Part shown: positions 1 to 64,000 of the stretch, piece by piece | Numbering within the stretch: position 1 is the first letter of the stretch | How the letters are laid out: each line of letters opens with the position of its first letter | NCBI GenBank assembly: GCA_020137815.1 | Contig: CM035351.1 | Location: 9,914,896-9,978,895, forward strand | Source of the DNA: Hormiphora californensis | Taxonomy: Eukaryota > Animalia > Ctenophora | DNA: 64,000 nt | Direction of reading: 5' to 3' | Translations under genes and position numbers: made by a program | The notes under the pieces: generated by a model | Told to the model about the DNA's origin: nothing | What the model saw: the letters and a program-made list of their open reading frames with translations, nothing else | Databases searched by the model: none

Positions 1-148
1 TTATGAAGCAACATATGGTCTAAAATGCAGTTTTGGAGCTAGGAGCGATTTTCTGTTTGATAACTTAGTCACGTGACATGTAGCTTACTGGGCATAAAAT
101 CGCCCGTAGCGCCAAAACTAAGCATTTTAGGCCATATGTTGCTTCATA
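1..148. repeat. Imperfect hairpin, part of a larger interspersed element
   Basis: ttatgaagcaacatatggtctaaaatgc at 1 is the reverse complement of gcattttaggccatatgttgcttcataa ending at 148; gtcacgtgac near the centre; right arm repeated at ~285-350. Confidence 0.7.
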
Positions 149-774
149 AGTCGTATATAAACATGGCCATTCCGGAGCGGATCCTTTTGTCAAAAATCAA
201 TTTGGGCCACCCGATTAGCCACAATCAGCATCTTGGCCCACACGCATGACGTCATAATTGAAATTCACTTATTCGCCCATAACTCCAAAACTAAGCATTT
301 TAGACCCTATGTTGCTTCATAAGTTGTATATAAACATGGCCATTCCGGATCGGAAGTGTTCGAGAGGAACGCCAAAACTTCCCGGAAGTCACTTAAACGG
401 TGAATTTCACTCGCGCAACAGGTAAAATCATAATTAATTATCGGCGACCCCTTAATTACATCCGATTGACTTCAAACTTCATATTATTTCATTTCAAGTC
501 GAACCTCACACACAAAAAAATATTTGGAGTGATTGGATGAATTTGAAAAAATGATGGGGCGTTTGTCACACCCTAACAAGAGCCTTTCTCCCGAGGGTGT
601 CCCTAAATCGGGGTCCGACTGTAATTGGTCGTTAATTGGTAAAAATTAACAAGTCCGATTGTTACAATCGTGAAATTGAAAAATCGGCAACTTTTTTGTT
701 ATTCTCTGGCGATTCCCGGCAGCTTCAAATTGGCGTGCCACCGGGTGTAAGTGTGGAACCAAATTTTAGTAATA

Positions 775-920
775 CAGTTGGACCCCGATTTAGTGGCACC
801 CCGATTTAGGGACAGGATTTTTCCCCCCGATATAGGAAATTAACCTTATTTGACCCCGATTTAGTGGACAAGAGCCTTTCCCCCGAGGTCCGAGGGTGTC
901 CCTAAATCGGGGTCCGACTG
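775..920. mobile_element. TA-target MITE (Tc1/mariner-like, CAGTYGGACCCCGATT family)
   Basis: ta|cagttggaccccgattt ... aaatcggggtccgactg|ta; internal ccccgattta subrepeats. Confidence 0.85.
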
Positions 921-1278
921 TACGAGGCTAAAAATTGAATGGCAAAAATTTTAAATTCGTGGCATTTTTTGAAATCTTTGCTCTGGGTAGGGCTGATACA
1001 CCTTGTGTCCTCTACAAATTCCCGAAGTTTCAGCCTTCTAGCCTTAAAATTATAATTAAGGGACCTTAAAAACCGCAATTTAGGCTCCTATTTTTTCCAA
1101 CTTTGAGGGGCTGTAGCATAAATATGAATTCGAGTTAAGGGCTAAAATTGCATTTTTGAGGTCTCCTAAGTATGCCCTAAGTATGCCCCATATGGTGAGC
1201 TAAGCGGACACTCGAAAACAAGAATAAATGCATTATGTTTCATAATGCTATGTTTCCCCGCCAACCTTTCATCCCTAA

Positions 1279-1568
1279 GGGGAAACTCTAACTGAATGGC
1301 ATCCCATTAATGGGATCCCATCAACAGTAAAACTCTAACTGATAATGGACCACAGTGATGGTTCTTTCTCTGTATTCTCTCTGTAGGCAGTACATCTATG
1401 TACTGCCTACAGAGAGAATACAGAGAAAGAACTATAGGGCATGCCCGGGCACGGGCGCGCACACAGAGAGAATACAGAGAAAGAACCATCACTGTGGTCC
1501 ATTATCAGTTAGAGTTTTACTGTTGATGGGATCCCATTAATGGGATGCCATTCAGTTAGAGTTTCCCC
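1279..1568. mobile_element. Palindromic MITE, PIF/Harbinger-like
   Basis: TAA|GGGGAAACTCTAACTGAATGG ... CCATTCAGTTAGAGTTTCCCC|TAA; ~105-bp identical arms; 3-bp TAA TSD. Confidence 0.8.
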
Positions 1569-2335
1569 TAACATGAAGGCGGACAGACATTTCGGATGAT
1601 TTATAGATCACGCAAACAGTATAGAACAAACCCTTGTGTTTTAGTTGCACTAAATTGCGTGCCACATTGCGGAATTGCGCACCACACATTTCCTGAAAAC
1701 GTGTCAATGAAGTGGTTTATGAAGGAGCAGGTAGTTGTTGTGTGCGCAGCTCTAGTTGCTACATGTTGCCCCTCGCAACCTGAAACGGGACAAGAGAGCT
1801 GACTTGCTACACATAGTCACTATATCCGTTTAGATTTCTAAACCCACTATGCCTTTTTGCAAAAGGCATCCGGGTGAAGGCCTTCGGCCTACACCCAGGC
1901 GGGGAAAAAATTTCGCCGAGGAGTACCCTTAATAGTTACGATTATAAAACATACCGAGTTACAAGCTTTATATGTACAGGAGGAAGATTAACAGGGCGAA
2001 AAGAACTGACAATTTTATTCGTCTGTTCCTTGTATTTGATCATCACTTTCTTTGAAAATTGACTTGGGTTCTTCCGGAGATGCTGCCATGCACCATCCAA
2101 CTCAAAGGTGTGCATATTGCTGATTCCTTCCTGTTGCTTACTTTGATCATCGTGATATTTCAGCTGCCGTTCCATTTGTCGTAACTTGGCTTTTACTGAA
2201 CGAAAAGAAAAAATCATTTGGACAAAGAACTGCATCAGGGAGGATCCCGGCTCGAAATGTTCTTGAAGGTGCGACCAATGGGGATTTCTCCATTGGAAAG
2301 GTGTGATTTAGTAATATTTCACAAAAATCGCGAAT

Positions 2336-2342
<7 letters not shown>

Positions 2343-2404
<62 letters not shown>
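2343..2404. repeat. (GA)n microsatellite, followed by (TG)n and (CA)n tracts to ~2510
   Basis: direct reading. Confidence 0.95.
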
Positions 2405-2410
<6 letters not shown>

Positions 2411-3098
2411 AGAGAGACTATGTGTGTGTGTGTGTGTGTGTCACACAACCAACACTTGTTCTCCCTCCCATTCTCACACACACACACACACGCACACACA
2501 CACAAACACACATACGCAGGGGGAATTAGTGTTGGTTGTGCGTAATGCACCGACAATAGTCAAGAAGAGAAAGGGGAAGATTGGAGAGATTCATACACTA
2601 CCATTGCAATTGGCTCTCTAAATTGTCAATATAGGGTGAGACTAGATTTCCAATCTAATCAGAATATTTCCAATGCCAGTGCCCCATATTGCCACGCGCT
2701 TGGAAATCTCACCCTGTGTGAGGAGATGGACGTAACACGCGAAAAAATAAAGTTTCATATGCCATTTTTTGAAAATTTTTAAATTTTTCAAATTTCTCCA
2801 TTTTGAGAATAAATAACAATTTCAGTTTTATTACCTTTCTCTCATCAAATTTTGAAATGTTTTTCTAATTTATAAAAGTGAGATTTTAGGTCTAAAAGTG
2901 AGATCAATTACATTGTCATATTGGCGAACATTTCGAGCCGGGGGGAGGATAGGCACTGAAGTTAAGATTGCGAATTGAGATCTCAACATCGTCACACACT
3001 CTGAAGTTTCAAGTTCAAAATTTTAGGGAAATATGGAATTATGGAAATATTGAATAAATCAGCCATCTTTGACTGAGAAATTATTTGCAAAAAGCTAA

Positions 3099-4668
3099 TT
3101 TTTTCCCTGCCCGGGTGATCTTTTTATCACGCACGTGCTAAAAAGATCATTCAGGGTTTAGAAATCAGCAGATTGTGTAGTTAACTAAAAGTGTCCGTCC
3201 GTCCGTCACGGACAACGCCTAACGACAAGTCTGCTCCTTCATAAAACTTTCATCTCACGCTTCGTTGATTCAACAAAGGAAATGATTAACACACATTGTG
3301 GCGCGAAATTACTCGCTCATAGCACTTACAGCCATGCTATGAAGCCATGCTATGAAGTGATAGAACGTCTTCCAAGCATGAAACTACTGTCACACTAGTG
3401 ACTCGAGTTGAGATGCGGTTAAAGTTGAAGCACTTGGTAACCAACTGGGGTCTCCTAAGCAACTGACTTGGTTGCCAATTGCCATAGCAACTGTCCTGGT
3501 TACCATAGGAATTGCTTTGGTTACCATAGCAACTGCCTTTGGTTACCTTAGCAACTTACCTAGTTACCTTAGTAACCAACATCGCATCAGCCAAAAAATG
3601 CTCTCTGAGCACAAAATTCATCAGGAAATCAAGTTTTGAAGCTTATTCATCAATTTTAAATCCATTTGGCAGGGAAACACCGCATTATGAATACATAATG
3701 CAATAATTCTTGTTTCACTGGTAAATCTCTCGAGGTGAGGGGGAGGGGCTGCCGGAAGAATCTCATGCCTCATTTGCGATTTTTAGGGTAGCTGAGATTT
3801 TGAGATTGAGGCAAAAGACGTGAGATTTATGAGATTTTTGAGACAAATCTGCGATTTTTCCGAATAAAGTCACACATTTTTCTCAAAAATTTCAAAGAAA
3901 GGAAGAATTATTGCATTATGTATTCATAATGCGGTGTTTCCCTGCCACAAATGGATTTAAAATTGATGAATAAGCTTCAAAACTGGATTTCCTGATGAAT
4001 TTCGTGCTCAAAGAGCATTTTTTGGCTGATGCGATGTTGGTTACTAAGGTAAATAGGTTAGTTGCTATGGTAACCAAAGTAGTTGCTATAGTAACCCGGA
4101 CAGTTGCTATGGCTTAGGAGACCCCAGTTGGTTACCAAGTGCTTCAACTTTAACCGCATCTCAACTTGAGTCACTAGTGTGACAGTAGTTTCATACTTGG
4201 AAGACGTTCAACCACTTCATGGCATGGCTGTAGGGCGCCCAAAGTGATTTCAGGTGGTAGTGGGAAGTGCTATCAGCGAGTAATTGTGCGCCACAATGTG
4301 TGTCAATCATTTCCTTTGTTGAATCAACAAAGAGTGGGATGAAATTTTTATGAAGGAGCAGACTTGTTGTTAGGCGTTGTCCGTGACGGACGGACGGACG
4401 GACACATTTTGTTAACCCACACGATCTGCTGATTTCTAAACCCTGAAATACAAAGTACATAATACAAGATTTAATAATCGTTTATTAAAACTTTTATTAC
4501 TTGGTAATCAGCTCCAGAATCTTGATCCTGTCGAGCGCTTTACCAGAAATCCCTTTATAAGCAAACATAAACCCTGAAATATCTTTTTAGCACGTGCGTG
4601 CTTAAAACATCATCCGGGGTAATGCCCTTCACCGGGTGAATGCCCTTCACCCGGGCAGGGAAAAAAAT
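3099..4668. mobile_element. Inverted pair of a Helentron/DINE-1-like non-autonomous element
   Basis: 3099-3711 is the reverse complement of 3904-4668; (GTCC)n tracts at ~3194 and ~4388; terminal hairpin gcattatgaatacataatgc; related ends at ~1219 and 4737-5065. Confidence 0.6.
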
Positions 4669-5067
4669 TTCATAGAAAGGAAAAATGTCCATTCTAAAGT
4701 TTGGGATAGAAACAATCCTTGCGTTTTTTAACCAACAAGAATTATTGCATTATGTGTTCATAATGCGGTGTTTCCCTGCCACAAATGGTGCTAAATTGAT
4801 GACTAAGCTCCAAAACTCGATTTCCCGATGAATTTTGCACTCTAAGAGCCATTTTTTGGCTGATACGCTGTTAGTTGCTATGGTATCCAAGTGGTAGCTA
4901 TGGTAATCAAAATTCAAAGCACTTGCTATGATAAGTAAGGTAGTTGCTTAGGAGACCCTGGTTGGTTACCAAGTGCTTCAACTTTTATACCTTCGCTCAT
5001 CTTAACTCCAGTCACTTGCAATTATTGTGTGATAGTAGTTTCAAGCTTGGAAGACTTGCTACCACAT

Positions 5068-5285
5068 CATGGTACCACTGCATGATACGGCAACCCCAAA
5101 AACGGGACACACTGCATTATACGGCAACCCCAAAAAGGCAACCCAAAAACGGGGCGCCACTGCACTATACGGCAACCCCAAAAACGGGGCACCACTGCAT
5201 TATACGGCAACCACAAAAAAGGGGCACCACTGCATTATACGGCAACCCCGAAAAAAAACACACGGGGCACCACTGCATTATACGG
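5068..5285 (+). repeat. ~36-bp minisatellite (ggggcaccactgcattatacggcaaccccaaaaac), resumes at 9644-9727 after the LTR insertion
   Basis: ~6 copies before and ~2 after the LTR element. Confidence 0.9.
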
Positions 5286-5800
5286 TGTTATATCATGATT
5301 CCTTCACATTGACTTCATCATGTACGCGGAGAGATTACATCATGCCTGGGAACCACAGGATGGCTACGATGATATTGGATACCTCGAGGAGTACCTACGT
5401 CAAGCGGAATCGATAAGATGTTTTACCTACCATCTTTGATATGACTACGAGGAGCACCTACGTCAAGCAAGAACGGGAAGATGTTTAACATACGATCTTT
5501 GTTATGTCTATCGTGATGACAGAGGAAACAAGGCACTGCACTATATAACCGAGATGAAGAACTGGGAAGAGGACCGATCCGCTACTACCACACAGCATCC
5601 CTATAGCGGAACAAAGACCCCTACCTCCCCTGCACCGCCAAGCTATCCTCCTTGACTCTCCCACGGATACCCGATTGTAATAGCAAGATTACCTTCACCT
5701 TGCTATAACCTGTAGTTGTCTCGTGTACCCTATTCCCTAAACCAGTAAACTTTACTCACCCACACGTCACGGGTCACCACACAACCACCTTAACAAGTGG

Positions 5801-5817
5801 TCCCGTATCAGGCTCCA
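5801..5817 (-). other. Primer-binding site TGGAGCCTGATACGGGA following the minus-strand LTR
   Basis: Complement UCCCGU-AUCAGGC-U-CCA fits tRNA 3'-end geometry (C61, 5-nt T-stem strand, 7-nt acceptor strand, discriminator, CCA); Thr-like acceptor is an inference. Confidence 0.7.
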
Positions 5818-7031
5818 CTTGTTAAGGTGGTTGTGTGGTGACGTGTGGGTGAGTAAAGTTTACTGGTTTAGGGAATAGGGTACACGAGACAACTACAGGT
5901 TATAGCAAGGTGAAGGTAATCTTGCTATTACAATCGGGTATCCGTGGGAGAGTCAAGGAGGATAGCTTGGCGGTGCAGGGGAGGTAGGGGTCTTTGTTCC
6001 GCTATAGGGATGCTGTGTGGTAGTAGCGGATCGGTCCTCTTCCCAGTTCTTCATCTCGGTTATATAGTGCAGTGCCTTGTTTCCTCTGTCATCACGATAG
6101 ACATAACAAAGATCGTATGTTAAACATCTTCCCGTTCTTGCTTGACGTAGGTGCTCCTCGTAGTCATATCAAAGATGGTAGGTAAAACATCTTATCGATT
6201 CCGCTTGACGTAGGTACTCCTCGAGGTATCCAATATCATCGTAGCCATCCTGTGGTTCCCAGGCATGATGTAATCTCTCCGCGTACATGATGAAGTCAAT
6301 GTGAAGGAATCATGATATAACATATCCCCCTTGTTTATTAAAAGGTAATTACATTGACCTTTGGGCTATGTAATTTCCTTATCAGTGTAAGGTACATATT
6401 TTATGTATTCATTCATACAACGATGATTTTTTATTGGTGACAATGTTTGCCCCTACATTTGTAACCTTTTCGCATATATGCCGATTCGAGGTTGAGAAAT
6501 GCATTCATACATGGCAGAGTGAGATTTATTAACAATTATTGATGTAGATTCAAACCAGGGTTTTGGTTGTGACGACATTTTTAACCTGTTGTATACATCG
6601 TATGAGGTTGATAAAATTCACTCATACAAGATGGCAGAGTGAGAAGTTAGGGGTTGGCTTATTCCATATTATAAAAACTTCGTACGAATACTACCATAGT
6701 TATAACAGCCATGTGCATATTTGTAGGTGCAAATATTTAATATAGTTCCAAGCGAAGATGTTGGAATTTAAGCGTGTGATCCAGTAGTGTATACTGTATG
6801 TGATCGTTTTGTGTTCATAACACTCTTCTTGTCCATCTTCCGAATACGTGAAAATGGTCGAATCCTCAATCCATATCACTAGCCTGCCAATCCATCCCTG
6901 GGTGATAAACCAGTTTTTCGATCCCTCAGCCGAAAATTAGATGTGTCCAAAGATCGGGGATAACTATTTGGTTCCAATGGGTAGGGTGGGTTATCAATGA
7001 CAGGACGCTAGGGCAACCTTGCAGTAGCGAT

Positions 7032-8117
7032 TTATTCTTTCCTGGAGATCTTGTCCTCTATCTTTCTCCTTTCTTTCTCTTGCCGGTACTTCCTCAGCTC
7101 TTCCTTCTCCTTGGGTGAGTACATAGGATCAGCTAGCCCAAGCTGGCTCAGCGGATCTTCTTTCCCCTTCGGTTTCCTTAACGGCCTTCCTGGCACGTTG
7201 AATTCTGGTTCGTCCATAACTTGATTCATAGACGTCGTAGGTGGTTCTTGCTCTATTACCACCGCTGGTACCACCGTTGGTTGAGTTTCCACGTCTGGCT
7301 GACTCTCAACTGTAGGCTGTATTTCCTCTGTAACTGGTGCTGGAGTCTGCTCATCTGTTACCGTAGTGTCCAAAGCATCCAGAAACTCATCAGCTCTACT
7401 CTCATTTCCTGATTCCGCTTCCACTGGCGCCGGAATCACTGGTTGTGTTGGGGGTGGCTTGTTCTTGCCTTTACTTGGTTCTCCTCCCAGTGTTTCGTAG
7501 TTCAATCTCTCCGTAGTCTTCCTCTTTCTCACTGACTTCCGCGTCGGTGCTGCGGGTGTAGAACTCTCTACTGGAGTAGGAATAATGTTCTGCCGGGTGT
7601 GGGCAGTAGATTGATCCTCTGTAGGTCGTGTAGGTTCCTCTGGTACTGGCGTTGTTTCCCTTTGTAGATTTGGACGATGTGTGTGGTTGATAGGTTGATT
7701 CCTTGTAGGTGTAGGGAAATCGTCATCATCACTATCCGAGTCAGAGTCCGTGGTATCTACGCCTGATGGTGCTGAAGTAGGAGCTGTTTCATAGTCGCTT
7801 TCCTTCGGAGTGTCCTCAGACTGGAGATTCGTGTTTTTCTCAGTTGGAGAAAATCTGTTGGTTTTGTAATGCTTCATTTTCTCTATGTTGACTAGTTTTT
7901 GTGAGTCACCAATTTTCACCATGTAGTTGTGGTTAGATAATTTTTCTGTGATCAGGTATGGACCTTCAAATCGTGGTAGTGCGATGTCACCAGCTTGTTC
8001 AACTGCTCCATATGCAGATCTGGCCTTTTCTTTGATAGTGTTGCAAAACTGTGTAATGTTTTCGTTTGGCCCTTGTTTCAAGTTCATGAGCTGCTGTTTC
8101 ATGGATGCTTTGGACAC
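7032..8117 (-). pseudogene. Deleted gag/integrase-C-terminus fusion ORF with long acidic Pro/Thr tail
   Basis: LMNLKQGPNENITQF (gag QG.E motif) joined to LPRFEGPYLITEKLSNHNYMV (Gypsy integrase GPY/F motif); no RT, RNase H or integrase core. Confidence 0.8.
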
Positions 8118-10452
8118 TACGGTAACAGATGAGCAGACTCCAGCACCAGTTACAGAGGAAATACAGCCTACAGTTGAGAGTCAGCCAGACGTGGAAACTC
8201 AACCAGCGGTGGTAATAGAGCAAGAACCACCTACGACGTCTATGAATCAAGTTATGGACGAACCAGAATTCAACGTGCCAGGAAGGCCGTTAAGGAAACC
8301 GAAGGGGAAAGAAGATCCGCTGAGCCAGCTTGGGCTAGCTGATCCTATGTACTCACCCAAGGAGAAGGAAGAGCTGAGGAAGTACCGGCAAGAGAAAGAA
8401 AGGAGAAAGATAGAGGACAAGATCTCCAGGAAAGAATAAATCGCTACTGCAAGGTTGCCCTAGCGTCCTGTCATCGATAACCCACCCTACCTATTGGAAC
8501 CAAATAGTTATCCCCGATCTTTGGACACATCTAATTTTCGGCTAAGGGATCAAAAAACTGGTTTATCACCCAGGGATGGATTGGCAGGCCAGTGATATGG
8601 ATTGAGGATTTGACCATTTAACGTATGATGGACAAGAAGAGTGTTATGAACACAAACCGATCACATACAGTATACACTACTGGATCACACGCTTAAACTC
8701 CAACACCTTCGCTTGGAACTATATTAAATATTTGCACCTACAAATATGCACATGGCTGTTATAACTATGGTAGTATTCGTACGAAGTTTTTATAATATGG
8801 AATAAGCCAACCCCTAACTTCTCACTCTGCCATCTTGTATGAGTGAATTTTGTCAGCCTCATACGATGTATACAACAGGTTAAAAATGTCGTCACAACCA
8901 AAACCCTGGTTTGAATCTACATCAATAATTGTTAATAAATCTCACTCTGCCATGTATGAATGCATTTCTCAACCTCGAATCGGCATATATGCGAAAAGGT
9001 TACAAATGGAGGGCAAACATTGTCACCAATAAAAAATCATCGTTGTATGAATGAATACATAAAATATGTACCTTACACTGATAAGGAAATTACATAGCCC
9101 AAAGGTCAATGTAATTACCTTTTAATAAACAAGGGGGATATGTTATATCATGATTCCTTCACATTGACTTCATCATGTACGCGGAGAGATTACATCATGC
9201 CTGGGAACCACAGGATGGCTACGATGATATTGGATACCTCGAGGAGTACCTACGTCAAGCGGAATCGATAAGATGTTTTACCTACCATCTTTGATATGAC
9301 TACGAGGAGCACCTACGTCAAGCAAGAACGGGAAGATGTTTAACATACGATCTTTGTTATGTCTATCGTGATGACAGAGGAAACAAGGCACTGCACTATA
9401 TAACCGAGATGAAGAACTGGGAAGAGGACCGATCCGCTACTACCACACAGCATCCCTATAGCGGAACAAAGACCCCTACCTCCCCTGCACCGCCAAGCTA
9501 TCCTCCTTGACTCTCCCACGGATACCCGATTGTAATAGCAAGATTACCTTCACCTTGCTATAACCTGTAGTTGTCTCGTGTACCCTATTCCCTAAACCAG
9601 TAAACTTTACTCACCCACACGTCACCACACAACCACCTTAACAACGGCAACCCCAAAAACGGGGCACCACTGTCTCACGCGGCAACCCCAATAACGTGGT
9701 ACCACTGCATTATATACGGCAACCCCAGCAAAACTGATCACGAAGTCTGGATTATTCCGATGAGTCACTAAAGGCTACCCCCCCCCCTCCCTAAAAATCG
9801 ATCCGTCACAGGTAGCCTCAACAACGGCCAACTCGCAAAGCCCTGAGCATAACAGGTCGGATCTGAAAGCAAACGGTATGCAACAGTACTGGAAACGGTA
9901 ATCATAACTGCAAAGTCGCCAGCCACTAGCGATATGGTATTGGTACCCCTATTCTAGATGGAACCCAATCACAAACAGTGCCATATGGGCCGACTCCTTC
10001 AAATGCAAATGCATACGAACGACTCGGTGGACCGACCCCTACCGCTATACCCAAACCACAAGGTATTAGCCATAACAAGGCAATGCGGGAGTGAAAAAAT
10101 AGCAAGACGCTCTAGTTATGGAAACGACGCTATCGTTCGGCAACTACCTACCCCTGGGGCAACCCAGGAACGTAAGACTGACACGCTTGCACTTGTGTTG
10201 GTGCATCCGCTGTCGTAGGTAGGATTTATGCAAAAACTTATGAAGCAGGATCGCCTGTCGGTCTGCATCTCTAAGGTCATTGCTGTCGGAGGGGACAACG
10301 GGGAAACCCGTTTGAACACAGAGGGCGGTTTTGATCTGGGGGTGTGGGTCGGCGCCTGGGTTGTCGGTGAGTGGGCGCCAAGGGGAGATCCTGCGGAAAT
10401 AAGGGCTAGCTGATCCCCAACGTCAACAGTGTGGATGGAAGTACGGAGGTTC

Positions 10453-10488
<36 letters not shown>

Positions 10489-10634
10489 CCAGAGCGGCGT
10501 GTGCTGCATTTTGCGGATTTTTTCAAGAAAATGTTTGATTGGACATCAGGCTATACTAGGTGGATGATGGATCAAGTTTCACCTATTTTCGATGTTTTTA
10601 GACTATGTCCCATGAACCAAAACATGCACTACTT

Positions 10635-10832
10635 ACATTGCTGATTTTCCAAACAAACTTGGGCAAACTGCTCTTCGATACCAGCAAAGTAACGCTCCAG
10701 CTGCTTCTGTGCGTTTATTGTAGTATCAACATCTTCAATATCCTCAAGTTTAGAGCCTTCATATGTTGTTTTCTTTTTAAGAGATCGGAATGACATTGGT
10801 AGCTATCTCATTGAGTCCATTCAGCCATGTTT
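10635..10832 (-). pseudogene. Possible degenerate exon of unknown protein
   Basis: ttctcAG acceptor and GTAAG donor around KKTTYEGSKLEDIEDVDTTINAQKQLERYFAGIEEQFAQVCLENQQ; a frameshift is needed. Confidence 0.3.
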
Positions 10833-11269
10833 CTGAGAAATTTATAAAGTAAACCTTCAGAATTTATGGTAGGTCTAGCGTTCCCAATGGATGTACCTCA
10901 TGTCAGGGTTTTTAACAGTATCACGCCCACGTCAGTTATAACATCGCCTAGGGTGGGTCAAATTTATCCGGTATGTTTTAGACAAAATAATTTATATGCG
11001 GGTAATCTATATCACATCACAGGCCAATTCCGGTAATTTTTATTCCAAATCATGCCCAATTAAGAAATTTATAGGTGTGTCTGAAAGCATTAATTAGATC
11101 TGCCCTGTCCCCACACTGCTCCGATTTCATGTCACGTGTCCACGGAGGGGGAGAGTCAGGGAGAGAGAAAGGGGTTTATAGTGTACATTTACTCTGAAAT
11201 TGCTGATAAGGGGAACGAGTAATGATGTGTTAAAATCTAGGTAAAAATAACCCACCCTAGAGTGGACTG

Positions 11270-11495
11270 GGGGCTCAACGAATTCTCCTCAACCAAAGGG
11301 ACTGCTCCTGATCTGGGATTTTCCAAGCTCCAAAACTCTGTCCCGGCCCCTGGCCGGACAATTTCAGTGGAGGATGCAAGGAGTGTCAACCGACACCTTC
11401 AGACCAGGAGCGGTGGGGCTGGCGAGAGGTGCTCTCCTGCGGAGAGCTCCTCTCGGCCCTATTTAACCTCAGAACAACAACAACAACAACAGCAA
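11270..11495 (+). mobile_element. Probable 3' remnant of an RTE-type LINE with (CAA)n tail
   Basis: QPKGLLLIWD...PGRT resembles RTE C-termini; ends in gaacaacaacaacaacaac. Confidence 0.35.
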
Positions 11496-11551
11496 CTAAA
11501 TATTAAATTAAATATCTCGTAAGTTCGGAACATTCCTCTTTATTGTTCATA

Positions 11552-11723
11552 CAGTTGGACCCCGATTTAGGGACACCCTCGGGGGAAAGGCTCTTGTCCA
11601 CTAAATCGGGGTGTCCACTAAATCGGGGTCAAATAAGGTTAATTTCCTATATCGGGGGAAAAAAATCCTGTCCCTAAATCGGGGTGCCACTAAATCGGGG
11701 GCCCCTAAATCGGGGTCCGACTG
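11552..11723. mobile_element. TA-target CAGTYGGACCCC MITE
   Basis: TIRs and TA flanks as at 775. Confidence 0.85.
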
Positions 11724-11807
11724 TACCAGGTCTCAGTTTCTGTATATACATGGCCTCTAAAATTTTTCTCTTTAAAATGTTTCTCTCAGTGGTCCTCCGA
11801 CATATTC

Positions 11808-11981
11808 CGACGTGAAATTCGACCTAGATCTCGACCTGGAATGAGCCGCGCATCAGAGAGATGTGCCGCAGTAAGAAAATGGTGTCGCGCTTCAACTCTT
11901 TTCTCTCGCTAGTCTTTGTGTCTCTCTCACTACGAATGCGCACCTCATTCCAGGTCGAGATTCTCGTCGAATTTCACGTCG
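11808..11981. repeat. Small inverted-repeat element
   Basis: cgacgtgaaattcgac..tctcgacctggaatgag / ctcattccaggtcgaga..gtcgaatttcacgtcg. Confidence 0.65.
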
Positions 11982-12032
11982 AGGTATGGCAATTATGTTG
12001 GATGACCACTGTCTCGGTGGTTAATATCTTAA

Positions 12033-12734
12033 AACGGGGGGGATCCCATGGCATACTTTGGTATACTTTGGTATACTTTGGTATATGGAAAATCCCAAAA
12101 AAATATGTGGAAAGTACCAAAGTATACCAAAGTATACCATATCTTTTTAATAACTTTAAAGTACTTTAAAGTGTTAATTTACAACAGTTAAGGCTTTAAA
12201 ACATTTTATATAAACTTTCTTGACTCATAAAATTGGACAATGGTGCTAAATAGGCTAAATTCATAGAATCGAGGGAAAATATTACCTATAAAATGGTGAG
12301 TCAGAAAACTGGGGTTTGACAAATTGGGACCCATTTGAGTATGATAAAAAAAAAACTTTTAAAAAGTCAAGAAAATGTTCAAATAGTATTTGGTAAAGTC
12401 TCCAAAAATTTTTCAAAAATTGCCTTCACCGGGAATCGAACCCGAGTGGCAAGCCTAGAAGCACTAGCCGGATGATGTAACAAAAACGTAAAAATCGGTT
12501 TAATAAGCGTTATATTACCAACTTATAAAGAAATAAGGATGTAGTTTTACAAATTTAGTCATTTATGTCAACTTATCGCTTAAATTTTACCTTTTTCAAA
12601 ATTTTTATGGTATACTTTGGTATACCTTGGTATACTTTGGTATACTTTGGTATACTTTGGTATATGGAAAATCGCTGAAAAAGTTGTGGAAAGTGCCAAA
12701 GTATACCAAAGTATACCATGGGATCCCCCCCCTC
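12033..12734. mobile_element. TTAA-flanked non-autonomous DNA transposon (Kolobok-like)
   Basis: TTAA on both sides; TIR gggggggatcccatgg; subterminal (ggtatacttt)n arrays; internal tRNA B-box-like fragment at ~12422-12445. Confidence 0.7.
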
Positions 12735-12750
12735 TTAAAACTGAGTTTAG

Positions 12751-13861
12751 GGGGTGTGTTATTTTTTCAATTCCTAATTTAATTCAAAATTTTACTTGGT
12801 ACAGTCGGACCCCGATTTACCGGGCCCCGATTTACCGGAACCCCGATTTACCGGGAGGATAAACTTCCCCCGATATAGGAAATTAACGGTATTTGACCCC
12901 AATTTACCGGGCACCCCGATTTACCGGGGTCCGACTGTATTGGGTTAAATGAGCTCCTACGATCATTCTAAAACATTTTATCACAAATTTTTGGCTCTAC
13001 CATGGCCCAAATATGTTGGCACGAGCTATGCCCATATATGGGCATATTCATATCAAAAAGTCTGTTTTAGGGCGTTATTTCGAACAAAATACACATATCA
13101 ATCGTCTCGTGACAACTTATACGACTGTTACTTTCAGTTTGAGCCTTCAGATATCCACTTTATGAACAAAAATAAAAGTTTTTCTCCCTTTTTTTTCTTG
13201 CTAATTTTACCAACTTGCAGAATCGTGGGGACGAATTTTAATTTTTTTAAAGTTTTTTCTTGGTGGAAAGCAAATTTTGGTTGTAATCGACTAATTTTGG
13301 CCTGCGGAACACGATCCCGTTCAAGAAAAAGATCTCAAAATTTAAGAACATGTCCAAAATGAACATTCTTTGTCAAAAATGAACATTTTTTGTCAAAAAT
13401 GAACATTTTTAGGTCAAAAATGAACTTTAGCATCATTTAATGATGCATATCAATTCCTGTCAGTTTCGAGGTGCTGAACACGATCCTGAACATAAAAAGT
13501 TGATATCAAGAACATGTCAAAAACTGGTGAAAACCACACATATTTCCCTATTTTTACCATTTTTCGCGGCCCTGTAGTTGTTAGGATCATACCTACAGCC
13601 CTTCTTATACAATGGGGTGACGAGTGATTCTTTCCAAGGATAGCACTGATTCTGGAGACATTGGTTAAACAAGTTGGCTGTCGCCTCCATGACTTCTGTA
13701 CTGCTTGCTTTCAGGAACTCATTGGCAATTTGATCCTCAGCTACAGCTTTTCCGTCCTTGAGTCGCGATGCCAACGTAACTGACAAACACTATCTCGATT
13801 CTGTTTTGCTGATGTGATAGAAAATTGTCCATAGTTTCACATTAGCTAGATACTGAATGGA
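12751..13861 (-). mobile_element. Copy of the GGGTGTGCTATTT TIR element, interrupted by a MITE (12802-12937) and an RT fragment
   Basis: reverse complement of 23096-23886. Confidence 0.75.
13568..13775 (-). pseudogene. LINE reverse-transcriptase N-terminal fragment
   Basis: LKDGKAVAEDQIANEFLK...WKESLVTPLYKKGCRYDPNNYRA, typical non-LTR RT domain 0/1 motifs. Confidence 0.85.
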
Positions 13862-14130
13862 CGTGATGTGTAATGAATGGCTAGAGGGGTATCAATGTAA
13901 CTCGGTGCATTAGGATTGTTAGCATTATGGGAATGTTCTGACAATCTGTCGTGCACCGACCTGCAAGACTCTCCCACATAGATTTCACCACACAATAAAC
14001 ATGTTATCTGGTACACTGGTGACATAGTGTTACACGAGCCCTTCTCGAGTCTTTCACAAATATTACAATTTCTCGCAAGACACTCTAGATTGTACAAATA
14101 ATGTATCGCTTGACTATTCTTGAGTCTCAT
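13862..14130 (-). pseudogene. Penelope-like element GIY-YIG endonuclease fragment 1
   Basis: CNIC...VYQITCLLCGEIYVGESCRSVHDRLSEH. Confidence 0.85.
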
Positions 14131-14169
14131 GATTGATAATAGTTCTTGTGTTTATTGGACAAGTTAGAC

Positions 14170-14232
14170 TCGCTGGATATTATTGGATGAAACCAGATAT
14201 TTCGGTGTTTAACACCATCATCAGTAGTAGCT
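14170..14232 (-). ncRNA. Candidate, probably degenerate, hammerhead ribozyme of a Penelope pLTR
   Basis: minus strand CTGATGA-T-GGTGT(taa)ACACC-GAAA-TAT...ATATC; helix I pairing is poor. Confidence 0.45.
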
Positions 14233-14451
14233 AAAAATAGAACATATTAGGAATAGGAATCAAAATCGAAATTCATATCAAAACAATCACGTACTACTCT
14301 CTATCTCTCTCACTCTCACTCTCTCTACTCAACTCACAAACTCTATCTCTCACTCTCTCCCCCTCTCTCTCACTCATTCTCACATCAGATCAGATATACA
14401 TAAATTCAGATTGTACTATACACAGAGCTATGACGAGTACTCTAGGACTTA

Positions 14452-14955
14452 TCAACTATTACTGACTAGGAAGCCTAAAGCACTCTCACACTCTTTCTTG
14501 TTGTTCAGAGTAGCTTTCAGTTGTTGTATGAAATCAGCTTCACTAATCTTTCTCTGTATTGTTCTCGAAAGATTCGATTTCAGTATTTCCAAACTTAAAA
14601 TAGGGGTACTACCCTCGTGTGTCTCTTTATAGTGTGTCGCAAATGCGTTGTTCTGGTATGATGTTGATGTGGGGTTGATCGCCGCCCGCCGATGTTCTAG
14701 CATCCGGTCATGTATTGGGTGTGCGCCGTGCGGTCTCACCCACATAGAACTCTTGGCATAGCTCGCACTTAACTCTATACACAACACCCTTTATTCTGCA
14801 ATCATACTTGTCACTGGTGATCAAAGGGCAGACAATACATTTTGTGAGAGTACAAACAGGGCGGTCGTGGGGACGTGAGCTACAAAATATGTCACCTAGT
14901 TTAGTACCAGGTGTGAGGACAAGACGTACAGGTAGTTTATGAGTGTGAATAAATG
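14452..14955 (-). pseudogene. Penelope-like element C-terminus with GIY-YIG domain, frameshifted (fragment 2)
   Basis: CIVC..VVYRVKCELCQEFYVGETAR / IHDRMLEH..RKISEADFIQQLKATLN across ORFs 14708-14989 and 14452-14787. Confidence 0.88.
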
Positions 14956-15284
14956 ACTTGATGAATATGAATATGAATATGAACTTCACAATTTATATCA
15001 AGTCAATATAAGAAAATATATGACTCTCCCGCTCTTACACTATACGTATAAAATATAGTTAAAAATTAATTACATTAATATACGCTTCTAGGCCGAGGCT
15101 AATAGCACAACAGCAGTTACCTAAAGCGGGACAAACACACACAGACGAACCAATGAGACGGGTAACAATGAGCTGAGAGCTAAACGGACAGATAGATTTA
15201 ACCAGGTTTAATAAATTACTAAAATCGAAAAGAAAAAGGCGAATAAGTTAGTTAAAAATACGGTAGTTACAAAACACCATGCAC

Positions 15285-15386
<102 letters not shown>

Positions 15387-15844
15387 AAAAAAAAAATAAA
15401 GACATACACAAAACACAAATAAGTTAAGTTAAATAAGTTAATTAAAAAATGGTCATCTCACAAGAGAACACAAAGGTGCACACACAAACGGACACAGCAT
15501 ACCTAGACTACTTGGAAACAGTAAATCATGTTCAGCACACATCGTTTACATAAAAATAGTAAGATTGTCATTGATAAACACATACTTATCATCACTTTCG
15601 AAGTGTTCATTTACAGTCTGCAGGAATAACTGCACTTTCAGCCGTTTTCGTAACGGTACACGTTTCTTGTAACTGTTTTCTCCTGGCCCATACTCGGCCA
15701 ATTCTCGACTACCCTCAGACTCTACTCCACATCTCAGTTGCCAAGATCCTACTAACCCATACACCCACCACACACAAACGAACAAGAATACGCACTCAAA
15801 AAACCCTAGCTCTGAACAATATGTGGAGGACGTCTCTCCTAACT

Positions 15845-16348
15845 CGGGATGGTGGTGAAATAGGACGGATGGTGGAGGATAGGAGTGATGGTACTGTCTA
15901 GGACAGCTGATAGAGGATAGGAACAGGATGATGGAGGATAGGATGGATGGTGAAGGATGGATGGTGGAGGATAGGAAGGATGGTGGGGGATTGGACGGAT
16001 GGTGGGGGATTGGACGGATGATGGAGGATGGGAGAGATAGTGGAGGATAGGACGGGTGGTGGAAAGTTTGACGAAAGATGGAGGATAGGACGGATGGTCG
16101 AGGATAGGACGAATGGTGAAGGGATGCGACAGATGGTGGTGGAGGATATTCCAGATCATGGTGGATGATAGGACGGATGGTGGAGGATATGACGGATGGT
16201 GGAGGATGGGACGGATGGTGGAGGATAGGACGGATGGTGAAGGATAGGACGAAAGGTGGAGACTGGGACAGATGGTGGAGGATAGGACGAATGGTGGAGG
16301 AAAGGACGGATGGTGAAGGATAGGATGGATAGGATGGTGGAGGATAGA
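15845..16348. repeat. Purine-rich ~22-bp minisatellite (ggacggatggtggaggatagga)
   Basis: direct reading; explains the His/Pro pseudo-ORFs. Confidence 0.9.
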
Positions 16349-17992
16349 TACTTACTTGATACTTGGTACGGTCTCCTCAATCATTCGAGTGGCCGGCTCC
16401 AAGTATCCTCGCTCGTAATGACGTGAGCTGTCTCCACTCATTTCTGTTCTCTGCAGTGTTAGTAATTGCACGGAGAGACTGAGATTGACCCGTAGCGTCT
16501 CGATAATCATTCAGCACACAGGAGGACCAGGTTTTACGCGGTCTTCCTCTGGAACGTCTCCCATGACTAGGCACCCAGTGGTAGAGTTTATTGGGCACCC
16601 TACCCTCAGGCATTCTAATCAGGTGTCCAAACCAGCGGAGTCTCCCATTGCCAATGAACTTCGAGATTGGTTCTATCCCCGCCCTCTACAGTACCTCCCT
16701 GTTAGATACTCTCCTAAACCACTGTATTCTCAGGATTCTACGCAGGCACCGTTGATGGAACGCCTCCACCCGGCGATCTTGGACCTGAGTAGTTGTCCAG
16801 GCCTCACAACCATAGAGAAGAACTGTCAGAACAGCAGCTCTGTATATCCTGATCTTGGTACAGGTCCTGATGTTACGGTTGTACCAGATCCTACAAAGCA
16901 TACTGAATGCACTGTAAGCCTTCCCTATCCTGATACCAAGCTCCTTGTCGATGGTACCGTCAGAGGACAACGCCGATCCGAGATAGGTAAAACTGGAAAC
17001 CTGCTCAACCGGATTACCCTCCACAGAGATGCTGACCGTATCCGCCTCTGAAAATGGGCGCTGGCTAAGACCCTTTGAAAAAGCCACAACTTTGGTCTTC
17101 TTCGCATTAATCTTCAGACCAGCGTACCCTGCGTATTTTACCAGCAAATCTGTTGACTCCTGGAGCCCTTCCTCAGTATCATCCATTACAGCCATGTCAT
17201 CAGCATAGTCGAGATCCATGATCCATTCCCCACCCTCATCACTCTCAGCGCCGTGAAGAGTGAGACCCCTGGAGACAGTCTTGTTGGACTCAGCAAGCTG
17301 AGCCGCCCAGTTAATCACGATGTTGAAGACTGGTGGACCCTGAATGTCGCCCTGACCGGTACCACTGAGGACACTGAACCAGCTGGAGAGCTCCCCGTCA
17401 TGTTTCACTGCACTCATAGTACCGTCAAAGAATGCTCGAATTATCCGGACATACTTCTCTGGAAGACCATAATGGCGAAATGCGGCCCAGATAAAATCCC
17501 TGTTAATACAATCGAATGCTGATTTGAAGTCAATAAAGTTTATATACAACGGTACATTATATTCTATACACTGATGGATGATGGTACGGAGGGAATAAAT
17601 CTGATCCACACAGGACCGGTTACGTCTGAATCCACACTGATAATCTCGAAGTGCCAATTCAAGACCAGAAGACAACCTGTTCAGCATAATTATCTGGAAC
17701 AGCTTGGAAGTGGTAGATCGCAGAGTGATGCCCCTATTATTTGAGCACACACTGGCGTCACCCTTCTTGGGAATCACCGAGATGACACCCTTTAACCACT
17801 CCTCCGGGACCTTCTCCTCCCTCCAGACTCCACCAAACAGATCCACAAGGGGGCCAACAAGACCGGACGAGCCATACCGTAGCTGTTCGTTCGAGATCCC
17901 ATCAACGCCAGGACTCTTATGGTTTTTGAGCCTCTTCAGTGCCACTAAAACTTCTCCACGAGAAGGCGGAGGATCATCCTCACCAAGATCCT
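16349..17992 (-). mobile_element. 5'-truncated RTE-clade LINE (RT ORF 16686-17945, frameshifted C-terminus to 16377)
   Basis: KSPGVDGI, FIDFKSAFD, GQGDIQGP, YADD, YLG, LLYGCEAW, GRPRKTW; short 3'UTR with AAGT-type repeat tail. Confidence 0.92.
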
Positions 17993-20900
17993 CACTTAGA
18001 GCTTAGATTTTGATACCAGCTGATAGAGGATCACTAAATTTTCCGTTTGGCTGGCGGTTGGCTGGCACCACGTGGGATTAGGGGTTTAGGTCGTCGTGGG
18101 AGGTCGACATTGGTCGCGTTCGATCGGGCTCGATGAGGTGATCAAAAGCTAGTGGGCCAGACCTTGGCCCCACCCCGTTCTTGGCTTATTGGGCTTTTTC
18201 GGTTTCCCGCCAAAATATTTTCCCGCCATATATATGCTTTATTTTTTTGCCCCTGCACTGCCACTGCACATTTTTTTAATTGCTTATAATTAATTTGATA
18301 ATCAATTTTGAATATTCCCACTTTTTGTAGACCTTTCTATATGCTTTAACTACATTACTGCAAAATTTTAGGCCGTTATTTATAGCAGAACGGAAAATAT
18401 TTTCAAATGCTCAGGGGCAATGCTCAGGGGCACCAGAAAAATGTCCATTTTTTAATTGCTTATAATTAATTGGATAATTAATTTTGAATATTCCCACCTT
18501 TTGTAGACCTTTCTATATGCTTGAAGAGCATTCCTACAAAGTTTCAAGTCGATATTTCAAGCAGATCGGGAGATAATTGCTGCTCAGGTGCCCCTGGGCC
18601 ACTTTTGTTAGTGCGAGGGCAATTTTAAAATTTTAATTGCTTATAATCAATTAATTAAGTAAAAAATCAAAAATCAGGCTCCTTGGTGACTCTTAGTTAT
18701 ACCACTAGAACATGCCTACAAAGTTTTAGATCGATATGTCAAACAGTGTGGCCACAGTTTGAATTTTAAAATTGCCCAGGGGCAGTATTTTCAAATGCTC
18801 GGGGGCAATGTTCAGGGGCACCAGAAAATGTCCATTTTTGCATGCCTATAACTCATTGATTACTTAATTTTGACTATTCTAACTTTTTTGTAGATCATTT
18901 TTTATGCTTGAAGAGCATTCCTACAAAGTTTCAAGTCGATATTTCAAGCAGATCGGGAGATAATTTCGGCTCAGGGGCAATGCCCAGGGGACAGAACACC
19001 CCATGCTCAGGGGCACGGTGCAGGGGCTACTTTTTAATTACATATAATTAATTTATTAGGCAAAAAATCAAAAATCTGGCCACGTTATGACACGTAGTTA
19101 TACTACTAGAACACGCCTACAAAATTTCAGGTCGATATCTCAAAAAATTTGGCCACAATCACTGCCTGAAATTTGCCCCCCCCCCCCCCCCCCCCCGAAA
19201 AAAAGACCTACGTTTGTATATATGATCGCAAAAGGCAAGCTTCCCCTCGTTCGACCCGAAGTTGGGAGATTCGTCGAAACAGCAACCTTCAGGCTGTTAA
19301 AATATTTTTTGATGCGCGGCGGCCTGTTTATTATAGTAGGGTCGGTTGTGGGAAGTTGGGTCTGGAATTTTAAATTTGACTTTCTGATATGATTAGGGAC
19401 TCTATAAAAAGTCCAAAGTACCATCCCACAGGTCTCTACCACCCCCGGCGCGGTTCACTAATTAGTCGTAATTATGTAATTTATGACGTTATCGCCAATT
19501 AGCACTAATAATGCCAGTTCCTGATCACTTAGAGCTTAGATTTTGATACCAGCTGATAGAGGATCACTAAATTTTCCGTTTGGCTGGCGGTTGGCTGGCA
19601 CCACGTGGGATTAGGGGTTTAGGTCGTCGTGGGAGGTCGACCGGTCGACATTGGTCGCGTTCGATCGGGCTCGATGAGGTGATCAAAAGCTAGTGGGCCA
19701 GACCTTGGCCCCACCCCGTTCTTGGCTTATTGGGCTTTTTCGGTTTCCCGCCAAAATATTTTCCCGCCATATATATGCTTTATTTTTTTGCCCCTGCACT
19801 GCCACTGCACATTTTTTTAATTGCTTATAATTAACTTGATAATCAATTTTGAATATTCCCACTTTTTGTAGACCTTTCTATATGCTTGAACTACATTACT
19901 GCAAAATTTTAGGCCGTTATTTATAGCAGAACGGAAAATATTTTCAAATGCTCAGGGGCAATGCTCAGGGGCACCAGAAAAATGTCCATTTTTTAATTGC
20001 TTATAATTAACTAGAAAGCCCATTAAAGTCCCTCACCCCCCCCCCCACCGTCCCCATGTCTCTCTCCCCCTCTTACTCTTGATATCTCCATGTCGGGGTA
20101 AAGAATACGGAGGTTGGTAGAGTGGTAGAGCGCCATGTTGATAAACATCAATGGAAATCCCGCTGATTAACATGTAGAATCAGGTGATAAAGATCCGTAT
20201 AATTGTAGCTGTGTAGAGAATCAACGGGGTACGTAGGTAGAAAGGCTTTGGCAATCATGGCGGCCCCAGTAGTAGATCCCAAAACACCACAGGAACAACA
20301 CAGGAACACGCAACAAACAACCAACAACATGCACGTGCAGTATCCCCCCTCCAATACCCCTTCCAAGGCACCTCCTTGGCAACCCCCCTCTATTTGCACG
20401 TGATGATAGGTCATACTCCTCCTCATCACGACGTTCATTTGCAAATTATAATCTCTACTAGAAAGCCCATTGAATTCCTACAATTGCCCCCACCCCCACC
20501 CGTCTCTATGTCCCCCACCCTCTTACTCTTCGACTCTCCATGTCGGGGTAAAGAATACGGAGATTTGTAGTGCTAGAGCGCCGGTGATAAACATCAAGGG
20601 AAATCCCGCTGAATAACATGTAGAATCAGGTGGTAAAGATCCGTAGAATTGTAGCTGTGTAGAGAATCAACGGGGTACGTAGGTAGAAAGGCTTTGGCAA
20701 TCATGGCGACCTCAGCAGTAGATCCCAAAACACCAACAACAACAACCACAGGAACACGCAACAAACAAACAATAACATGCACGTGCAGTATCCCACCTCC
20801 AATACCCCTCCCAGGGCACCTCCTTGGCAACCCCCTCCATTTGCACGTGTGGATAGGTCATCATACTCATCACGCCACGCATTTGCAAATTATAATAAGG

Positions 20901-22024
20901 ACTAGAAAGCCCATTGTTAAGTCCTACAACACCCCTCCCCCCCACACGTCTCTATGTCTCTCTCCCCGTCTCACTCTTTGTCTCCCTATGTCGGGGTAAA
21001 GAATACGGAGGTTTATAGTGGTAGAGCGCTGGAGATAAACATCAAGGGAAATCCCGCTGAATAACATGTAGAATCAGGTGATAAAGATCCGTAGAATTGT
21101 AGCTGTGTAGAGAATCTATGGGGTATGTAGGTAGAAAGGCTTTGGCAATCATGGCGGTAGATCCCAAAACACCACGAAACACCTGCACAGGAACACGAAA
21201 CAAACAACCAACAACATGCACGTGCAGTATCCCCCTCCAATACCCCTCCCAAGCCACCTCCCAGGGCAACCCCCACTATTTGCACGTGTGGATACTACAT
21301 CACCACCATCACGCCACGCATTTGTACTTTATAATAAGGATTGGATAATTAGTTTTGAATATTCCCACCTTTTGTAGACCTTTCTATATGCTTGAAGAGC
21401 ATTCCTACAAAGTTTCAAGTCGATATTTCAAGCAGATCGGGAGATAATTGCGGCTCAGGTGCCCCTGGGCCACTTTTGTTAGTGCGGGGGCAATTTTAAA
21501 ATTTTAATTGCTTATAATTAATTGATTAAGTAAAAAATCAAAAATCAGGCTCCGTGGTGACTCTTAGTTATACCACTAGAACATGCCTACAAACAGTGTG
21601 GCCACAGTTTGAATTTTAAAGTTGCCCAGGGGCAGTTTTTTCAAATGCCCGGGGGCAATGTTCAGGGGCACCAGAAAATTTCCATTTTTGCATGCCTATA
21701 ACTCATTGATTACTTAATTTTGACTATTCTAACTTTTTGTAGATCTTTTTTATGCTGGAAGAGCATTCCTACAAAGTTTCAAGTCGATATTTCAAGCAGA
21801 TCGGGAGATAATTTCGGCTCAGGGGCAATGCCCAGGGGACAGAACACGCCATGCTCAGGGGCAGGGTGCAGGGGCTACTTTTTAATTACCTATAATTAAT
21901 TAATTAGGCAAAAAATAAAAAATCCGGCCACGTTATGACACGTAGTTATACTACTAGAACACGCCTACAAAATTTCAGGTCGATATCTCAAAAAATGTGG
22001 CCACAATCGCTGCCTGAAATTTGC
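17993..22024. mobile_element. Tandem pair of a ~1.2-kb non-autonomous element (Helitron/Helentron-like)
   Basis: 17993-19175 recurs near-identically from 19525 to ~22024 (minus the 20011-21340 insert); internal subrepeats; class assignment is inference. Confidence 0.65.
20011..21340 (-). mobile_element. Head-to-tail trimer of a ~445-bp non-autonomous Helitron
   Basis: minus strand a|TCCTTATTATAA...GGGCTTTCTAG|t with no TSD; empty site ataattaa|ttggat at 18469/18470; units start 20011, 20458, 20902. Confidence 0.85.
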
Positions 22025-22726
22025 CTTTTGGATTTGGTGCAGGGGCAAATTTTTTTTCTTCGTTTTTTCTGTTTTCTTCGGGTCGGAGGTGCAGTGCCTG
22101 CCGGCACCTAAATTATATTCTCCGGGTCGGATGGCGAGCTGCCACGCAAAAACGGTGATAGTTGTGTGAAAACAAACTGCGGGAGTGTGCTGGATTAATT
22201 CCTTCCTAACTGATGGCTTTGTTTTAAAATTAAATTTCAAAAGTTCATTTTTCATGAATGAACATTGCTGCCGTTCATTCATGAATTCTGAAATATAGTT
22301 TACCTTGAGTAAGTAACTTTTCTTTAGCTCGCAATTATCTTTCCATTGAGCACCATAAAACTCAAATTGAAGCACCAGGTCACATGACAGTTGAGAAAAT
22401 GAACATGCATGATTTTGGCTCTTTTTGCGACTTTCAATCGGCTGTATCACCGCTACCTTACCTTCAATCTTTTTGAAACTTTGGGTGAACATTGGATAAG
22501 CAAAGATCTTTGTTCACAAGAAAAATCAAGGTCAAAACTCAAAGTTCATTTTTAAGTTTTGGTAGTTCATTCCACTCATTCAGGAACCAACAACCCTAAA
22601 GTGATGGAAAAGTGTTGGATTTTGTTTGGCCAATGTCCTGCAATGACAGAGAGGTGTAGTAACGTGTTTCCGGGCTAGTTAGTGGGTGTCCACTGTCCAT
22701 GTGATTTTGGTGATACCTGACACCTT

Positions 22727-23056
22727 CACTGAGCAATAATCAAGGGATTTCCTCGAATTCAAGCATGTGATTCGGGTCTACTGCGATTGGTATCGTGCAG
22801 CAATCTTGAGAGATCACATAGCACCTCAAAAATGATGATAAGTTCAATAAATTGAGTTGATTTATGATCAATAAGATTAAAACCGATGCCACATTGAACT
22901 CAACGACCATTTTCGATCATAAATCAACTCACTTCATTGAACTAACCATCATTTTCGAGGGCTATGAGATCTCTTAACATTGCTGCACGATACCAATCGC
23001 AGAAAACCCGAATCACATGCTTGAATTCGTGAAAATCCCTTGATTATTGCTCAGTG
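22727..23056. mobile_element. Palindromic CACTG...CAGTG element
   Basis: cactgagcaataatcaagggattt ... aaatcccttgattattgctcagtg. Confidence 0.7.
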
Positions 23057-23063
23057 AAGGTTA

Positions 23064-23886
23064 GGGTGTGCTATTTCAAATTTTTTTCGACTAGGCCATT
23101 CAGTATCTATAGCTAATGTGAAACTATGGACAATTCTCTATCACATCAGCAAAACAGAATCTGGATAGTGTTTGTCAGTTAAATTGGGATCGCGATTTAA
23201 AAAGTGTAGTTTTAACCGAAAAATGGTAAAAACAGGAAAATATGTGTGGTTTTCACCAGTTTTTGACATGTTCTTGATATAAACTTTTTATGGTCAGGGT
23301 TGTGTTCAGCACCTCGAAACTGACAGAATTGATATGCATCATTAAACAATGCTAAAGTTCATTTTTGACCTAAAAATGTTCATTTTTGACAAAAAATGTT
23401 CATTTTTGGCAAAAAATGTTCGTTTTGGACATGTTCTTCAATTTTGAGAGCTTTTTCGTGAACGGGATCGTGTTCCGCAGGCCAAAATTAGTCGATTACA
23501 ACCGAAATTTGCTTTCCACCAAGAAAAAACTAAAAAAATTAAAATTCGTCCCCACGATTCTGCAAGTTGGTAAAATTAGCAAAAAAAGGGAGGAAATTTT
23601 TATTTTTGTTCATAAAGTGGATTTCTGAAGGCTCAAACTCAAAATAACAATTGTATAAGTTGTCACGAGACGATTGCTATGTGTGTTTTGTTCGAAACAA
23701 CGCCCTAAAACAGACTTTTTGAAATTAATATGCCCATATATGGGCATAGCTCGTGCCAACGTAATTGGGCCATGTTAGCGCCAAAACTTTATGATAAAAT
23801 GTTTTAGAATGATCGTAGGAGCTCATTTAACCCGATACCAAGTGAAATTTTGAATTAAATTAGGCATTTGAAAAAATAGCACACCT
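23064..23886 (+). mobile_element. Short-TIR non-autonomous DNA transposon (Harbinger-like)
   Basis: tta|gggtgtgctattt ... aaatagcacacct|tca; second copy at 12751. Confidence 0.65.
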
Positions 23887-24318
23887 TCACTGAAGGTGTC
23901 AGGTATCACCAAGATCACATGGACACCCACTAACTAGCCCGGAAACACGTTACTACACCTCTCTGTCATTGCAGGACATTGGCCAAACAAAATCCAACAC
24001 TTTTCCATCACTTTAGGGTTGTTGGTTCCTGAATGAGTGGAATGAACTACCAAAACTTAAAAATGAACTTTGAGTTTTGACCTTGATTTTTCTTGTGAGC
24101 AAAGATCTTTGCTTATCCAATGTTCACCCAAAGTTTCAAAAAGATTGAAGGTAAGGTAGCGGTGATACAGCCGATTGAAAGTCGCAAAAAGAGCCAAAAT
24201 CATGCATGTTCATTTTCTCAACTGTCATGTGACCTGGTGCTTCAATTTGAGTTTTATGGTGTTCAATGGAAAGATAATTGCGAGCCAAAGAAAAGTTACT
24301 TACTCAAGGTAAACAATA

Positions 24319-26681
24319 CTGTAAAACTAGATATTTTCGAGGCCATTAATTTTCGCGATTCGATCAAAATTGACTATTTTCGCGATTTTAATTTTCGCTA
24401 ATCCCACTGCTACGATTACGTACGATAATGCCTACGGTCAATAATGCCTACAGGGGTTATAGGCATATATAATTGGGTGTAGGCAAAACCGTCAAAACGG
24501 CAATAATGCCTACGGTGGCAATAATGCCTACGATAAAGTACGATAATGCCTACGATCAATAATGCCTACATTATTGATAATTGGGTGTAGGCAAAAGCGT
24601 CAATATTATTGTTGATATGGCGATAATGCCTACAGGGGTGATTGGGTGTAGGCAAAAGCGTCAAATCATCATATCCCGATTGGTAACGTGACCCTGAGGG
24701 CGGCACCAATACGATATAGGAGATATGGCTCGTTAGTTATTGGAGTAAACCGATTGACATGAGAGCTCCTCTAATCGGTAAGGCTCATGTCGGATTGGAT
24801 ACGTGATATGGGCGGTTCATCTAACGGCTTATTACAACGATTAGAGGAGCTTTAGCGGCAGGACACGTGATAAGATGCACCGATTCGAAACACGATTCGA
24901 ACGTGGCTGGTATACCTTAGAAACATTTCATAACTTTTTTTGCAAAATTTTACAGAATCATTGTCAATGCTTTGATCGATGCTCCCCGTAAATTTTCAGA
25001 GAAAACATTATTTTGAAATTTTGATACTTCCTCACCCCGCTTAGGGTGCCCAGATTCGGCATGGTATCACATATCGGTTCGTTTCGAACCGTCTAATTAG
25101 TGGCAGGGCACGTGATAAGATGCACCGATTCGAAACACGATTCGAACGTGGCTGGTTCGGGGCCTGGCAAGGCCCCCCGACCCGAACATAACCCAATCTC
25201 AACCCATCCCCCTAAAACAACGGGGCCGAGCCGACAGGCCCTCTATAACAGATGCCAAAAAAAACCATAAAACCATAGATATTTTTAGAGTGAAAGTTTT
25301 GAAGCCCCCTGAAGTAGTAGAGAGGTGTTCTATGGCTCGTTGGAAAACCTTAGAAAAAGTTTTTACAATTTTTTTTGAATTTTTTAAGTTTTCTATTTCT
25401 AATGACAGAAGAAATGATCATATTGTCATCAATAAATGTATACTATGTATTATATATACAGTTAGAGGTGTCTTGGTATAGAATTTTGGACAAAAGTATG
25501 ATTTATGGGTCAAATATGCTCTACCCCGATATACCGGGCACCCCGATTTACCGGGCAAAATGGCTTCCCCCGAGGATCCCGGTAAATCGGGGTCCGACTG
25601 TATTGAGAGAATGAAAGATTGCATTGCAGTTGACAACTCGCTTAGGATATCTCGATTCGGTACATATATGTACCGAATCGAGATATCCTTAGTAGTAGAG
25701 TCGATAACTACATCGACCTCTCCCAATTGTTCCAGTTTTTGTCACATCTGTTTGGAGCCTCGACACGACCTCTAAACAGGTGTTACTTTTTCACAAACTG
25801 TCTTCATCTTGGTGTAATCAGCAGTTGAAATGTTGCTGATCATAACAAAAACCGAACTATTTTTTTTCAACTTGGGGTAAAACCATGGGTGTCAAAAGTT
25901 AGCTCTAGGTCCCCTGAGTAACCATCCGGAGACTCTAAGAGATATTTCAAGCCGTTCTCCCGTAATCATTAATCCCGGTGGAGAAAAAATACAATGAGTA
26001 AAAGTAACACCTGTTTAGAGGTCGTGTCGAGGCTCCAAACAGATGTGACAAAAACTGGAACAATTGGGAGAGGTCGATGTAGTTATCGACTCTACTATAG
26101 CGAGTTGTCAACTGCAATGCAATACTGAGGTGGAGGGTAGGCAAAACTGCTCGTAGGCATTATTGTCAACATCAGTGGTAAAATCACAGTTTTGCCTACA
26201 TGGTAGGCATTATGTACCGTAGGCAAAACTGCGGTTTACCCCCCTGGTGTTGACGATAATGCCTACAAGCAGTTTTGCCTACCCTCCACCTCTAATTAGA
26301 TGTTTTAGGGTGTAGGCATTATTGACCGTAGGCATTATTGTATGCTACCACTGCTACCCCCATTTCACGGTCCTAGTCTATTGTCTAATTACGCCAAGAG
26401 TGCAGTCATCATTGCCATGAGACACCAGACCTGCTTGGCGTAGACCAATGAAATGTGAGCATTTTCTCATTGCTGATTGGCTCTAAGAGATTTCTGATCT
26501 TATGAACCGATTGTCGTTGACTTAGTACTAAAAGTAAAAAATGTGTCATCCTGAAATAATTTGCACGAGCTTTCTGTAAAAAAATCGTCCAAAATATTTT
26601 CGCGGAATTAATTTTCGCGGATTTTCCAGCCAAAAATAAAGAGCGAAAATAAAAATCTCACGAAAATTAGTAGTTTTACAG
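24319..26681. mobile_element. TA-target MITE (CTGTAAAACTA TIR) containing further insertions
   Basis: ta|ctgtaaaacta ... tagttttacag|ta; empty site visible in the opposite foldback arm near 22295. Confidence 0.85.
24414..26348. mobile_element. Mutator-like element with 9-bp TSD and ataatgcctac subrepeats
   Basis: TSD cactgctac at 24405-24413 and 26349-26357; TIR tacgataatgcctacggtcaataatgcctac. Confidence 0.7.
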
Positions 26682-26884
26682 TATTTCAGAATTCATGAAT
26701 GAACGGCAGCAATGTTCATTCATGAAAAATGAACTTTTGAAATTTAATTTTAAAACAAAGCCATCAGTTAGGAAGGAATTAATCCAGCACACTCCCGCAG
26801 TTTGTTTTCACACAACTATCACCGTTTTTGCGTGACAGCTCGCCAACCGACCCGGAGAATATATGGGACACGGAGAATATATAT

Positions 26885-26944
26885 ATGTAAGAAATGAAAA
26901 GTCGGGAGTTACGATCGTAACTCCCGACTTTTCATTTCTTACAT
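26885..26944. repeat. Perfect loop-less 60-bp palindrome
   Basis: atgtaagaaatgaaaagtcgggagttacga|tcgtaactcccgacttttcatttcttacat. Confidence 0.95.
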
Positions 26945-26986
26945 TTATTTGCCTTGGGCCCGGACCCGTAAACAAACACACCTACT

Positions 26987-27158
26987 ATATCAATGATGAG
27001 ATCTTGTTCAGGATTAAATAGGGAGGAAAATTAGAAAAATATCTGGCGAGGGCCGGGCTCGAACCGACAACCTCTGGGTTTCGCGTCCATTGCCCTCGCC
27101 AGATATTTTTCTAATTTTCCTCCCTATTTAATCCTGAACAAGATCTCATCATTGATAT
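26987..27158. repeat. 67-bp perfect inverted repeat enclosing a tRNA/SINE-head-like fragment
   Basis: arms 26987-27053 and 27092-27158; minus strand gaaacccagaggttgtcGGTTCGAGCCcggccctcgCCA. Confidence 0.8.
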
Positions 27159-27596
27159 TTAACCAATCCATTCTTCCACAACCGTGATCTGCCCGCTGTA
27201 TGTTTCCCCTTCACTGTTGTACAGTAGGGCGTGTATGTGTGAGAGAGAAAGTGAGATTAGCAGCCAGAGAAGATATTAAAAATCTTGTTCCGACACCTAC
27301 TATATATATATCACTGCGCTGGCAAGCGCAAAGGTGGCCCCATCCCATCCCCCAAAAACTTTCCCGAAAAAGTGGCCCGCTTGCCAACAGCGTAGATATA
27401 ACAATTTTGAAGTTTTAGCTCATTTTGGCACTTTTCGACCCCTCCTAACTCCGGAACCAGATGAGCTAGGAGGCTGAAATTTGGTACTTAGAAGCTTCCC
27501 ATAGACCTCTACTGATGGTAAACATTTGAAGAAGCTAGCTCACTCTGGTCGCAAGTTATGACACCACCCCCAAAACAGAAAATTAAGTGTGGCGAT

Positions 27597-27632
<36 letters not shown>

Positions 27633-27634
<2 letters not shown>

Positions 27635-27905
27635 TAGACCAAAAAACAAAAGAAATTTGTTTGGAACACCCGTGGCCTTTTGTCGATACTTGACGCTGCG
27701 GGAAATGCACCCATAATCTGAGCTGCTAGGTATCGTTGTGCCATCTCTCCAAGTTCTAACACACGCACACACACACAGTACACACACTCTCTCTCTCACT
27801 CTTCCACACGTCTTGCTCTGACGAAGGGTGCATTTCCCGCAGCGTCAAGTATCGACAAAAGGCCACGGGTGTTCCAAACAAATTTCTTTTGTTTTTTGGT
27901 CTAGT
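27633..27905. repeat. 80-bp perfect inverted repeat (MITE-like)
   Basis: 27633-27712 is the reverse complement of 27826-27905. Confidence 0.85.
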
Positions 27906-27946
27906 TTCTCAGGATTTTTGTAAACAGGTATCATAATTATGCAAAT

Positions 27947-28690
27947 AACGGCTAAACGGTGGGAGATACGACTTTTTGTCCGGGGGACGACCCCCCATAA
28001 ATCGACTATTCTGCGTCGAAGCATGTCCATGAAAACTTTCTAGGACCAGCTGAAGTGGAAATATTCAGAATATGCACTAAATCATGAATCGGCGCATAAA
28101 TATGCACATAACAGCTAAACGGTGGGAGATACAACTTTTTGTCCGGGGGACGACCCCCCATAAATCGACCATTTTGCGTCGAAATATGCCCATGAAAACT
28201 TTCTAGGACTAGCTGAAGTGGAAATGTTCAAAATATGCACTAAATCATGAATCGGCGCATAAATATACACATAACGGCTAAACGGTGGGAGATACAACTT
28301 TTTGTCCGGGGGACGACCCCCCATAAATCGACTATTCTGCGTCGAAATATGTCCATGAAAACTTTTTAGGACCAGCCGAAGTGGAAATATTCAGAATGTG
28401 CACTAAATCATGAATCGGCGCATAAATATGCACATAACGGCTAAACGGTGGGAGATACAACTTTTTGTCCCGGGGATGACCCCCCATAAATCGACTATTC
28501 TGCGTCGAAATATGTCCATGAAAACTTTCTAGGACCAGCTGAAGTGGAAATATTCAGAAAATGCATAAATCATGAATCGGTGCATAAATATGCAAATAAC
28601 GGCTAAACGGTGCAAGATACAACTTTTTGTCCGGGGGACGACCCCCCATAAATCGACTATTCTCCGTCCAATGCGACCAATGAAAAGCCG
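27947..28690 (+). repeat. 163-bp tandem repeat, ~4.5 copies
   Basis: aacggctaaacggtgggagatac at ~27947, 28110, 28273, 28436, 28598. Confidence 0.92.
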
Positions 28691-30042
28691 CTATCATAAG
28701 TAGAACTTGAGATATTCAGATATGCATATTGTCATAATTATGTGCATTTAACTCCTTAACGGTAAAAGTTAGAGAAAATTGTCCCGAGTAAAACCCCCCA
28801 TAAATCGAATATTTTGCGTCGGTTAGAACCGTCGATTTATCTCTAGTATGTGTCATTACCGAGATATTCATAAATTTATACATAAATTATGCATAATCTC
28901 TAATCAAGATGCCATATAGCCTACTACACACAGAATAGCTAGAGTAACCTAAGTTTAAAATTTCAGGGCTCTAGCTTTAGCCGTTTTTCCAGGCGAATGT
29001 TTGCAAAATGGTGGTGCCTTGTATGTATAGTGTCTACACAGGGTGTGTTTGGGACCCCCCTCGTAACTTTTGAACGAAACGACCGATCCACTTGAAATTT
29101 ATATCACTAACAGTAATGGTAGAGGTACCTATAACTACAAAATTTCAGCTCGCTAGCTTATCGGGAACATGGTCAAACAGGCGCTCAAAAAGGGCGTTTG
29201 TCGCATCCGTATGGTATACTGCACTGGCCCCCACTGGGGGGGGGGGGGGGGGGGGGGTAAATGAACTTCTCGCGCCGGACTTAATTGTTTCAGAGTCATG
29301 TTTTGTTATGACTGGGGATATTTTTAATGCTGGGGGCTGTGCCCCCAGACCCCCCTAAGGCCACGGGGCACTTGCCAGTGCAGTGATATAGACGCTTCAC
29401 TGTGTAACACTTGTAGCCCGAACCATACTAGCTAGAGACTTGAATTAAGTTTTATCCGTTAGCAAATCGTTCGGGGCATGCATTAGTTAAAGTTTCAAGT
29501 GAAAATGTCCACTATGACGGGCGTAATGACGTCAGAAAGTGACGTCACAAAGTGACGTCATTGAAAAAATATCAGACCAAATATTTTCAAACGCCTCTAG
29601 CACCCTCAAGAAGTATTTTGATTCCTGATTTGACGAAAAATCGTTAGTGGCAAATTGTCTGAACTTTCAGAAATTATATTGTAAATTTTTCTAACTTGTC
29701 ATTTTCAAACCTTAAAACGCGTCGGAACTCAAAAATTTGATGTTAAAATCCACATAAAAATTCACATTTAGTGCAATAACTTCAGTTCTTGACTACCATG
29801 CCCTTTAAAACTTTTCACACTTTTAGTGCTTCATAGGCCTAATAGTCTGTTATAATTTTCGACGTCATTTGTGACGTCACGTGTGACGTCACGACGTCAA
29901 AACGACGTCAAATTTTGAAAATTTCGTCAAATCAGTTTCCCACAACCCAGGATATATTTGAATTACATTTGAACACTTTAGTTGACAATTAGCTTAGTTG
30001 TTTGAGGTCATAAATGACCTCAAACGACCAAAAAAGAGTTCA

Positions 30043-31130
30043 AATTTAGAGCAAAAACTAATTGAAATTAATTCGCCAGAAAGGTGGCCCATTTTGAACT
30101 TACTCCTTCATTTCCGTCACCTTTGAGTTGAAGGCGGAAAAGTTTACGGATACCTCAATGTCTTTGAAGCCTCAACTCAAAGGTGACGGAAATGAAGTAC
30201 AGTCGGACCCCGATTTAGGGACCCCCGATTTAGGGACACCCCGATTTAGGGACAGGATTTTTTTCCCCCAAAAATTTTTGAATTTTTTTTGGGAAATTTT
30301 TTGTGAAATTTTTCAAAAAGATTCCAGCCATTTCCGAATCGTGTTTCGAATCAGTGCATCTTATCGCATGTCCCTCTGCTAATTAGACAGTTCGGAACGA
30401 ACCGACACGTGATCCCCATGGTGCCCATTGAATCACAAGTTCACCAAGGTCCAAGTGTCAAAATTTCGATTCGATGGGGATCACGTTTCGATTCGTTCCG
30501 TCTAATTAGCAGTAGGACATGCGATAAGATGCACCGATTCGAAACACGATTCGGACGTGGCTGGTATACCTTTAAAAAAACTTATAACTTTTTTTGCAAA
30601 ATTTTACAGTACGATTGTCAATGCTTTGATCGGTGCTCCCAATAAATTTTGAGAGAAAAAGTTATTTTGAAATTTTTATACTTCCTCACCCGCTTAGGGT
30701 GCCCCGATTCGGTATGGTATCACGTATCGGTTCGTTTTGAACCCGCTAATTAGACAGGATATCCAGTAAGTTGCACCGATTCGAAATACAAACCGGACGG
30801 GCTGGTATAACTTAGAAAATTTTCCACTTTTTTTTGAAAAATAATTATTTTGTATTTTTCTTTTTCTAATCAGAAATGATCATGTCATCAATACATGAAT
30901 ATTGCATATAATAACAGTTAGAGGTGTCTTTAGTCTTAATAATATAGCATTTTGGGCAATAAAATAGGTTTTTTGGGTCAAATATGGTTCACCCCGATTT
31001 AGTGGACACCCCGATTTAGTGGACAAGACCCTTTCCCCCGAGGGTGTCCCTAAATCGGGGTCCGACTGTAGTAAGTTCAAAATGGGCCACCTTTCTGGCG
31101 AACTAATTTCAATTAGTTTTTGCTCTAAAT
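30043..31130. mobile_element. Nested TIR elements: outer ~60-bp IR, hairpin 30106-30197, long CAGTCGGACCCC element 30200-31068
   Basis: atttagagcaaaaactaattg / caattagtttttgctctaaat; TA-flanked inner element. Confidence 0.75.
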
Positions 31131-31137
31131 ATATATA

Positions 31138-31309
31138 TAGTCGGACCCCGATTTACCGGGCCCCGATTTACCGGAACCCCGATTTACCGGGAGGATAAAC
31201 TTCCCCCGATCGAGCAAATTAACGGTTTTTGACCCCGATATACCGAGCAACCCGATTTATCGGGCAAAACCCTTTCCCCCGAGCAACCCGGTAAATCGGG
31301 GTCCTACTG
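31138..31309. mobile_element. CAGTCGGACCCC MITE, ccgatttaccggg subfamily
   Basis: matches 12802-12937. Confidence 0.8.
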
Positions 31310-31420
31310 TATATAATTATATATAATTTATACCACTGCATACAGAATGAGGGTCCAATGCTCTCCATAACATATCATCTGCAAATGAAATTGCAACAAT
31401 TTATAAGTGTTTCCCTTCAG

Positions 31421-31603
31421 AACCAGTCAAATGTCCTGCTTTTACTGTTGACGGATCAAGACAAGGAAACTGGACTGCCTCACCAACAGGAACAACTGCC
31501 ACTATCGAATGTGCTGCCACCCATATCCTAGTGGGAAGTAAAACACTGACATGTCAGGAGGATGGATCGTGGTCAAGTGATGTACCACAGTGTGAAAAAA
31601 TTG
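31421..31603 (+). CDS. Sushi/CCP domain exon (phase 1-1)
   Basis: ttcAG|..|GTAAG, 183 nt: PVKCPAFTVDGSRQGNWTASPTGTTATIECAATHILVGSKTLTCQEDGSWSSDVPQCEKI. Confidence 0.88.
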
Positions 31604-31873
31604 GTAAGTTGATCAACAGATCCACGTATTTTTATAAACTTAGGATACTGCTTTCTCGCTACGGTTTTGCTAGCCTAGGAATCGCGTGCCTTTCAAATTT
31701 TGAAATATAGTCATGACTGAACCTCAGATTCAGGTCACGATTGGAAATTCGCTTTTAACTTTCCTGAAATCTCTGGGAATAGTCGTCACTGAACCCTGAA
31801 AACTCAGGTCTCGGGGATAATAGCAGTGAGCTGACCCTGAGATTCAGGCAAGACTGTTTTACCATAACTACAC

Positions 31874-31984
31874 AGCACGAACCGACCGAATCAGGAAATA
31901 CTGGTCCCTGATTGGCTGATAGCCAGTCACGTGACCTAAATAACGAGCTCTGATTGGTTGTTTACTTGGTCCGGTCGGTTCCTG
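31874..31984 (-). mobile_element. Small CAGGAACCGACC MITE; second copy at 51158-51266
   Basis: TIR gaaccgacc/ggtcggttcctg; internal ccaatcaga..gtcacgtgac..ccaatcagg. Confidence 0.8.
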
Positions 31985-32866
31985 CTACATAGCCCTAAGC
32001 AGGTCACAACTGTGAACTTGAATTAAGATAACGCATATTACTACCCACTTAGCGTTGTATATGGTGTACAGTTTCTATTGCAGGAGATGCATTTTGTGCG
32101 CACAAAATGAGAAAGACCAAGGCACGCGATTAATGCACCTGCAGCTAGCTAAAATCCCGCATATAATTGTGTAATTAAACTCAGATATCAGATATTTGTG
32201 TCGTCCAATTAATCCAATTAATCCAATTAATATGTCGTGTAACTTACTGTTACCCTCCTTGGTTGTGTAACTATGTACTTTTGTGACAGGCTATAATAGT
32301 GCAGGGTGTTTCAGAAAGCAGTTTTCACTTTTCGGACCCTATGTATAGATAATTGGTGTTAATCAATTGCCCATAATTGCAGGGGGGGGGGTTATAGTAG
32401 AAGATCTATCATGCCCTCTGTTGGTTCAGAATATTGTGAATCTGTTGTGAACTAGGAGCTAGTACATTTCTTTTAGGGAAAGTTTATTTACTATAAACAC
32501 AGTTAAATCACATGAGCTATAAGTACGAATTACAGTTTTTAAAACAAAATGTCAAAATATTGTGTCATATTGCAGACGAAACTTGAAATTCGTAAAAGTC
32601 TCGCCCAACTGATTGTGCCCTATATGTACATAAATGAAGCACATAAATTTCTTGAAAATAATATTTTCCAGTTTTTGCAGATTTGAACACACGGGATGTA
32701 TATGTAACTGTTGTTGATTCACTGCAGGGGGATTAGGTAATCTTCTGCTCTTCAAATCTATCACAATTCATGCAAGCACCAAAAAATAGTTGCCATTGAA
32801 ATTATATCCTCGATCTGTTGAATGGCTACCATGGTAACGCGTCTAGTTGAATGGTTGCCATGGTAA

Positions 32867-35567
32867 CTAGTTGAGTGCCATGGGAGAGTTTGTGGTGGCG
32901 GGAGAGAGTTTTGGCTGCCCCAGAGAGTTTACACTGAATGTACTGCCGTGTTTTTGTAGGACACTGTCTCGCTTCAAGTTCAAGTACTTCTTATAATTCT
33001 CCAGGTAATCCTGAAAAGAGGGATGGTTGTTAGGGGAAGGGAGGTGGTTGTTAGGGGAAGAGGGGTGGTTGCTAGGGGAAGGGAGGTGGTTGTTAGGGGA
33101 AGAGGGTTGGTTGTTAGGGGAAGGGAGGTGGTTGTTAGGGGAAGAGGGATGGTTGTTAGGGGAAGGGAGGTGGTTGCTAGGGGAAGAGAGATGGTTGTTA
33201 GGGGAAGGGAGATGGTTGCTAGGTGAAGGGAGTTGGTTGTTAGGGGAATAGAGATGGTTGTTAGGGGAAGAGGGGTGGTTGCTAGGGGAAGGGAGGTGGT
33301 TGTTAGGGGAAGAGAAAGGTTTGTTAGGGGAAGAGGGGTGGTTGCTAGGGGAAGGGAGATGGTTGTTAGGTGAAGGGAGTTGGTTGTTAGGGGAATAGAG
33401 ATGGTTGTTAGGGGAAGAGAGATGGTTGTTAGGGGAAGGGAGGTGGTTGTTAGGTGAAGGGAGTTGGTTGTTAGGGGGATTTTTTCAATTTGAATGTCGA
33501 GTTTTTACCTCTTCTCCATCGATATCCAGTTGGATTGCTTTCAATCGTTCCGCTCTTTCGGCCATCATCTTTGCCTTAACAGTTTCAACTTCATCCTTCG
33601 ATTCACCTAAATTAATTGATTAATTAGTCAACTATAATCAATTGACTAGTGGCTTGATTATTAAATTAATTAATTAATTTTATTGAGTAAATTTGATTCT
33701 AATTCCCATTTCAACAATTAGTACCTGTCGCATCTTCTGCCAGAATTGTCAGATTATTAGCCCTTTCCTCCAAAAGTGTAATTTGGGCCCTCAGAGATCC
33801 AATTTCCGTGTGGGAAAGACTCAGTTTACCTGGAGATAACAATGGATGCAGTTTCAGAATTTTGAAACATGTGTAATCTTACAGCGCTGTTTGTACTGGG
33901 AAAACGGTTTCAAAAACGGTACGTACACCGAAAATTTGACCTTAAAAAAGGGCCGATTCGTCTTGAAAAGCCTATTCAGAAAAGCTCAATATACATGGGC
34001 TTAAGGGTACACCTGGCGTTTTTCATCATCGAGTGCCCAACCAAATGACTTCACCAGGGTTTAGGCCATACAAAATGGACCTCAAATATGCAATTTTAGC
34101 CCTAAAGTCGAATTCATATTTTTGCTACAGCCTATTTTCAAAGTGGCGTTTTTTCAATTTTTGTTGAAATTTTTAACCTCAGGACCACTTTTTTTGAGAT
34201 AGAAACATTAAATTCTTGGAATTTGAAGAGAATATAAAGGTGAATAAGCCCAAAGAAGAATTTTTGAAATGGAGCTTATTTCTGGCCATGAGAACGGTTT
34301 ACTTTTTTGCTTCTTTGACACGCTGGCTGAGAATGTTCCCATGCTTCATTAGAGATGAAAATCTGGAAATAGTTGCTCAAAACGATTATCTATGTGGCCC
34401 GAAAATTTTGGAACTTTCCCGCCAAAGATGTGGTGTACAGAGCTTGTTTTGTGAAACCCGTCTTTTTGAAAAAGAGGGAAATTCCCTGTATCTCAAAAAC
34501 GGATGATCGTAGAGACCTGGGACCAAGCTTAATCGATTCAGAAGGTCCGATTTTGGGGGGGTCTTCTGAGAGACATTTTGCTCCTACTCCAACCGTTTTT
34601 GCTGTAATTGCAAAAAACCAATTCTATGAAAAGGGGAAACAACTCTATTCCAGTAGCCTGCTTCGGGCTGATTTCCCCCTTACTTGCTGATACCTTTTTC
34701 GCAATTACAGCAAAAACGGTTGGAGTAGGAGCAAAATGTCTCTCAGAAGACCCCCCCAAAATCGGACCTTCTGAATCGATTAAGCTTAGTCCCAGGTCTC
34801 TACGATCATCCGTTTTTGAGATACAGGGAATTTCCCTCTTTTTCAAAAAGACGGGTTTCACAAAACAAGCTCTGTACACCACATCTTTGGCGGGAAAGTT
34901 CCAAAATTTTTGGGCCACATAGATAATCGTTTTGAGCAACTATTTCCAGATTTTCATCTCTAATGAAGCATGGGAACATTCTCAGCCAGCGTGTCAAAGA
35001 AGCAAAAAAGTAAACCGTTCTCATGGCCAGAAATAAGCTCCATTTCAAAAATCCTTCTTTGGGCTTATTCACCTTTATATTCTCTTCAAATTCCAAGAAT
35101 TTAATGTTTCTATCTCAAAAAAAGTGGTCCTGAGGTTAAAAATTTCAACAAAAATTGAAAAAACTCCACTTTGAAAATAGGCTGTAGCAAAAATATGAAT
35201 TCGACTTTAGGGCTAAAATTGCATATTTGAGGTCCATTTTGTATGGCCTAAACCCTGGTGAAGTCATTTGGTTGGGCACTCGATGATGAAAAACGCCAGG
35301 TGTACCCTTAAAACTTGAAGGATCAGATTGTTTATCTTCCGATCCTAATTAGGTAATTACAATTAGTTAATTAGTTAATTAGTTAATTACCTTCCAGATC
35401 AGCACATTCAATTTCCTTGATTTGAAGCCTCTCCTCGGCCAGTTGACTCCTCGCACTACACTCCCCAGCCAACACCGCCATCTTTTCGAGCTCCTCCTCC
35501 AGGATGGATATCTCCGCTTCCTGGCCGGTTAACATTTTCCGTAGTTTAGTATGGTCGCCAACTCGGT
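32867..35567 (-). CDS. 3' four exons of an uncharacterised coiled-coil protein: 35567-35391, 33829-33725, 33606-33509, 33010-32867
   Basis: All GT-AG and phase-compatible (1,1,0), open through RVGDHTKLRKML..LEEELEKM / KLSLSHTEIGSLRAQITLLEERAN / ESKDEVETVKAKMMAERAERL / DYLENYKKYLNLKR..ALN*. Confidence 0.85.
33021..33478. repeat. Intronic 21-bp G-rich minisatellite (GGTTGTTAGGGGAAGGGAGGT), ~22 copies
   Basis: direct reading. Confidence 0.95.
34005..35307. mobile_element. 1.3-kb near-perfect foldback transposon with TTAA TSD (Kolobok-like)
   Basis: TTAA|GGGTACACCTGG...CCAGGTGTACCC|TTAA; ~610-bp arms with a handful of mismatches; ~80-bp spacer. Confidence 0.9.
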
Positions 35568-35719
35568 CTAGGGAGAGATAGGAGAAGGTTTAAACTAAAG
35601 TTCGGAAATAGTTAGGAGGATATTGGACGAAGGAAGTTTGGACTAATTAGTTACTAATTAGTTACTGATTAGTTACTAATTAGTTGCTAATTAGTTACTG
35701 ATTAGTGCTGATTACCCTG

Positions 35720-38700
35720 GTCAATGTTAATTCGTTTGTTCCTATTCCTTAGGGGGCCGGTGGGGAGGGGGATGATTAAAACTAAAAATTGTAGTTACGC
35801 ATTAATCGCGAGGTTATCGTTACGGGCAATGGCTTTATTTTTATTTGTCCAAAAAAACAAAGGGGGGAGATCAGGGTCTTTTTTACTATTTTTTAAAGCT
35901 GGTCCATAAAAACTATAATCTAATTGCCCAAAATGACGGGGAAAATTCTGGGACAAACCCCTATCCGGGGGGGGGGACTATCGTCGGTGTGGACGGACCG
36001 TGATGCCGTTTTTCAATTTTGTGGGGAACGGGAAAAAACGTGATTCCGTTCGTGTTGGGGACACTGCTTGCGGGAAACTTTTTGAGGCTTTGAGGCGGTC
36101 CACAATTCACCATATTAAATAATTTACAGTTTAAAAAGGAAGAAGGGGGAAGTTAGGGGGGGACAGACAGGGACGAAGGGCGGGGAAAAGCCGGCTTTTT
36201 TTATTTTGTTTACTAAAATCCCAATCCCCACATCAAAAACGAAAAAAAAGAAAAAAAAAAACCACCAGTTTGAATGCACACTTTCACGTTTTTTTATTAA
36301 AAGGAAAATGAGGGGGGGGGACCCCACCCCAATTGTCTCAGGAAAATTATCACAGGGGGGGAAAAAAAAAAACAGAGGGAAGGGAAAACTTAGCGTTTCA
36401 GGAGGTAATTTCCAACCAGTCGGGTTAAATCCAAACCAAAACAATGTGCAGGGGTCAAACTTTGACTCCGTTTTGGAGGTTTAGAACCCGCCAGGGCTTT
36501 TTTTTTACAAAAAAAAAAACTCCGGGCTTTCGGCATTTTAATACAAAAATTAGGATTAAAAAAAACCTTGAGGAAAAAAAATTTTCACTTTTCATGTCTG
36601 CTTGGTTTTCGTTTTCCCACTGATGGATGCAGGGAGGGTCAAAACAGGAATCTGTTTTCTTGTCTTTCGTTTACTTGGGGAAAAAATAAGCGGTTCCCCA
36701 AAATTGGTCGATTTTCAAGCTTGCCACCCAAAAAAAATAACGGGGGGGGAAAAAAAAAAAACAGTCGTGGCCTGGAAAAAAAAAAAAAAAAACCTCCTTT
36801 CATTTTTCCGGCACCCCGATCAAAAAAATTTGGACCCTTCAAAAAAGTTTATCGAAAAAAAAAAGATTCTGTTTTAAATTAATATTTAGGGAGATCTACA
36901 AAAACATTGAGGCTCATTGTTTGAAAATAGATTACCAAAAAAGCAAAGGAGTGGGACCAGTAACCTAAAAAAAAAAAAATTAGGGGGGTGGCCCCCAAAC
37001 CGAACTTTTTGTTCGTCCTTTGGCATGGGGGGCACATATATTGCACACTTCTGTACCTGAATTGTTTAACACTTTTTCCAAAGTTTACGGGGAAAAAAAA
37101 AAATGTTTTAAAAAAAACTTTTCGTACAGGGGGCTGAAAGGCGCTGGGGAAAGCGCTTCTGAAATTGTGGGAAAAAAAAACAGTTTATTAGGGGTTTGAT
37201 TTAGCCAAAAACACATTTTTTCTTTTTTGCCACTTTTTCTAAAATCTTTTCTTTCTTTGACAATTAAAAAAAAAAAAAAAACGGGGGTTTCCTCTCTATT
37301 TTCCCCGATTCCCCCAAAAAAAAAAACCTTAGAAAAAAAAAAAACATTGTAAGCTGAGGGGGGGGGTGGGTCCATTAGGCTCTCTCTCCTTTTCTTATCG
37401 CGCCCTTCCTATCTTCGGGGCCTTCTATCTCTCTCTAATCTCCCTCTCTCTTCTCTTCGCTCTCTCTCTCTTTCTTTTCTATCTCTTTTTCAATTCCTCT
37501 CCTATTCTCTTTTCTATTATTTACATCTCCTCTATTCTCTATTTTTCCCTCTTTCTAATCTCTTAATTGGATGTTGGATTAAGGGGGTTTTCTTGCTTTC
37601 TCCCTGTTTTCCAAAAATTTTTTCTTTCTCCATTGGAGCTTTAGGCCTCTGTTATTAAGTTACTGATCGTGCCTTTGATTTCTATGGCTGAAAAGCTGTT
37701 CAGTCCACGTGAAAAAGGAAACATGCGGGCTGTTCTCTAGGCACGCCAGGGCTGTGAAAAAAACGCTTAAAAAGGCGGAGGGTTTTTTTCTCTAAAAAAA
37801 AAAAAAAAACAAACGCCCCTGTTTATGGCAGAAAAAAACAAACAAGGCTAACTCTAAGCTCCCCCGGTCTGGAATGAGCTTTGTAGCTGGAGGTTTCCCC
37901 CTTCCCCATTCTTATTTAAAAACACGAAAGTATAGCGCTCAAATAAAAAAATTAATTTTCTCAAAATTAATTAAAATAAATTTCTTTGGTGTAACTGCTT
38001 CAATCTATTAGTGGGGAAACCGGCGATTAAGGGTTTCCTTGATAAATCGGGTTTTACCGGAAAAAAAACACAAATTACACAGGGGAGGAAAAAAAATTTC
38101 CCCTTTTTGGACAAAAGGAAAAATTTAAAAAACGGTATTGTCACCCGATATATTGACCGGGGCCAAGGAACCTCGATTTAACCGGGGCGAAAAAACAAAC
38201 CTTTACCCGAGGTTATCCCCGGGTAAAAAAATCGGGGTTCGGGTTTCGGAACTGTTATTGCAAAAGAGTCTTCATTTCTCGCAAAAAAAAAAAAAAAAAT
38301 ATTTTTTAGCCCCAAATAAATTAATTAATTTATTGGAAAAAAAACAGAGTATAAGGGAATATTGTTATTAAATATTGCCACTGAAAAAAAAAAACAAAAA
38401 CTTGCTGTTTTAATAGGAACATCAAACCCACTTAACTTTCATTCAAAACACCACAAATTTTTACACCAACCACACAATCCCACCAAAGGCCTGTTACAAA
38501 CAGGTTATTGAATCCCAACCGGCTTTGTTATTCATTTAAAGCCCGCTGGGGGGCAAAGCGCAGGGCGGCCCACTTCTTCCCTGTCCCCCCAACACCCCAT
38601 ACAATTTTCCCCCAAAAAAATTAATCCCTCTAAACAAGCATATTTTTTCCTTCCAGTAAAAAAAAAAAGGAAAAAAAATAGAAAATGCGCGGAAAAAAAA

Positions 38701-39785
38701 AAAAAAATTTTTTTGGAAAAAAAATTTTTGAAAAAAAATTTTGGAAAACAAAAAAAAATTCTGAACAAAAAAGCCGCTTTACTTTATATTATTGTCTGGA
38801 AAATCGGTGATTTCCAAAACTAAGTTTTTAAGGGGGGGGGCAACAACTTCTTTTTTTCATGTTTTCCTTTAACGAAAAAACTTTGGGCACCGGCTTGTAG
38901 TTCGGGTTGGGCCTTGGGGACACCTTTAAGAAAGGCCACACGTTTCAAAAAAAAATTCATACAAATCCGGAGTTTTTTTACGGTTGTTTTTTTACCCGTT
39001 TAAACAGAAAGGGTTCGTAAATTGTTAGGACAAAAAAAATTTTGGCCCGTTTTTTAGCGTTGGGACTAAAACGACCTTTGATTTGTACGAACCTTTTTTG
39101 GGCGGTTTTTACCAAACAATAGAGGGCCACAGTTTTAAGCTATCCACCCATGAAAATTGGGGAAAGGGGGTCGGTATTCGGGTAGGGGTCTAAGGTGGGT
39201 TTTTACCTTGTTATTTAAAAGCTTGGGACAGAAGGAAAAGAGGGGGAAAAAAAAAACGAAAACAGGTCATAAAAACAAAAAAAAAGTAGGGACTGTTTCT
39301 TTAAGTTTCTTGGCGGTTTTTTAAGGGGGGGGACCCGGTTGTTTTGCCCGGGGTCGTGTCTTTACCAAAACAATTACCGCGGGGCTTCGTAACGCGGTTG
39401 TTTGGCCTTTGAACATGTCTTGAAAAACACAAACGTTCCCAAAAAAAATTTCAAGGGCTCAAGCCAAAAAAATTCCGGGAGTTTTTACGGGTTCGGTTGC
39501 CAGTTTTCATATGGGGGGGGCAGTCTTGGGGACTTACATTAAGAATTGTAAAAGGACGATTTTCAAAAAAAAAAAACTTAGGAAAAAAAAGGGAGCAAAA
39601 TTTAAAACACTATTTTAAATTTCATTTTGATTTTTATTCATACATGTTTTTTTTCCCAAAACGTGGGTTAAAAAAAAAAAAAAAAACTGATGTTTGTATT
39701 TTCAAATTTTAATGGTAGGTCAATATCTATATATGGGGGGGGGGGGGAACCTGTCTTTAAATTTAAAGGGGGGGGGGGGGACGGG

Positions 39786-39816
<31 letters not shown>

Positions 39817-42800
39817 CCCTTACAACAAAAAAAGGGAAAAGGCCGATTCATAGGTTTAAAAAAATTAACCATTGAAAATCCAGATTTAATTTTTAAATTT
39901 AAAAAGGTAGCTTTTTACTTGCCGCATTTTTCCAGTTTGTAATGGTTAGGGTTTCATGAATCTTATGTTTAGTTGTTCTATGAAGTCTTAAAATAATTTA
40001 AAGGGGGGGACGGATTTGAAAACCACCGGAGGGGAAAAGAGCGACGAAAATAGCATCTAAGAAAAAAAAAACCGGATTTTTATTTTTTCAGGGGAATAAT
40101 ATCTGATTAATTTAAAACGCTTATTTCCGTGATCCATATCCGTGGGGGGGGGGGGGGGACTAATAATCAAAATTCCATTAGGGATTTAAAATCGCGGGGG
40201 AAGAAAACCAAACGCGGGGAAAAGGAAAAAAACAAATTCGCGGGAAGGAAAAAAACCATTGTAGGATAAAAAAAAAAAACTAAAACCAAACCCCGCAACA
40301 CGATTTGGTTTACTATTATATACTTTCTTTCGCGACTTAAGTTTATCGATTTTAAAAACTGTGTCGCGAATAAGGTAAAAAACTAAGTAAAAAACCAAAT
40401 TCGCGGGCTTAAGGGGCTAATTTTTCGCGGATAAAAAAAAAAAAAAACCTAAATCCGGAATTTTAGTGATTACTAAATTCGCCGATAAAACAACTAATCG
40501 CGAGAAAAAAACTTATGGGGACGGATTTGAAATAAAAAAAAAAAATGATTAAGTTAATCCCGGCGATTGGTTGTTGCGATACTCAATATTATTTATTTTC
40601 GCGGCATTTTGGAATATACGAGATGGGGAATTCTTGTGGCGATTTATATGGGGGGACCCGCGTTTTAAAATTAGCTAGTAATTACCCAAAAAATGTTACA
40701 ATTGCAGGGGGGGCATTTTTATTAATTTAGTATGTATAAACCAAAAAATTGGGGGGCCTGATTACTAAGATTCCCAAAAAAAAACCCAAAAAAAAAACAA
40801 GGGTTGGGTGGGATAAAAAAGGGTCGGGCCGCAGGAAAAATAAAAAAAAAAACGTGCGGAAACGTTTAATTTTACATGGAAGTTTCGGGGGGCCTGGGGG
40901 GAGTTTTTTTGCGGTTAAATTCGCCGTTCCTTTTTTTGATAGTTAAAAGGGCCGTCTTGCAAAAAAAAACCCACCAACTATTAAAGATATTTATAAAAAA
41001 CACGTATTAAAAATTATATTTAATTATCCAGGAAAATTTTTATAATTATTCGTAAAAAAACCCCCAGGGGGGACTATGAAAAAAAAAACGACCCAATTGG
41101 CAAACCAGTAAGTCTATTTGTTGGGATGGGAGTGGGGACACCATGTGGTGGATGTGGGAAAAACAATGTTCCCACATCCAAATTTTTATTTATTCCAACA
41201 TTATCACATGGTCACTGACATGTGATGTATAATGTGGATAAAAATTAATGGTTTGACATTGCAACTAGGGGGTTTTTCCTTGGGCGATTAGTTTGGGGGG
41301 AAAAAAAAGTGGGGTAATTGGGTTATTTAAATTGGTTATATAAAATTTATGATACGGCGAATTTACAAAAAAAACCAGCCACCCCAGGTACCGAAAAAAA
41401 AGTTTTTGTATTCAAAAAAACTTTTTCAGCCCCCCCCGTTTTTTTTTTTAAAATTTTGCCGGCCACGGCGATTTCACAACACAACTTTGTTTTGGTTTTG
41501 GGAATTTTTCTTAGTTAACTGTGTCTAAAAAGGGAGTGGAAAAATATAATCGGGTTTTCTGGGGAATTGGACGTCCTGCGGAAAAAAAAACCCACGTGCA
41601 AAAATACCGTTTGCTGTGTAAAAACCGTGACCGTTTCTCGTTAAAACCGTACCCGTGTACAACCTTTTTTTTACTGTGTTAACCGAACCGTAACTGGTTA
41701 AAAAACCGGTATGTACCCTCCGTTAATTAATTTTCAGGAAACTATCCCGGGATAAATAGCAGGGAAACTGGTATCCTCGGATCCCGTGGTTGGGGGCCCC
41801 AGGGATCGGGGGGGAACCCCTGAATGGAAGGGGAACTGGGAGGAAAACCACAAAAAAAATAAAAAAAAAACTGTTAAAAATAAGATTAAAAAAACTACCC
41901 AATTGGTAGAGGTTTTAGTTAGGTCTTCTTGATAGTGCCGTGGTTAATGCCGCTCCCCCCACATCCTTCCTCTTCACTTCCTTTATAACCTTCCTCGTAA
42001 GGGCTCGGTCTGCAGTCATAACATTTTCTTTGGGATGTTCCAAAAAACAAGTCCTGGTGTTTGTGTCTTGAAAACAAAAAACTAAGCGGCCAATCTCTAA
42101 AAACCCAATTATTATCTTGAACCGTGGAGGAAACGGAATGATGGATTAGTTGTTGGGGAACTGCTCCGGCCGGGGCTTGGGGCAATCTTAGAATTGTAAG
42201 ATCTGATTCTAAAGGTGACAAAAAGGAATTCCTTGATGGCGAAGGGGGGGGCATGTGTCTTCTTGGGGGGACGTGGGATTTGGGAGTTGGCTCCAATCTT
42301 CAATTACTACTACCTTACTGGGGTTTGTGATCCTTGCTGGTTGGAGATCCCCCCTGTCTTCATTAGGGTTAAAACATTGATTTTTTCTCTGTCCGTTTGA
42401 TCTCTAGGAGAGTTTTCTTTTTTGCCACCCTTAAAAAAACAAACAAAAAACCATTTTGGGGGCCCACATTGCCCACACATAACATGGCAATGTGACCCCA
42501 ACTCTTCTATATATAATGGGTTCAAATATCTTCCCCAAACCCCAACTCTTCCAACCCCAACCCTTTCTTTTTCTCTTTTCCAACTGTTTTTTTTAAAAAA
42601 ATTTGACTCGCTTCTAAAAAAAAACCATTTAAAAACAAAATCAAACCAAAAACTTTGCAGCACGGAAAGGAGGGCCGGTTCCACTAATTTATCGTGCAAG
42701 GGGATCCGGAAAAGCTCATTTGATAAACACAAAATTATTTGTTGACCCCGCAAAAAAATGTACAAGTTGGCGTGGAAGGGTTTGCTTGTCAAAGCGGGGC

Positions 42801-45050
42801 CAAATTTCCAGGGGGACGGGGCCATAAGATCCACCCCCTGATAAGCTTTAGAAGACTCGAAAAAAATTGGTTTTGGTTAAAGGGAAGGACAGTTCGGTCT
42901 TTTCTTACACCAAAAAACAAATTTTCAAAACAAGGTTTCTACTCTCCCAGGGAAGGTGTCGAAAGGTTGGTTGTTTTGTTAAAAACAAGGGGCTAGGGAC
43001 GGGGGGAAACTGGGGGGTTGGGGGAGAATGGCAGTTAACCTTCATATTAACAGTAAACGGCAAAAAATAAAACATTTATTTAATAGGAGGGGGGGGGGAC
43101 TAGAAAACAGGCCCAATTGGTTAGTCTTAACAAACAACCCCCCCAACCCCCGTCTCTTATAGTCTACGCCCCCCCCACACTCTTTCGTCTCTCCATTTGT
43201 TCGGGTTTTAAAAGGGGGGAACTAAAAAATAATACGGAAGGTTTTTGGGGTAGTGGAGAAGCGGGCTGGTTATTCACAAGAAAATCCCCGCTGAAAAACC
43301 AACGTAAGGGTAAAAAAATCAGGTGATAAAAAAAATATACGTAAAGGAGTTGTAGCTTGTTGTAGAGGGTAATTTCAAAAAAACGGGGGGTACCGTAGGT
43401 TTTTTAGAAAAAAAGGCCTTTTGGGCAAAAATTTCATGGGCGGGGGGACCTCAAGCAGTTAATTAGATTCCCAATTAAACACAACAGGAACAACAACACG
43501 GGTGGAAACCCACGCAAACAAAAACCAAAACGGAAAAAACCAAAAAAAAAAACATGCACCGTGCCAGTATTCCCCAAAAACAAAAACCTCCCAATACCCC
43601 TTTTCCCCCAGGCCAACCTCTTGGGCCAACCCCTCTATTTTTGGCACGGGAATACTAATCCTCATCCTCTCCCCCACGCCACGGGCTTTGCAATTATTGT
43701 TTTAATTAAGGAAACTAGAAAGGCCGTTGAAAAAAGGTAGAGGCACCCGTTGGGGACCCAAAAACACCAAAAAACTCTCCTTCCACCAGGGGAGGCAACC
43801 CTCTCACCCACGGGTGCAAACCCAAAAACCCGCCACGTTTGGGGGGCAAAAAAAACCTCCAATTAAACCCCTTCCCCAGGGGAAGCCACTCTTGGGCAAA
43901 AACCCCCCTCTATTTTGGCAGTTTGCAAAGTGTGGGGGATAGGGGGGGGGACATCATTCACCGGCCACGCATTTGTACTTTATTATATTTAGAAACTGGG
44001 AAAAGGGGCCCATGTTTAAAAGTTCCTAAAAAAAAAAAAAAAAACAGCCCCCCCCTGCCCCCCCCCCCCCCGGTCTCTTATGTCTTCTCTCCCCTCTCCA
44101 CCTCTTCGTTCTCTCCTGGTCGGGGGTTAAAAGGAATAGTACGGGAGGGGTGGTTTTAAGTTGGTAGGAGGCCCGCTATTAAAAACAATTTTTCAAAAGG
44201 TTAATCCGCTTTGAATTTAAAAAACAGTAAAGAATTCATTGGGGGCCCCGATTTTAAAAGATCCGTTTTAGGGAATTTGTAGCGGTGTTTAGGGGGGAGG
44301 GAATCAAAAACGGGGGTACGTAGGGTAGAAAAAGGGCTTTGGCAATCATTTTGGGGGCAGGCCCCCAGGCAGAGGATTCCCAAAAAAAAATGTTGGAAAC
44401 AACCACAGGAAACAACCACAGGGAAAAAAAAAACAAACGCAAAAACAAAACAACCAAAAAAAAAAAAAAATTGGGCACGTTGCAGTAGTTATTCTCCCTT
44501 CCCTTAAACCCCTCCCAAAGAGTAATTCTTGTAATAGGGGAATTTTCTAAGGGAATGAAAACAGTTTTTGGGGGGGGCTATAGCAGGTTGGAATCACGTT
44601 ATAATTAATTGTAACACAAATTTAAGCAGGAGAGTAAAAAAAACCCCCTTTAAAACTTCTCACTTTAAAAAAAAAGCAAACATATTGCTTAACAACATCC
44701 CCCTATTTTTTTTAAGCGATATGTGAGTGTTGAAATGATTTTTACGTTCTTCATCCTTCTTCACAGCTTGCATTGGTGTGAACCAGTGTTCTTACTTGCA
44801 GGTTTGTTCAAAAATAAATAAGAAGTATTTGAATTGCTTTATAGGCTATTAGTTCATAAACGTTGTTCGTTTTTTAGCAACACCAGGGGGCTCGTTCCAA
44901 TAAAAAACACTAATAAAAACTGTGCGTTTTATTAACCCTTCAGGGGGACTGGGGGAGCTGTAGAGCCGGGGTGTTTTTGAAGGATTTACCCTGGAACCTG
45001 GAGGGAACAAAAACACCTTCCAGAAAAAGACTACACAGGGGATTTAGTGG
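35720..45050. other. Low-accuracy, homopolymer-inflated sequence
   Basis: Elements known elsewhere in the window reappear with stretched runs (MITE at ~38010-38240; Helitron unit at 43100-44520). Confidence 0.85.
43099..44520 (-). mobile_element. Error-laden tandem copies of the 20011-21340 Helitron unit
   Basis: ctagaaa..ggccc, ggggtacgtaggtagaaaaggctttggcaatcat and cacgccacg motifs in the same order. Confidence 0.75.
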
Positions 45051-45388
45051 AGTGTGAGGGTGATCAGGTGTGAACAGTACGACAAGGGACAAAGCTATTA
45101 TCAGTGGTGTGGGTGTGAGGTTCTCCTCCACAATGCAGTATTTGATAGGCTGGTGCACCAGCAGCTACACAGACCTGCCAGTGCAACCCCCGGTAAAGGT
45201 GGATATGATCTGGACGATCACCAAAACAGAGACCGCCATCATCATCACATGCAACAATGTGGAGGTGGTGAACTACCTGTTCGCAGATAGTTCACGTAGC
45301 ACCTGTGTTACAAATTGGGGTGGTGATGTTGTGGAGGAGATACAGTTTAGCAGTACTTATGACACAGTATCTGACTTCTACAGAGCAG
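44944..45388 (+). CDS. Exon for a ctenophore-type extracellular beta-rich domain (5' part corrupted)
   Basis: PWNLEGT...GVGVRFSSTMQYLIGWCTSSYTDLPVQPPVKVDMIWTITKTETAIIITCNNVEVVNYLFADSSRSTCVTNWGGDVVEEIQFS..SDFYRA then GTAAAT donor. Confidence 0.7.
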
Positions 45389-45549
45389 GTAAATGTAATA
45401 CCACGTATAATAGTACTGTACAGAATGGGGGCTTAGTGTAACATCATGCAAGCTGATTCAACTATACAATGAACTACTGCTTGTACCCATCCATAGTATA
45501 TCATCTGCAAATATCAATGAAATTTCACCAGTTAATATTTCCCTTCATA

Positions 45550-45733
45550 ACCAGTCGAGTGTCCTCTTTTAAGTTGAGGAGCTCAACAAAAGGGAACGGA
45601 ATGCCTCACACACAGGAAACAACTGCCCACCATGAATGTGCTGCAAGCAACCATAACCAGTGGGAATGGCAACACTAACATGTCAGCAGGATCTATCTAT
45701 GGGTCAAGTGATGTACCGCATGTGATAAAATTG
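45550..45733 (+). CDS. Second Sushi exon, paralog of 31421-31603, indel-corrupted
   Basis: aaccagtc..tgtcct..acactaacatgtcag..ggtcaagtgatgtacc..tgtgataaaattg|gtaag; upstream intron also similar. Confidence 0.7.
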
Positions 45734-46555
45734 GTAAGTTCGTTTTAGTTATTATGCCATTTAATTTTTGAACTATTTATATTGCACATAAACACTTCAA
45801 CGCACAAGGGCAGACCACAAGGCAATGCCCTAGTAAACACGCACACGTGTTTGTTGCATAACGACGCCGTTCCTCAAGTTTTAACGGAGTAGAACGGCCG
45901 TCGTTTATGCAAACAAACAGCGTGTCGGTTACTAGGGTGGAAGAAACAGTCGTGCCTGAAACGTTCACAGCTAATTACCTCAGGGGCCAGGGCTAAATTT
46001 TTGACCATTTCCAGAAAAAGTTACCTGATGAATCTCAGGAATAGCGTCATATGATATCCATGTAGTATACAATATCTACGTCCAATTACAGCTTGTTATG
46101 TTCGTAACCTCCATTATATTTGTAAAGGAGGGGCGCCGAACACAATCTAGCAGGAAACCAATCTACTCATTTCGACGTTAATTTTAGGTCACGTTATATT
46201 TTAAGTCACGTGTTATTTCAGCAACTCTGCGAGGGTTTAAACGCTTTTTATCAACATTCCCGCTGTCAGTTTGTCCTTGGTCTGACGATGCAAACAGTAA
46301 CTCATCAAAGACGGAACGGCGGAGATTGGAAATGTCACGACAGTTTCCTGTGCAGCTTTCTTGTGAGCTACAGGGCGAGAGTGTTCTACTTGTAATGCTG
46401 TCTATAGTACTAGCAGAGTGGAGCAAAGTGATTGCGCCCTATTTGCACCAACCCCCCCCTCCCCAAGGTTAAATTTATAAGATTGCCTTATCCCCCATGG
46501 TGTTCACGTCAAAACGGTTATAGCCAAATTGATCATCACTTTTTATACTACCCAG

Positions 46556-46753
46556 GTTGCCCTGAGTTTTCCTTCCCCAACTCTGGTTCCTGGGGCCCAA
46601 TCCAAAATGATGGAGATACCCTGACTGTTACCTGTTCCCGGGATGGGGATATTCTAAATCTGGTAGGGGATGATGTCGTTACCTGCAGTTTCTCAGCGGA
46701 TACCAAAAAGTACACCACTTCAGATTTGCCTGCTTGTGAATTCAACAATCAAT
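46556..46753 (+). CDS. Sushi-like exon (phase 1-1)
   Basis: cAG|..|GTAAG, 198 nt: CPEFSFPNSGSWGPIQNDGDTLTVTCSRDGDILNLVGDDVVTC..SDLPACE. Confidence 0.8.
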
Positions 46754-47083
46754 GTAAGTATTGAACATTGTGACAAATATCACACAATGACTGATAAAAC
46801 GACTTATCTGAAACGACCAGGACATCAGACTCCCAACCCATTGACCACACTATATCCCCTCACACAGCTCACCCACGTCATATCTCTGAATCATAGTCCA
46901 TAGAGCATATGTATTATACCACGTGATAGCAACCCCAGCTACTGCAGTCATCATCCCCCATCGAGTTTAACGAAGGATATAATTGAACTTTGTTTTTTTC
47001 AAACCCGTATGAAGATATAGGGTATGGAGCAAGGCAACCCGATATAAACACGGTAGCTACAATTTGATAACATATTTTTAAAT

Positions 47084-47222
47084 GTGAGGAAGTTTTGTTT
47101 TCTCCTTCCGGCTGGACAAAATGATCAGTAGACGGGGTTTTTATTTTTTCATTGCGTTCTTCAACAATAAAACCCCGTCTACTCATTTTGTCCAGCCGGA
47201 AGGAGAAAACAAAACTTTCTCA
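47084..47222. repeat. ~60-bp-arm hairpin element
   Basis: aagttttgttttctccttccggctggacaaaatga / tcattttgtccagccggaaggagaaaacaaaactt. Confidence 0.85.
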
Positions 47223-47486
47223 CTGATATGCGGCTAATAAACAATCAACCGATCCTTATTCTCTGTCATATTTTTAAATTCTGCTGCTGCCTGTCAGGTA
47301 GGAACCGGCGTTACTTCATTTTATTTTTCTTGATTCGATCTCGATCTTTTTTTAAACGACCAAAATTTTTCGGTTCGATCTTAATTCGATCTTTGGGTGA
47401 CCAAAAAATATCGATTTGATTCGATCCCATCTTTGGGCTTTCAAAAAAACTTTCGATTCGGTTCGAACTTTGGGCCAACGAAAATA

Positions 47487-47664
47487 CAGTCGGACCCCGT
47501 ATTAACGGCACCCTCGGGGGAAAGGATTTTGTCCGTTAAATCGGGGGTTGGTGTCCGCTAAATCGTGGGTGAAATAATGTTAATTTCCCATATCGGGGAA
47601 AGATTATGCTGCCGTTAAATCGAGGTGCCGCTAAATCGGGGACCGTTAAATCGGGGTCCGAATG
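47487..47664. mobile_element. CAGTCGGACCCC MITE nested in a (gattcgatc)-rich element (47332-47750)
   Basis: TA flanks and TIRs. Confidence 0.75.
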
Positions 47665-48884
47665 TAATTCGATTCGATCTTCAAGCGATCAAAAAGTTTT
47701 CGATTCGATCTTTGGGCGATCAAAAAATATCGATTCTATCTGGTATGGATCTTTGAGCTCAAAATACTACTAGACGGTGAATGGCGAAGGCATCAATATA
47801 ATACAATATGCACATATGTGTATAAACCTCAAAGTGATCGGCAAAGAATAACAATTAGCAGCCCAATGAGTAATTGTCGTTGAGTAAATCGAGTTGTAAC
47901 AGTTTTGACTTTTGCTTGCAGTTACACATAATGCTTGTACATAGTTACACACTATATGAAACCCGATAGCTGATTTATCAGTCGTTTGAACATTTTCGCG
48001 CGCATCGATAACTGCGAGCTGGGGATTTTACCACCTGCTCGCTATTTATCAGACCAGTACCCTTTTCACGCGTTTCTTTCATTTCATAAAATGGTGTGGA
48101 ATTTCCAAGTAATGAAAATGCGTGTAAACACACAGTTCTGTCAATAACAGAGAGGGGAACACATCTGCAACACTTTTCAATGTTCTCTCTCTCAGTCTCT
48201 CATCAAGAGGCAAAATAATCACATTCCATTCGTTTTCTCTCTCTCATTCTCTCTTTTACGTTCAATATCTCTCATGTGTGTATTGGCCCCATCTTGCTCT
48301 CTCTTACTCAAATATGTAAGGAACAGTTGCAAACTAGGTGCCAGTTAGTCTACACACACAGTTGTGGGAACGTCTTTTGACTATTGCCAGCAGTCATTGT
48401 GGTTTCACTTGTGTTGTGTCTCTATGCGTGTAATAACATCGGTTTCATAAATATGAAGGTTTGTTAGCCTATCGCGTTATAGGTTTAAATCCACCTCCCT
48501 CACCCTCGGACTAGATGCCCTCGGGATCGGCGTCGGGATTTTTAAACCAGTTAATCGCCCTGCCGGCGATTTCAACTCTGATTGGCTGTCCCCAGCTTGC
48601 GCTGTGAACAGCCAACTTGATAACGCGCCAGTCTACAAACGTTCATAGTTCATTTAGCGTATAATGTAGATTCGTTCTGGGCAGGTTTTAGAACACATGG
48701 ATAATTGGAATTGTCTTCTGAACGAAATTCGGATAGGGGGAAGGGGGTCTGAGAAATTCGGACAGGCTTGGACAAAGGGGAGGGAGGGGGGGGGGGTAAA
48801 AAAGGACTAAAATCATGGACCTCCTTTTTGAATCGCCCCTAACATTACTACAACTCATTATAGGTGTATTACATTGCACTGGCA

Positions 48885-50021
48885 ATGTTCAATGAAACAA
48901 TAACGGAATTTACAACATCGTGGTTTGATTTCTTTAACAGAACCGAGGGACCTACTACTGAAGAAGCCAACACTGATGAAGTCTTCCCGTTTGACTGTCT
49001 CCCGGGAGGAGCTGCTGTGATTTGTGTTGTAGTGGGAATCATACTAAACACTGCTGTCCTCCCATACTTCATTTCCAAAATCAAACAAAGCAGAACTCTG
49101 TCCAATTTGTTTTATACCATCATCTCAGCGACAGATCTGGTGGTTTCCATTCTAACAATATTTTACACAACCACTCTCTTCACCCAACAGCCAGGTGCCT
49201 TCAAATCAGTTAAATTCTGTACTGCCTGGTCTGTCCTCTGGGGTGTTTTCACTAAACTCACAATCCTCCTTGTCTCTCTCCTGTCAATCTATAGGACAAT
49301 CCTGATACTCGACCCTCTCCAGAGCACCATCTCCTTCCGACCCTCTCGTACCTTCCTTGGGGTAGTTGCTGTGGGCAGTGCAGCGGTGTTTTTAGCAGCA
49401 GAAACGGTGCCGTTATGGTTCAGTGGACAGATAATGTGGTATTACGATTGGTTTCGACATAGGTGTGAGTGGTATGAAGTAGGCCCACACTGTGAGGTTC
49501 ATGTACCATTCGCCGGTATTTATGTGTGGAATGCGGTTACCATTGGTCTCCCACTGCCCGTGGTTACCATAGCAACAAGTCTGTCCATATATGGTCTGGT
49601 AGGGAGATCCTCCCTAAACCATTACCGGGAAAGCAACACAGTTCTTCTTTTCTCTGCGGTCTACATGGTCCTCAATATTCCCGTGTTTGTGTACCATGTT
49701 GTCATGGTGATAGAATTCTCCACGGGGTGGGAGGCCAAGTTGCTCGATTTTGATCATCCTAATTACTACTTTTTCACATTTGTGGAGCTGATTGTGGTGT
49801 CACTTAACAGCGCCGCTAATCCCATGATATATCTGGTGAGAATGACAGAGTTGAGGAGATTTATGAAGGAGCAGTACTTTGGAAGGTTGAGGAGACTGGT
49901 GACAGCAGATCATCATATCACCATGGTATCACGGAATGCTACAAAGTCTACCAGTGTTACTGCAGCTGGTGGTGGAGCGGGGGAGAGTTCAAATAATTAT
50001 GTTGCCAGTTCCCGAATATAA
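48885..50021 (+). CDS. Intronless class A (rhodopsin-like) orphan GPCR, 378 aa
   Basis: 7 hydrophobic segments; GIILN (TM1), SATDL (TM2), C..W and SIYRT (TM3), NSAANPMIY (TM7); N-glycosylation sequons NET and NRT; ATG at 48885. Confidence 0.92.
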   Translation: MFNETITEFTTSWFDFFNRTEGPTTEEANTDEVFPFDCLPGGAAVICVVVGIILNTAVLPYFISKIKQSRTLSNLFYTIISATDLVVSILTIFYTTTLFTQQPGAFKSVKFCTAWSVLWGVFTKLTILLVSLLSIYRTILILDPLQSTISFRPSRTFLGVVAVGSAAVFLAAETVPLWFSGQIMWYYDWFRHRCEWYEVGPHCEVHVPFAGIYVWNAVTIGLPLPVVTIATSLSIYGLVGRSSLNHYRESNTVLLFSAVYMVLNIPVFVYHVVMVIEFSTGWEAKLLDFDHPNYYFFTFVELIVVSLNSAANPMIYLVRMTELRRFMKEQYFGRLRRLVTADHHITMVSRNATKSTSVTAAGGGAGESSNNYVASSRI

Positions 50022-50300
50022 TTGAAATTTACACTGAGCCCTGAACATTTATTTACACTGAAACTGAGCCCTGGACATTGATTTACAATGAAAATGAGCC
50101 CTGAACTAAAAATGATTCACCCGGCCGTGCTTTTTCTACCAGCCGGAGCTGAGCAGGGATCGATCAGCTGGCAGTAAATTGGGAACTGATCAATTATAAC
50201 TTTTAATGCTGTTGTCTGCAGTAGGAAAAGTCTCCAGTAAAGTAGACAGCCACAAACTTAGTAGACAGTACGTTTTTCAGACAGCTTGACTGTGCTTGTT

Positions 50301-51888
50301 ATGAAACTTGTTTTGATTTTGTTGGTTTTGGTAGGTAAGTGTATAGTAAGTAAAATATGTAAAGTACGTGTGTTTATACTTTTAATTTCATCGTAAAACT
50401 ATTGTTTTTAATTCGTGAATCTGTTTCATTGCTTGATCCAGGTTCATGCCTGGGAGATACATTCGATGACAAAACAAATACCACCCTGTATTGTCCCCTT
50501 CCTAACGCATGGTCAGACGAAGTGACAATCAAACCTGAAAAACATATCGCCACAACTGAATCTTCAAAAACCAGTGAAAAATCATTTTCGGTAAATTACA
50601 AATGGAAGAGATTCTTTATATAAATCTCATCCCGCATTCATTTCATCTAAAGTCGGACCCTGTTGGCCTGTTTTCACCGAAAGTACGGTTCTAAATCCCC
50701 TAATTACCTCACATTCAGCTGGTTTACGGTTCAATTGTGACAGTATCATGTCAAAGAGCAGGTTACACCTTCAACAATAACATTGTGGGGATAGTGGGAT
50801 CTGACAATGTTGAGTATAACATAAACAGGTGAGCTAGAGCTATATTGATTGTCGATTGCTCACTGCTCAGTGATTAATTTGTTGAGTAGGTACCACTGAT
50901 CAACACACGTAGGCCCGTAGATCATTCGAATACTAATTATAAGCTTTTTAGTATACAAGTTTAATTAAATTGACATTTGATCAGGGACGTAGCGGTCACG
51001 TGTACAGAGAACGGTGAATTAGATCCACCCATATTCGGCAGTGATATTACAACCTGGAAGTGGATCTCAAATCGGTGATTGAAAACAAGTGTGTACAATA
51101 TGGAGAAACGCGATTATGTCAATATATTTCCGTCATTTTACCGGACTATTATATCCACCAGGAACCGACCGAAAAAGTGTAAACAACCAATCAGAACTCG
51201 TTATTTAGGTCACGAGAATGGTATCAGCCAATCAGGACCAGTATTACCTGGTTCGGTCGGTTCCTGGTAATCCACCGTCTCATTGACAACAATTACAGCA
51301 ATTAGCATAACAACAATCTCTTCATCTAGGTGTACCTCAGGATGCTCCGTGGTAGGTTAGACTATGGGTCAGCGACAATATAACCTCAGTTAATAACCTT
51401 ACCCTGATACGGAATGGTAATGGGCCACCAGTCCCGGCAGGTAATTGTTAAGTTAACAAAAATATAAATCAAATAATTAGATTTACCAATTTAACTTTAC
51501 TGATTTCTGTTTTTCTGCCTACTACAGAAAAATAACGCGACCAAAGCTAATAAATTAACAGAAAGGGTAAGTTTTCGATAATTTGGGGGTTTCAATAATG
51601 CTTTAACTTATATGTTTAGGTTCCTATATGTGTCCTGTGGTTCTGGTTATGTGAGGGCTTATGACGACTCTGCCCCTGCTAAGGTAAAACATTGCATGTT
51701 CTGCCCATAATTGATTCATGAATGTCGTATATAGGGTTAGAAAATCACAATTAAGTTTGAAATTCCTGGGTAATTATAGAAGCGCGGCGAACTATATAAT
51801 GTCAATTATTGGGTAGCATTTATTCGTTTCAGTTGAGTGCAAGGACGGGGAATGGGTAACTGACCGGTCCTATCATTACTTGTGCACG
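50301..51888 (+). CDS. Multi-exon secreted Cys-containing (Sushi-like) protein; exons ~50301-50334, 50442-50590, 50720-50828, then error-prone ~51330-51440, 51620-51683, ~51832-51887
   Basis: MKLVLILLVLV signal peptide; first three exons splice in phase (GSCLGDTFDD..YCPLPN / LVYGSIVTVSCQRAGY); later SCGSGY and ECKDGEW motifs. Confidence 0.6.
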
Positions 51889-53394
51889 TGAGGTTCAGTT
51901 ATCTTCAACGGTGTAAAATATATTTCCCTACCGGATGAATTCATTTAACCGGATGCGTAGTTTTAGCACACGCGATCAGTTTGATCAGAACTTATAAAAC
52001 TTCCAAAAAGCATTGTCTTAGATGAAAGCTTTTGTTCTGAGGATACTCATGGAAACAAAAAATAACTTAATCTCTAACTAAACGAAACATATATTCTATT
52101 TTTTCAGCTGGTTGTAGACGGAAAGGGACATTGTGCCCTAGTCCGGGGTCTCTACGGTCTGGAAGGAGGTCCGTGACTTACCTTGGACCGCGCATATGAT
52201 GGCCATATGGCGGGGACACACCAACCTGTTGTCGACTCATTAGGCTGCCATAATAAATCTTATTGTTTTGATGCGGGTAAACATGGGAGGGAAAGAGTCC
52301 ATTAATTATCTTGGCGCATAAGACAACTAGTATACAAATATGGTCCATTGATTTTCCTAAATCAGAATTTTTACCAGTGTAAGATTCATGAAAACTCCCT
52401 CTTTTCGCCCAGAACGTCTCCGATATACTTTCTGCAAGAAGGTTCCACAAGCGTGAAACTGTAATTAAAGGTATTGACCCAAAGAAATGATAGGTGAGGA
52501 CGGAGGGAGAGGAAACAGGATACTTTCGGGAAAAGGTGGGACAGTAATTATAAACCAATATAAAGCTACATGTACAATTATAAAGCCAACTGGATTCATC
52601 AAACAGATTCAAAAACATACAGTCAGATATAATATCTGAAATTTATGTTTTCCAATCAATCAGTAAGTAAAGTTTTCAGACGATTGAAATCAAAAGCAAA
52701 AAAGTGTTTTTTGTTTGACGAAAAGAAGAGCAGAGGGGGAACACTTGCAATCGAATCAGATTCGCCATCAGGATGTTTATTCCCAGCAGATACTGCTTCA
52801 TCTACACACGAAGCTGAGTGAGGTCTTGAGAGATAAGAAATACTCTTGGATTTTCTAAATTCTTCGTTTTATAGTTTATTTTTATTCTATTCCAAGAAGT
52901 ATTGTATTTTTAGCATAAGCTAACAAATTTTGCCAAAATAGCTGAATTCATTCCAGTCATGTTTTGTTTCTACTACGGGAAGCAGTTTCGAAAGCCATTT
53001 CCATTGCGGTATCAGATATATAGAATATGTCCATAATAATATAATAAAGGGGCCATGCTTAAAAGGAACAGCTTGCAGTGTCTACAGCTGTTGCAAGATT
53101 ATAACAGACCCTTTAAGGTTCCATTTTTTTACATTGCAACACATATTGAGGTGGTGTTACCAACTTCTCCTTTATGCATTTCTCTGTACTGCATGCATCC
53201 GTTTCGCTGTTTCTCTCTTCTCTCTCTCTCCTCTCCTCCTCTCTCTCTCTTTTCACTTCTCTCTATCTTCTCCAAAATATTTATGCATCAGTTCGAAGGC
53301 CTAAAATACTTCAAGACATATATGCTCCCCGGGGTACGGTTATAAGATTGTTCACATCTTTAAAATGTCCCATTTCCGGTTGAAAAAGGAACAA

Positions 53395-53425
53395 GAGAGA
53401 GAGAGATAATGGATAATAGACAGAT

Positions 53426-53517
<92 letters not shown>
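53395..53517. repeat. (GA)n microsatellite with flanking CT-rich tracts
   Basis: direct reading. Confidence 0.9.
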
Positions 53518-56280
53518 CGTGTGTGTGCTTGTATGTAATACGGTGCGTGTCTAGAATACTTTAATAAGATTATAAACTTTGTCAAGTCTTTTAGTTCAAG
53601 CTACTATTCCTTATCTACCTTTTTTCACTTAGCTTCTCTCTCTTATCCTCTCTCTAATCTCTACTATCTCTCTACTCTATATCTATCTCTCGATCCCTCT
53701 CTCTCACTCTCTATCATCTACTCTCATATACTCTGAATACATATATGTCCATAAATAGAGCGAGAGCCACACCAGACATCCCTTCAGTTTTTCGAAACCG
53801 AAATCTGACTCTCTCTCTCTCCATGTCTTAACTCTCTTGCACGGCTGCAGTTTTCTAACAAGCCTGAAATAGCATGTCACTAGATACAAATTTTATATTA
53901 TTAAACCACATTCAGCCACCTCACACTCTCTGGTCATCTCCGCACCCATATGTATTAAGCTCGCTGCCTTTCTATATGTTCCCCATTTTATTGTGTATAT
54001 TTGCCACCTTCTGCCACCACTGGTTTTGGATTGGAGGAAGCCGATGCCGACTGTGCTATCGAAACTGACGACGAAACATCCTCCCCCTTTCTTTTAGGGA
54101 GGCTATCACCGCTACGCTTCTTCTTGCTTCTACTGTTGTCCTTGTAGGAGGTAGTCCAATCTGAGTGCTCCTTCATAAACTATAAACTGCTCCGTCATAA
54201 ATCGCAAAAGTACTTTAATGCATCGAAGTACAGTCGGCCACCCGATTTAGTGGCATCTTCGGGGAAAATCCTGCCACTAAATGGGGTGCACTAATCAGGG
54301 GCCACTATATCGGATTCATAAAGCAAGAATTATTACTTCCCAGAAAAATTAAGTGTGGTAAGTACGGAAAACCTTATGACTGAAAACTGAGGTTATGTAT
54401 TCTTATCATAATTCACTGAAGTTTTATGCAGATGAAACACTGCGGTTTAGTCACGCTTTTCCAATGTCCCATGGATAGAATGGTATTACAGTTCTCTAAT
54501 TTGAAGAAATGTGAGTCCATATTGCCGTGGCAGGTATTGCCATTCTTAACGTAGAATTGGGCGACGTAGAATCTTTATAATGTCATTTGTTGTTTTGACG
54601 TACATTTATTTGTCTTAGATTGTGCTAATAATTTACCATTTAAGCAGTTTGAAAAGCACAATTATAGCAGAATCACCACCATCTACCTCGCAAGGTGTGT
54701 GTCACGATAGTCATGGTTGTGTGAAGTAGAGCTCAACGGCGGCAGGAGCTCTATTATAAGGCCTGCTTTTCCTGAGTGTGCGGTTAAGCTATCTCCCGTT
54801 ATAGTCCAAAGATAATTAAGGGGACGTTAAATTACGGCTAATTAAAAGGAGGCTTGATAAAATGAGCTCAAAACTTCTAAATTTGTAACTATAACTAAAA
54901 CCATGCCGTTTTGTTGTTGTAGTATCGATACGTTTGCGATGAATAGTTTGGGAAAATACCGCAGATACAATGCCAACTGCCAACCCTTAAATGGTTTTGA
55001 TAATACCGTTTTCACCACCCTTGGAGCAAGATACCAAAAATTGGAGAAAGCAAGTACAGTAGTGAATATCAAGAAAATAATTAGCAAGAAGCCCTTTTTG
55101 TTAGTATCTAGTGAACCTGAAATTATTTTCAGTTACTTTTTCTTTGGTGTTTTTGATCACTTACACTAATGACTGAAGTAGTGCATCTAGCTGTGTAATG
55201 ACACCACATAATCCTAGGAGTACCTTCCCGCCTGCATATATTCGACCTTGGCCACATTGATGCCTGAGTGAGATCGAGGTCGCGCAGCGACGAGGTCGAT
55301 CTCACATCTAGGCTCGGCGCGTTATTGATTTAGAGCAAACTTTTTCAAGACCTGGCTGCAAGAATACTGAACCGATTTGCATCTCGTTGTGTTCCTGGCA
55401 GACAATTGTCTATAGTTCACGGAAAATACCCGCGAGTATCAGCATTTGAGGAATAGTGGGTCAAAATGACGCTAAACATGAGCAATGCTTTAAAGAACTG
55501 GCTGCAAGCTCTACTCGGTCCTGGACAATCTGCGGGTACTGGGGAATCGTCATGGCCTTGTGAGTATGGGAAAATACCCGCGATCATCACGATGCGAAAT
55601 GAGGCGATAATTGACGTTTGAGTAGGCTAGGTCAGCTAAAAACCGTTCAAAAACGGTCTATCACGCGCGATCTGCTGGAAAACGTGCTTTATATCGCGCA
55701 ACGTGAGTTTGGCTCTCAACGGGCGGCATCCTATTATTCGCGGAGCGAGAATAGGATGCGATGGATCCAAATCTCGACCCTTTTCCTGACTCGTATATAA
55801 TAAACCGCGCGGTTACGGTTGTTGTTCTCCTCCCAACTATATATTTGACACCTCCCAATATTTGTTAAACAAGTCTTAATTCCCCTCATTTAAATTTGGC
55901 CTCATAAAATTTGAAAAATCTCTACTTCCCCCAATATTCCCCAATGAATTGCATAGTAATTAATTAATTAATTAGATTTCCCCTCTTCTCAGTTGGCGCT
56001 ATGACCCCTGTTCAAAAGGAAAAAGAAGGAGATTCCTCCACCCCCTGCACCCCAAGAAGTACCCGGAAGATATGAGGTTCTTTTTGGCCACACAAACGCT
56101 TTCAAAACGATCAATTGTATAGCTGGAAATATATGGTTCTTTTCACCAAAGCTTGAATCACTCGTTCGAACTAGTAGTTCGCCTTCCGACGTGAATCACA
56201 CACAATACCAACTATATAAACTCTCTCCACTCCCCTGAGATCCCTATTATAGTGGGTTGTTTTATATAAAACTTCCACAG

Positions 56281-56550
56281 AACACAGTCCTGAGGGATCT
56301 GTTGCAGAAGAAGCCCCAGCTGTAGCTGATGAACCCGCTTGCTGAAGTCCCTGTAGCTGAACCTGAGGAACCAGTGACTGAAACCTGAGGTAGCAGCTGA
56401 GGAACCAGTGGCTTGAACCTGAGGAACCAGCGACATGAACCGAGGCAGCAGTTGAGGAGCCTGAGGTTACTGAACCTGAAGTTGCTCCTGAGGAGCCTGA
56501 GGTCACTGAACCTGAGGAACCAGCCGAAGAAGAAGATGGATCTGGTGAAG
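56281..56550 (+). CDS. Glu/Pro/Ala-rich repeat exon (indel errors) of the gene hosting the tandem array
   Basis: ccacAG|..EEAPAVADEPA..EEPEVTEPEVAPEEPEVTEPEEPAEEEDGSGE|GTAGG. Confidence 0.65.
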
Positions 56551-56644
56551 GTAGGATAACACAATGAACTCGACAAAATTTTATTTTACTTACTACAGTA
56601 AGTAAAATTAAATTTTATTTTGTAAAGCAATAATCACCGTTGTC

Positions 56645-59600
56645 AAATAAATCGGGGTGTTCCGAGAGACTGATCCTAAACTGAGCCAATACACACAGCT
56701 AGAGCGGAGAGTCACCGTCATGGTGTGCACTATCACCAGGGTCACATATACAGTCGATGGGGTTGACTATACTCTCAACGCATCTAGCCTCTGCCAACAT
56801 GTCATGGTGTTGCACTGCCAGGAACCCTCCAACTCCGATTCCTTGTTTAACTAGCCGTACAGCAAGGATCTCGGCTGGATTCGTCTCAGACTAGGCACAT
56901 ATTCCAACACGATAGTAGCAGGAGAGATCAACACTTATACCAAGCACACAGGGTAGAAACAATCCTTGTGTTCTGGATAAGATAACATTTTTCTCTAGGT
57001 AGTGTGTATCGGACATCAGTAGGCCCCATTATAATTGGTATTTAACACAGTCAAACTCGAGAGAGTACAATGTTATTGATACTTGATTGATAAATCGGGG
57101 TGTTCCGAGAGACTGATCCTAAACTGAGCCAACTACACACGCTAGAGCGGAGAGTCACCGTCATGGTGTGCACTATCACCAGGGTCACAATATACAGTCG
57201 ATGGGGGTTGACTAAAACTCTCAACGCATCTAGCCTCTGCCAACATGTCATGGTGTTGCACTGCACGGAACCCTCCAACTCCGATTCCTTGTTTAACTAG
57301 CGTACAGCAAGGATCTCGGCTGGATCGTCTCAGACTAGGCACATATTCCAACACGATAGTAGCAGGAGAGATCAACACTTATACCAGCACACAGGGTAGA
57401 AACAATCCTTGTGTTCTGGATAAGATAACATTTTTCCTAGGTAGTGTGTATCGGACATCAGTAGGCCCCATTATAATTGGTATTTAACACAGTCAACTCG
57501 GAGAAGTACAATGTTATTGATACTTGATTGATAAATCGGGGTGTTCCGAGAGACTGATCCTAAACTGAGCCAATACACACAGCTAGAGCGGAGAGTCACC
57601 GTCATGGTGTGCACTATCACCAGGGTCACAATATACAGTCGATGGGGTTGACTATAACTCTCAACGCATCTAGCCTCTGCCAACATGTCATGGTGTTGCA
57701 CTGCACGGAAACCTCCAACTCCGATTCCTTGTTTAACTAGCCGTACAGCAAGGATCTCGGCTGGATTCGTCTCAGACTAGGCACATATTCCAACACGATA
57801 GTAGCAGGAGAGATCAACACTTATACCAAGCACACAGGGTAGAAACAATCTGTGTTCGGATAAGATAACATTTTTCTCTAGGTAGTGTGTATCGGACATC
57901 AGTAGGCCCATTATAATTGGTATTTAACACAGTCAACTCGGAGAAGTACAATGTTATTGATACTTGATTGATAAATCGGGGTGGTTCCGAGAGACTGATC
58001 CTAAACTGAGGCAATACACACAGCTAGAGCGGAGAGTCACCGTATGGTGTGCACTATCACCAGGGTCACAATATACAGTCGATGGGGGGTGACTATAACT
58101 CTCAAAGCATCTAGCCTCTGACAACAAGTCATGGTCTTGCACTGCATGGAACCCTCCAGCTCCTATTCCTTGTTTAACTAACCGTACAGCAAGGATCTCG
58201 GCTGGATTCGTCTCAGACTAGGCACATATTCCAACACGATAGTAGCAGGAGAGATCAAACTATACCAAGCACACAGGGTAGAAACAATCCTTGTGTTCTG
58301 GATAAGATAACATTTCTCTAGGTAGTGTGTATCGGACATCAGTAGGCCCCATTTAATTGGTATTTAACACAGTCACTCGGAGAAGTACAATGTTATTGAT
58401 ACTTGATTGATAAATCGGGGTGTTCCGAGAGACTGATCCTAAACTGAGCCAATACACACAGCTAGAGCGGAGAGTCACCGTCATGGTGTGCACTATCACC
58501 AGGGTCACAATATACAGTCGATGGGGTTGACTATAACTCTCAACGCATCTAGCCTCTGCCAACATGTCATGGTTGCACTGCACGGAACCCTCAACTCCGA
58601 TTCCTTGTTAACTAGCCGTACAGCAAGGATCTCGGCTGGATTCGTCTCAGACTAGGCACAATTCCAACACGATAGTAGCAGGAGAGATCAACACTTATAC
58701 CAAGCACACAGGGTAGAAACAATCCTTGTGTTCTGGATAAGATAACATTTTCTTAGGTAGTGTGTATCGGACATCAGGAGGCCCCATTATAATTGGTATT
58801 TAAACAGTCAACTCGGAGAAGTACAATGTTATTGATACTTGATTGTAAATCGGGGTGTTCCGAGAGACTGATCCTAACTGAGCCAATACACACAGCTAGA
58901 GCGGAGAGTCACCGTCATGGTGTTGCACTATCACCAGGGTCACAATAACAGTCGATGGGGGTTGACTATAACTCTCAACGCATCTAGCCTCTGCCAACAG
59001 TCTGGTGTTGCACTGCACGGAACCCTCCAACTCCGATTCCTTGTTTAACTAGCCGTACAGCAAGGATCTCGGCTGGATTCGTTTCAGACTAGAGCAATAT
59101 TCCAACACGATAGTAGCAGGAGAGATCACACTTATACCAAGCACACAGGGTAGAAACAATCTTGTGTTCTGGATAAGATAACATTTTTTCTTAGGTAGTG
59201 TGTATCGGACATCAGTAGGCCCCATTATAATGGTATTTAACAACAGTCAACTGGAGAAGTACAATGTTATTGATACTGATTGATAAATCGGGGTGTTCCG
59301 AGAGAGACGATCCTAAACTGTTCTACCCTGTGTGCTTGGTATAAGTGTTGATCTATCCTGCTACTATCGTTGGAATATGTGCTAGTCTGAGACGATCCAG
59401 CGAGATCCTTGCTGTACGCTATTAACACGGAATCGGAGTGGAGGGTTCCGTGCAGTGAACACCATGACAGTTGCAGAGGCTAGATGCGTGAGAGTTATAG
59501 CAACCCCATCGACTGTATAGTGACCCTGGTGATAGTGCACACCATGACGGGACTCTCGCTCAGCTGTGTGTATGGCTCGTTAGGATCAGTCTCTCGGAAC

Positions 59601-62600
59601 ACCCCGATTATCACAAGGATCAATAACATGTACTCTCCAGTTGACTGTGTTTAAATACATTATAATGGGGCCACTGATGTCGATACACACTACCTAGAGA
59701 AAAAGTTATCTTATCCAGAACACAAGGAGTTTCTACCCTGGTGCTTGGTATAAGTGTTGATCCCTGCTACTATATGTGTTGAATATGGCCTAGTCTGAGA
59801 CGAATCCAGCCGAGATCTTGCTGTACGGCTAGTTAAACAAGAACGGAGTTGGAGGTCCGTGCACGTGCAACACCATGACATGTGTGGCAGAGGCAGATGC
59901 GTTGAGAGTTATAGTCAACCCCATCGACTGTATATTGTGACCTGGTGATAGTGCACACCATGACGGTGACTCTCCGCTCTGCTGTGTGTATTGGCTCAGT
60001 TTAGGATCAGTCTCTCGGAACACCCCGATTTATCAATCAAGTATCATAACATTGTACTTCTCCGAGTTGACTGTGTTAAATACCAATTATAATGGGGCCT
60101 ACTGATGTCCGATACACACTACCTAGAGAAAAATGGTATCTTATCCAGAACACAAGGATTGTTTCTACCCTGTGGCTTGGTATAAGTGTTGATCTCTCCT
60201 GTACTATCGTGTTGGAATATGTGCCTAGTCTGAGACGAATCCAGCCGAGATCTTGCTGTACGGCTAGTTAAACAAGGAATCGGAGTTGGAGGGTTCGTGC
60301 AGTGCAACACCATGACATGTTGGCAGAGGCTAGATGCGTTGAGAGTTATAGTCAACCCCCCATCGACTGTATATTGTGACCCTGGTGATAGTGCACACCA
60401 TGACGGTGACTCTCCGCTCTAGCGTGTGTATTGGCTCAGTTTAGGATCAGTCTCTCGGAACACCCGATTTATCAATCAAGTATCAATAACATTGTACTTC
60501 TCCGAGTTGACTGTGTAAATACCAATTATAATGGGGCCTACTGATGTCCGATACACACTAACTAGAGAAAAATGTTATCTTATCCAGAACACAAGGATTG
60601 TTTCTACCCTGGTGCTTGGTATAAGTGTTGATCTCTCCTGCTACTATCGTGGTTGGAATATGTGCCTAGTCTGAGACGAATCCAGCCGAGATCCTTGCTG
60701 TACGGCAGTTAAACAAGGAATCGGAGTTGGAGGGTTCGTCAGTGCATGCAAACCATGACATGTTGGCAGAGGCTAGATCGTGAGAGTTATAGTCAACCCC
60801 CATCGACTGTTATTGTGACCCTGGTGATAGTGCACACCATGACGGTGACTCTCCGCTCTAGCTGTGTGTATTGGCTCAGTTAGGATCAGTCTCTCGGAAC
60901 ACCCCGATTTTCAATCAAGTATCAATAACATTGTACTCTCCGAGTTGACTGTGTTAAATACCAATATAATGGGGCCCTACTGATGTCCGATACACACATA
61001 CCTAGAGAAAAATGTTATCTATCCAGAACACAAGGATTGTTTCTGACCTGTGTGCTTGGTATCAGTGTTGATCTTTCTGCTTCTATCGTGTGGAATATGT
61101 GCCTAGTCTGAGACGAATCCAGCCGAGATCCTTGCTGTACGGCTAGTTAAACAAGGAATCGGAGTTGGAGGGTTCCGTGCAGTGCAACACATGAATGTTG
61201 GAGAGGCTAGATGCGTTGAGAGTTATAGTCAACCCCATCGACTGTATATTGTGACCTGGTGATAGTGCACACCATGACGGTGACTCCGCTCTAGCTGTGT
61301 GTATTGGCTCAGTTTAGGATCAGGCTCTCGGAACACCCCGATTATCAATCAAGTTAATAACATTGTATTCTCCGAGTTGACTGTGTAAATACCATTATAA
61401 TGGGGCCTACTGATGTCCGATACACACTACCTAGAGAAAAATGTTATCTTATCCAGAACACAAGGATGTTTCTACCCTGTGTGCTGGTATAAGTGTTGAT
61501 CTCTCCTGCTACTATCGTGTTGGAATAGGGCCTAGTCTGAGACGAATCCAGCGAGATCCTGCTGTACGGCTAGTTAAACAAGGAATCGGAGTTGGAGGGT
61601 TCCGTGCAGTGCAAACCATGACATGTTGGCAGAGGCTAGAGCGTTGAGAGTTATAGTCAACCCCCATCGACTGTATATTGTGACCTGGTGATAGTGCACA
61701 CATGACGGTGACTCTCCGCTCTAGCTGTGTGTATTGGCTCAGTTAGGACAGTCTCTGGAACACCCCGATATCAATCAAGTATCAAAACATTGTACTTCTC
61801 CGAGTTGACTGTGTAAATACCAATATAATGGGCCTACTGATGTCCGATACACACTACCTAGAGAAAAATGTATTTATCCAGAACACAAGGATTGTTTCTA
61901 CCCTGTGTGCTTGGTATAAGTGTTGATCTCTCCTGCTACTATCGTGTTGGAATATGTGCCTAGTCTGAGACGAATCCAGCCGAGATCCTTGCTGTAGGCT
62001 AGTTAAACAAGGAATCGGAGTTGGAGGGTTCCGTGCAGTGCAACACCATGACATGTTGGCAGAGGCTAGATGCGTGAGAGTTATAGTCAACCCCCATCGA
62101 CTGTATTGTGACCCTGGTGATAGTGCACACCATGACGGTGACTCTCCGCTCAGCTGTGTGTATTGGCTCAGTTTAGGATCAGTCTCTCGGAACACCCCGA
62201 TTTATCAATCAAGTATCAATAACATTTACTTCTCCGAGTTGACTGTGTTAAATACCAATTATAATGGGGCCTACTGATGTCCGATACACACTACCTAGAG
62301 AAAATGTATCTTATCCAGAACACAAGGATTGTTTCTACCCTGTGTGCTTGGTATAAGTGTTGATCTCTCCTGCTACTATCGTGTTGGAATATGTGCCTAG
62401 TTGAGACGAATCCAGCCGAGATCCTTGCTGTACGGCTAGTTAAACAAGGAATCGGAGTTGGAGGGTTCCGTGCAGTGCAACACCATGACATGTTGGCAGA
62501 GGCTAGATGCGTTGAGAGTATAGTCAACCCCCATCGACTGTATATTGTGACCTGGTGATAGTGCACACCATGACGGTGACTCTCCGCTCTAGCTGTGTGT

Positions 62601-62980
62601 ATTGGCTCAGGTTAGGATCAGTCTCTCGGAACACCCCGATTTATCAATCAAGTATCAATAAACATGTACTTCTCCGAGTTGACTGTGTTAAATACCAATT
62701 ATAATGGGGCCTACTGATGTCCGATACACAACCTAGAGAAAAATGTTATTCTATCCAGAACACAAGGATTGTTTCTACCCTGTGTGCTTGGTATAAGTGT
62801 TGATCTCTCCTGCTACTATCGTGTTGGAATATGTGCCTAGTCTGAGACGAATCCAGCCGAGATCCTTGCTGTACGGCTAGTAAACAAGGAATCGGAGTTG
62901 GAGGGTTCCGTGCAGTGCAACACCATGCATGTTGGCAGAGGCTAGATGCGTTGAGAGTTATAGTCAACCCCCATCGACTG
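56645..62980. mobile_element. TSD-flanked multimeric insertion of a ~444-nt structured non-coding unit (~6 copies, inversion at ~59320, ~8.3 copies)
   Basis: AATCACCGTTGTC at 56632-56644 and 62981-62993; period ~440-444; copies differ mostly by single-base indels. Confidence 0.9.
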
Positions 62981-63090
62981 AATCACCGTTGTCCATTTTT
63001 CTTTAATCTCATCAATTCTATCCTTCCTTTCATTTAAAAAATCACCCATTCACCCATTCAAGAGCCTGTTATTTACCTACCTCACTTCAG

Positions 63091-63504
63091 AGCCACCTGT
63101 CCCTGTGGAGACTCCATCTACAGGAGAGGATGCTGAGGAGGTCCTCTCTACACCTGCCATGAGATCACCACGGACCCAATGGGCGAGGAGAGTAAGTAAT
63201 TAATTAGTAATTTCAGTTTAATTAATAAAACAGAAACATACTATACTTATTGTACATTTGGTACATCATATTTTGAGTTTATCATTATTACATTGTTGTT
63301 ATTATAATGTTTCTTAGGACGGAGCAAGTCAGCGTGGAACTGACGGCAGTACCGGTTATCTTTGGAGTCATCAAAAAGGGCCCTTACATTGTGCCCCAAT
63401 GCGCACCCAAGTGGCTAAAAACACTGAAAAAGCAGAAGTGGGCCAGCCAGTTTGCAGAGTGGACCCCGATCTTTTCCAAATTTTCTGCTGCGATCAGGCT
63501 AAAG
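63091..63504 (+). CDS. Downstream exons (63091-63191, ~63319-63504) of the Glu/Pro-rich gene
   Basis: cttcAG|(E)PPVPVETPSTGEDAEEVLSTPA..|GTAAGT, phase-compatible with the donor at 56551; frame of the next exon uncertain. Confidence 0.55.
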
Positions 63505-64000
63505 GTACTGTGGGAAATTTTTATCTTTTGATTTGTTAAAATCTTCTTCATTTGACACTTAATTAACAAATTAACTCATTAGATAATCGATTAGTTTGTA
63601 ATCTAATTGATAATTTCCAGGGAAGCTGTATGAAGAGCATACCCCCGTTGAGACTGACGGAAAATGTATGTTTTTCCATCTCAATCACTACACGTCTGTT
63701 AGTGTGGGGGATGAGGATCCAAAGGCAAAGGAATTTACCTTCAAGGTATATGTTCACGATTACATTACCCCTAGATATTGTCTGGTTGAGGAGGGGGGGG
63801 GGACAGTTTCTCTAAAATAAACAGTCGTAACTGAAACTCAGTTTTCAGTATTGACCCTCCGTATTTAAACACTATAAACTTCCCTCCACCGAGGGACGGG
63901 TGTCTGAATGGGTGCGAGGAAAAAACACAGTTACGTCTCTACCCTACCAATGAGGAGGGGAAAAGTGGTGTTAAAACAATCAAAACGGGACCCATTAACA

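Follow-up and report, generated by a model that had tools for sequence, protein, structure and literature searches.

Introduction

How a retrotransposon comes to hold three LTRs, the middle one inverted, within a single target-site duplication (TSD) is the question raised by a locus in the Hormiphora californensis assembly, in a window of 64,000 nt (the whole stretch of DNA analysed here). Three-LTR "complex" LTR retrotransposons with TSDs are already known from published work, 45 of 63 rice complexes having them (PMC1950507; bioRxiv 10.1101/452573), and one TSD together with near-identical LTRs has been described as the mark of a single reverse-transcription cycle (PMC1950507). The known complexes resemble the present element in both respects and have been attributed to template switching or recombination before integration, but they consist of two cores that share a middle LTR (PMC1950507; 10.1101/452573), and in the portions of the literature consulted we found no published case of an inverted three-LTR complex ending at the PBS. 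New here are a hairpin at the first joint, an inverted homology at the second, 17 differences between the long inverted arms, and an insertion confined to LTR1. The best reading of these features, and one that we consider somewhat probable, is that aberrant strand transfers occurred in reverse transcription and that their product was then integrated normally.

Anatomy of a single insertion

The locus holds one dead insertion of Ty3/Gypsy type, in which three LTRs frame a core whose middle is inverted (Table 1). In the assembled window its LTRs follow the order +, −, + within one 4-bp ACGG duplication, and each part of the three-LTR layout described by the initial annotation, the single ACGG TSD included, was recovered in its place, far beyond chance at the level of the assembly. 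ACGG is in register with the 35-bp minisatellite that served as target, whose units start with the same letters, so that excision of the element with one ACGG would restore an ordinary minisatellite unit. No substitution separates the three LTRs: LTR2 and LTR3 agree at 503/503 positions, and LTR1 departs from both solely by its 7-nt insertion. LTR1 also contains two 63-nt repeats (5385-5510), a TATA-like box at offset 257 and AGTAAA at offset 459; it faces LTR2 across 24 nt, and the PPTs before LTR2 and LTR3 are identical. Among the features by which Sabot and Schulman recognize three-LTR single-cycle complexes, one flanking TSD and similar outer LTRs (0 substitutions, one 7-nt indel) are found here, whereas two complete same-direction cores sharing the middle LTR are not, the middle LTR and core being inverted and the cores truncated. 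The one in-register TSD, the intact outer ends and the substitution-free LTRs support an origin before integration.

Table 1. Features of the three-LTR insertion and its target, in window coordinates.
Feature	Position	Strand	Remarks
35-bp minisatellite, left part (target)	5087..5281	+	unit starts 5087, 5121, 5169, 5204, 5239
Left TSD copy	5282..5285	+	ACGG, 4 bp
LTR1	5286..5795	+	510 nt; TG...CA ends
LTR1-only 7-nt insertion	about 5766-5772	+	LTR offset 481-487; 5-nt duplication + 2 extra letters
Joint 1	5796..5819	.	AG-TGG, 14-nt loop, CCA-CT; hairpin apex
PBS	5801..5817	-	17 nt (18 with 5800), 2 nt after LTR2; complementary to tRNA positions 76-60
LTR2	5820..6322	-	503 nt, identical to LTR3; TG...CA ends
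PPT of LTR2	6323..6337	-	approximate limits
3' UTR, allele set A	6338..7031	-	
Integrase C-terminus and tail	7032..7978	-	FEGPY motif; ~290-aa acidic, proline-rich tail, open to stop
gag remnant	7978..8107	-	in-frame fusion to integrase end; 26/43 residues identical to gag of P0002
Joint 2	8088..8107	.	imperfect inverted homology gag/tail; 6 nt exact overlap at 8102-8107
Partial tail ORF, allele set B	8102..8439	+	
3' UTR, allele set B	8440..9125	+	equals inverted arm from 9012 on
PPT of LTR3	9126..9140	+	approximate limits
LTR3	9141..9643	+	503 nt; TG...CA ends
Right TSD copy	9644..9647	+	ACGG; minisatellite resumes after, to ~9727

In structure the element agrees with the Gypsy group, having TG...CA LTRs, PBS and PPT inside a TSD of the 4-6 bp class. 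The integrase end is followed only by tail, UTR and PPT, and PR, RT and RH have been deleted in this copy. The integrase C-terminus aligns with PF22938 at E 0.0011 and 19.5 bits, under the cut-off of 27; the relative P0002 carries rve above cut-off (41.7 bits), and a PDB search with P0002 returned integrase cores only, with no clade indicated. Neither arm has the env ORF after pol that would mark an errantivirus, and between tail and PPT there are no ORFs of ≥80 aa besides the tail's own frames. The minus-strand PBS proposed earlier is of a real type, matching at 12/12 letters the published PBS of a Mnemiopsis Gypsy element, errantivirus_1 (PMC13524379, supplementary file 1, row 430), which sits at the same 2-nt distance from the LTR; the Mnemiopsis element carries an F-type env, without counterpart here.

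Simpler histories fail: a plain antisense nested insertion is ruled out by the lack of an inner TSD, by there being only three LTRs and by the PBS after LTR2, and two independent insertions by the single TSD. A propagating three-LTR element type is rejected as well, the top strand being without a usable PBS and a single case being at hand; re-mobilisation of the copy is not expected, because no more than 3 nt of PBS are present in its top-strand RNA, and the insertion is probably a non-propagating single case. No further copy of the family was found by blastn within the 64,000-nt window. An exact motif scan of metagenome contigs gave 0 matches, and protein-based locus scans matched their patterns 185 times in metagenome contigs and 6 times in viral contigs, with no match confirmed as a related locus; a protein search, which covered longer proteins only, gave 1 match among 4619 candidates.

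Two templates in the long arms

The two overlapping inverted arm pairs, annotated initially at about 0.5 and 1.55 kb, are confirmed. LTR1 and LTR2 form the short pair (~0.5 kb), and the long pair (5820-7381 and 8102-9643) shows 97.7% identity over 1579 columns in blastn. The long arms differ by 17 events (13 substitutions and 4 indels), all in 8202-9011, and the last 632 of their 1542 nt show zero differences (P about 1e-4 if events were uniform). For 5 of the 17 events, both alleles occur in contigs of depth 165-1220 from different runs (contig depth is not copy number), so the arm differences look like variants of the family and not like decay at the locus; for the remaining 12, both alleles were not found among the contig rows listed. 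Decay after insertion is rejected as their source also by the clustering of the events and the freedom of the last 632 nt from them. Contig X2-12, which joins right-arm alleles at 5 sites to left-arm alleles at 5 events, was not counted as a mosaic member, since a 30-nt shared stretch permits a graph switch. Together, the arm differences, the 632-nt gap in them, the family alleles and the LTR1-only insertion point to two templates and one LTR source. The "two cDNAs" of the initial annotation stand in so far as the long arms come from two different family templates; its reading of the PBS copy from a tRNA stays putative.

In the inverted core, the fusion of gag to integrase is an internal deletion with a 2-nt overlap at 7978-7979. 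Joint 2 lies within ~20 nt of imperfect inverted homology, whose anchored score of 15 was reached by 0/600 random inverted pairs (maximum 12), and its 6-nt exact overlap is also present in an undeleted family member (contig X6-30).

The first joint and the tRNA primer

The PBS was earlier said to end after 17 nt; the run is present, but its length depends on base 5800, which can be assigned either to the PBS (18 nt) or to the hairpin arm (17 nt). Its ownership by either LTR rests on the orientation of 14 nt, as the loop is closed symmetrically by TGG/CCA. Under standard tRNA numbering, the run reaches position 60, or 59 if base 5800 is counted; position 61 carries C, and 58 carries a base other than A. 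In HIV-1, m1A58 halts plus-strand synthesis (PMC8599865), and judged by its letters the 17-18-nt run would fit a tRNA-primer copy halted at m1A58. Ty3 produces displaced, dead-end strong-stop DNAs that copy tRNA (PMC5371799), and the putative parallel is a displaced plus strand copying the LTR and the tRNA 3' end; the Ty3 and HIV-1 DNAs are free intermediates, whereas here 17-18 nt of putative tRNA origin are fixed in a chromosome (PMC5371799; PMC8599865). Against a reverse-transcription route with tRNA copying stands the length of tRNA copied in Ty3, which is only 12 nt and not 17-18 (PMC5371799). The nearest 12-mer to the PBS in a published tRNA-primer table is typed "others", and the 64,000-nt window holds no tRNA gene.

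Proposed aberrant strand transfers and rival origins

In the reading that we favour, reverse transcription would proceed in the element's particle with two co-packaged RNAs as templates, aberrant strand transfers would give the inverted middle and the third LTR, self-copying of the cDNA would leave two templates upstream and one downstream, and the product would then integrate in the usual way. The predicted division into two templates upstream and one downstream is matched, because the arm events are confined to 8202-9011 and the last 632 nt are free of them. For HIV-1 RT, self-priming and switching at 2-nt complementarity have been described (PMC4668388). The strand-transfer origin put forward initially is the one favoured, but the single aberrant transfer that it envisaged is too few, at least two non-homologous joints being needed. 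Several points count against the route: joint 1 has exactly the geometry expected where a fork switches at an interrupted inverted repeat, one step requires priming on 1-3 nt, and the route is fitted after the fact; moreover, gene conversion between the arms, or a pair of near-identical family members, could alternatively explain the identity of the last 632 nt.

The strongest competitor, possible though on present evidence rather unlikely, is a host rearrangement after insertion, in which template switching at a stalled fork or break rebuilt an ordinary two-LTR copy. After a TGG/CCA switch in the PBS, synthesis would have run back over the LTR, passed through LTR homology into the 3' end, read a further family member in reverse and regained the resident tail at the 20-nt homology; as a variant, a direct three-LTR tandem would have undergone inversion with two deletions. 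Both joints are indeed short inverted homologies, and joint 1, with its 14-nt spacer, has the geometry of ODIRA junctions, which lie at interrupted inverted repeats of 2-14 bp (PMC10766183). The same joint-1 letters would arise if the family leader has CCA right after the PBS, the TSD and outer ends would stay preserved, the 7-nt insertion, being close to the hairpin apex, is compatible with cruciform repair at a later time, and the window has a second inverted array (56647-62983). ODIRA inverted triplications share the direct-inverted-direct order and joints at short interrupted inverted repeats, but they use one template and have matching arms with flank after the inverted copy (PMC10766183), whereas here there are two allele sets and the LTR is followed by PPT; the inverted copy, with 17 arm differences, is not identical to one resident template. 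A switch inside one element would likewise yield identical arms, so that the two allele sets oblige the host route to invade a second locus, and yet no difference from the resident copy occurs in the last 632 nt. At 2.3 kb, and with PPT and not flank after LTR2, the inverted piece is no plain triplication, and the PBS end, where the break lies, makes up ~1 in 100 or fewer of the places along the element by a post hoc estimate.

A different reverse-transcription route, a variant of the favoured reading that we weigh separately and think very improbable, begins with displaced plus-strand strong-stop DNA that folds at the PBS and self-primes like a minus strand, jumps to the 3' R of a second RNA, runs to gag and is joined at joint 2 to the first minus strand, which had stalled; an LTR1/LTR2 crossover subsequently flips both the loop and the 7-nt scar. 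Beyond joint 2 it asks for just a single fold-back and a normal R jump, and the scar, 17-23 nt behind AGTAAA, sits about where an R/U5 border would be expected. Against this, the extra flip is required, and the route alone does not account for LTR2 plus 129 nt being equal to LTR3 while the UTRs differ.

Comparison with known systems and significance

Auto-integration inversion circles (PMC7197481) and inverted HIV-1 proviruses, of which there are two classes at 1.3% each of sequenced proviruses (PMC9278108), have inverted internal segments in LTR-element DNA that were made before or without integration, as would be the case here. The circles, as described, have two LTRs and joints at LTR ends and do not integrate (PMC7197481), whereas the present element has a third LTR and joints at the PBS end and at the gag/tail homology. 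Mu killer (PMC3440606) and antisense-nested EVADE (PMC11624286) likewise combine an inverted mobile-element duplication with the capacity to yield hairpin RNA against the family; they arise by DNA-transposon rearrangement or nested insertion, and silencing here is putative. The long inverted duplication typical of a hairpin "killer" allele is present, 98% of 5286-6322 being paired in the RNA fold, and a long hairpin RNA is predicted if the element is transcribed. Under LTR promoters, the 0.5-kb and 1.55-kb hairpins might initiate family silencing. The boldest version, in which the copy would be the chromosomal fossil of an RT dead end, with an m1A58-cut tRNA copy and a self-copied, two-RNA cDNA rescued as an integrable three-LTR palindrome, and a built-in, one-step source of family-silencing hairpin loci in animals, strikes us as improbable.

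If the reverse-transcription origin is true, the locus is a readable record, in an animal Gypsy element, of strand-transfer errors for whose steps knowledge comes chiefly from test systems in yeast and HIV, and it extends the known three-LTR complexes by an inverted form. An LTR, then a hairpin at the PBS, then an inverted LTR with its PPT make up a signature that can be searched for, and annotation from direct LTR pairs could misread it; the weight of the case is modest, with one dead copy and a putative route.

Contig coverage

The least probable origin is an artefact, in which family copies were mis-joined or a long read was a palindromic chimera. Amplified DNA is reported to yield inverted chimeric long reads, and joint 1, joint 2 and the gag/IN join are each left unbridged by the 32 contig pieces listed out of 4498. 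But such an error must keep both flanks and the in-register TSD, create two compensating joints, back the middle LTR with a PPT and draw on two allele sets where a fold-back read would give identical arms, at joint homologies (3-20 nt) too short for an overlap mis-join. Contigs X6-29 and X6-30 depart from the window sequence within the gag remnant. Two unitigs end at joint positions, X6-30 at 8107 and X1-6 at 7979; this is no proof of bridging, because rare forms are dropped from contigs and X6-30 continues through 7978. The absence of contig cover over 9346-9516 is explained by read placement on identical LTR copies. Elsewhere in the window, the other inverted array occupies 56647-62983.

Structure of the insertion

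The element at 5282-9647 is a real, young, single, rearranged insertion of Gypsy type, and the anatomy proposed for it in the initial annotation, three LTRs with an inverted middle unit inside one target-site duplication, was right and is confirmed for the assembly, each of its parts being found in place. It lies inside a 35-bp minisatellite with whose unit the ACGG duplication is in register, and ACGG is therefore a real target-site duplication.

Component parts of the three-LTR insertion, in window positions
Feature	Position	Strand	Remarks
Target-site duplication, left	5282-5285		ACGG
LTR1	5286-5795	+	U3 copies at 5385-5510
Joint 1	5796-5819		AG-TGG, 14-nt loop, CCA-CT
LTR2	5820-6322	-	U3 copies at 6098-6223
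PPT, 3' UTR, tail, integrase end, gag remnant (in order)	to 8107	-	follows LTR2
Part of tail, 3' UTR, PPT (in order)	from 8102	+	
LTR3	9141-9643	+	U3 copies at 9240-9365
Target-site duplication, right	9644-9647		ACGG

LTR2 and LTR3 are equal at 503 of 503 letters, and LTR1 is set apart by a single insertion of 7 nt, made up of a duplicated 5-nt stretch and two further letters and lying 23 nt from the end of that LTR. The U3 of each LTR carries two 63-nt copies, 81% alike, and family contigs show LTR deletions that span 60-89 nt. No contig among the 32 pieces listed, of 4498, bridges any joint. The copy should not move again, because the PBS in its top-strand RNA amounts to 3 nt and bottom-strand RNA from LTR2 would run into antisense LTR1 and the flank; in a predicted fold, 98% of bases in RNA from 5286-6322 are paired.

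Coding remnant and family

A minus-strand frame of 358 aa without a start codon (P0001) found one relative, the database protein P0002 (E 8.8e-48, among 4619 candidates). Residues 2-44 of P0001 match the gag of P0002 (26/43 identical) and the remainder matches the integrase end and tail, so the gag frame of this copy runs directly into that of the integrase end, and protease, RT, RNase H and the integrase core have been lost by deletion. P0002 itself has an rve domain above cut-off and weak protease matches; its order (integrase, tail, second tail, gag, protease) is that of a gene model spanning copies that are rearranged or in tandem in another genome. Two family contigs, X6-29 and X6-30, diverge from the window at 7978-7979, which shows that undeleted members exist, and the family shows high depth and variability in each of the four runs examined, drawn from at most three samples and two studies. 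Membership of Gypsy is likely, though no RT remains in the copy. In the part of PMC13524379 supplementary file 1 consulted, the PBS of a Mnemiopsis Gypsy element (one of nine ctenophore rows) equals the minus-strand PBS here at 12/12 letters, both lying 2 nt from the LTR, which makes a ctenophore host likely; the identifier of P0002 is in the style of a ctenophore gene set.

Two allele sets in the long arms

The long arms (5820-7381, inverted, and 8102-9643) differ by 17 events, comprising 13 substitutions (10 transitions) and four indels, all within 8202-9011 and none in the last 632 of 1542 nt, a distribution with P about 1e-4 under uniform spread. Comparison with 11 of the 32 listed contig pieces and 40 of 155 difference rows recovered both alleles in deep contigs of different runs for five events: 6608 and 6612 (left allele X1-3, depth 336; right X2-12, depth 166), 6758 and 6766 (left X4, depth 962; right X2-12 and X6-31, depth 402), and 6807 (left X4, depth 704; right X2 and X6, depth 1031). 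Among those pieces and rows, ten events show a single allele and two have no contig cover. Since contig depth is not copy number, this evidence is moderate; it points, from sequence comparison, to UTR and tail derived from two templates and to LTR and last 129 nt from one source, and lends support to the earlier idea that two cDNAs were joined.

Origin of the rearrangement

A gag contig without the deletion agrees with the window as far as 8107, so that 8102-8107 is common to gag and tail. At this second joint, the preceding 20 nt score 15 against the tail's own upstream sequence, a value that no pair in a set of 600 random inverted ones attained. At joint 1 the sequence forms the apex of a hairpin, with TGG/CCA as the closing pairs. 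If the PBS is given the numbering of a tRNA end, it spans positions 76-60 and has C at 61; the base after it could be position 59, and position 58 holds a base other than A. The initial annotation attributed the PBS end to a tRNA stop, which is plausible: the end point fits an m1A58 stop as described in part of PMC8599865. A switch at an interrupted inverted repeat of 3 bp would suit joint 1 just as well, provided that CCA comes next in the family leader; repeats of 2-14 bp are used at inversion junctions in yeast (PMC10766183, in part).

We lean towards an origin inside the particle, before integration. On this view, minus-strand synthesis on RNA B would stall, and the unfinished strand would pair at joint 2 with its RNA A counterpart and copy it in the sense direction; the growing strand would then snap back on itself, copying its own UTR end, PPT, LTR and tRNA, and synthesis would be completed on strong-stop DNA displaced by the same strand. 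Such a route accounts for the two allele sets and the 632-nt identity of the arms, for PPT-LTR-PBS on one strand and its end point, and for three equal LTRs with integrable ends. Excerpted accounts lend biochemical support, describing displaced dead-end strong-stop DNAs of Ty3 with 12 nt of tRNA copied (PMC5371799), and self-priming by HIV-1 RT and its switching on 2-nt complementarity (PMC4668388).

That host repair produced the layout is rather unlikely: it explains both joints well but has to bring in a second locus, after which the last 632 nt must be taken from the resident sequence again or be made equal by gene conversion at a later stage. We give little credence to a variant route within the particle, and least of all to an assembly or read artefact, which could arise only if two joints compensated each other and two allele sets were present, all within an undamaged duplication.

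Comparison with published structures

Three-LTR complexes within one target-site duplication are explained, in the portions consulted, by recombination or a switch of template that preceded integration (PMC1950507; bioRxiv 10.1101/452573); a direct, shared-LTR layout defines them there, whereas the present insertion lacks it. Inversion circles (PMC7197481), HIV-1 proviruses with inversions (PMC9278108), Drosophila inverted LTR tandems and internal inversion junctions (PMC5932611), and antisense-nested EVADE (PMC11624286) come near but, as excerpted, have another LTR number or joint position. The insertion is a variant of the known three-LTR complex. No inverted form ending at the PBS occurred among the matches listed from the full-text literature, a collection with few subscription or older papers and without the rice table of 63 complexes. 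Rearrangements of retroviral vectors are described in older literature.

Other features of the window

A satellite array of 439-441 bp units at 56647-62983, with 6.1 copies followed by 8.5 inverted copies (91-95% alike) and a flip at 59320/59321, gives the window another large inverted structure besides the insertion. On its left, the target minisatellite borders directly on a foldback- or MITE-like region (3110-5083) in which inverted and direct repeats are nested and have internal units of 21 bp; 4900-5241 is very deep in all four runs examined. Two inverted pairs, 22294-22732/23887-24318 (439 nt, 97%) and 12937-13566/23217-23838 (630 nt, 93%), are likely transposon ends or copies. Open frames include a non-LTR reverse transcriptase of 438 aa (16686-18002, minus strand; RVT_1 96 bits, DUF6451 slightly below cut-off) and an intronless rhodopsin-family seven-transmembrane receptor frame (48864-50021, plus strand; 7tm_1 34.8 bits).

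Follow-up and report, generated by a model that had tools for sequence, protein, structure and literature searches.

Metazoan non-LTR retrozymes (PMC7229834; bioRxiv 10.64898/2026.07.22.740005) are, in the available portions of these sources, non-coding tandem units of a few hundred nucleotides (about 150–450) with <50% GC, found in up to dozens of copies between target-site duplications (TSDs) of >4 bp and present in RNA. They are defined by the type I hammerhead that every unit carries, and their circles have been shown by northern blot. Mobilisation by Penelope-like elements (PLEs) is proposed, with rolling reverse transcription (RT) on a circle as the model (PMC7229834), and a 2026 preprint ties non-LTR retrozymes to PLEs (10.64898/2026.07.22.740005). 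According to the accessible text of the respective papers, PLEs leave partial tandems beside an inverted, 5′-truncated copy (PMC8557442), while rotifer PLEs show mostly head-to-head inversions, TSDs of 8–10 bp and mobilisation in trans (PMC3846280). In Anolis, the PLE protein cuts each target strand and extends it, with a preference for ATT; RT begins at two internal positions of an AC-rich stem-loop that have no homology to the target, and PLE tandem loci have been proposed to yield multi-copy mRNA (PMC11167929, as far as available). Non-autonomous PLEs (Chlamys-N/MRC1; Naiad clade) form multicopy head-to-tail insertions with an adjacent inverted copy, and tandem or inverted insertions without canonical hammerheads are described for Naiad and Chlamys PLEs; the accessible supplement places Naiad PLEs in two ctenophores (PMC8557442). 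Viroids, viroid-like cccRNAs and the retroviroid CarSV, in the excerpts available, are similar to the unit described here in size, absence of coding, head-to-tail contig signature and a pairing of about two-thirds, and CarSV also has a DNA counterpart (10.1101/2022.07.19.500677).

The window, i.e., the whole 64-kb stretch of DNA that was analysed, contained within a host intron an array of ~14.5 units in two opposite orientations (Table 1), in agreement with the original prediction of ~14 copies, one inversion and a perfect 13-bp TSD. The duplicated sequence occurred exactly twice in the window and not at all on the other strand, and adjoined the array at both ends. As had also been stated, poly(A), TIR and LTR were searched for in the array and none was present, nor was there a long ORF (longest stop-free frame, 115 aa). 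Removal of the array restored the GT-AG intron at nearly the predicted ~190 bp, between phase-compatible exons whose split Glu codon (G|AG) returned in frame. The two exons of the host gene had zero Pfam matches or homologues. A GPCR in the window was nearest to a mostly-Ctenophora cluster, a weak assignment, and a homologue search with it was empty.

Table 1. Features of the array and its target intron (window coordinates).
Feature	Position	Strand	Remarks
Host GT-AG intron	56551..63090	+	191 bp once insert removed; remnants 78% and 66% AT
Target-site duplication, left copy, 13 bp	56632..56644	+	exact match AATCACCGTTGTC
Two A, foreign to unit at that place	56645..56646	+	untemplated or target-derived; from unit alignment
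Left arm, ~6.1 units	56647..59320	-	inferred RNA sense, - strand; cDNA would be primed from top-strand nick
Small hairpin UCGG-AACACC-CCGA	56652..56665	-	AC-only loop; 5 nt inside left end; predicted locally
Pyrimidine tract + AG|GTAGTG	56988..57004	+	acceptor fused to donor-like site; one per unit
Copy F4, mosaic	57973..58411	-	10/23 clean substitutions, alignment columns 39-213
Inversion junction	59319..59322	.	head-to-head arms meet, unit columns ~36 and ~318
Right arm, ~8.4 units	59321..62980	+	inverted vs left arm; inferred RNA sense, + strand; cDNA would be primed from bottom-strand nick
Pol III A-box-like TGGCTCAGTTTAGG	62164..62177	+	example shown, occurring once in each unit; 1 mismatch
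Pol III B-box-like GTTAAATAC	62247..62255	+	example copy; 83 nt downstream of A-box-like motif; 1 mismatch
AC-rich hairpin UAUAGUC-AACCCCCAUC-GACUG	62959..62980	+	pair probabilities 0.94-0.98 for 6/8 pairs
Target-site duplication, right copy, 13 bp	62981..62993	+	exact match AATCACCGTTGTC

From both target 3′ ends inward, the junctions continued into the same unit strand. Since one unit strand is read inward at both ends, both would be cDNA starts made on RNA of a single polarity, and target priming at either end makes the opposite strand the template (the window + strand in the right arm). On this inferred template strand the arms diverge and meet at their 5′ sides, and the six and eight units per arm imply that a multi-unit template was needed. 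The inversion junction had a 2-nt microhomology (TG), provided that one T is dropped from a TTT run. Nick contexts were GATT|ATT on the bottom strand and GTC|CATT on the top strand, and no primer–template homology was found at either junction. The right end of the array cut the 3′ arm of the AC-rich hairpin. The small hairpin at the left end had a probability of 0 in the whole-circle fold, and RNA runs X17 and X18 have AACCCC as its loop (62633 A>C). Shuffled controls contained at least two AC-loop hairpins in 6% of cases, and the hairpin argument was framed with the ends already known.

The array is a real and young insertion, and the data support a single retro-insertion with a long TSD. Our analysis indicates that what was inserted, in one event, is a 442-nt non-coding repeat that is transcribed and dispersed, and that it is probably a non-autonomous parasite of a PLE, with priming on the two target strands. 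A PLE endonuclease would nick both strands of the AT-rich intron 13 bp apart, and each target 3′ end would prime RT on the same RNA strand, beginning at one of two preferred internal sites ~105 nt apart at AC-rich hairpins. The two cDNAs, of ~6 and ~8 units, would then be joined head-to-head via the 2-nt microhomology. The template may have been circular and copied over many turns, or it may have been a linear multimer produced by read-through of a tandem master locus. Within this scheme the TSD, the empty site, the geometry of the arms, the dispersal of the family, the cycles in RNA runs and the lack of the ribozymes tested for are observations; we infer which enzyme acted and on which RNA strand, as well as twin priming, a circular form and Pol III transcription.

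The PLE reading is drawn from the head-to-head arms, the variable TSD, the start at an AC-rich hairpin and the AT-rich target. Tandem units with an adjacent inverted copy, head-to-head and inside a TSD, form the layout of a non-autonomous PLE, and the idea of an undescribed class of mobile circRNA gave way to this insertion anatomy of PLEs and their non-autonomous derivatives. Further likenesses, in the available text on PLEs, were hints of 5′ truncation and of two internal RT starts at AC-rich hairpins (PMC3846280, PMC11167929) and the absence of a canonical hammerhead, as in Naiad and Chlamys PLEs (PMC8557442). The weak placement of the GPCR with ctenophores would be in line with the Naiad PLEs on record for that group. 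The differences, measured against the same accessible descriptions, were a start spacing of ~105 nt, which counts against the PLE reading, vs a PLE tail of 30–40 nt; the length of both array arms, which were long multimers; and Pol III-like boxes in the unit vs the described pLTR promoter. Nine short unit motifs had no match in the available supplement of PMC8557442, where long sequence runs appear cut. Neither an autonomous PLE nor a shared pLTR turned up in the sequences available. This, the availability of a LINE-type alternative with an RTE-like RT in the window, copy F4, the unbridged right junction, the modest fold and the merely local left-end hairpin also count against the PLE reading.

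Twin priming by L1 and other LINEs produces a similar inversion. A LINE RT (e.g., RTE-type) twin-primed on multimeric or circular RNA could thus yield the variable 13-bp TSD and the internal inversion with microhomology, and an RTE-like RT ORF was located in the window at 16686–18002. This source is nonetheless unlikely, given that a poly(A) or simple-repeat tail was absent, that primer–template homology was lacking at both junctions, that both ends fell at recurring internal phases, and that BLAST of the unit against the window outside the array gave zero matches, the RT ORF included.

The unit was not confined to this locus. A search of sequencing runs with 56645–57972 as the query listed 24 runs, 20 of which, from 11 studies, contained the stretch (8/20 RNA); six of the 20 were examined by contig mapping (DNA runs X1, X5 and X15; RNA runs X12, X17 and X18). 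Runs X21–X24, among them a possible RNA run labelled organism A, contained next to no query words, short of proof of absence. The unit constituted a dispersed family with other junctions, present in two organisms (A and B) and in eight of the listed RNA runs, as was expected of a mobile unit in the original prediction. In DNA runs from organisms A and B, 22–405 contigs mapped to a reference of a single unit with its flank. Many of them had loose ends, and the boundaries given below come from the 18 of 49 and 14 of 56 loose-end rows listed. Another 24 loci matched only a 17-mer of the unit and a few bases more, and there were no matches in viral contigs (2 patterns), metagenome contigs, prokaryote genomes or plasmids.

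Boundaries at other loci clustered at 62971–62980, beside the right end of the array, in at least six contigs of X1 and at least six of X5, 62980 being also the reference edge, which pools some boundaries in the cluster. With a continuous-unit reference the same cluster was recovered, at least five contigs carrying GGGGGTTGACTATA and then diverging. The opposite boundaries were scattered among the matches listed (56844, 56914, 56930 and 57027). Summed depth in X5, which is not equivalent to copy number, fell away from the right-end phase from 84.6k to 46.4k, 16.9k and 5.1k, and this decay away from the AC-rich hairpin is the pattern predicted by 5′ truncation. Across the left-end phase it showed one step (20.8k to 3.6k), a weaker sign than the right-end cluster. 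These data hint at two start sites with one-sided (5′) truncation across loci. The right end appears to be at a preferred phase common to other loci and the left end probably is too; that the ends lie at unrelated phases of the unit, as had been thought, is not supported. A fixed end at 56647, considered from loose ends, was dropped, being partly a reference-edge effect and crossed by a 236-nt X5 contig. Two opposite-strand joints in other runs (X5 and X15) suggest further inverted insertions.

Tandem multimers may also form without RNA. Non-autonomous Helitrons and Replitrons form head-to-tail arrays of short non-coding units, and a Helitron-type trimer was present in the window at 20011–21340; it was bounded by TC...CTAG, had inserted at A|T and lacked a TSD. 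The unit and a local MITE family share the 11-mer TAAATCGGGGT; a MITE origin of the unit was rejected, the common sequence being limited to this 11-mer. By such a route, rolling-circle replication (Helitron, Replitron, repair capture) would multiply a small extrachromosomal DNA circle or a satellite unit, whose product would enter the genome at a staggered break, and Replitron-1 yields variable TSDs (PMC10288648, in the part available). This route is, however, quite unlikely to have built the array, which had a 13-bp TSD, an inversion, a non-integral number of units and ends lacking TC/CTAG, TIR or direct terminal repeats, and which differed from the genuine Helitron-type trimer. Furthermore, Replitrons are described, in the same excerpts, from plants, algae and protists, with families other than Replitron-1 lacking TSDs (PMC10288648), and the RNA runs showed a single clean cycle each and lacked the truncated copies prevailing in DNA runs.

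Copies in the window read 422–443 nt, the shortening being attributed to deletion errors, whereas the RNA cycles gave 442 nt in two runs (X17 and X18) and 438 nt in a third (X12); the earlier estimate of ~444 nt is therefore slightly revised. Near-identity of the copies, another element of the original prediction, was true only with qualification. Pairwise identity as assembled was 83–96%, and 13 full copies differed from the column majority by 118 substitutions, a large share of them next to gaps, and by 125 deletions against 9 insertions. After clean-flank filtering, 23 substitutions were left in 15 copies, none common to two copies. With deletions far outnumbering insertions and no clean substitution in common, the remaining differences resemble what long-read errors leave on copies that are nearly identical. 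The exception to clonality was copy F4, two of whose substitutions equal family variants present in other sequencing runs. It is a mosaic, possibly from polishing; such a block of family-type variants is not producible by pure rolling on one circle and, should it be genuine, would be in keeping with a template that was linear or was switched. A T at position 56800 was found in 13/15 aligned array copies, while A made up 69% of the depth there in X1 and all or nearly all in X5, X12, X15, X17 and X18, so the array was probably amplified from one variant template. The private T fits a circle and a young master array alike.

The left junction was bridged by a 583-nt contig of X1 (56094–56676, depth 9.9) that reached 32 letters into the insert, X1 being possibly the source sample and hence not independent. 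The right junction and the inversion were unbridged among the contigs listed, so the spanning of both junctions was obtained in part; the right flank had zero contigs in X1, possibly lost to a filter. In X5, from another study, letters 17–172 of a 504-nt contig (depth 349.2) covered 56489–56644, and letters 161–464 of a contig of identical length and depth covered 62982–63270. The 12-letter overlap (12/13) corresponds to a single copy of the duplicated sequence, which places in X5 an empty site, as had been foreseen, that is a diverged allele or copy. Together with the TSD and the T at 56800, the empty site upheld the claim of arrival in one event.

An artefact, in which the insertion itself is real but short and a chimeric long read or the assembly has exaggerated its length, inversion or copy number, would agree with the noise of the assembly (garbled at about 35.7–44.7 kb of the window), with the peak of errors in R1, the first right-arm copy, directly after the inversion (51 differences), and with the unbridged right junction and inversion. 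It is nevertheless very unlikely: a fold-back read would not re-enter the correct right flank with the TSD, the arms ended at different phases, the left junction had its depth of 9.9 in X1, and the array-type T accounted for 31% of X1 summed depth at 56800.

In all three RNA runs examined (3/3, from three studies), the unit was recovered as one self-closing contig whose ends overlapped by 30 letters (468 nt long in X12, 472 nt in both X17 and X18), with zero depth on the mapped flank. An extra piece of 151 nt (depth 2) occurred in X18, an oligo-dT library. Such contigs give neither strand nor expression level. That the truncated variants dominant in DNA runs were missing from RNA runs is evidence against DNA carry-over, short of exclusion. 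Linear multimers assemble as closed contigs too (10.1101/2022.07.19.500677, available part), so that a contig cycle is insufficient for a covalent circle. The proposal of an RT running round a circular RNA is accordingly supported by a closed unit-length cycle in every RNA run examined and weakened by the identical signature of linear multimers. Between a circle copied repeatedly and a linear multimer the balance is near even, with the circle just short of an even chance.

No ribozyme was found in the unit. An Rfam scan gave only two chance snoRNA matches (E 7.8–8.2) and a relaxed type I/III hammerhead descriptor gave 0 matches on both strands, which agrees with the earlier report that a canonical hammerhead core was not visible. 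HDV-like, hairpin loop A and twister core patterns were also absent from the unit, and a pistol pattern gave three matches in four scans, each differing between noisy copies. The pattern descriptors were self-made, and a divergent ribozyme could escape them. The sole CUGAUG-like core forms base pairs in the fold, and RNA run X17 has it in altered form. Six circular folds were branched rather than rod-like and modestly better than shuffled sequences (62–70% of bases paired; z -1.3 to -3.4). Among 12 mapped variants, those of the RNA cycles kept 3/4 pairs on the inferred RNA strand vs 0/2 on the other, a tiny sample. The unit was non-coding, with a GC content <50% and ORFs of 45–80 aa that varied between copies; the three tested against Pfam had zero matches.

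Each unit carried A- and B-box-like motifs, the A-box mismatch being scored against the consensus. On the inferred RNA strand a T4 run was absent save for two apparent errors in 14.5 copies (10% of shuffles were without T4). These motifs and the near-absence of T4 weakly suggest that read-through Pol III transcription of the unit is possible. ARAGORN called 0 genes at default and inconsistent ones when relaxed. As for a tRNA-derived SINE, the two box-like motifs were present with one mismatch each, but a 3′ tail was absent. The AG|GTAGTG motif, picked post hoc, had a shuffle frequency of 0.004 and lay not on the inferred template strand but on its complement. Formation of a circle by back-splicing at AG|GT was set aside, this strand being wrong for the priming geometry and the +3 base being different (T) in organism B.

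That the host has a viroid-like RNA which replicates autonomously and was endogenised many times is highly implausible, since the closed 438–442-nt cycles in marine RNA runs of three studies, free of host flank, the 62–70% pairing and the lack of coding capacity are set against a unit that, unlike viroids and CarSV as described in the accessible text (10.1101/2022.07.19.500677), had no ribozyme in either polarity and no rod but a weak branched fold (z -1.3 to -3.4), had zero relatives in viral, metagenome or prokaryote contigs, and belonged to a large, transposon-like DNA family of two organisms with TSDs and many truncated copies, so that the alternative of an endogenised viroid-like agent was not sustained.

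Compared with retrozymes, as known from the available parts of PMC7229834 and 10.64898/2026.07.22.740005, the array was alike in its unit, TSD, copy number, presence in RNA and proposed mobilisation. By definition its unit is not a retrozyme, as no known ribozyme was found in the 442 nt. In addition, retrozyme circles are shown by northern blot, whereas the array unit is known from contig cycles alone, and the head-to-head two-arm form was not encountered in those retrozyme descriptions. The listings and excerpts of the literature searched, with most subscription papers outside its scope, described no comparable tandem element that is free of ribozymes, and searches on endogenous viroid-like elements and ctenophore hammerheads gave nothing on this 442-nt element.

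The mechanism of tandem and inverted PLE insertions, and PLE mobilisation of retrozymes, are stated as open in the accessible text of PMC8557442, PMC7229834 and 10.64898/2026.07.22.740005. The present locus is a clean footprint that gives the nick site and the RT start site of each arm as well as the joint, and it comes with a natural RNA. Should this RNA turn out to be a circle that lacks any known ribozyme, it would imply either a self-cleaving motif or a way of making circles that is new. A more far-reaching version, possible but doubtful, is that an abundant 440-nt circular RNA without a known ribozyme (or with a new one), in a ctenophore-like host, is rolling-copied by a dimeric Penelope-type RT from both target strands. 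If true, this would be a retrozyme-like life cycle minus the hammerhead, with circles formed via an unknown catalytic fold or a host enzyme, and some “orphan” circular contigs in marine metatranscriptomes would be animal transposon RNAs. Caution is warranted, as ribozyme-less circular contigs in plankton RNA can derive from host transposon transcripts.

The window holds further repeats and coding frames besides the array of 442-nt units. Within the inverted duplication, a 382-aa frame (7032–8180) had a weak match to an integrase C-terminal region. The RT frame presumably belongs to an RTE-like LINE. Read on the minus strand, the trimer had ends of the Helitron type (5' TC and 3' CTAG) and was inserted between A and T without a TSD, with a paralogous empty site at ~18458. 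A degraded look-alike of the trimer was seen at ~44050–44430. Members of the MITE family had the inverted ends TA-CAGT(C/T)GGACCCCGATTTA and the internal repeats TAAATCGGGG. An 11-mer of this family also occurs where the left arm of the array begins. The closest Atlas cluster to the GPCR was mostly Ctenophora.

Repeats, genes and splice-like site in the window
Feature	Position	Strand	Description
MITE family members	773–922, 11550–11725, 12800–12939, 25602, 30198, 31070, 47485, 54229		
Inverted duplication	5819–9644		near-perfect; 1.6 kb, 97.7%
RT frame	16686–18002	-	open, 438 aa; RVT_1 and DUF6451
Helitron-type trimer	20011–21340	- (ends)	3 units of 448 bp, mutually ~85% alike
Tandem array	27932–28821		163-bp unit, ~4.5–5.5 copies
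GPCR	48873–50018	+	rhodopsin-type, intronless
Host gene exons	56280–56550, 63091–63192, 63319–63503, 63623–63746		
Splice-like site	56988–57004		pyrimidine tract and AG|GTAGTG, once in every unit; left arm in sense of host gene

An apparent long palindrome was seen by eye at 34000–35310 (centre near 34655), and was absent among the matches listed in the window self-BLAST. The garbled, homopolymer-rich stretch at ~35700–44700, with 63–70 long runs per 4 kb vs 1–15 elsewhere, is unpolished, low-quality assembly. In the array itself, one left-arm copy (57973–58411) carried 10 substitutions within a 175-nt block, two of which matched unit variants from other runs; the block may reflect a polishing mosaic, gene conversion or a template switch.

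The host gene, whose intron contains the array, has a Glu/Pro-rich repeat exon, and the exons after it had no Pfam match and no homologue in the database search. X5, a DNA sequencing run from another study, covered the gene with diverged alleles or copies. Left-arm copies of the splice-like site might interfere with how the host intron is spliced; alternatively, the site could give rise to back-spliced circles of unit length from the array locus.

Follow-up and report, generated by a model that had tools for sequence, protein, structure and literature searches.

The window analysed here, 64,000 nucleotides of Hormiphora californensis DNA, contains a 6.3-kb insertion block (56647-62980) built from a tandem unit of about 444 nt, the monomer. 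Some 14 near-identical copies (about 6 plus 8.5) are arranged in two diverging, back-to-back arms between the copies of a short target-site duplication, and the whole likely lies in a host intron:

56551-63090, + strand: likely host intron with the insertion (GT...AG, splice-like motifs, open frames on either side)
56632-56644, + strand: target-site duplication, left copy, 13 bp; single copy in the empty-site contig
56647-59320, - strand: left arm, six units plus about 34 nt; the probable template strand here is -
59318-59323, no strand: inversion point, where the two inner (5'-truncated) ends meet with about 2 nt of microhomology; read from the sequence
59321-62980, + strand: right arm, about 8.5 units, inverted relative to the left arm; the probable template strand here is +
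62981-62993, + strand: target-site duplication, right copy, from flank comparison and the empty-site contig

Neighbouring sequences in the window

Nothing in the rest of the window matches the unit beyond 13 nt. Palindromic MITE-like elements are abundant in the window. An intronless rhodopsin-family receptor gene lies at 48864-50021 on the + strand (Pfam 7tm_1, E 1.6e-08), for which a word-based search gave no homolog at E 1e-10. Its first hit in the Atlas is a cluster in which Ctenophora is the most frequent phylum, but other phyla reach the same score of 0.96, so that this hit points to a ctenophore host only weakly. A reverse-transcriptase frame of 438 codons, LINE-like by eye, occupies 16686-18002 on the - strand, and the sequence at 17992-18469 is repeated at 19525-20010. 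A second tandem array (20010-21340; three copies of 448 bp, 85-87% alike) shows no homology to the 444-nt unit, no consistent ribozyme match and no clear duplication, and adjoins a locally duplicated MITE-like region. Another tandem repeat, of 163 bp in about 4.5-5.5 copies at 93%, is found at 27932-28821. The sequences 5819-7396 and 8088-9644 form a 1.6-kb inverted duplication (97.7% identical) that lies around a frame fragment resembling an LTR retrotransposon (7032-8439); this duplication is possibly an assembly fold-back.

The insertion and its target site

Words of at least 8 nt common to both flanks are confined to the 13-bp duplication. The empty site is present in a 504-nt contig of public run X5 (depth 349.2; two listings, merged on their equal length and depth), letters 17-172 of which correspond to 56489-56644 and letters 161-383 to 62982-63189. 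Because this contig passes from the left flank to the right flank with the target present once, the block is a real insertion event with a duplication of 12-13 bp. The target is 74% A+T, each border of the duplication has ATT either directly at it or one base away, and two bases foreign to the unit (56645-56646) separate the left duplication from the left arm. The left junction is bridged by a contig of run X1 (56350-56676), though the assembly may itself derive from X1. The inversion point rests on the assembly, with no bridging contig among those listed.

Copy number, like the inversion point, depends on an error-rich assembly in which differences between copies are mostly private deletions. 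Clean substitutions per full copy number 0-4 in 12 of the 13 and 10 in the remaining copy. The copy with 10 carries nine of them in a concentrated patch:

58089-58181, + strand: substitution patch, 9 clean substitutions in 93 nt, single copy

The patch includes a variant common in public runs, and may have arisen by gene conversion, by switching of the template to a diverged copy or as an artefact of polishing. A simple fold-back artefact was ruled out for the block as a whole, the arms being out of phase and the flanks being different and joined in the empty site.

The insertion likely lies inside the intron listed above, as judged from motifs in the sequence. If so, a near-perfect inverted repeat of 2.7 kb would be present in the host pre-mRNA, together with an 8-unit multimer of the template strand. 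The longest stop-free stretch is 115 codons; an endless reading frame was considered and rejected, as stops recur and the closed units of 442 nt described below are not divisible by three. Neither insertion end has a poly(A) or a microsatellite or other short-repeat tail, and ARAGORN returned 0 genes, so the unit lacks the tRNA-like head of a tRNA-derived SINE.

Template polarity and recurrent ends

In target-primed reverse transcription the cDNA follows each flank. Here both window strands read from the flank into the strand on which the unit was originally described (the described strand below). Because of this geometry the template is probably the reverse complement of the described strand, and the outer ends of the block are probably cDNA starts. 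The corresponding features are as follows:

62960-62980, + strand: terminus A, AC-rich, an unpaired C-run (62966-62975), then the recurrent end (62972-62980)
56647-56661, - strand: terminus B, another AC-rich run of C, lying 105 nt downstream of A along the template; equivalent to 62632-62646 in the right arm
57531-57635, - strand: A-B 'tail', 105 nt, within the unit originally described

The A-B spacing is 104-105 nt in all five copies measured. Only two runs of at least four C occur on the template strand, one beside A and one beside B; 12 of the 13 copies have both, and the thirteenth has one. In the predicted folds the C-run at A is unpaired with a probability of 0.94-1.0 in 13 of 13 copies, and that at B is unpaired at 0.9 or more in eight of 12; the hairpin closing the loop of terminus A has a probability of only about 0.55.

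Copies in other genomes repeatedly end at these two outer ends, A and B, among the 14 loose ends listed (of 69). Twelve listed contigs of runs X5 and X15 pass from the unit into foreign sequence at its 3' side (a 12-letter row that merely continued the unit was dropped): eight at 62972-62980, two at 62960, and one each at 62637 and 62686. A contig of depth 2 from run X18 exits at 62819. Ends on the 5' side are scattered among the rows listed (62788, 62801, 62881, 62894 and 62945). Near B, X15 contigs end at 56647 (three contigs; in that reference the unit has its edge here), 56654, 56656 and 56663, and pieces ending at 62635, 62636, 62646 and 62650 belong to a looser cluster at 62628-62650. 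Summed contig depth, a rough measure that gives no copy number, climbs along the template strand in X5 and X15, and falls after A (from 83,763 to 14,541 in X5 and from 1,698 to 540 in X15) and after B (from 22,983 to 2,489 and from 1,638 to 663, respectively). Opposite-strand joints are also found in contigs of both runs, and thus the inversion is a trait of the family.

These ends bear on an origin by an ordinary LINE (RTE/L2/CR1/L1 type) that moved a SINE-like tandem RNA, with the inversion produced by twin priming, a mechanism known from L1 elements. The 13-bp duplication, the diverging arms and the 2-nt microhomology are all compatible with twin priming, and the fragment at 16686-18002 is LINE-like. 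In twin priming, however, the second priming site should vary and show homology to the target, whereas both outer ends recur across the family and neither has target homology; moreover, the ends have no poly(A) or microsatellite tail and the unit no tRNA head. We regard a LINE origin as decidedly unlikely.

Two other observations concern the ends. A third pair of ends, near 62686-62692, occurs in two diverged contigs with common variants (one from X5, one from X15); it lies about 45 nt past terminus B, after a word resembling that at terminus A, and possibly marks an older subfamily with its own start site. In each unit the region of terminus B (56648-56660) has a 13-nt word, TAAATCGGGGTGT, in common with the subterminal repeats of the palindromic MITE family of the window:

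604-903, 11560-11715, 12810-12923, 25541-25592, 30208-30248, 30992-31301 and 47537-47656: MITE copies with TAAATCGGGGTGT

The presence of this word in both could reflect capture, a shared binding site or chance.

The unit in public sequencing runs

The unit is present in 20 of the 24 listed runs, from 11 studies that cover two labelled organisms and marine samples, and eight of the runs containing it, from five studies, are RNA runs. Six runs were examined at contig level (X1, X5, X12, X15, X18 and X20); for X2-X4, X6-X11, X13, X14, X16, X17 and X19 the presence of the unit is known from listed shares. Each of the three RNA runs among the six, from three different studies, contains a single wrapped (closed) contig, of 438 nt in X12 and 442 nt in both X18 and X20. 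The monomer length of 444 nt given in the preliminary description agrees with these contigs (442 nt plus a 2-nt indel). The contigs carry no strand information; closed contigs of 438-442 nt are compatible with a circle, with a multimer and with residual DNA from a high-copy repeat. Summed depth in X1 is mostly 1,000-2,800 on the unit versus about 10 on the flank, a rough sign that the unit is high-copy in host DNA. Pattern scans of metagenome contigs for the unit gave 0 matches, and a scan of viral contigs gave one locus with only 18 nt in common, which we take as chance.

One alternative accepts the insertion mechanism proposed below but supposes in addition that the RNA cleaves itself and is really circular. 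In it, a true retrozyme-like RNA circle is cut into monomers by an undescribed or highly divergent ribozyme, ligated, and reverse transcribed six to eight times round. The wrapped contigs of X12, X18 and X20 would be expected of such a circle, as would the unit's presence in eight RNA runs of five studies, the near-identity of 12 of the 13 copies, and a predicted fold that is branched and 60-70% paired. The host flanks are uncovered in X12, X18 and X20, which is not evidence by itself. Against a circle, an identical closed contig would come from a tandem multimer or leftover repeat DNA, and the unit occurs at the same share (0.32-0.33) in five marine runs labelled as DNA. The diverged patch in one copy could also not have been templated directly by one circle, and neither Rfam nor ribozyme descriptors found a ribozyme (next section). 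We consider this alternative unlikely.

Searches for ribozymes

Rfam models gave 0 matches to either strand of the unit at the gathering score; at E values up to 10 there were two snoRNA matches (E 7.8 and 8.3). The hammerhead word CTGANGA occurs once in the whole array and is not a feature of each unit. A relaxed hammerhead descriptor matched in one of six dimer-strand tests versus 12 of 30 shuffled dimers, and an HDV-like descriptor in one of six versus six of 30. HDV-like, twister and hairpin descriptors, uncalibrated on known ribozymes, found nothing that recurs across copies. Near-matches to hammerhead, hairpin and pistol words noticed by eye were discarded when their helices failed. The unit may nevertheless contain an undescribed ribozyme motif.

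The preliminary description had placed the unit with viroids, retrozymes and delta-like RNAs, an assignment that is not borne out: no known ribozyme was found on either strand, and the predicted fold is not a rod. Both points also weigh against an autonomous viroid-like RNA that replicates from RNA to RNA in the host and is occasionally retrocopied. Such an agent would suit the size of the unit, its lack of a long reading frame (at most 115 stop-free codons) and its recurrence in ocean RNA runs. The unit is, however, high-copy in host DNA, with close variants in two labelled organisms, and we find this explanation scarcely credible.

Predicted secondary structure

The unit in which a closed, rod-like or branched structure was originally proposed has the following predicted parts:

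57534-57975, - strand: one 444-nt monomer with a predicted branched fold
57544-57581 with 57885-57942: predicted long stem
57582-57674: predicted arm with terminus A
57820-57864: predicted hairpin

Fourteen of the 17 words quoted for this copy are present in it; CGGAAC, CCTTGTGT and TGGATAAG are absent from it and occur three, four and five times, respectively, in the + arm. For mean pairing probabilities, 11 of the 13 full copies were folded as circles, leaving out the two with the most errors (n = 5-11 per pair, as words may be missing); values are given here for the described and the opposite strand. Six of the nine proposed word pairs are predicted, at 0.60-0.98 on the described strand: CTTAT:ATAAG (0.98/0.97), ACACAGG:CCTTGTGT (0.95/0.83), GCTAGA:TCTAGC (0.85/0.83), GAGAGT:ACTCTC (0.79/0.81), TGGTG:CACCA (0.66/0.48) and GAGAGAT:TTTTTCTC (0.60/0.50). 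The other three fail (0.00-0.05), namely AATCGGGG:CTCCGATT and GTTCCG:CGGAA (both 0.00/0.00) and CCGTC:GATGG (0.05/0.00). The best-supported long-range helix, ATACACAC:GTGTGTAT (0.98/0.99), had been overlooked. It connects the start of the unit with its last third, thereby joining the two halves that had been described separately, and hence the fold is multi-branched, with a central multiloop and three arms in the predicted shape, rather than a closed rod. The view that the unit is not an exact DNA palindrome, and that it belongs to an RNA-mediated, retrozyme-like element, holds. The G-U pairing noted at the same time was read on the strand that probably is not the template; its reverse complement is favoured by the geometry of the insertion, by the C-rich motifs at the starts and by the variants considered below.

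As had been expected, most bases are paired (60-70% in circular folds of five copies on both strands), but the strongly negative z-score predicted against shuffled sequences did not materialize, the values for these ten folds being only -1.26 to -3.90 (40 shuffles each). Linear folding of the copy originally described gave z = -1.87 on the + strand (5 of 100 shuffles as good) and -3.31 on the - strand (0 of 100). For background, 24 stretches of 441 nt elsewhere in the window were folded on both strands with 10 shuffles each: 19 of the 48 folds reached z <= -2, and the other 29 lay above -1.3. Because so many background folds reach this level, the fold of the unit appears modestly better than shuffles and unexceptional in this repeat-rich genome, with the reservation that all folds come from single error-bearing copies, which may somewhat understate the true z. 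On its own, the A-B region gives no advantage over shuffles (z from -1.39 to +0.59 in six folds).

We then counted, in three copies and on both strands, how 18 substitutions from public runs affect the predicted pairs. Suspected errors in the reference copy, flank rows, duplicates, the indel-linked X20 rows at 62721-62725 and the loop rows 62659 and 62660 were excluded. On the template strand the numbers that keep a pair, break a pair or are unpaired are 5/6/7, 3/6/9 and 5/6/7 in the three copies; on the described strand they are 1/8/9, 2/11/5 and 1/8/9. Six of these variants come from RNA contigs. In two of the three copies, three of the six preserve a pair on the template strand, one disrupts a pair and the other two fall on unpaired bases, while on the described strand three break and none keeps a pair. 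The variants thus lean weakly to the template-strand fold (5 of 6 informative transitions, not significant). The compensatory changes that had been anticipated are thin: two 'breaks' are partners of one pair that changed together in an X15 contig, the sole pair altered on both sides among the 18 substitutions, and even on the more favourable strand predicted pairs are lost through five or six of the others. RNAalifold on ten copies gave no covariation signal and is uninformative here, because the copies differ mostly by read errors. Selection on folding of the 444-nt unit is suggested only weakly.

The same figures could be expected of a DNA-level satellite or MITE-derived repeat, in which the fold would be a by-product of decayed inverted repeats and the contigs in RNA runs would be leftover DNA. 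The z-scores overlap the MITE-rich background, the A-B region is no better than shuffles, and the unit has its 13-nt word in common with the MITE subterminal repeats. On the other hand, a clean empty site, a 12-13-bp duplication and a polar truncation pattern are signs of retrotransposition, short copies in other genomes have foreign flanks and fixed 3' ends, and the outer ends do not form terminal inverted repeats. A purely DNA-level origin is therefore very improbable in our judgement.

Proposed origin of the element

The unit is probably the monomer of a young, multi-copy, non-coding and non-autonomous Penelope-type element, retrozyme-like without a hammerhead and with a long tail. We assign it to this type because its two internal starts (the 'tail'), inverted arms and AT-rich target match Penelope-like elements. 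The tandem units include an inverted, 5'-truncated arm, and the 3' ends face outward. The two recurrent internal 3' ends, 105 nt apart in the rows listed, have neither target homology nor poly(A), and in the predicted fold the start lies in an AC-rich stem-loop. Also observed directly are the duplication with its empty site, outer ends in common with copies in other genomes, and closed unit-length contigs with no known ribozyme.

In the proposed mechanism, transcription of the array, for example by read-through from a host gene, would yield a multimeric RNA complementary to the described strand, circularised or not. The helper would be the reverse transcriptase-endonuclease of a Penelope-like retrotransposon, likely hijacked, which would nick an AT-rich target on each strand, the two nicks lying 13 nt from each other. 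Each nick would prime cDNA internally on the RNA, without target homology, beside one of the two unpaired AC-rich C-runs 105 nt apart. The two cDNAs would extend for about 2.7 and 3.7 kb and be joined at a short microhomology. The branched fold, a modest feature, would present the C-runs. A more specific version, in which an abundant and stable comb-jelly circular RNA, seen in ocean metatranscriptomes, owes its closure to a host enzyme or to a catalytic motif not yet described and is copied round its length by a Penelope-type reverse transcriptase from the two C-rich starts, can be entertained only tentatively.

No helper element was found in the window, whose one recognisable reverse-transcriptase fragment (16686-18002) looks LINE-like. 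Compared by eye, two published ctenophore Naiad sequences have only words of up to 11 nt in common with the unit, in mixed orientations. A literature search, largely outside subscription journals, found no such element described in ctenophores.

An element that combines a retrozyme layout with a Penelope insertion signature, but has no ribozyme, bears on whether hammerheads and circles are required for Penelope-driven spread or are mere passengers. As a natural minimal template of 444 nt whose two start sites are mapped, it lends itself to work on internal initiation at both target strands. Since screens for animal retrozymes look for hammerheads, relatives without one are invisible to them; if the circular reading is true, the element would define a class of circular-RNA parasites of animals to which ribozyme-based screens are blind. 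The element also counsels caution, as closed, structured, ribozyme-less contigs in marine metatranscriptomes can stem from animal retroposons rather than viroid-like agents.

Comparison with known systems

The portions of the literature on which we draw define metazoan non-LTR retrozymes by a type I hammerhead in each unit and describe head-to-tail non-coding repeats, quoted at 150-450 bp, with circles shown by Northern blot and a proposed dependence on Penelope-like elements (Cervera and de la Pena 2020, PMC7229834; Li, Clavereau and Pollet 2026 preprint, 10.64898/2026.07.22.740005). As in those retrozymes, the repeats described here are non-coding, tandem and a few hundred bases long, with a G+C content below 50%, a target duplication of more than 4 bp, multimers and a predicted branched fold. 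In contrast, no hammerhead was found in the unit, whether canonical, minimal (variants in the part consulted of PMC4209133) or of the U3-A8 variant, and closed contigs stand here in place of circles on Northern blots. Neither two fixed internal ends nor a ctenophore case appears in the passages covered of the two retrozyme texts (PMC7229834; 10.64898/2026.07.22.740005). The element is thus retrozyme-like in its working and Penelope-like in its insertion, yet for want of a hammerhead per unit it falls outside the retrozymes.

Viroids, viroid-like RNAs and delta-like RNAs resemble the unit in size range, non-coding nature, predicted pairing (60-70%) and closed metatranscriptome contigs. The unit differs from viroids and delta-like RNAs in having no ribozyme, no rod and no frame the size of a delta antigen, and in being high-copy in host DNA with an insertion signature. 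Lee et al. (10.1101/2022.07.19.500677) left ribozyme-less circles unclassified, according to the portion of that study used here, and the 444-nt unit may be among them.

Closer parallels come from Penelope-like elements, again as described in the sections of the papers cited. The protein of Poseidon from Anolis carolinensis cuts and extends both target strands and prefers ATT (Frangieh et al. 2024, PMC11167929); its two internal starts lie in an AC-rich stem-loop without target homology, leaving a 30-40-nt tail, and its hammerhead is dispensable (PMC11167929). Naiad and Chlamys elements form inverted truncated copies with one-sided tails (Craig et al. 2021, PMC8557442), and Naiads, which lack canonical hammerheads, are present in two ctenophores (PMC8557442). 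The inverted 5'-truncated arm, the tail at one end, the two internal starts, the AC-rich loop and the AT-rich target with ATT are all features that the present element has in common with this group. It differs in having no reading frame, in a tail of 105 rather than 30-40 nt, and in two arms that are both long multimers of a non-coding unit. We draw the relationship from these insertion features rather than from any terminal-repeat homology. Non-autonomous Chlamys elements, such as MRC1 of Chlamydomonas, are likewise non-coding, Penelope-dependent and multicopy in head-to-tail arrangement, and most Chlamys elements have no canonical hammerhead (PMC8557442). The present insertion resembles the MRC1 type in being non-coding and multicopy head-to-tail; MRC1-type elements, however, have a 3' sequence in common with a known autonomous family, whereas the present element belongs to an animal host and has no known partner.
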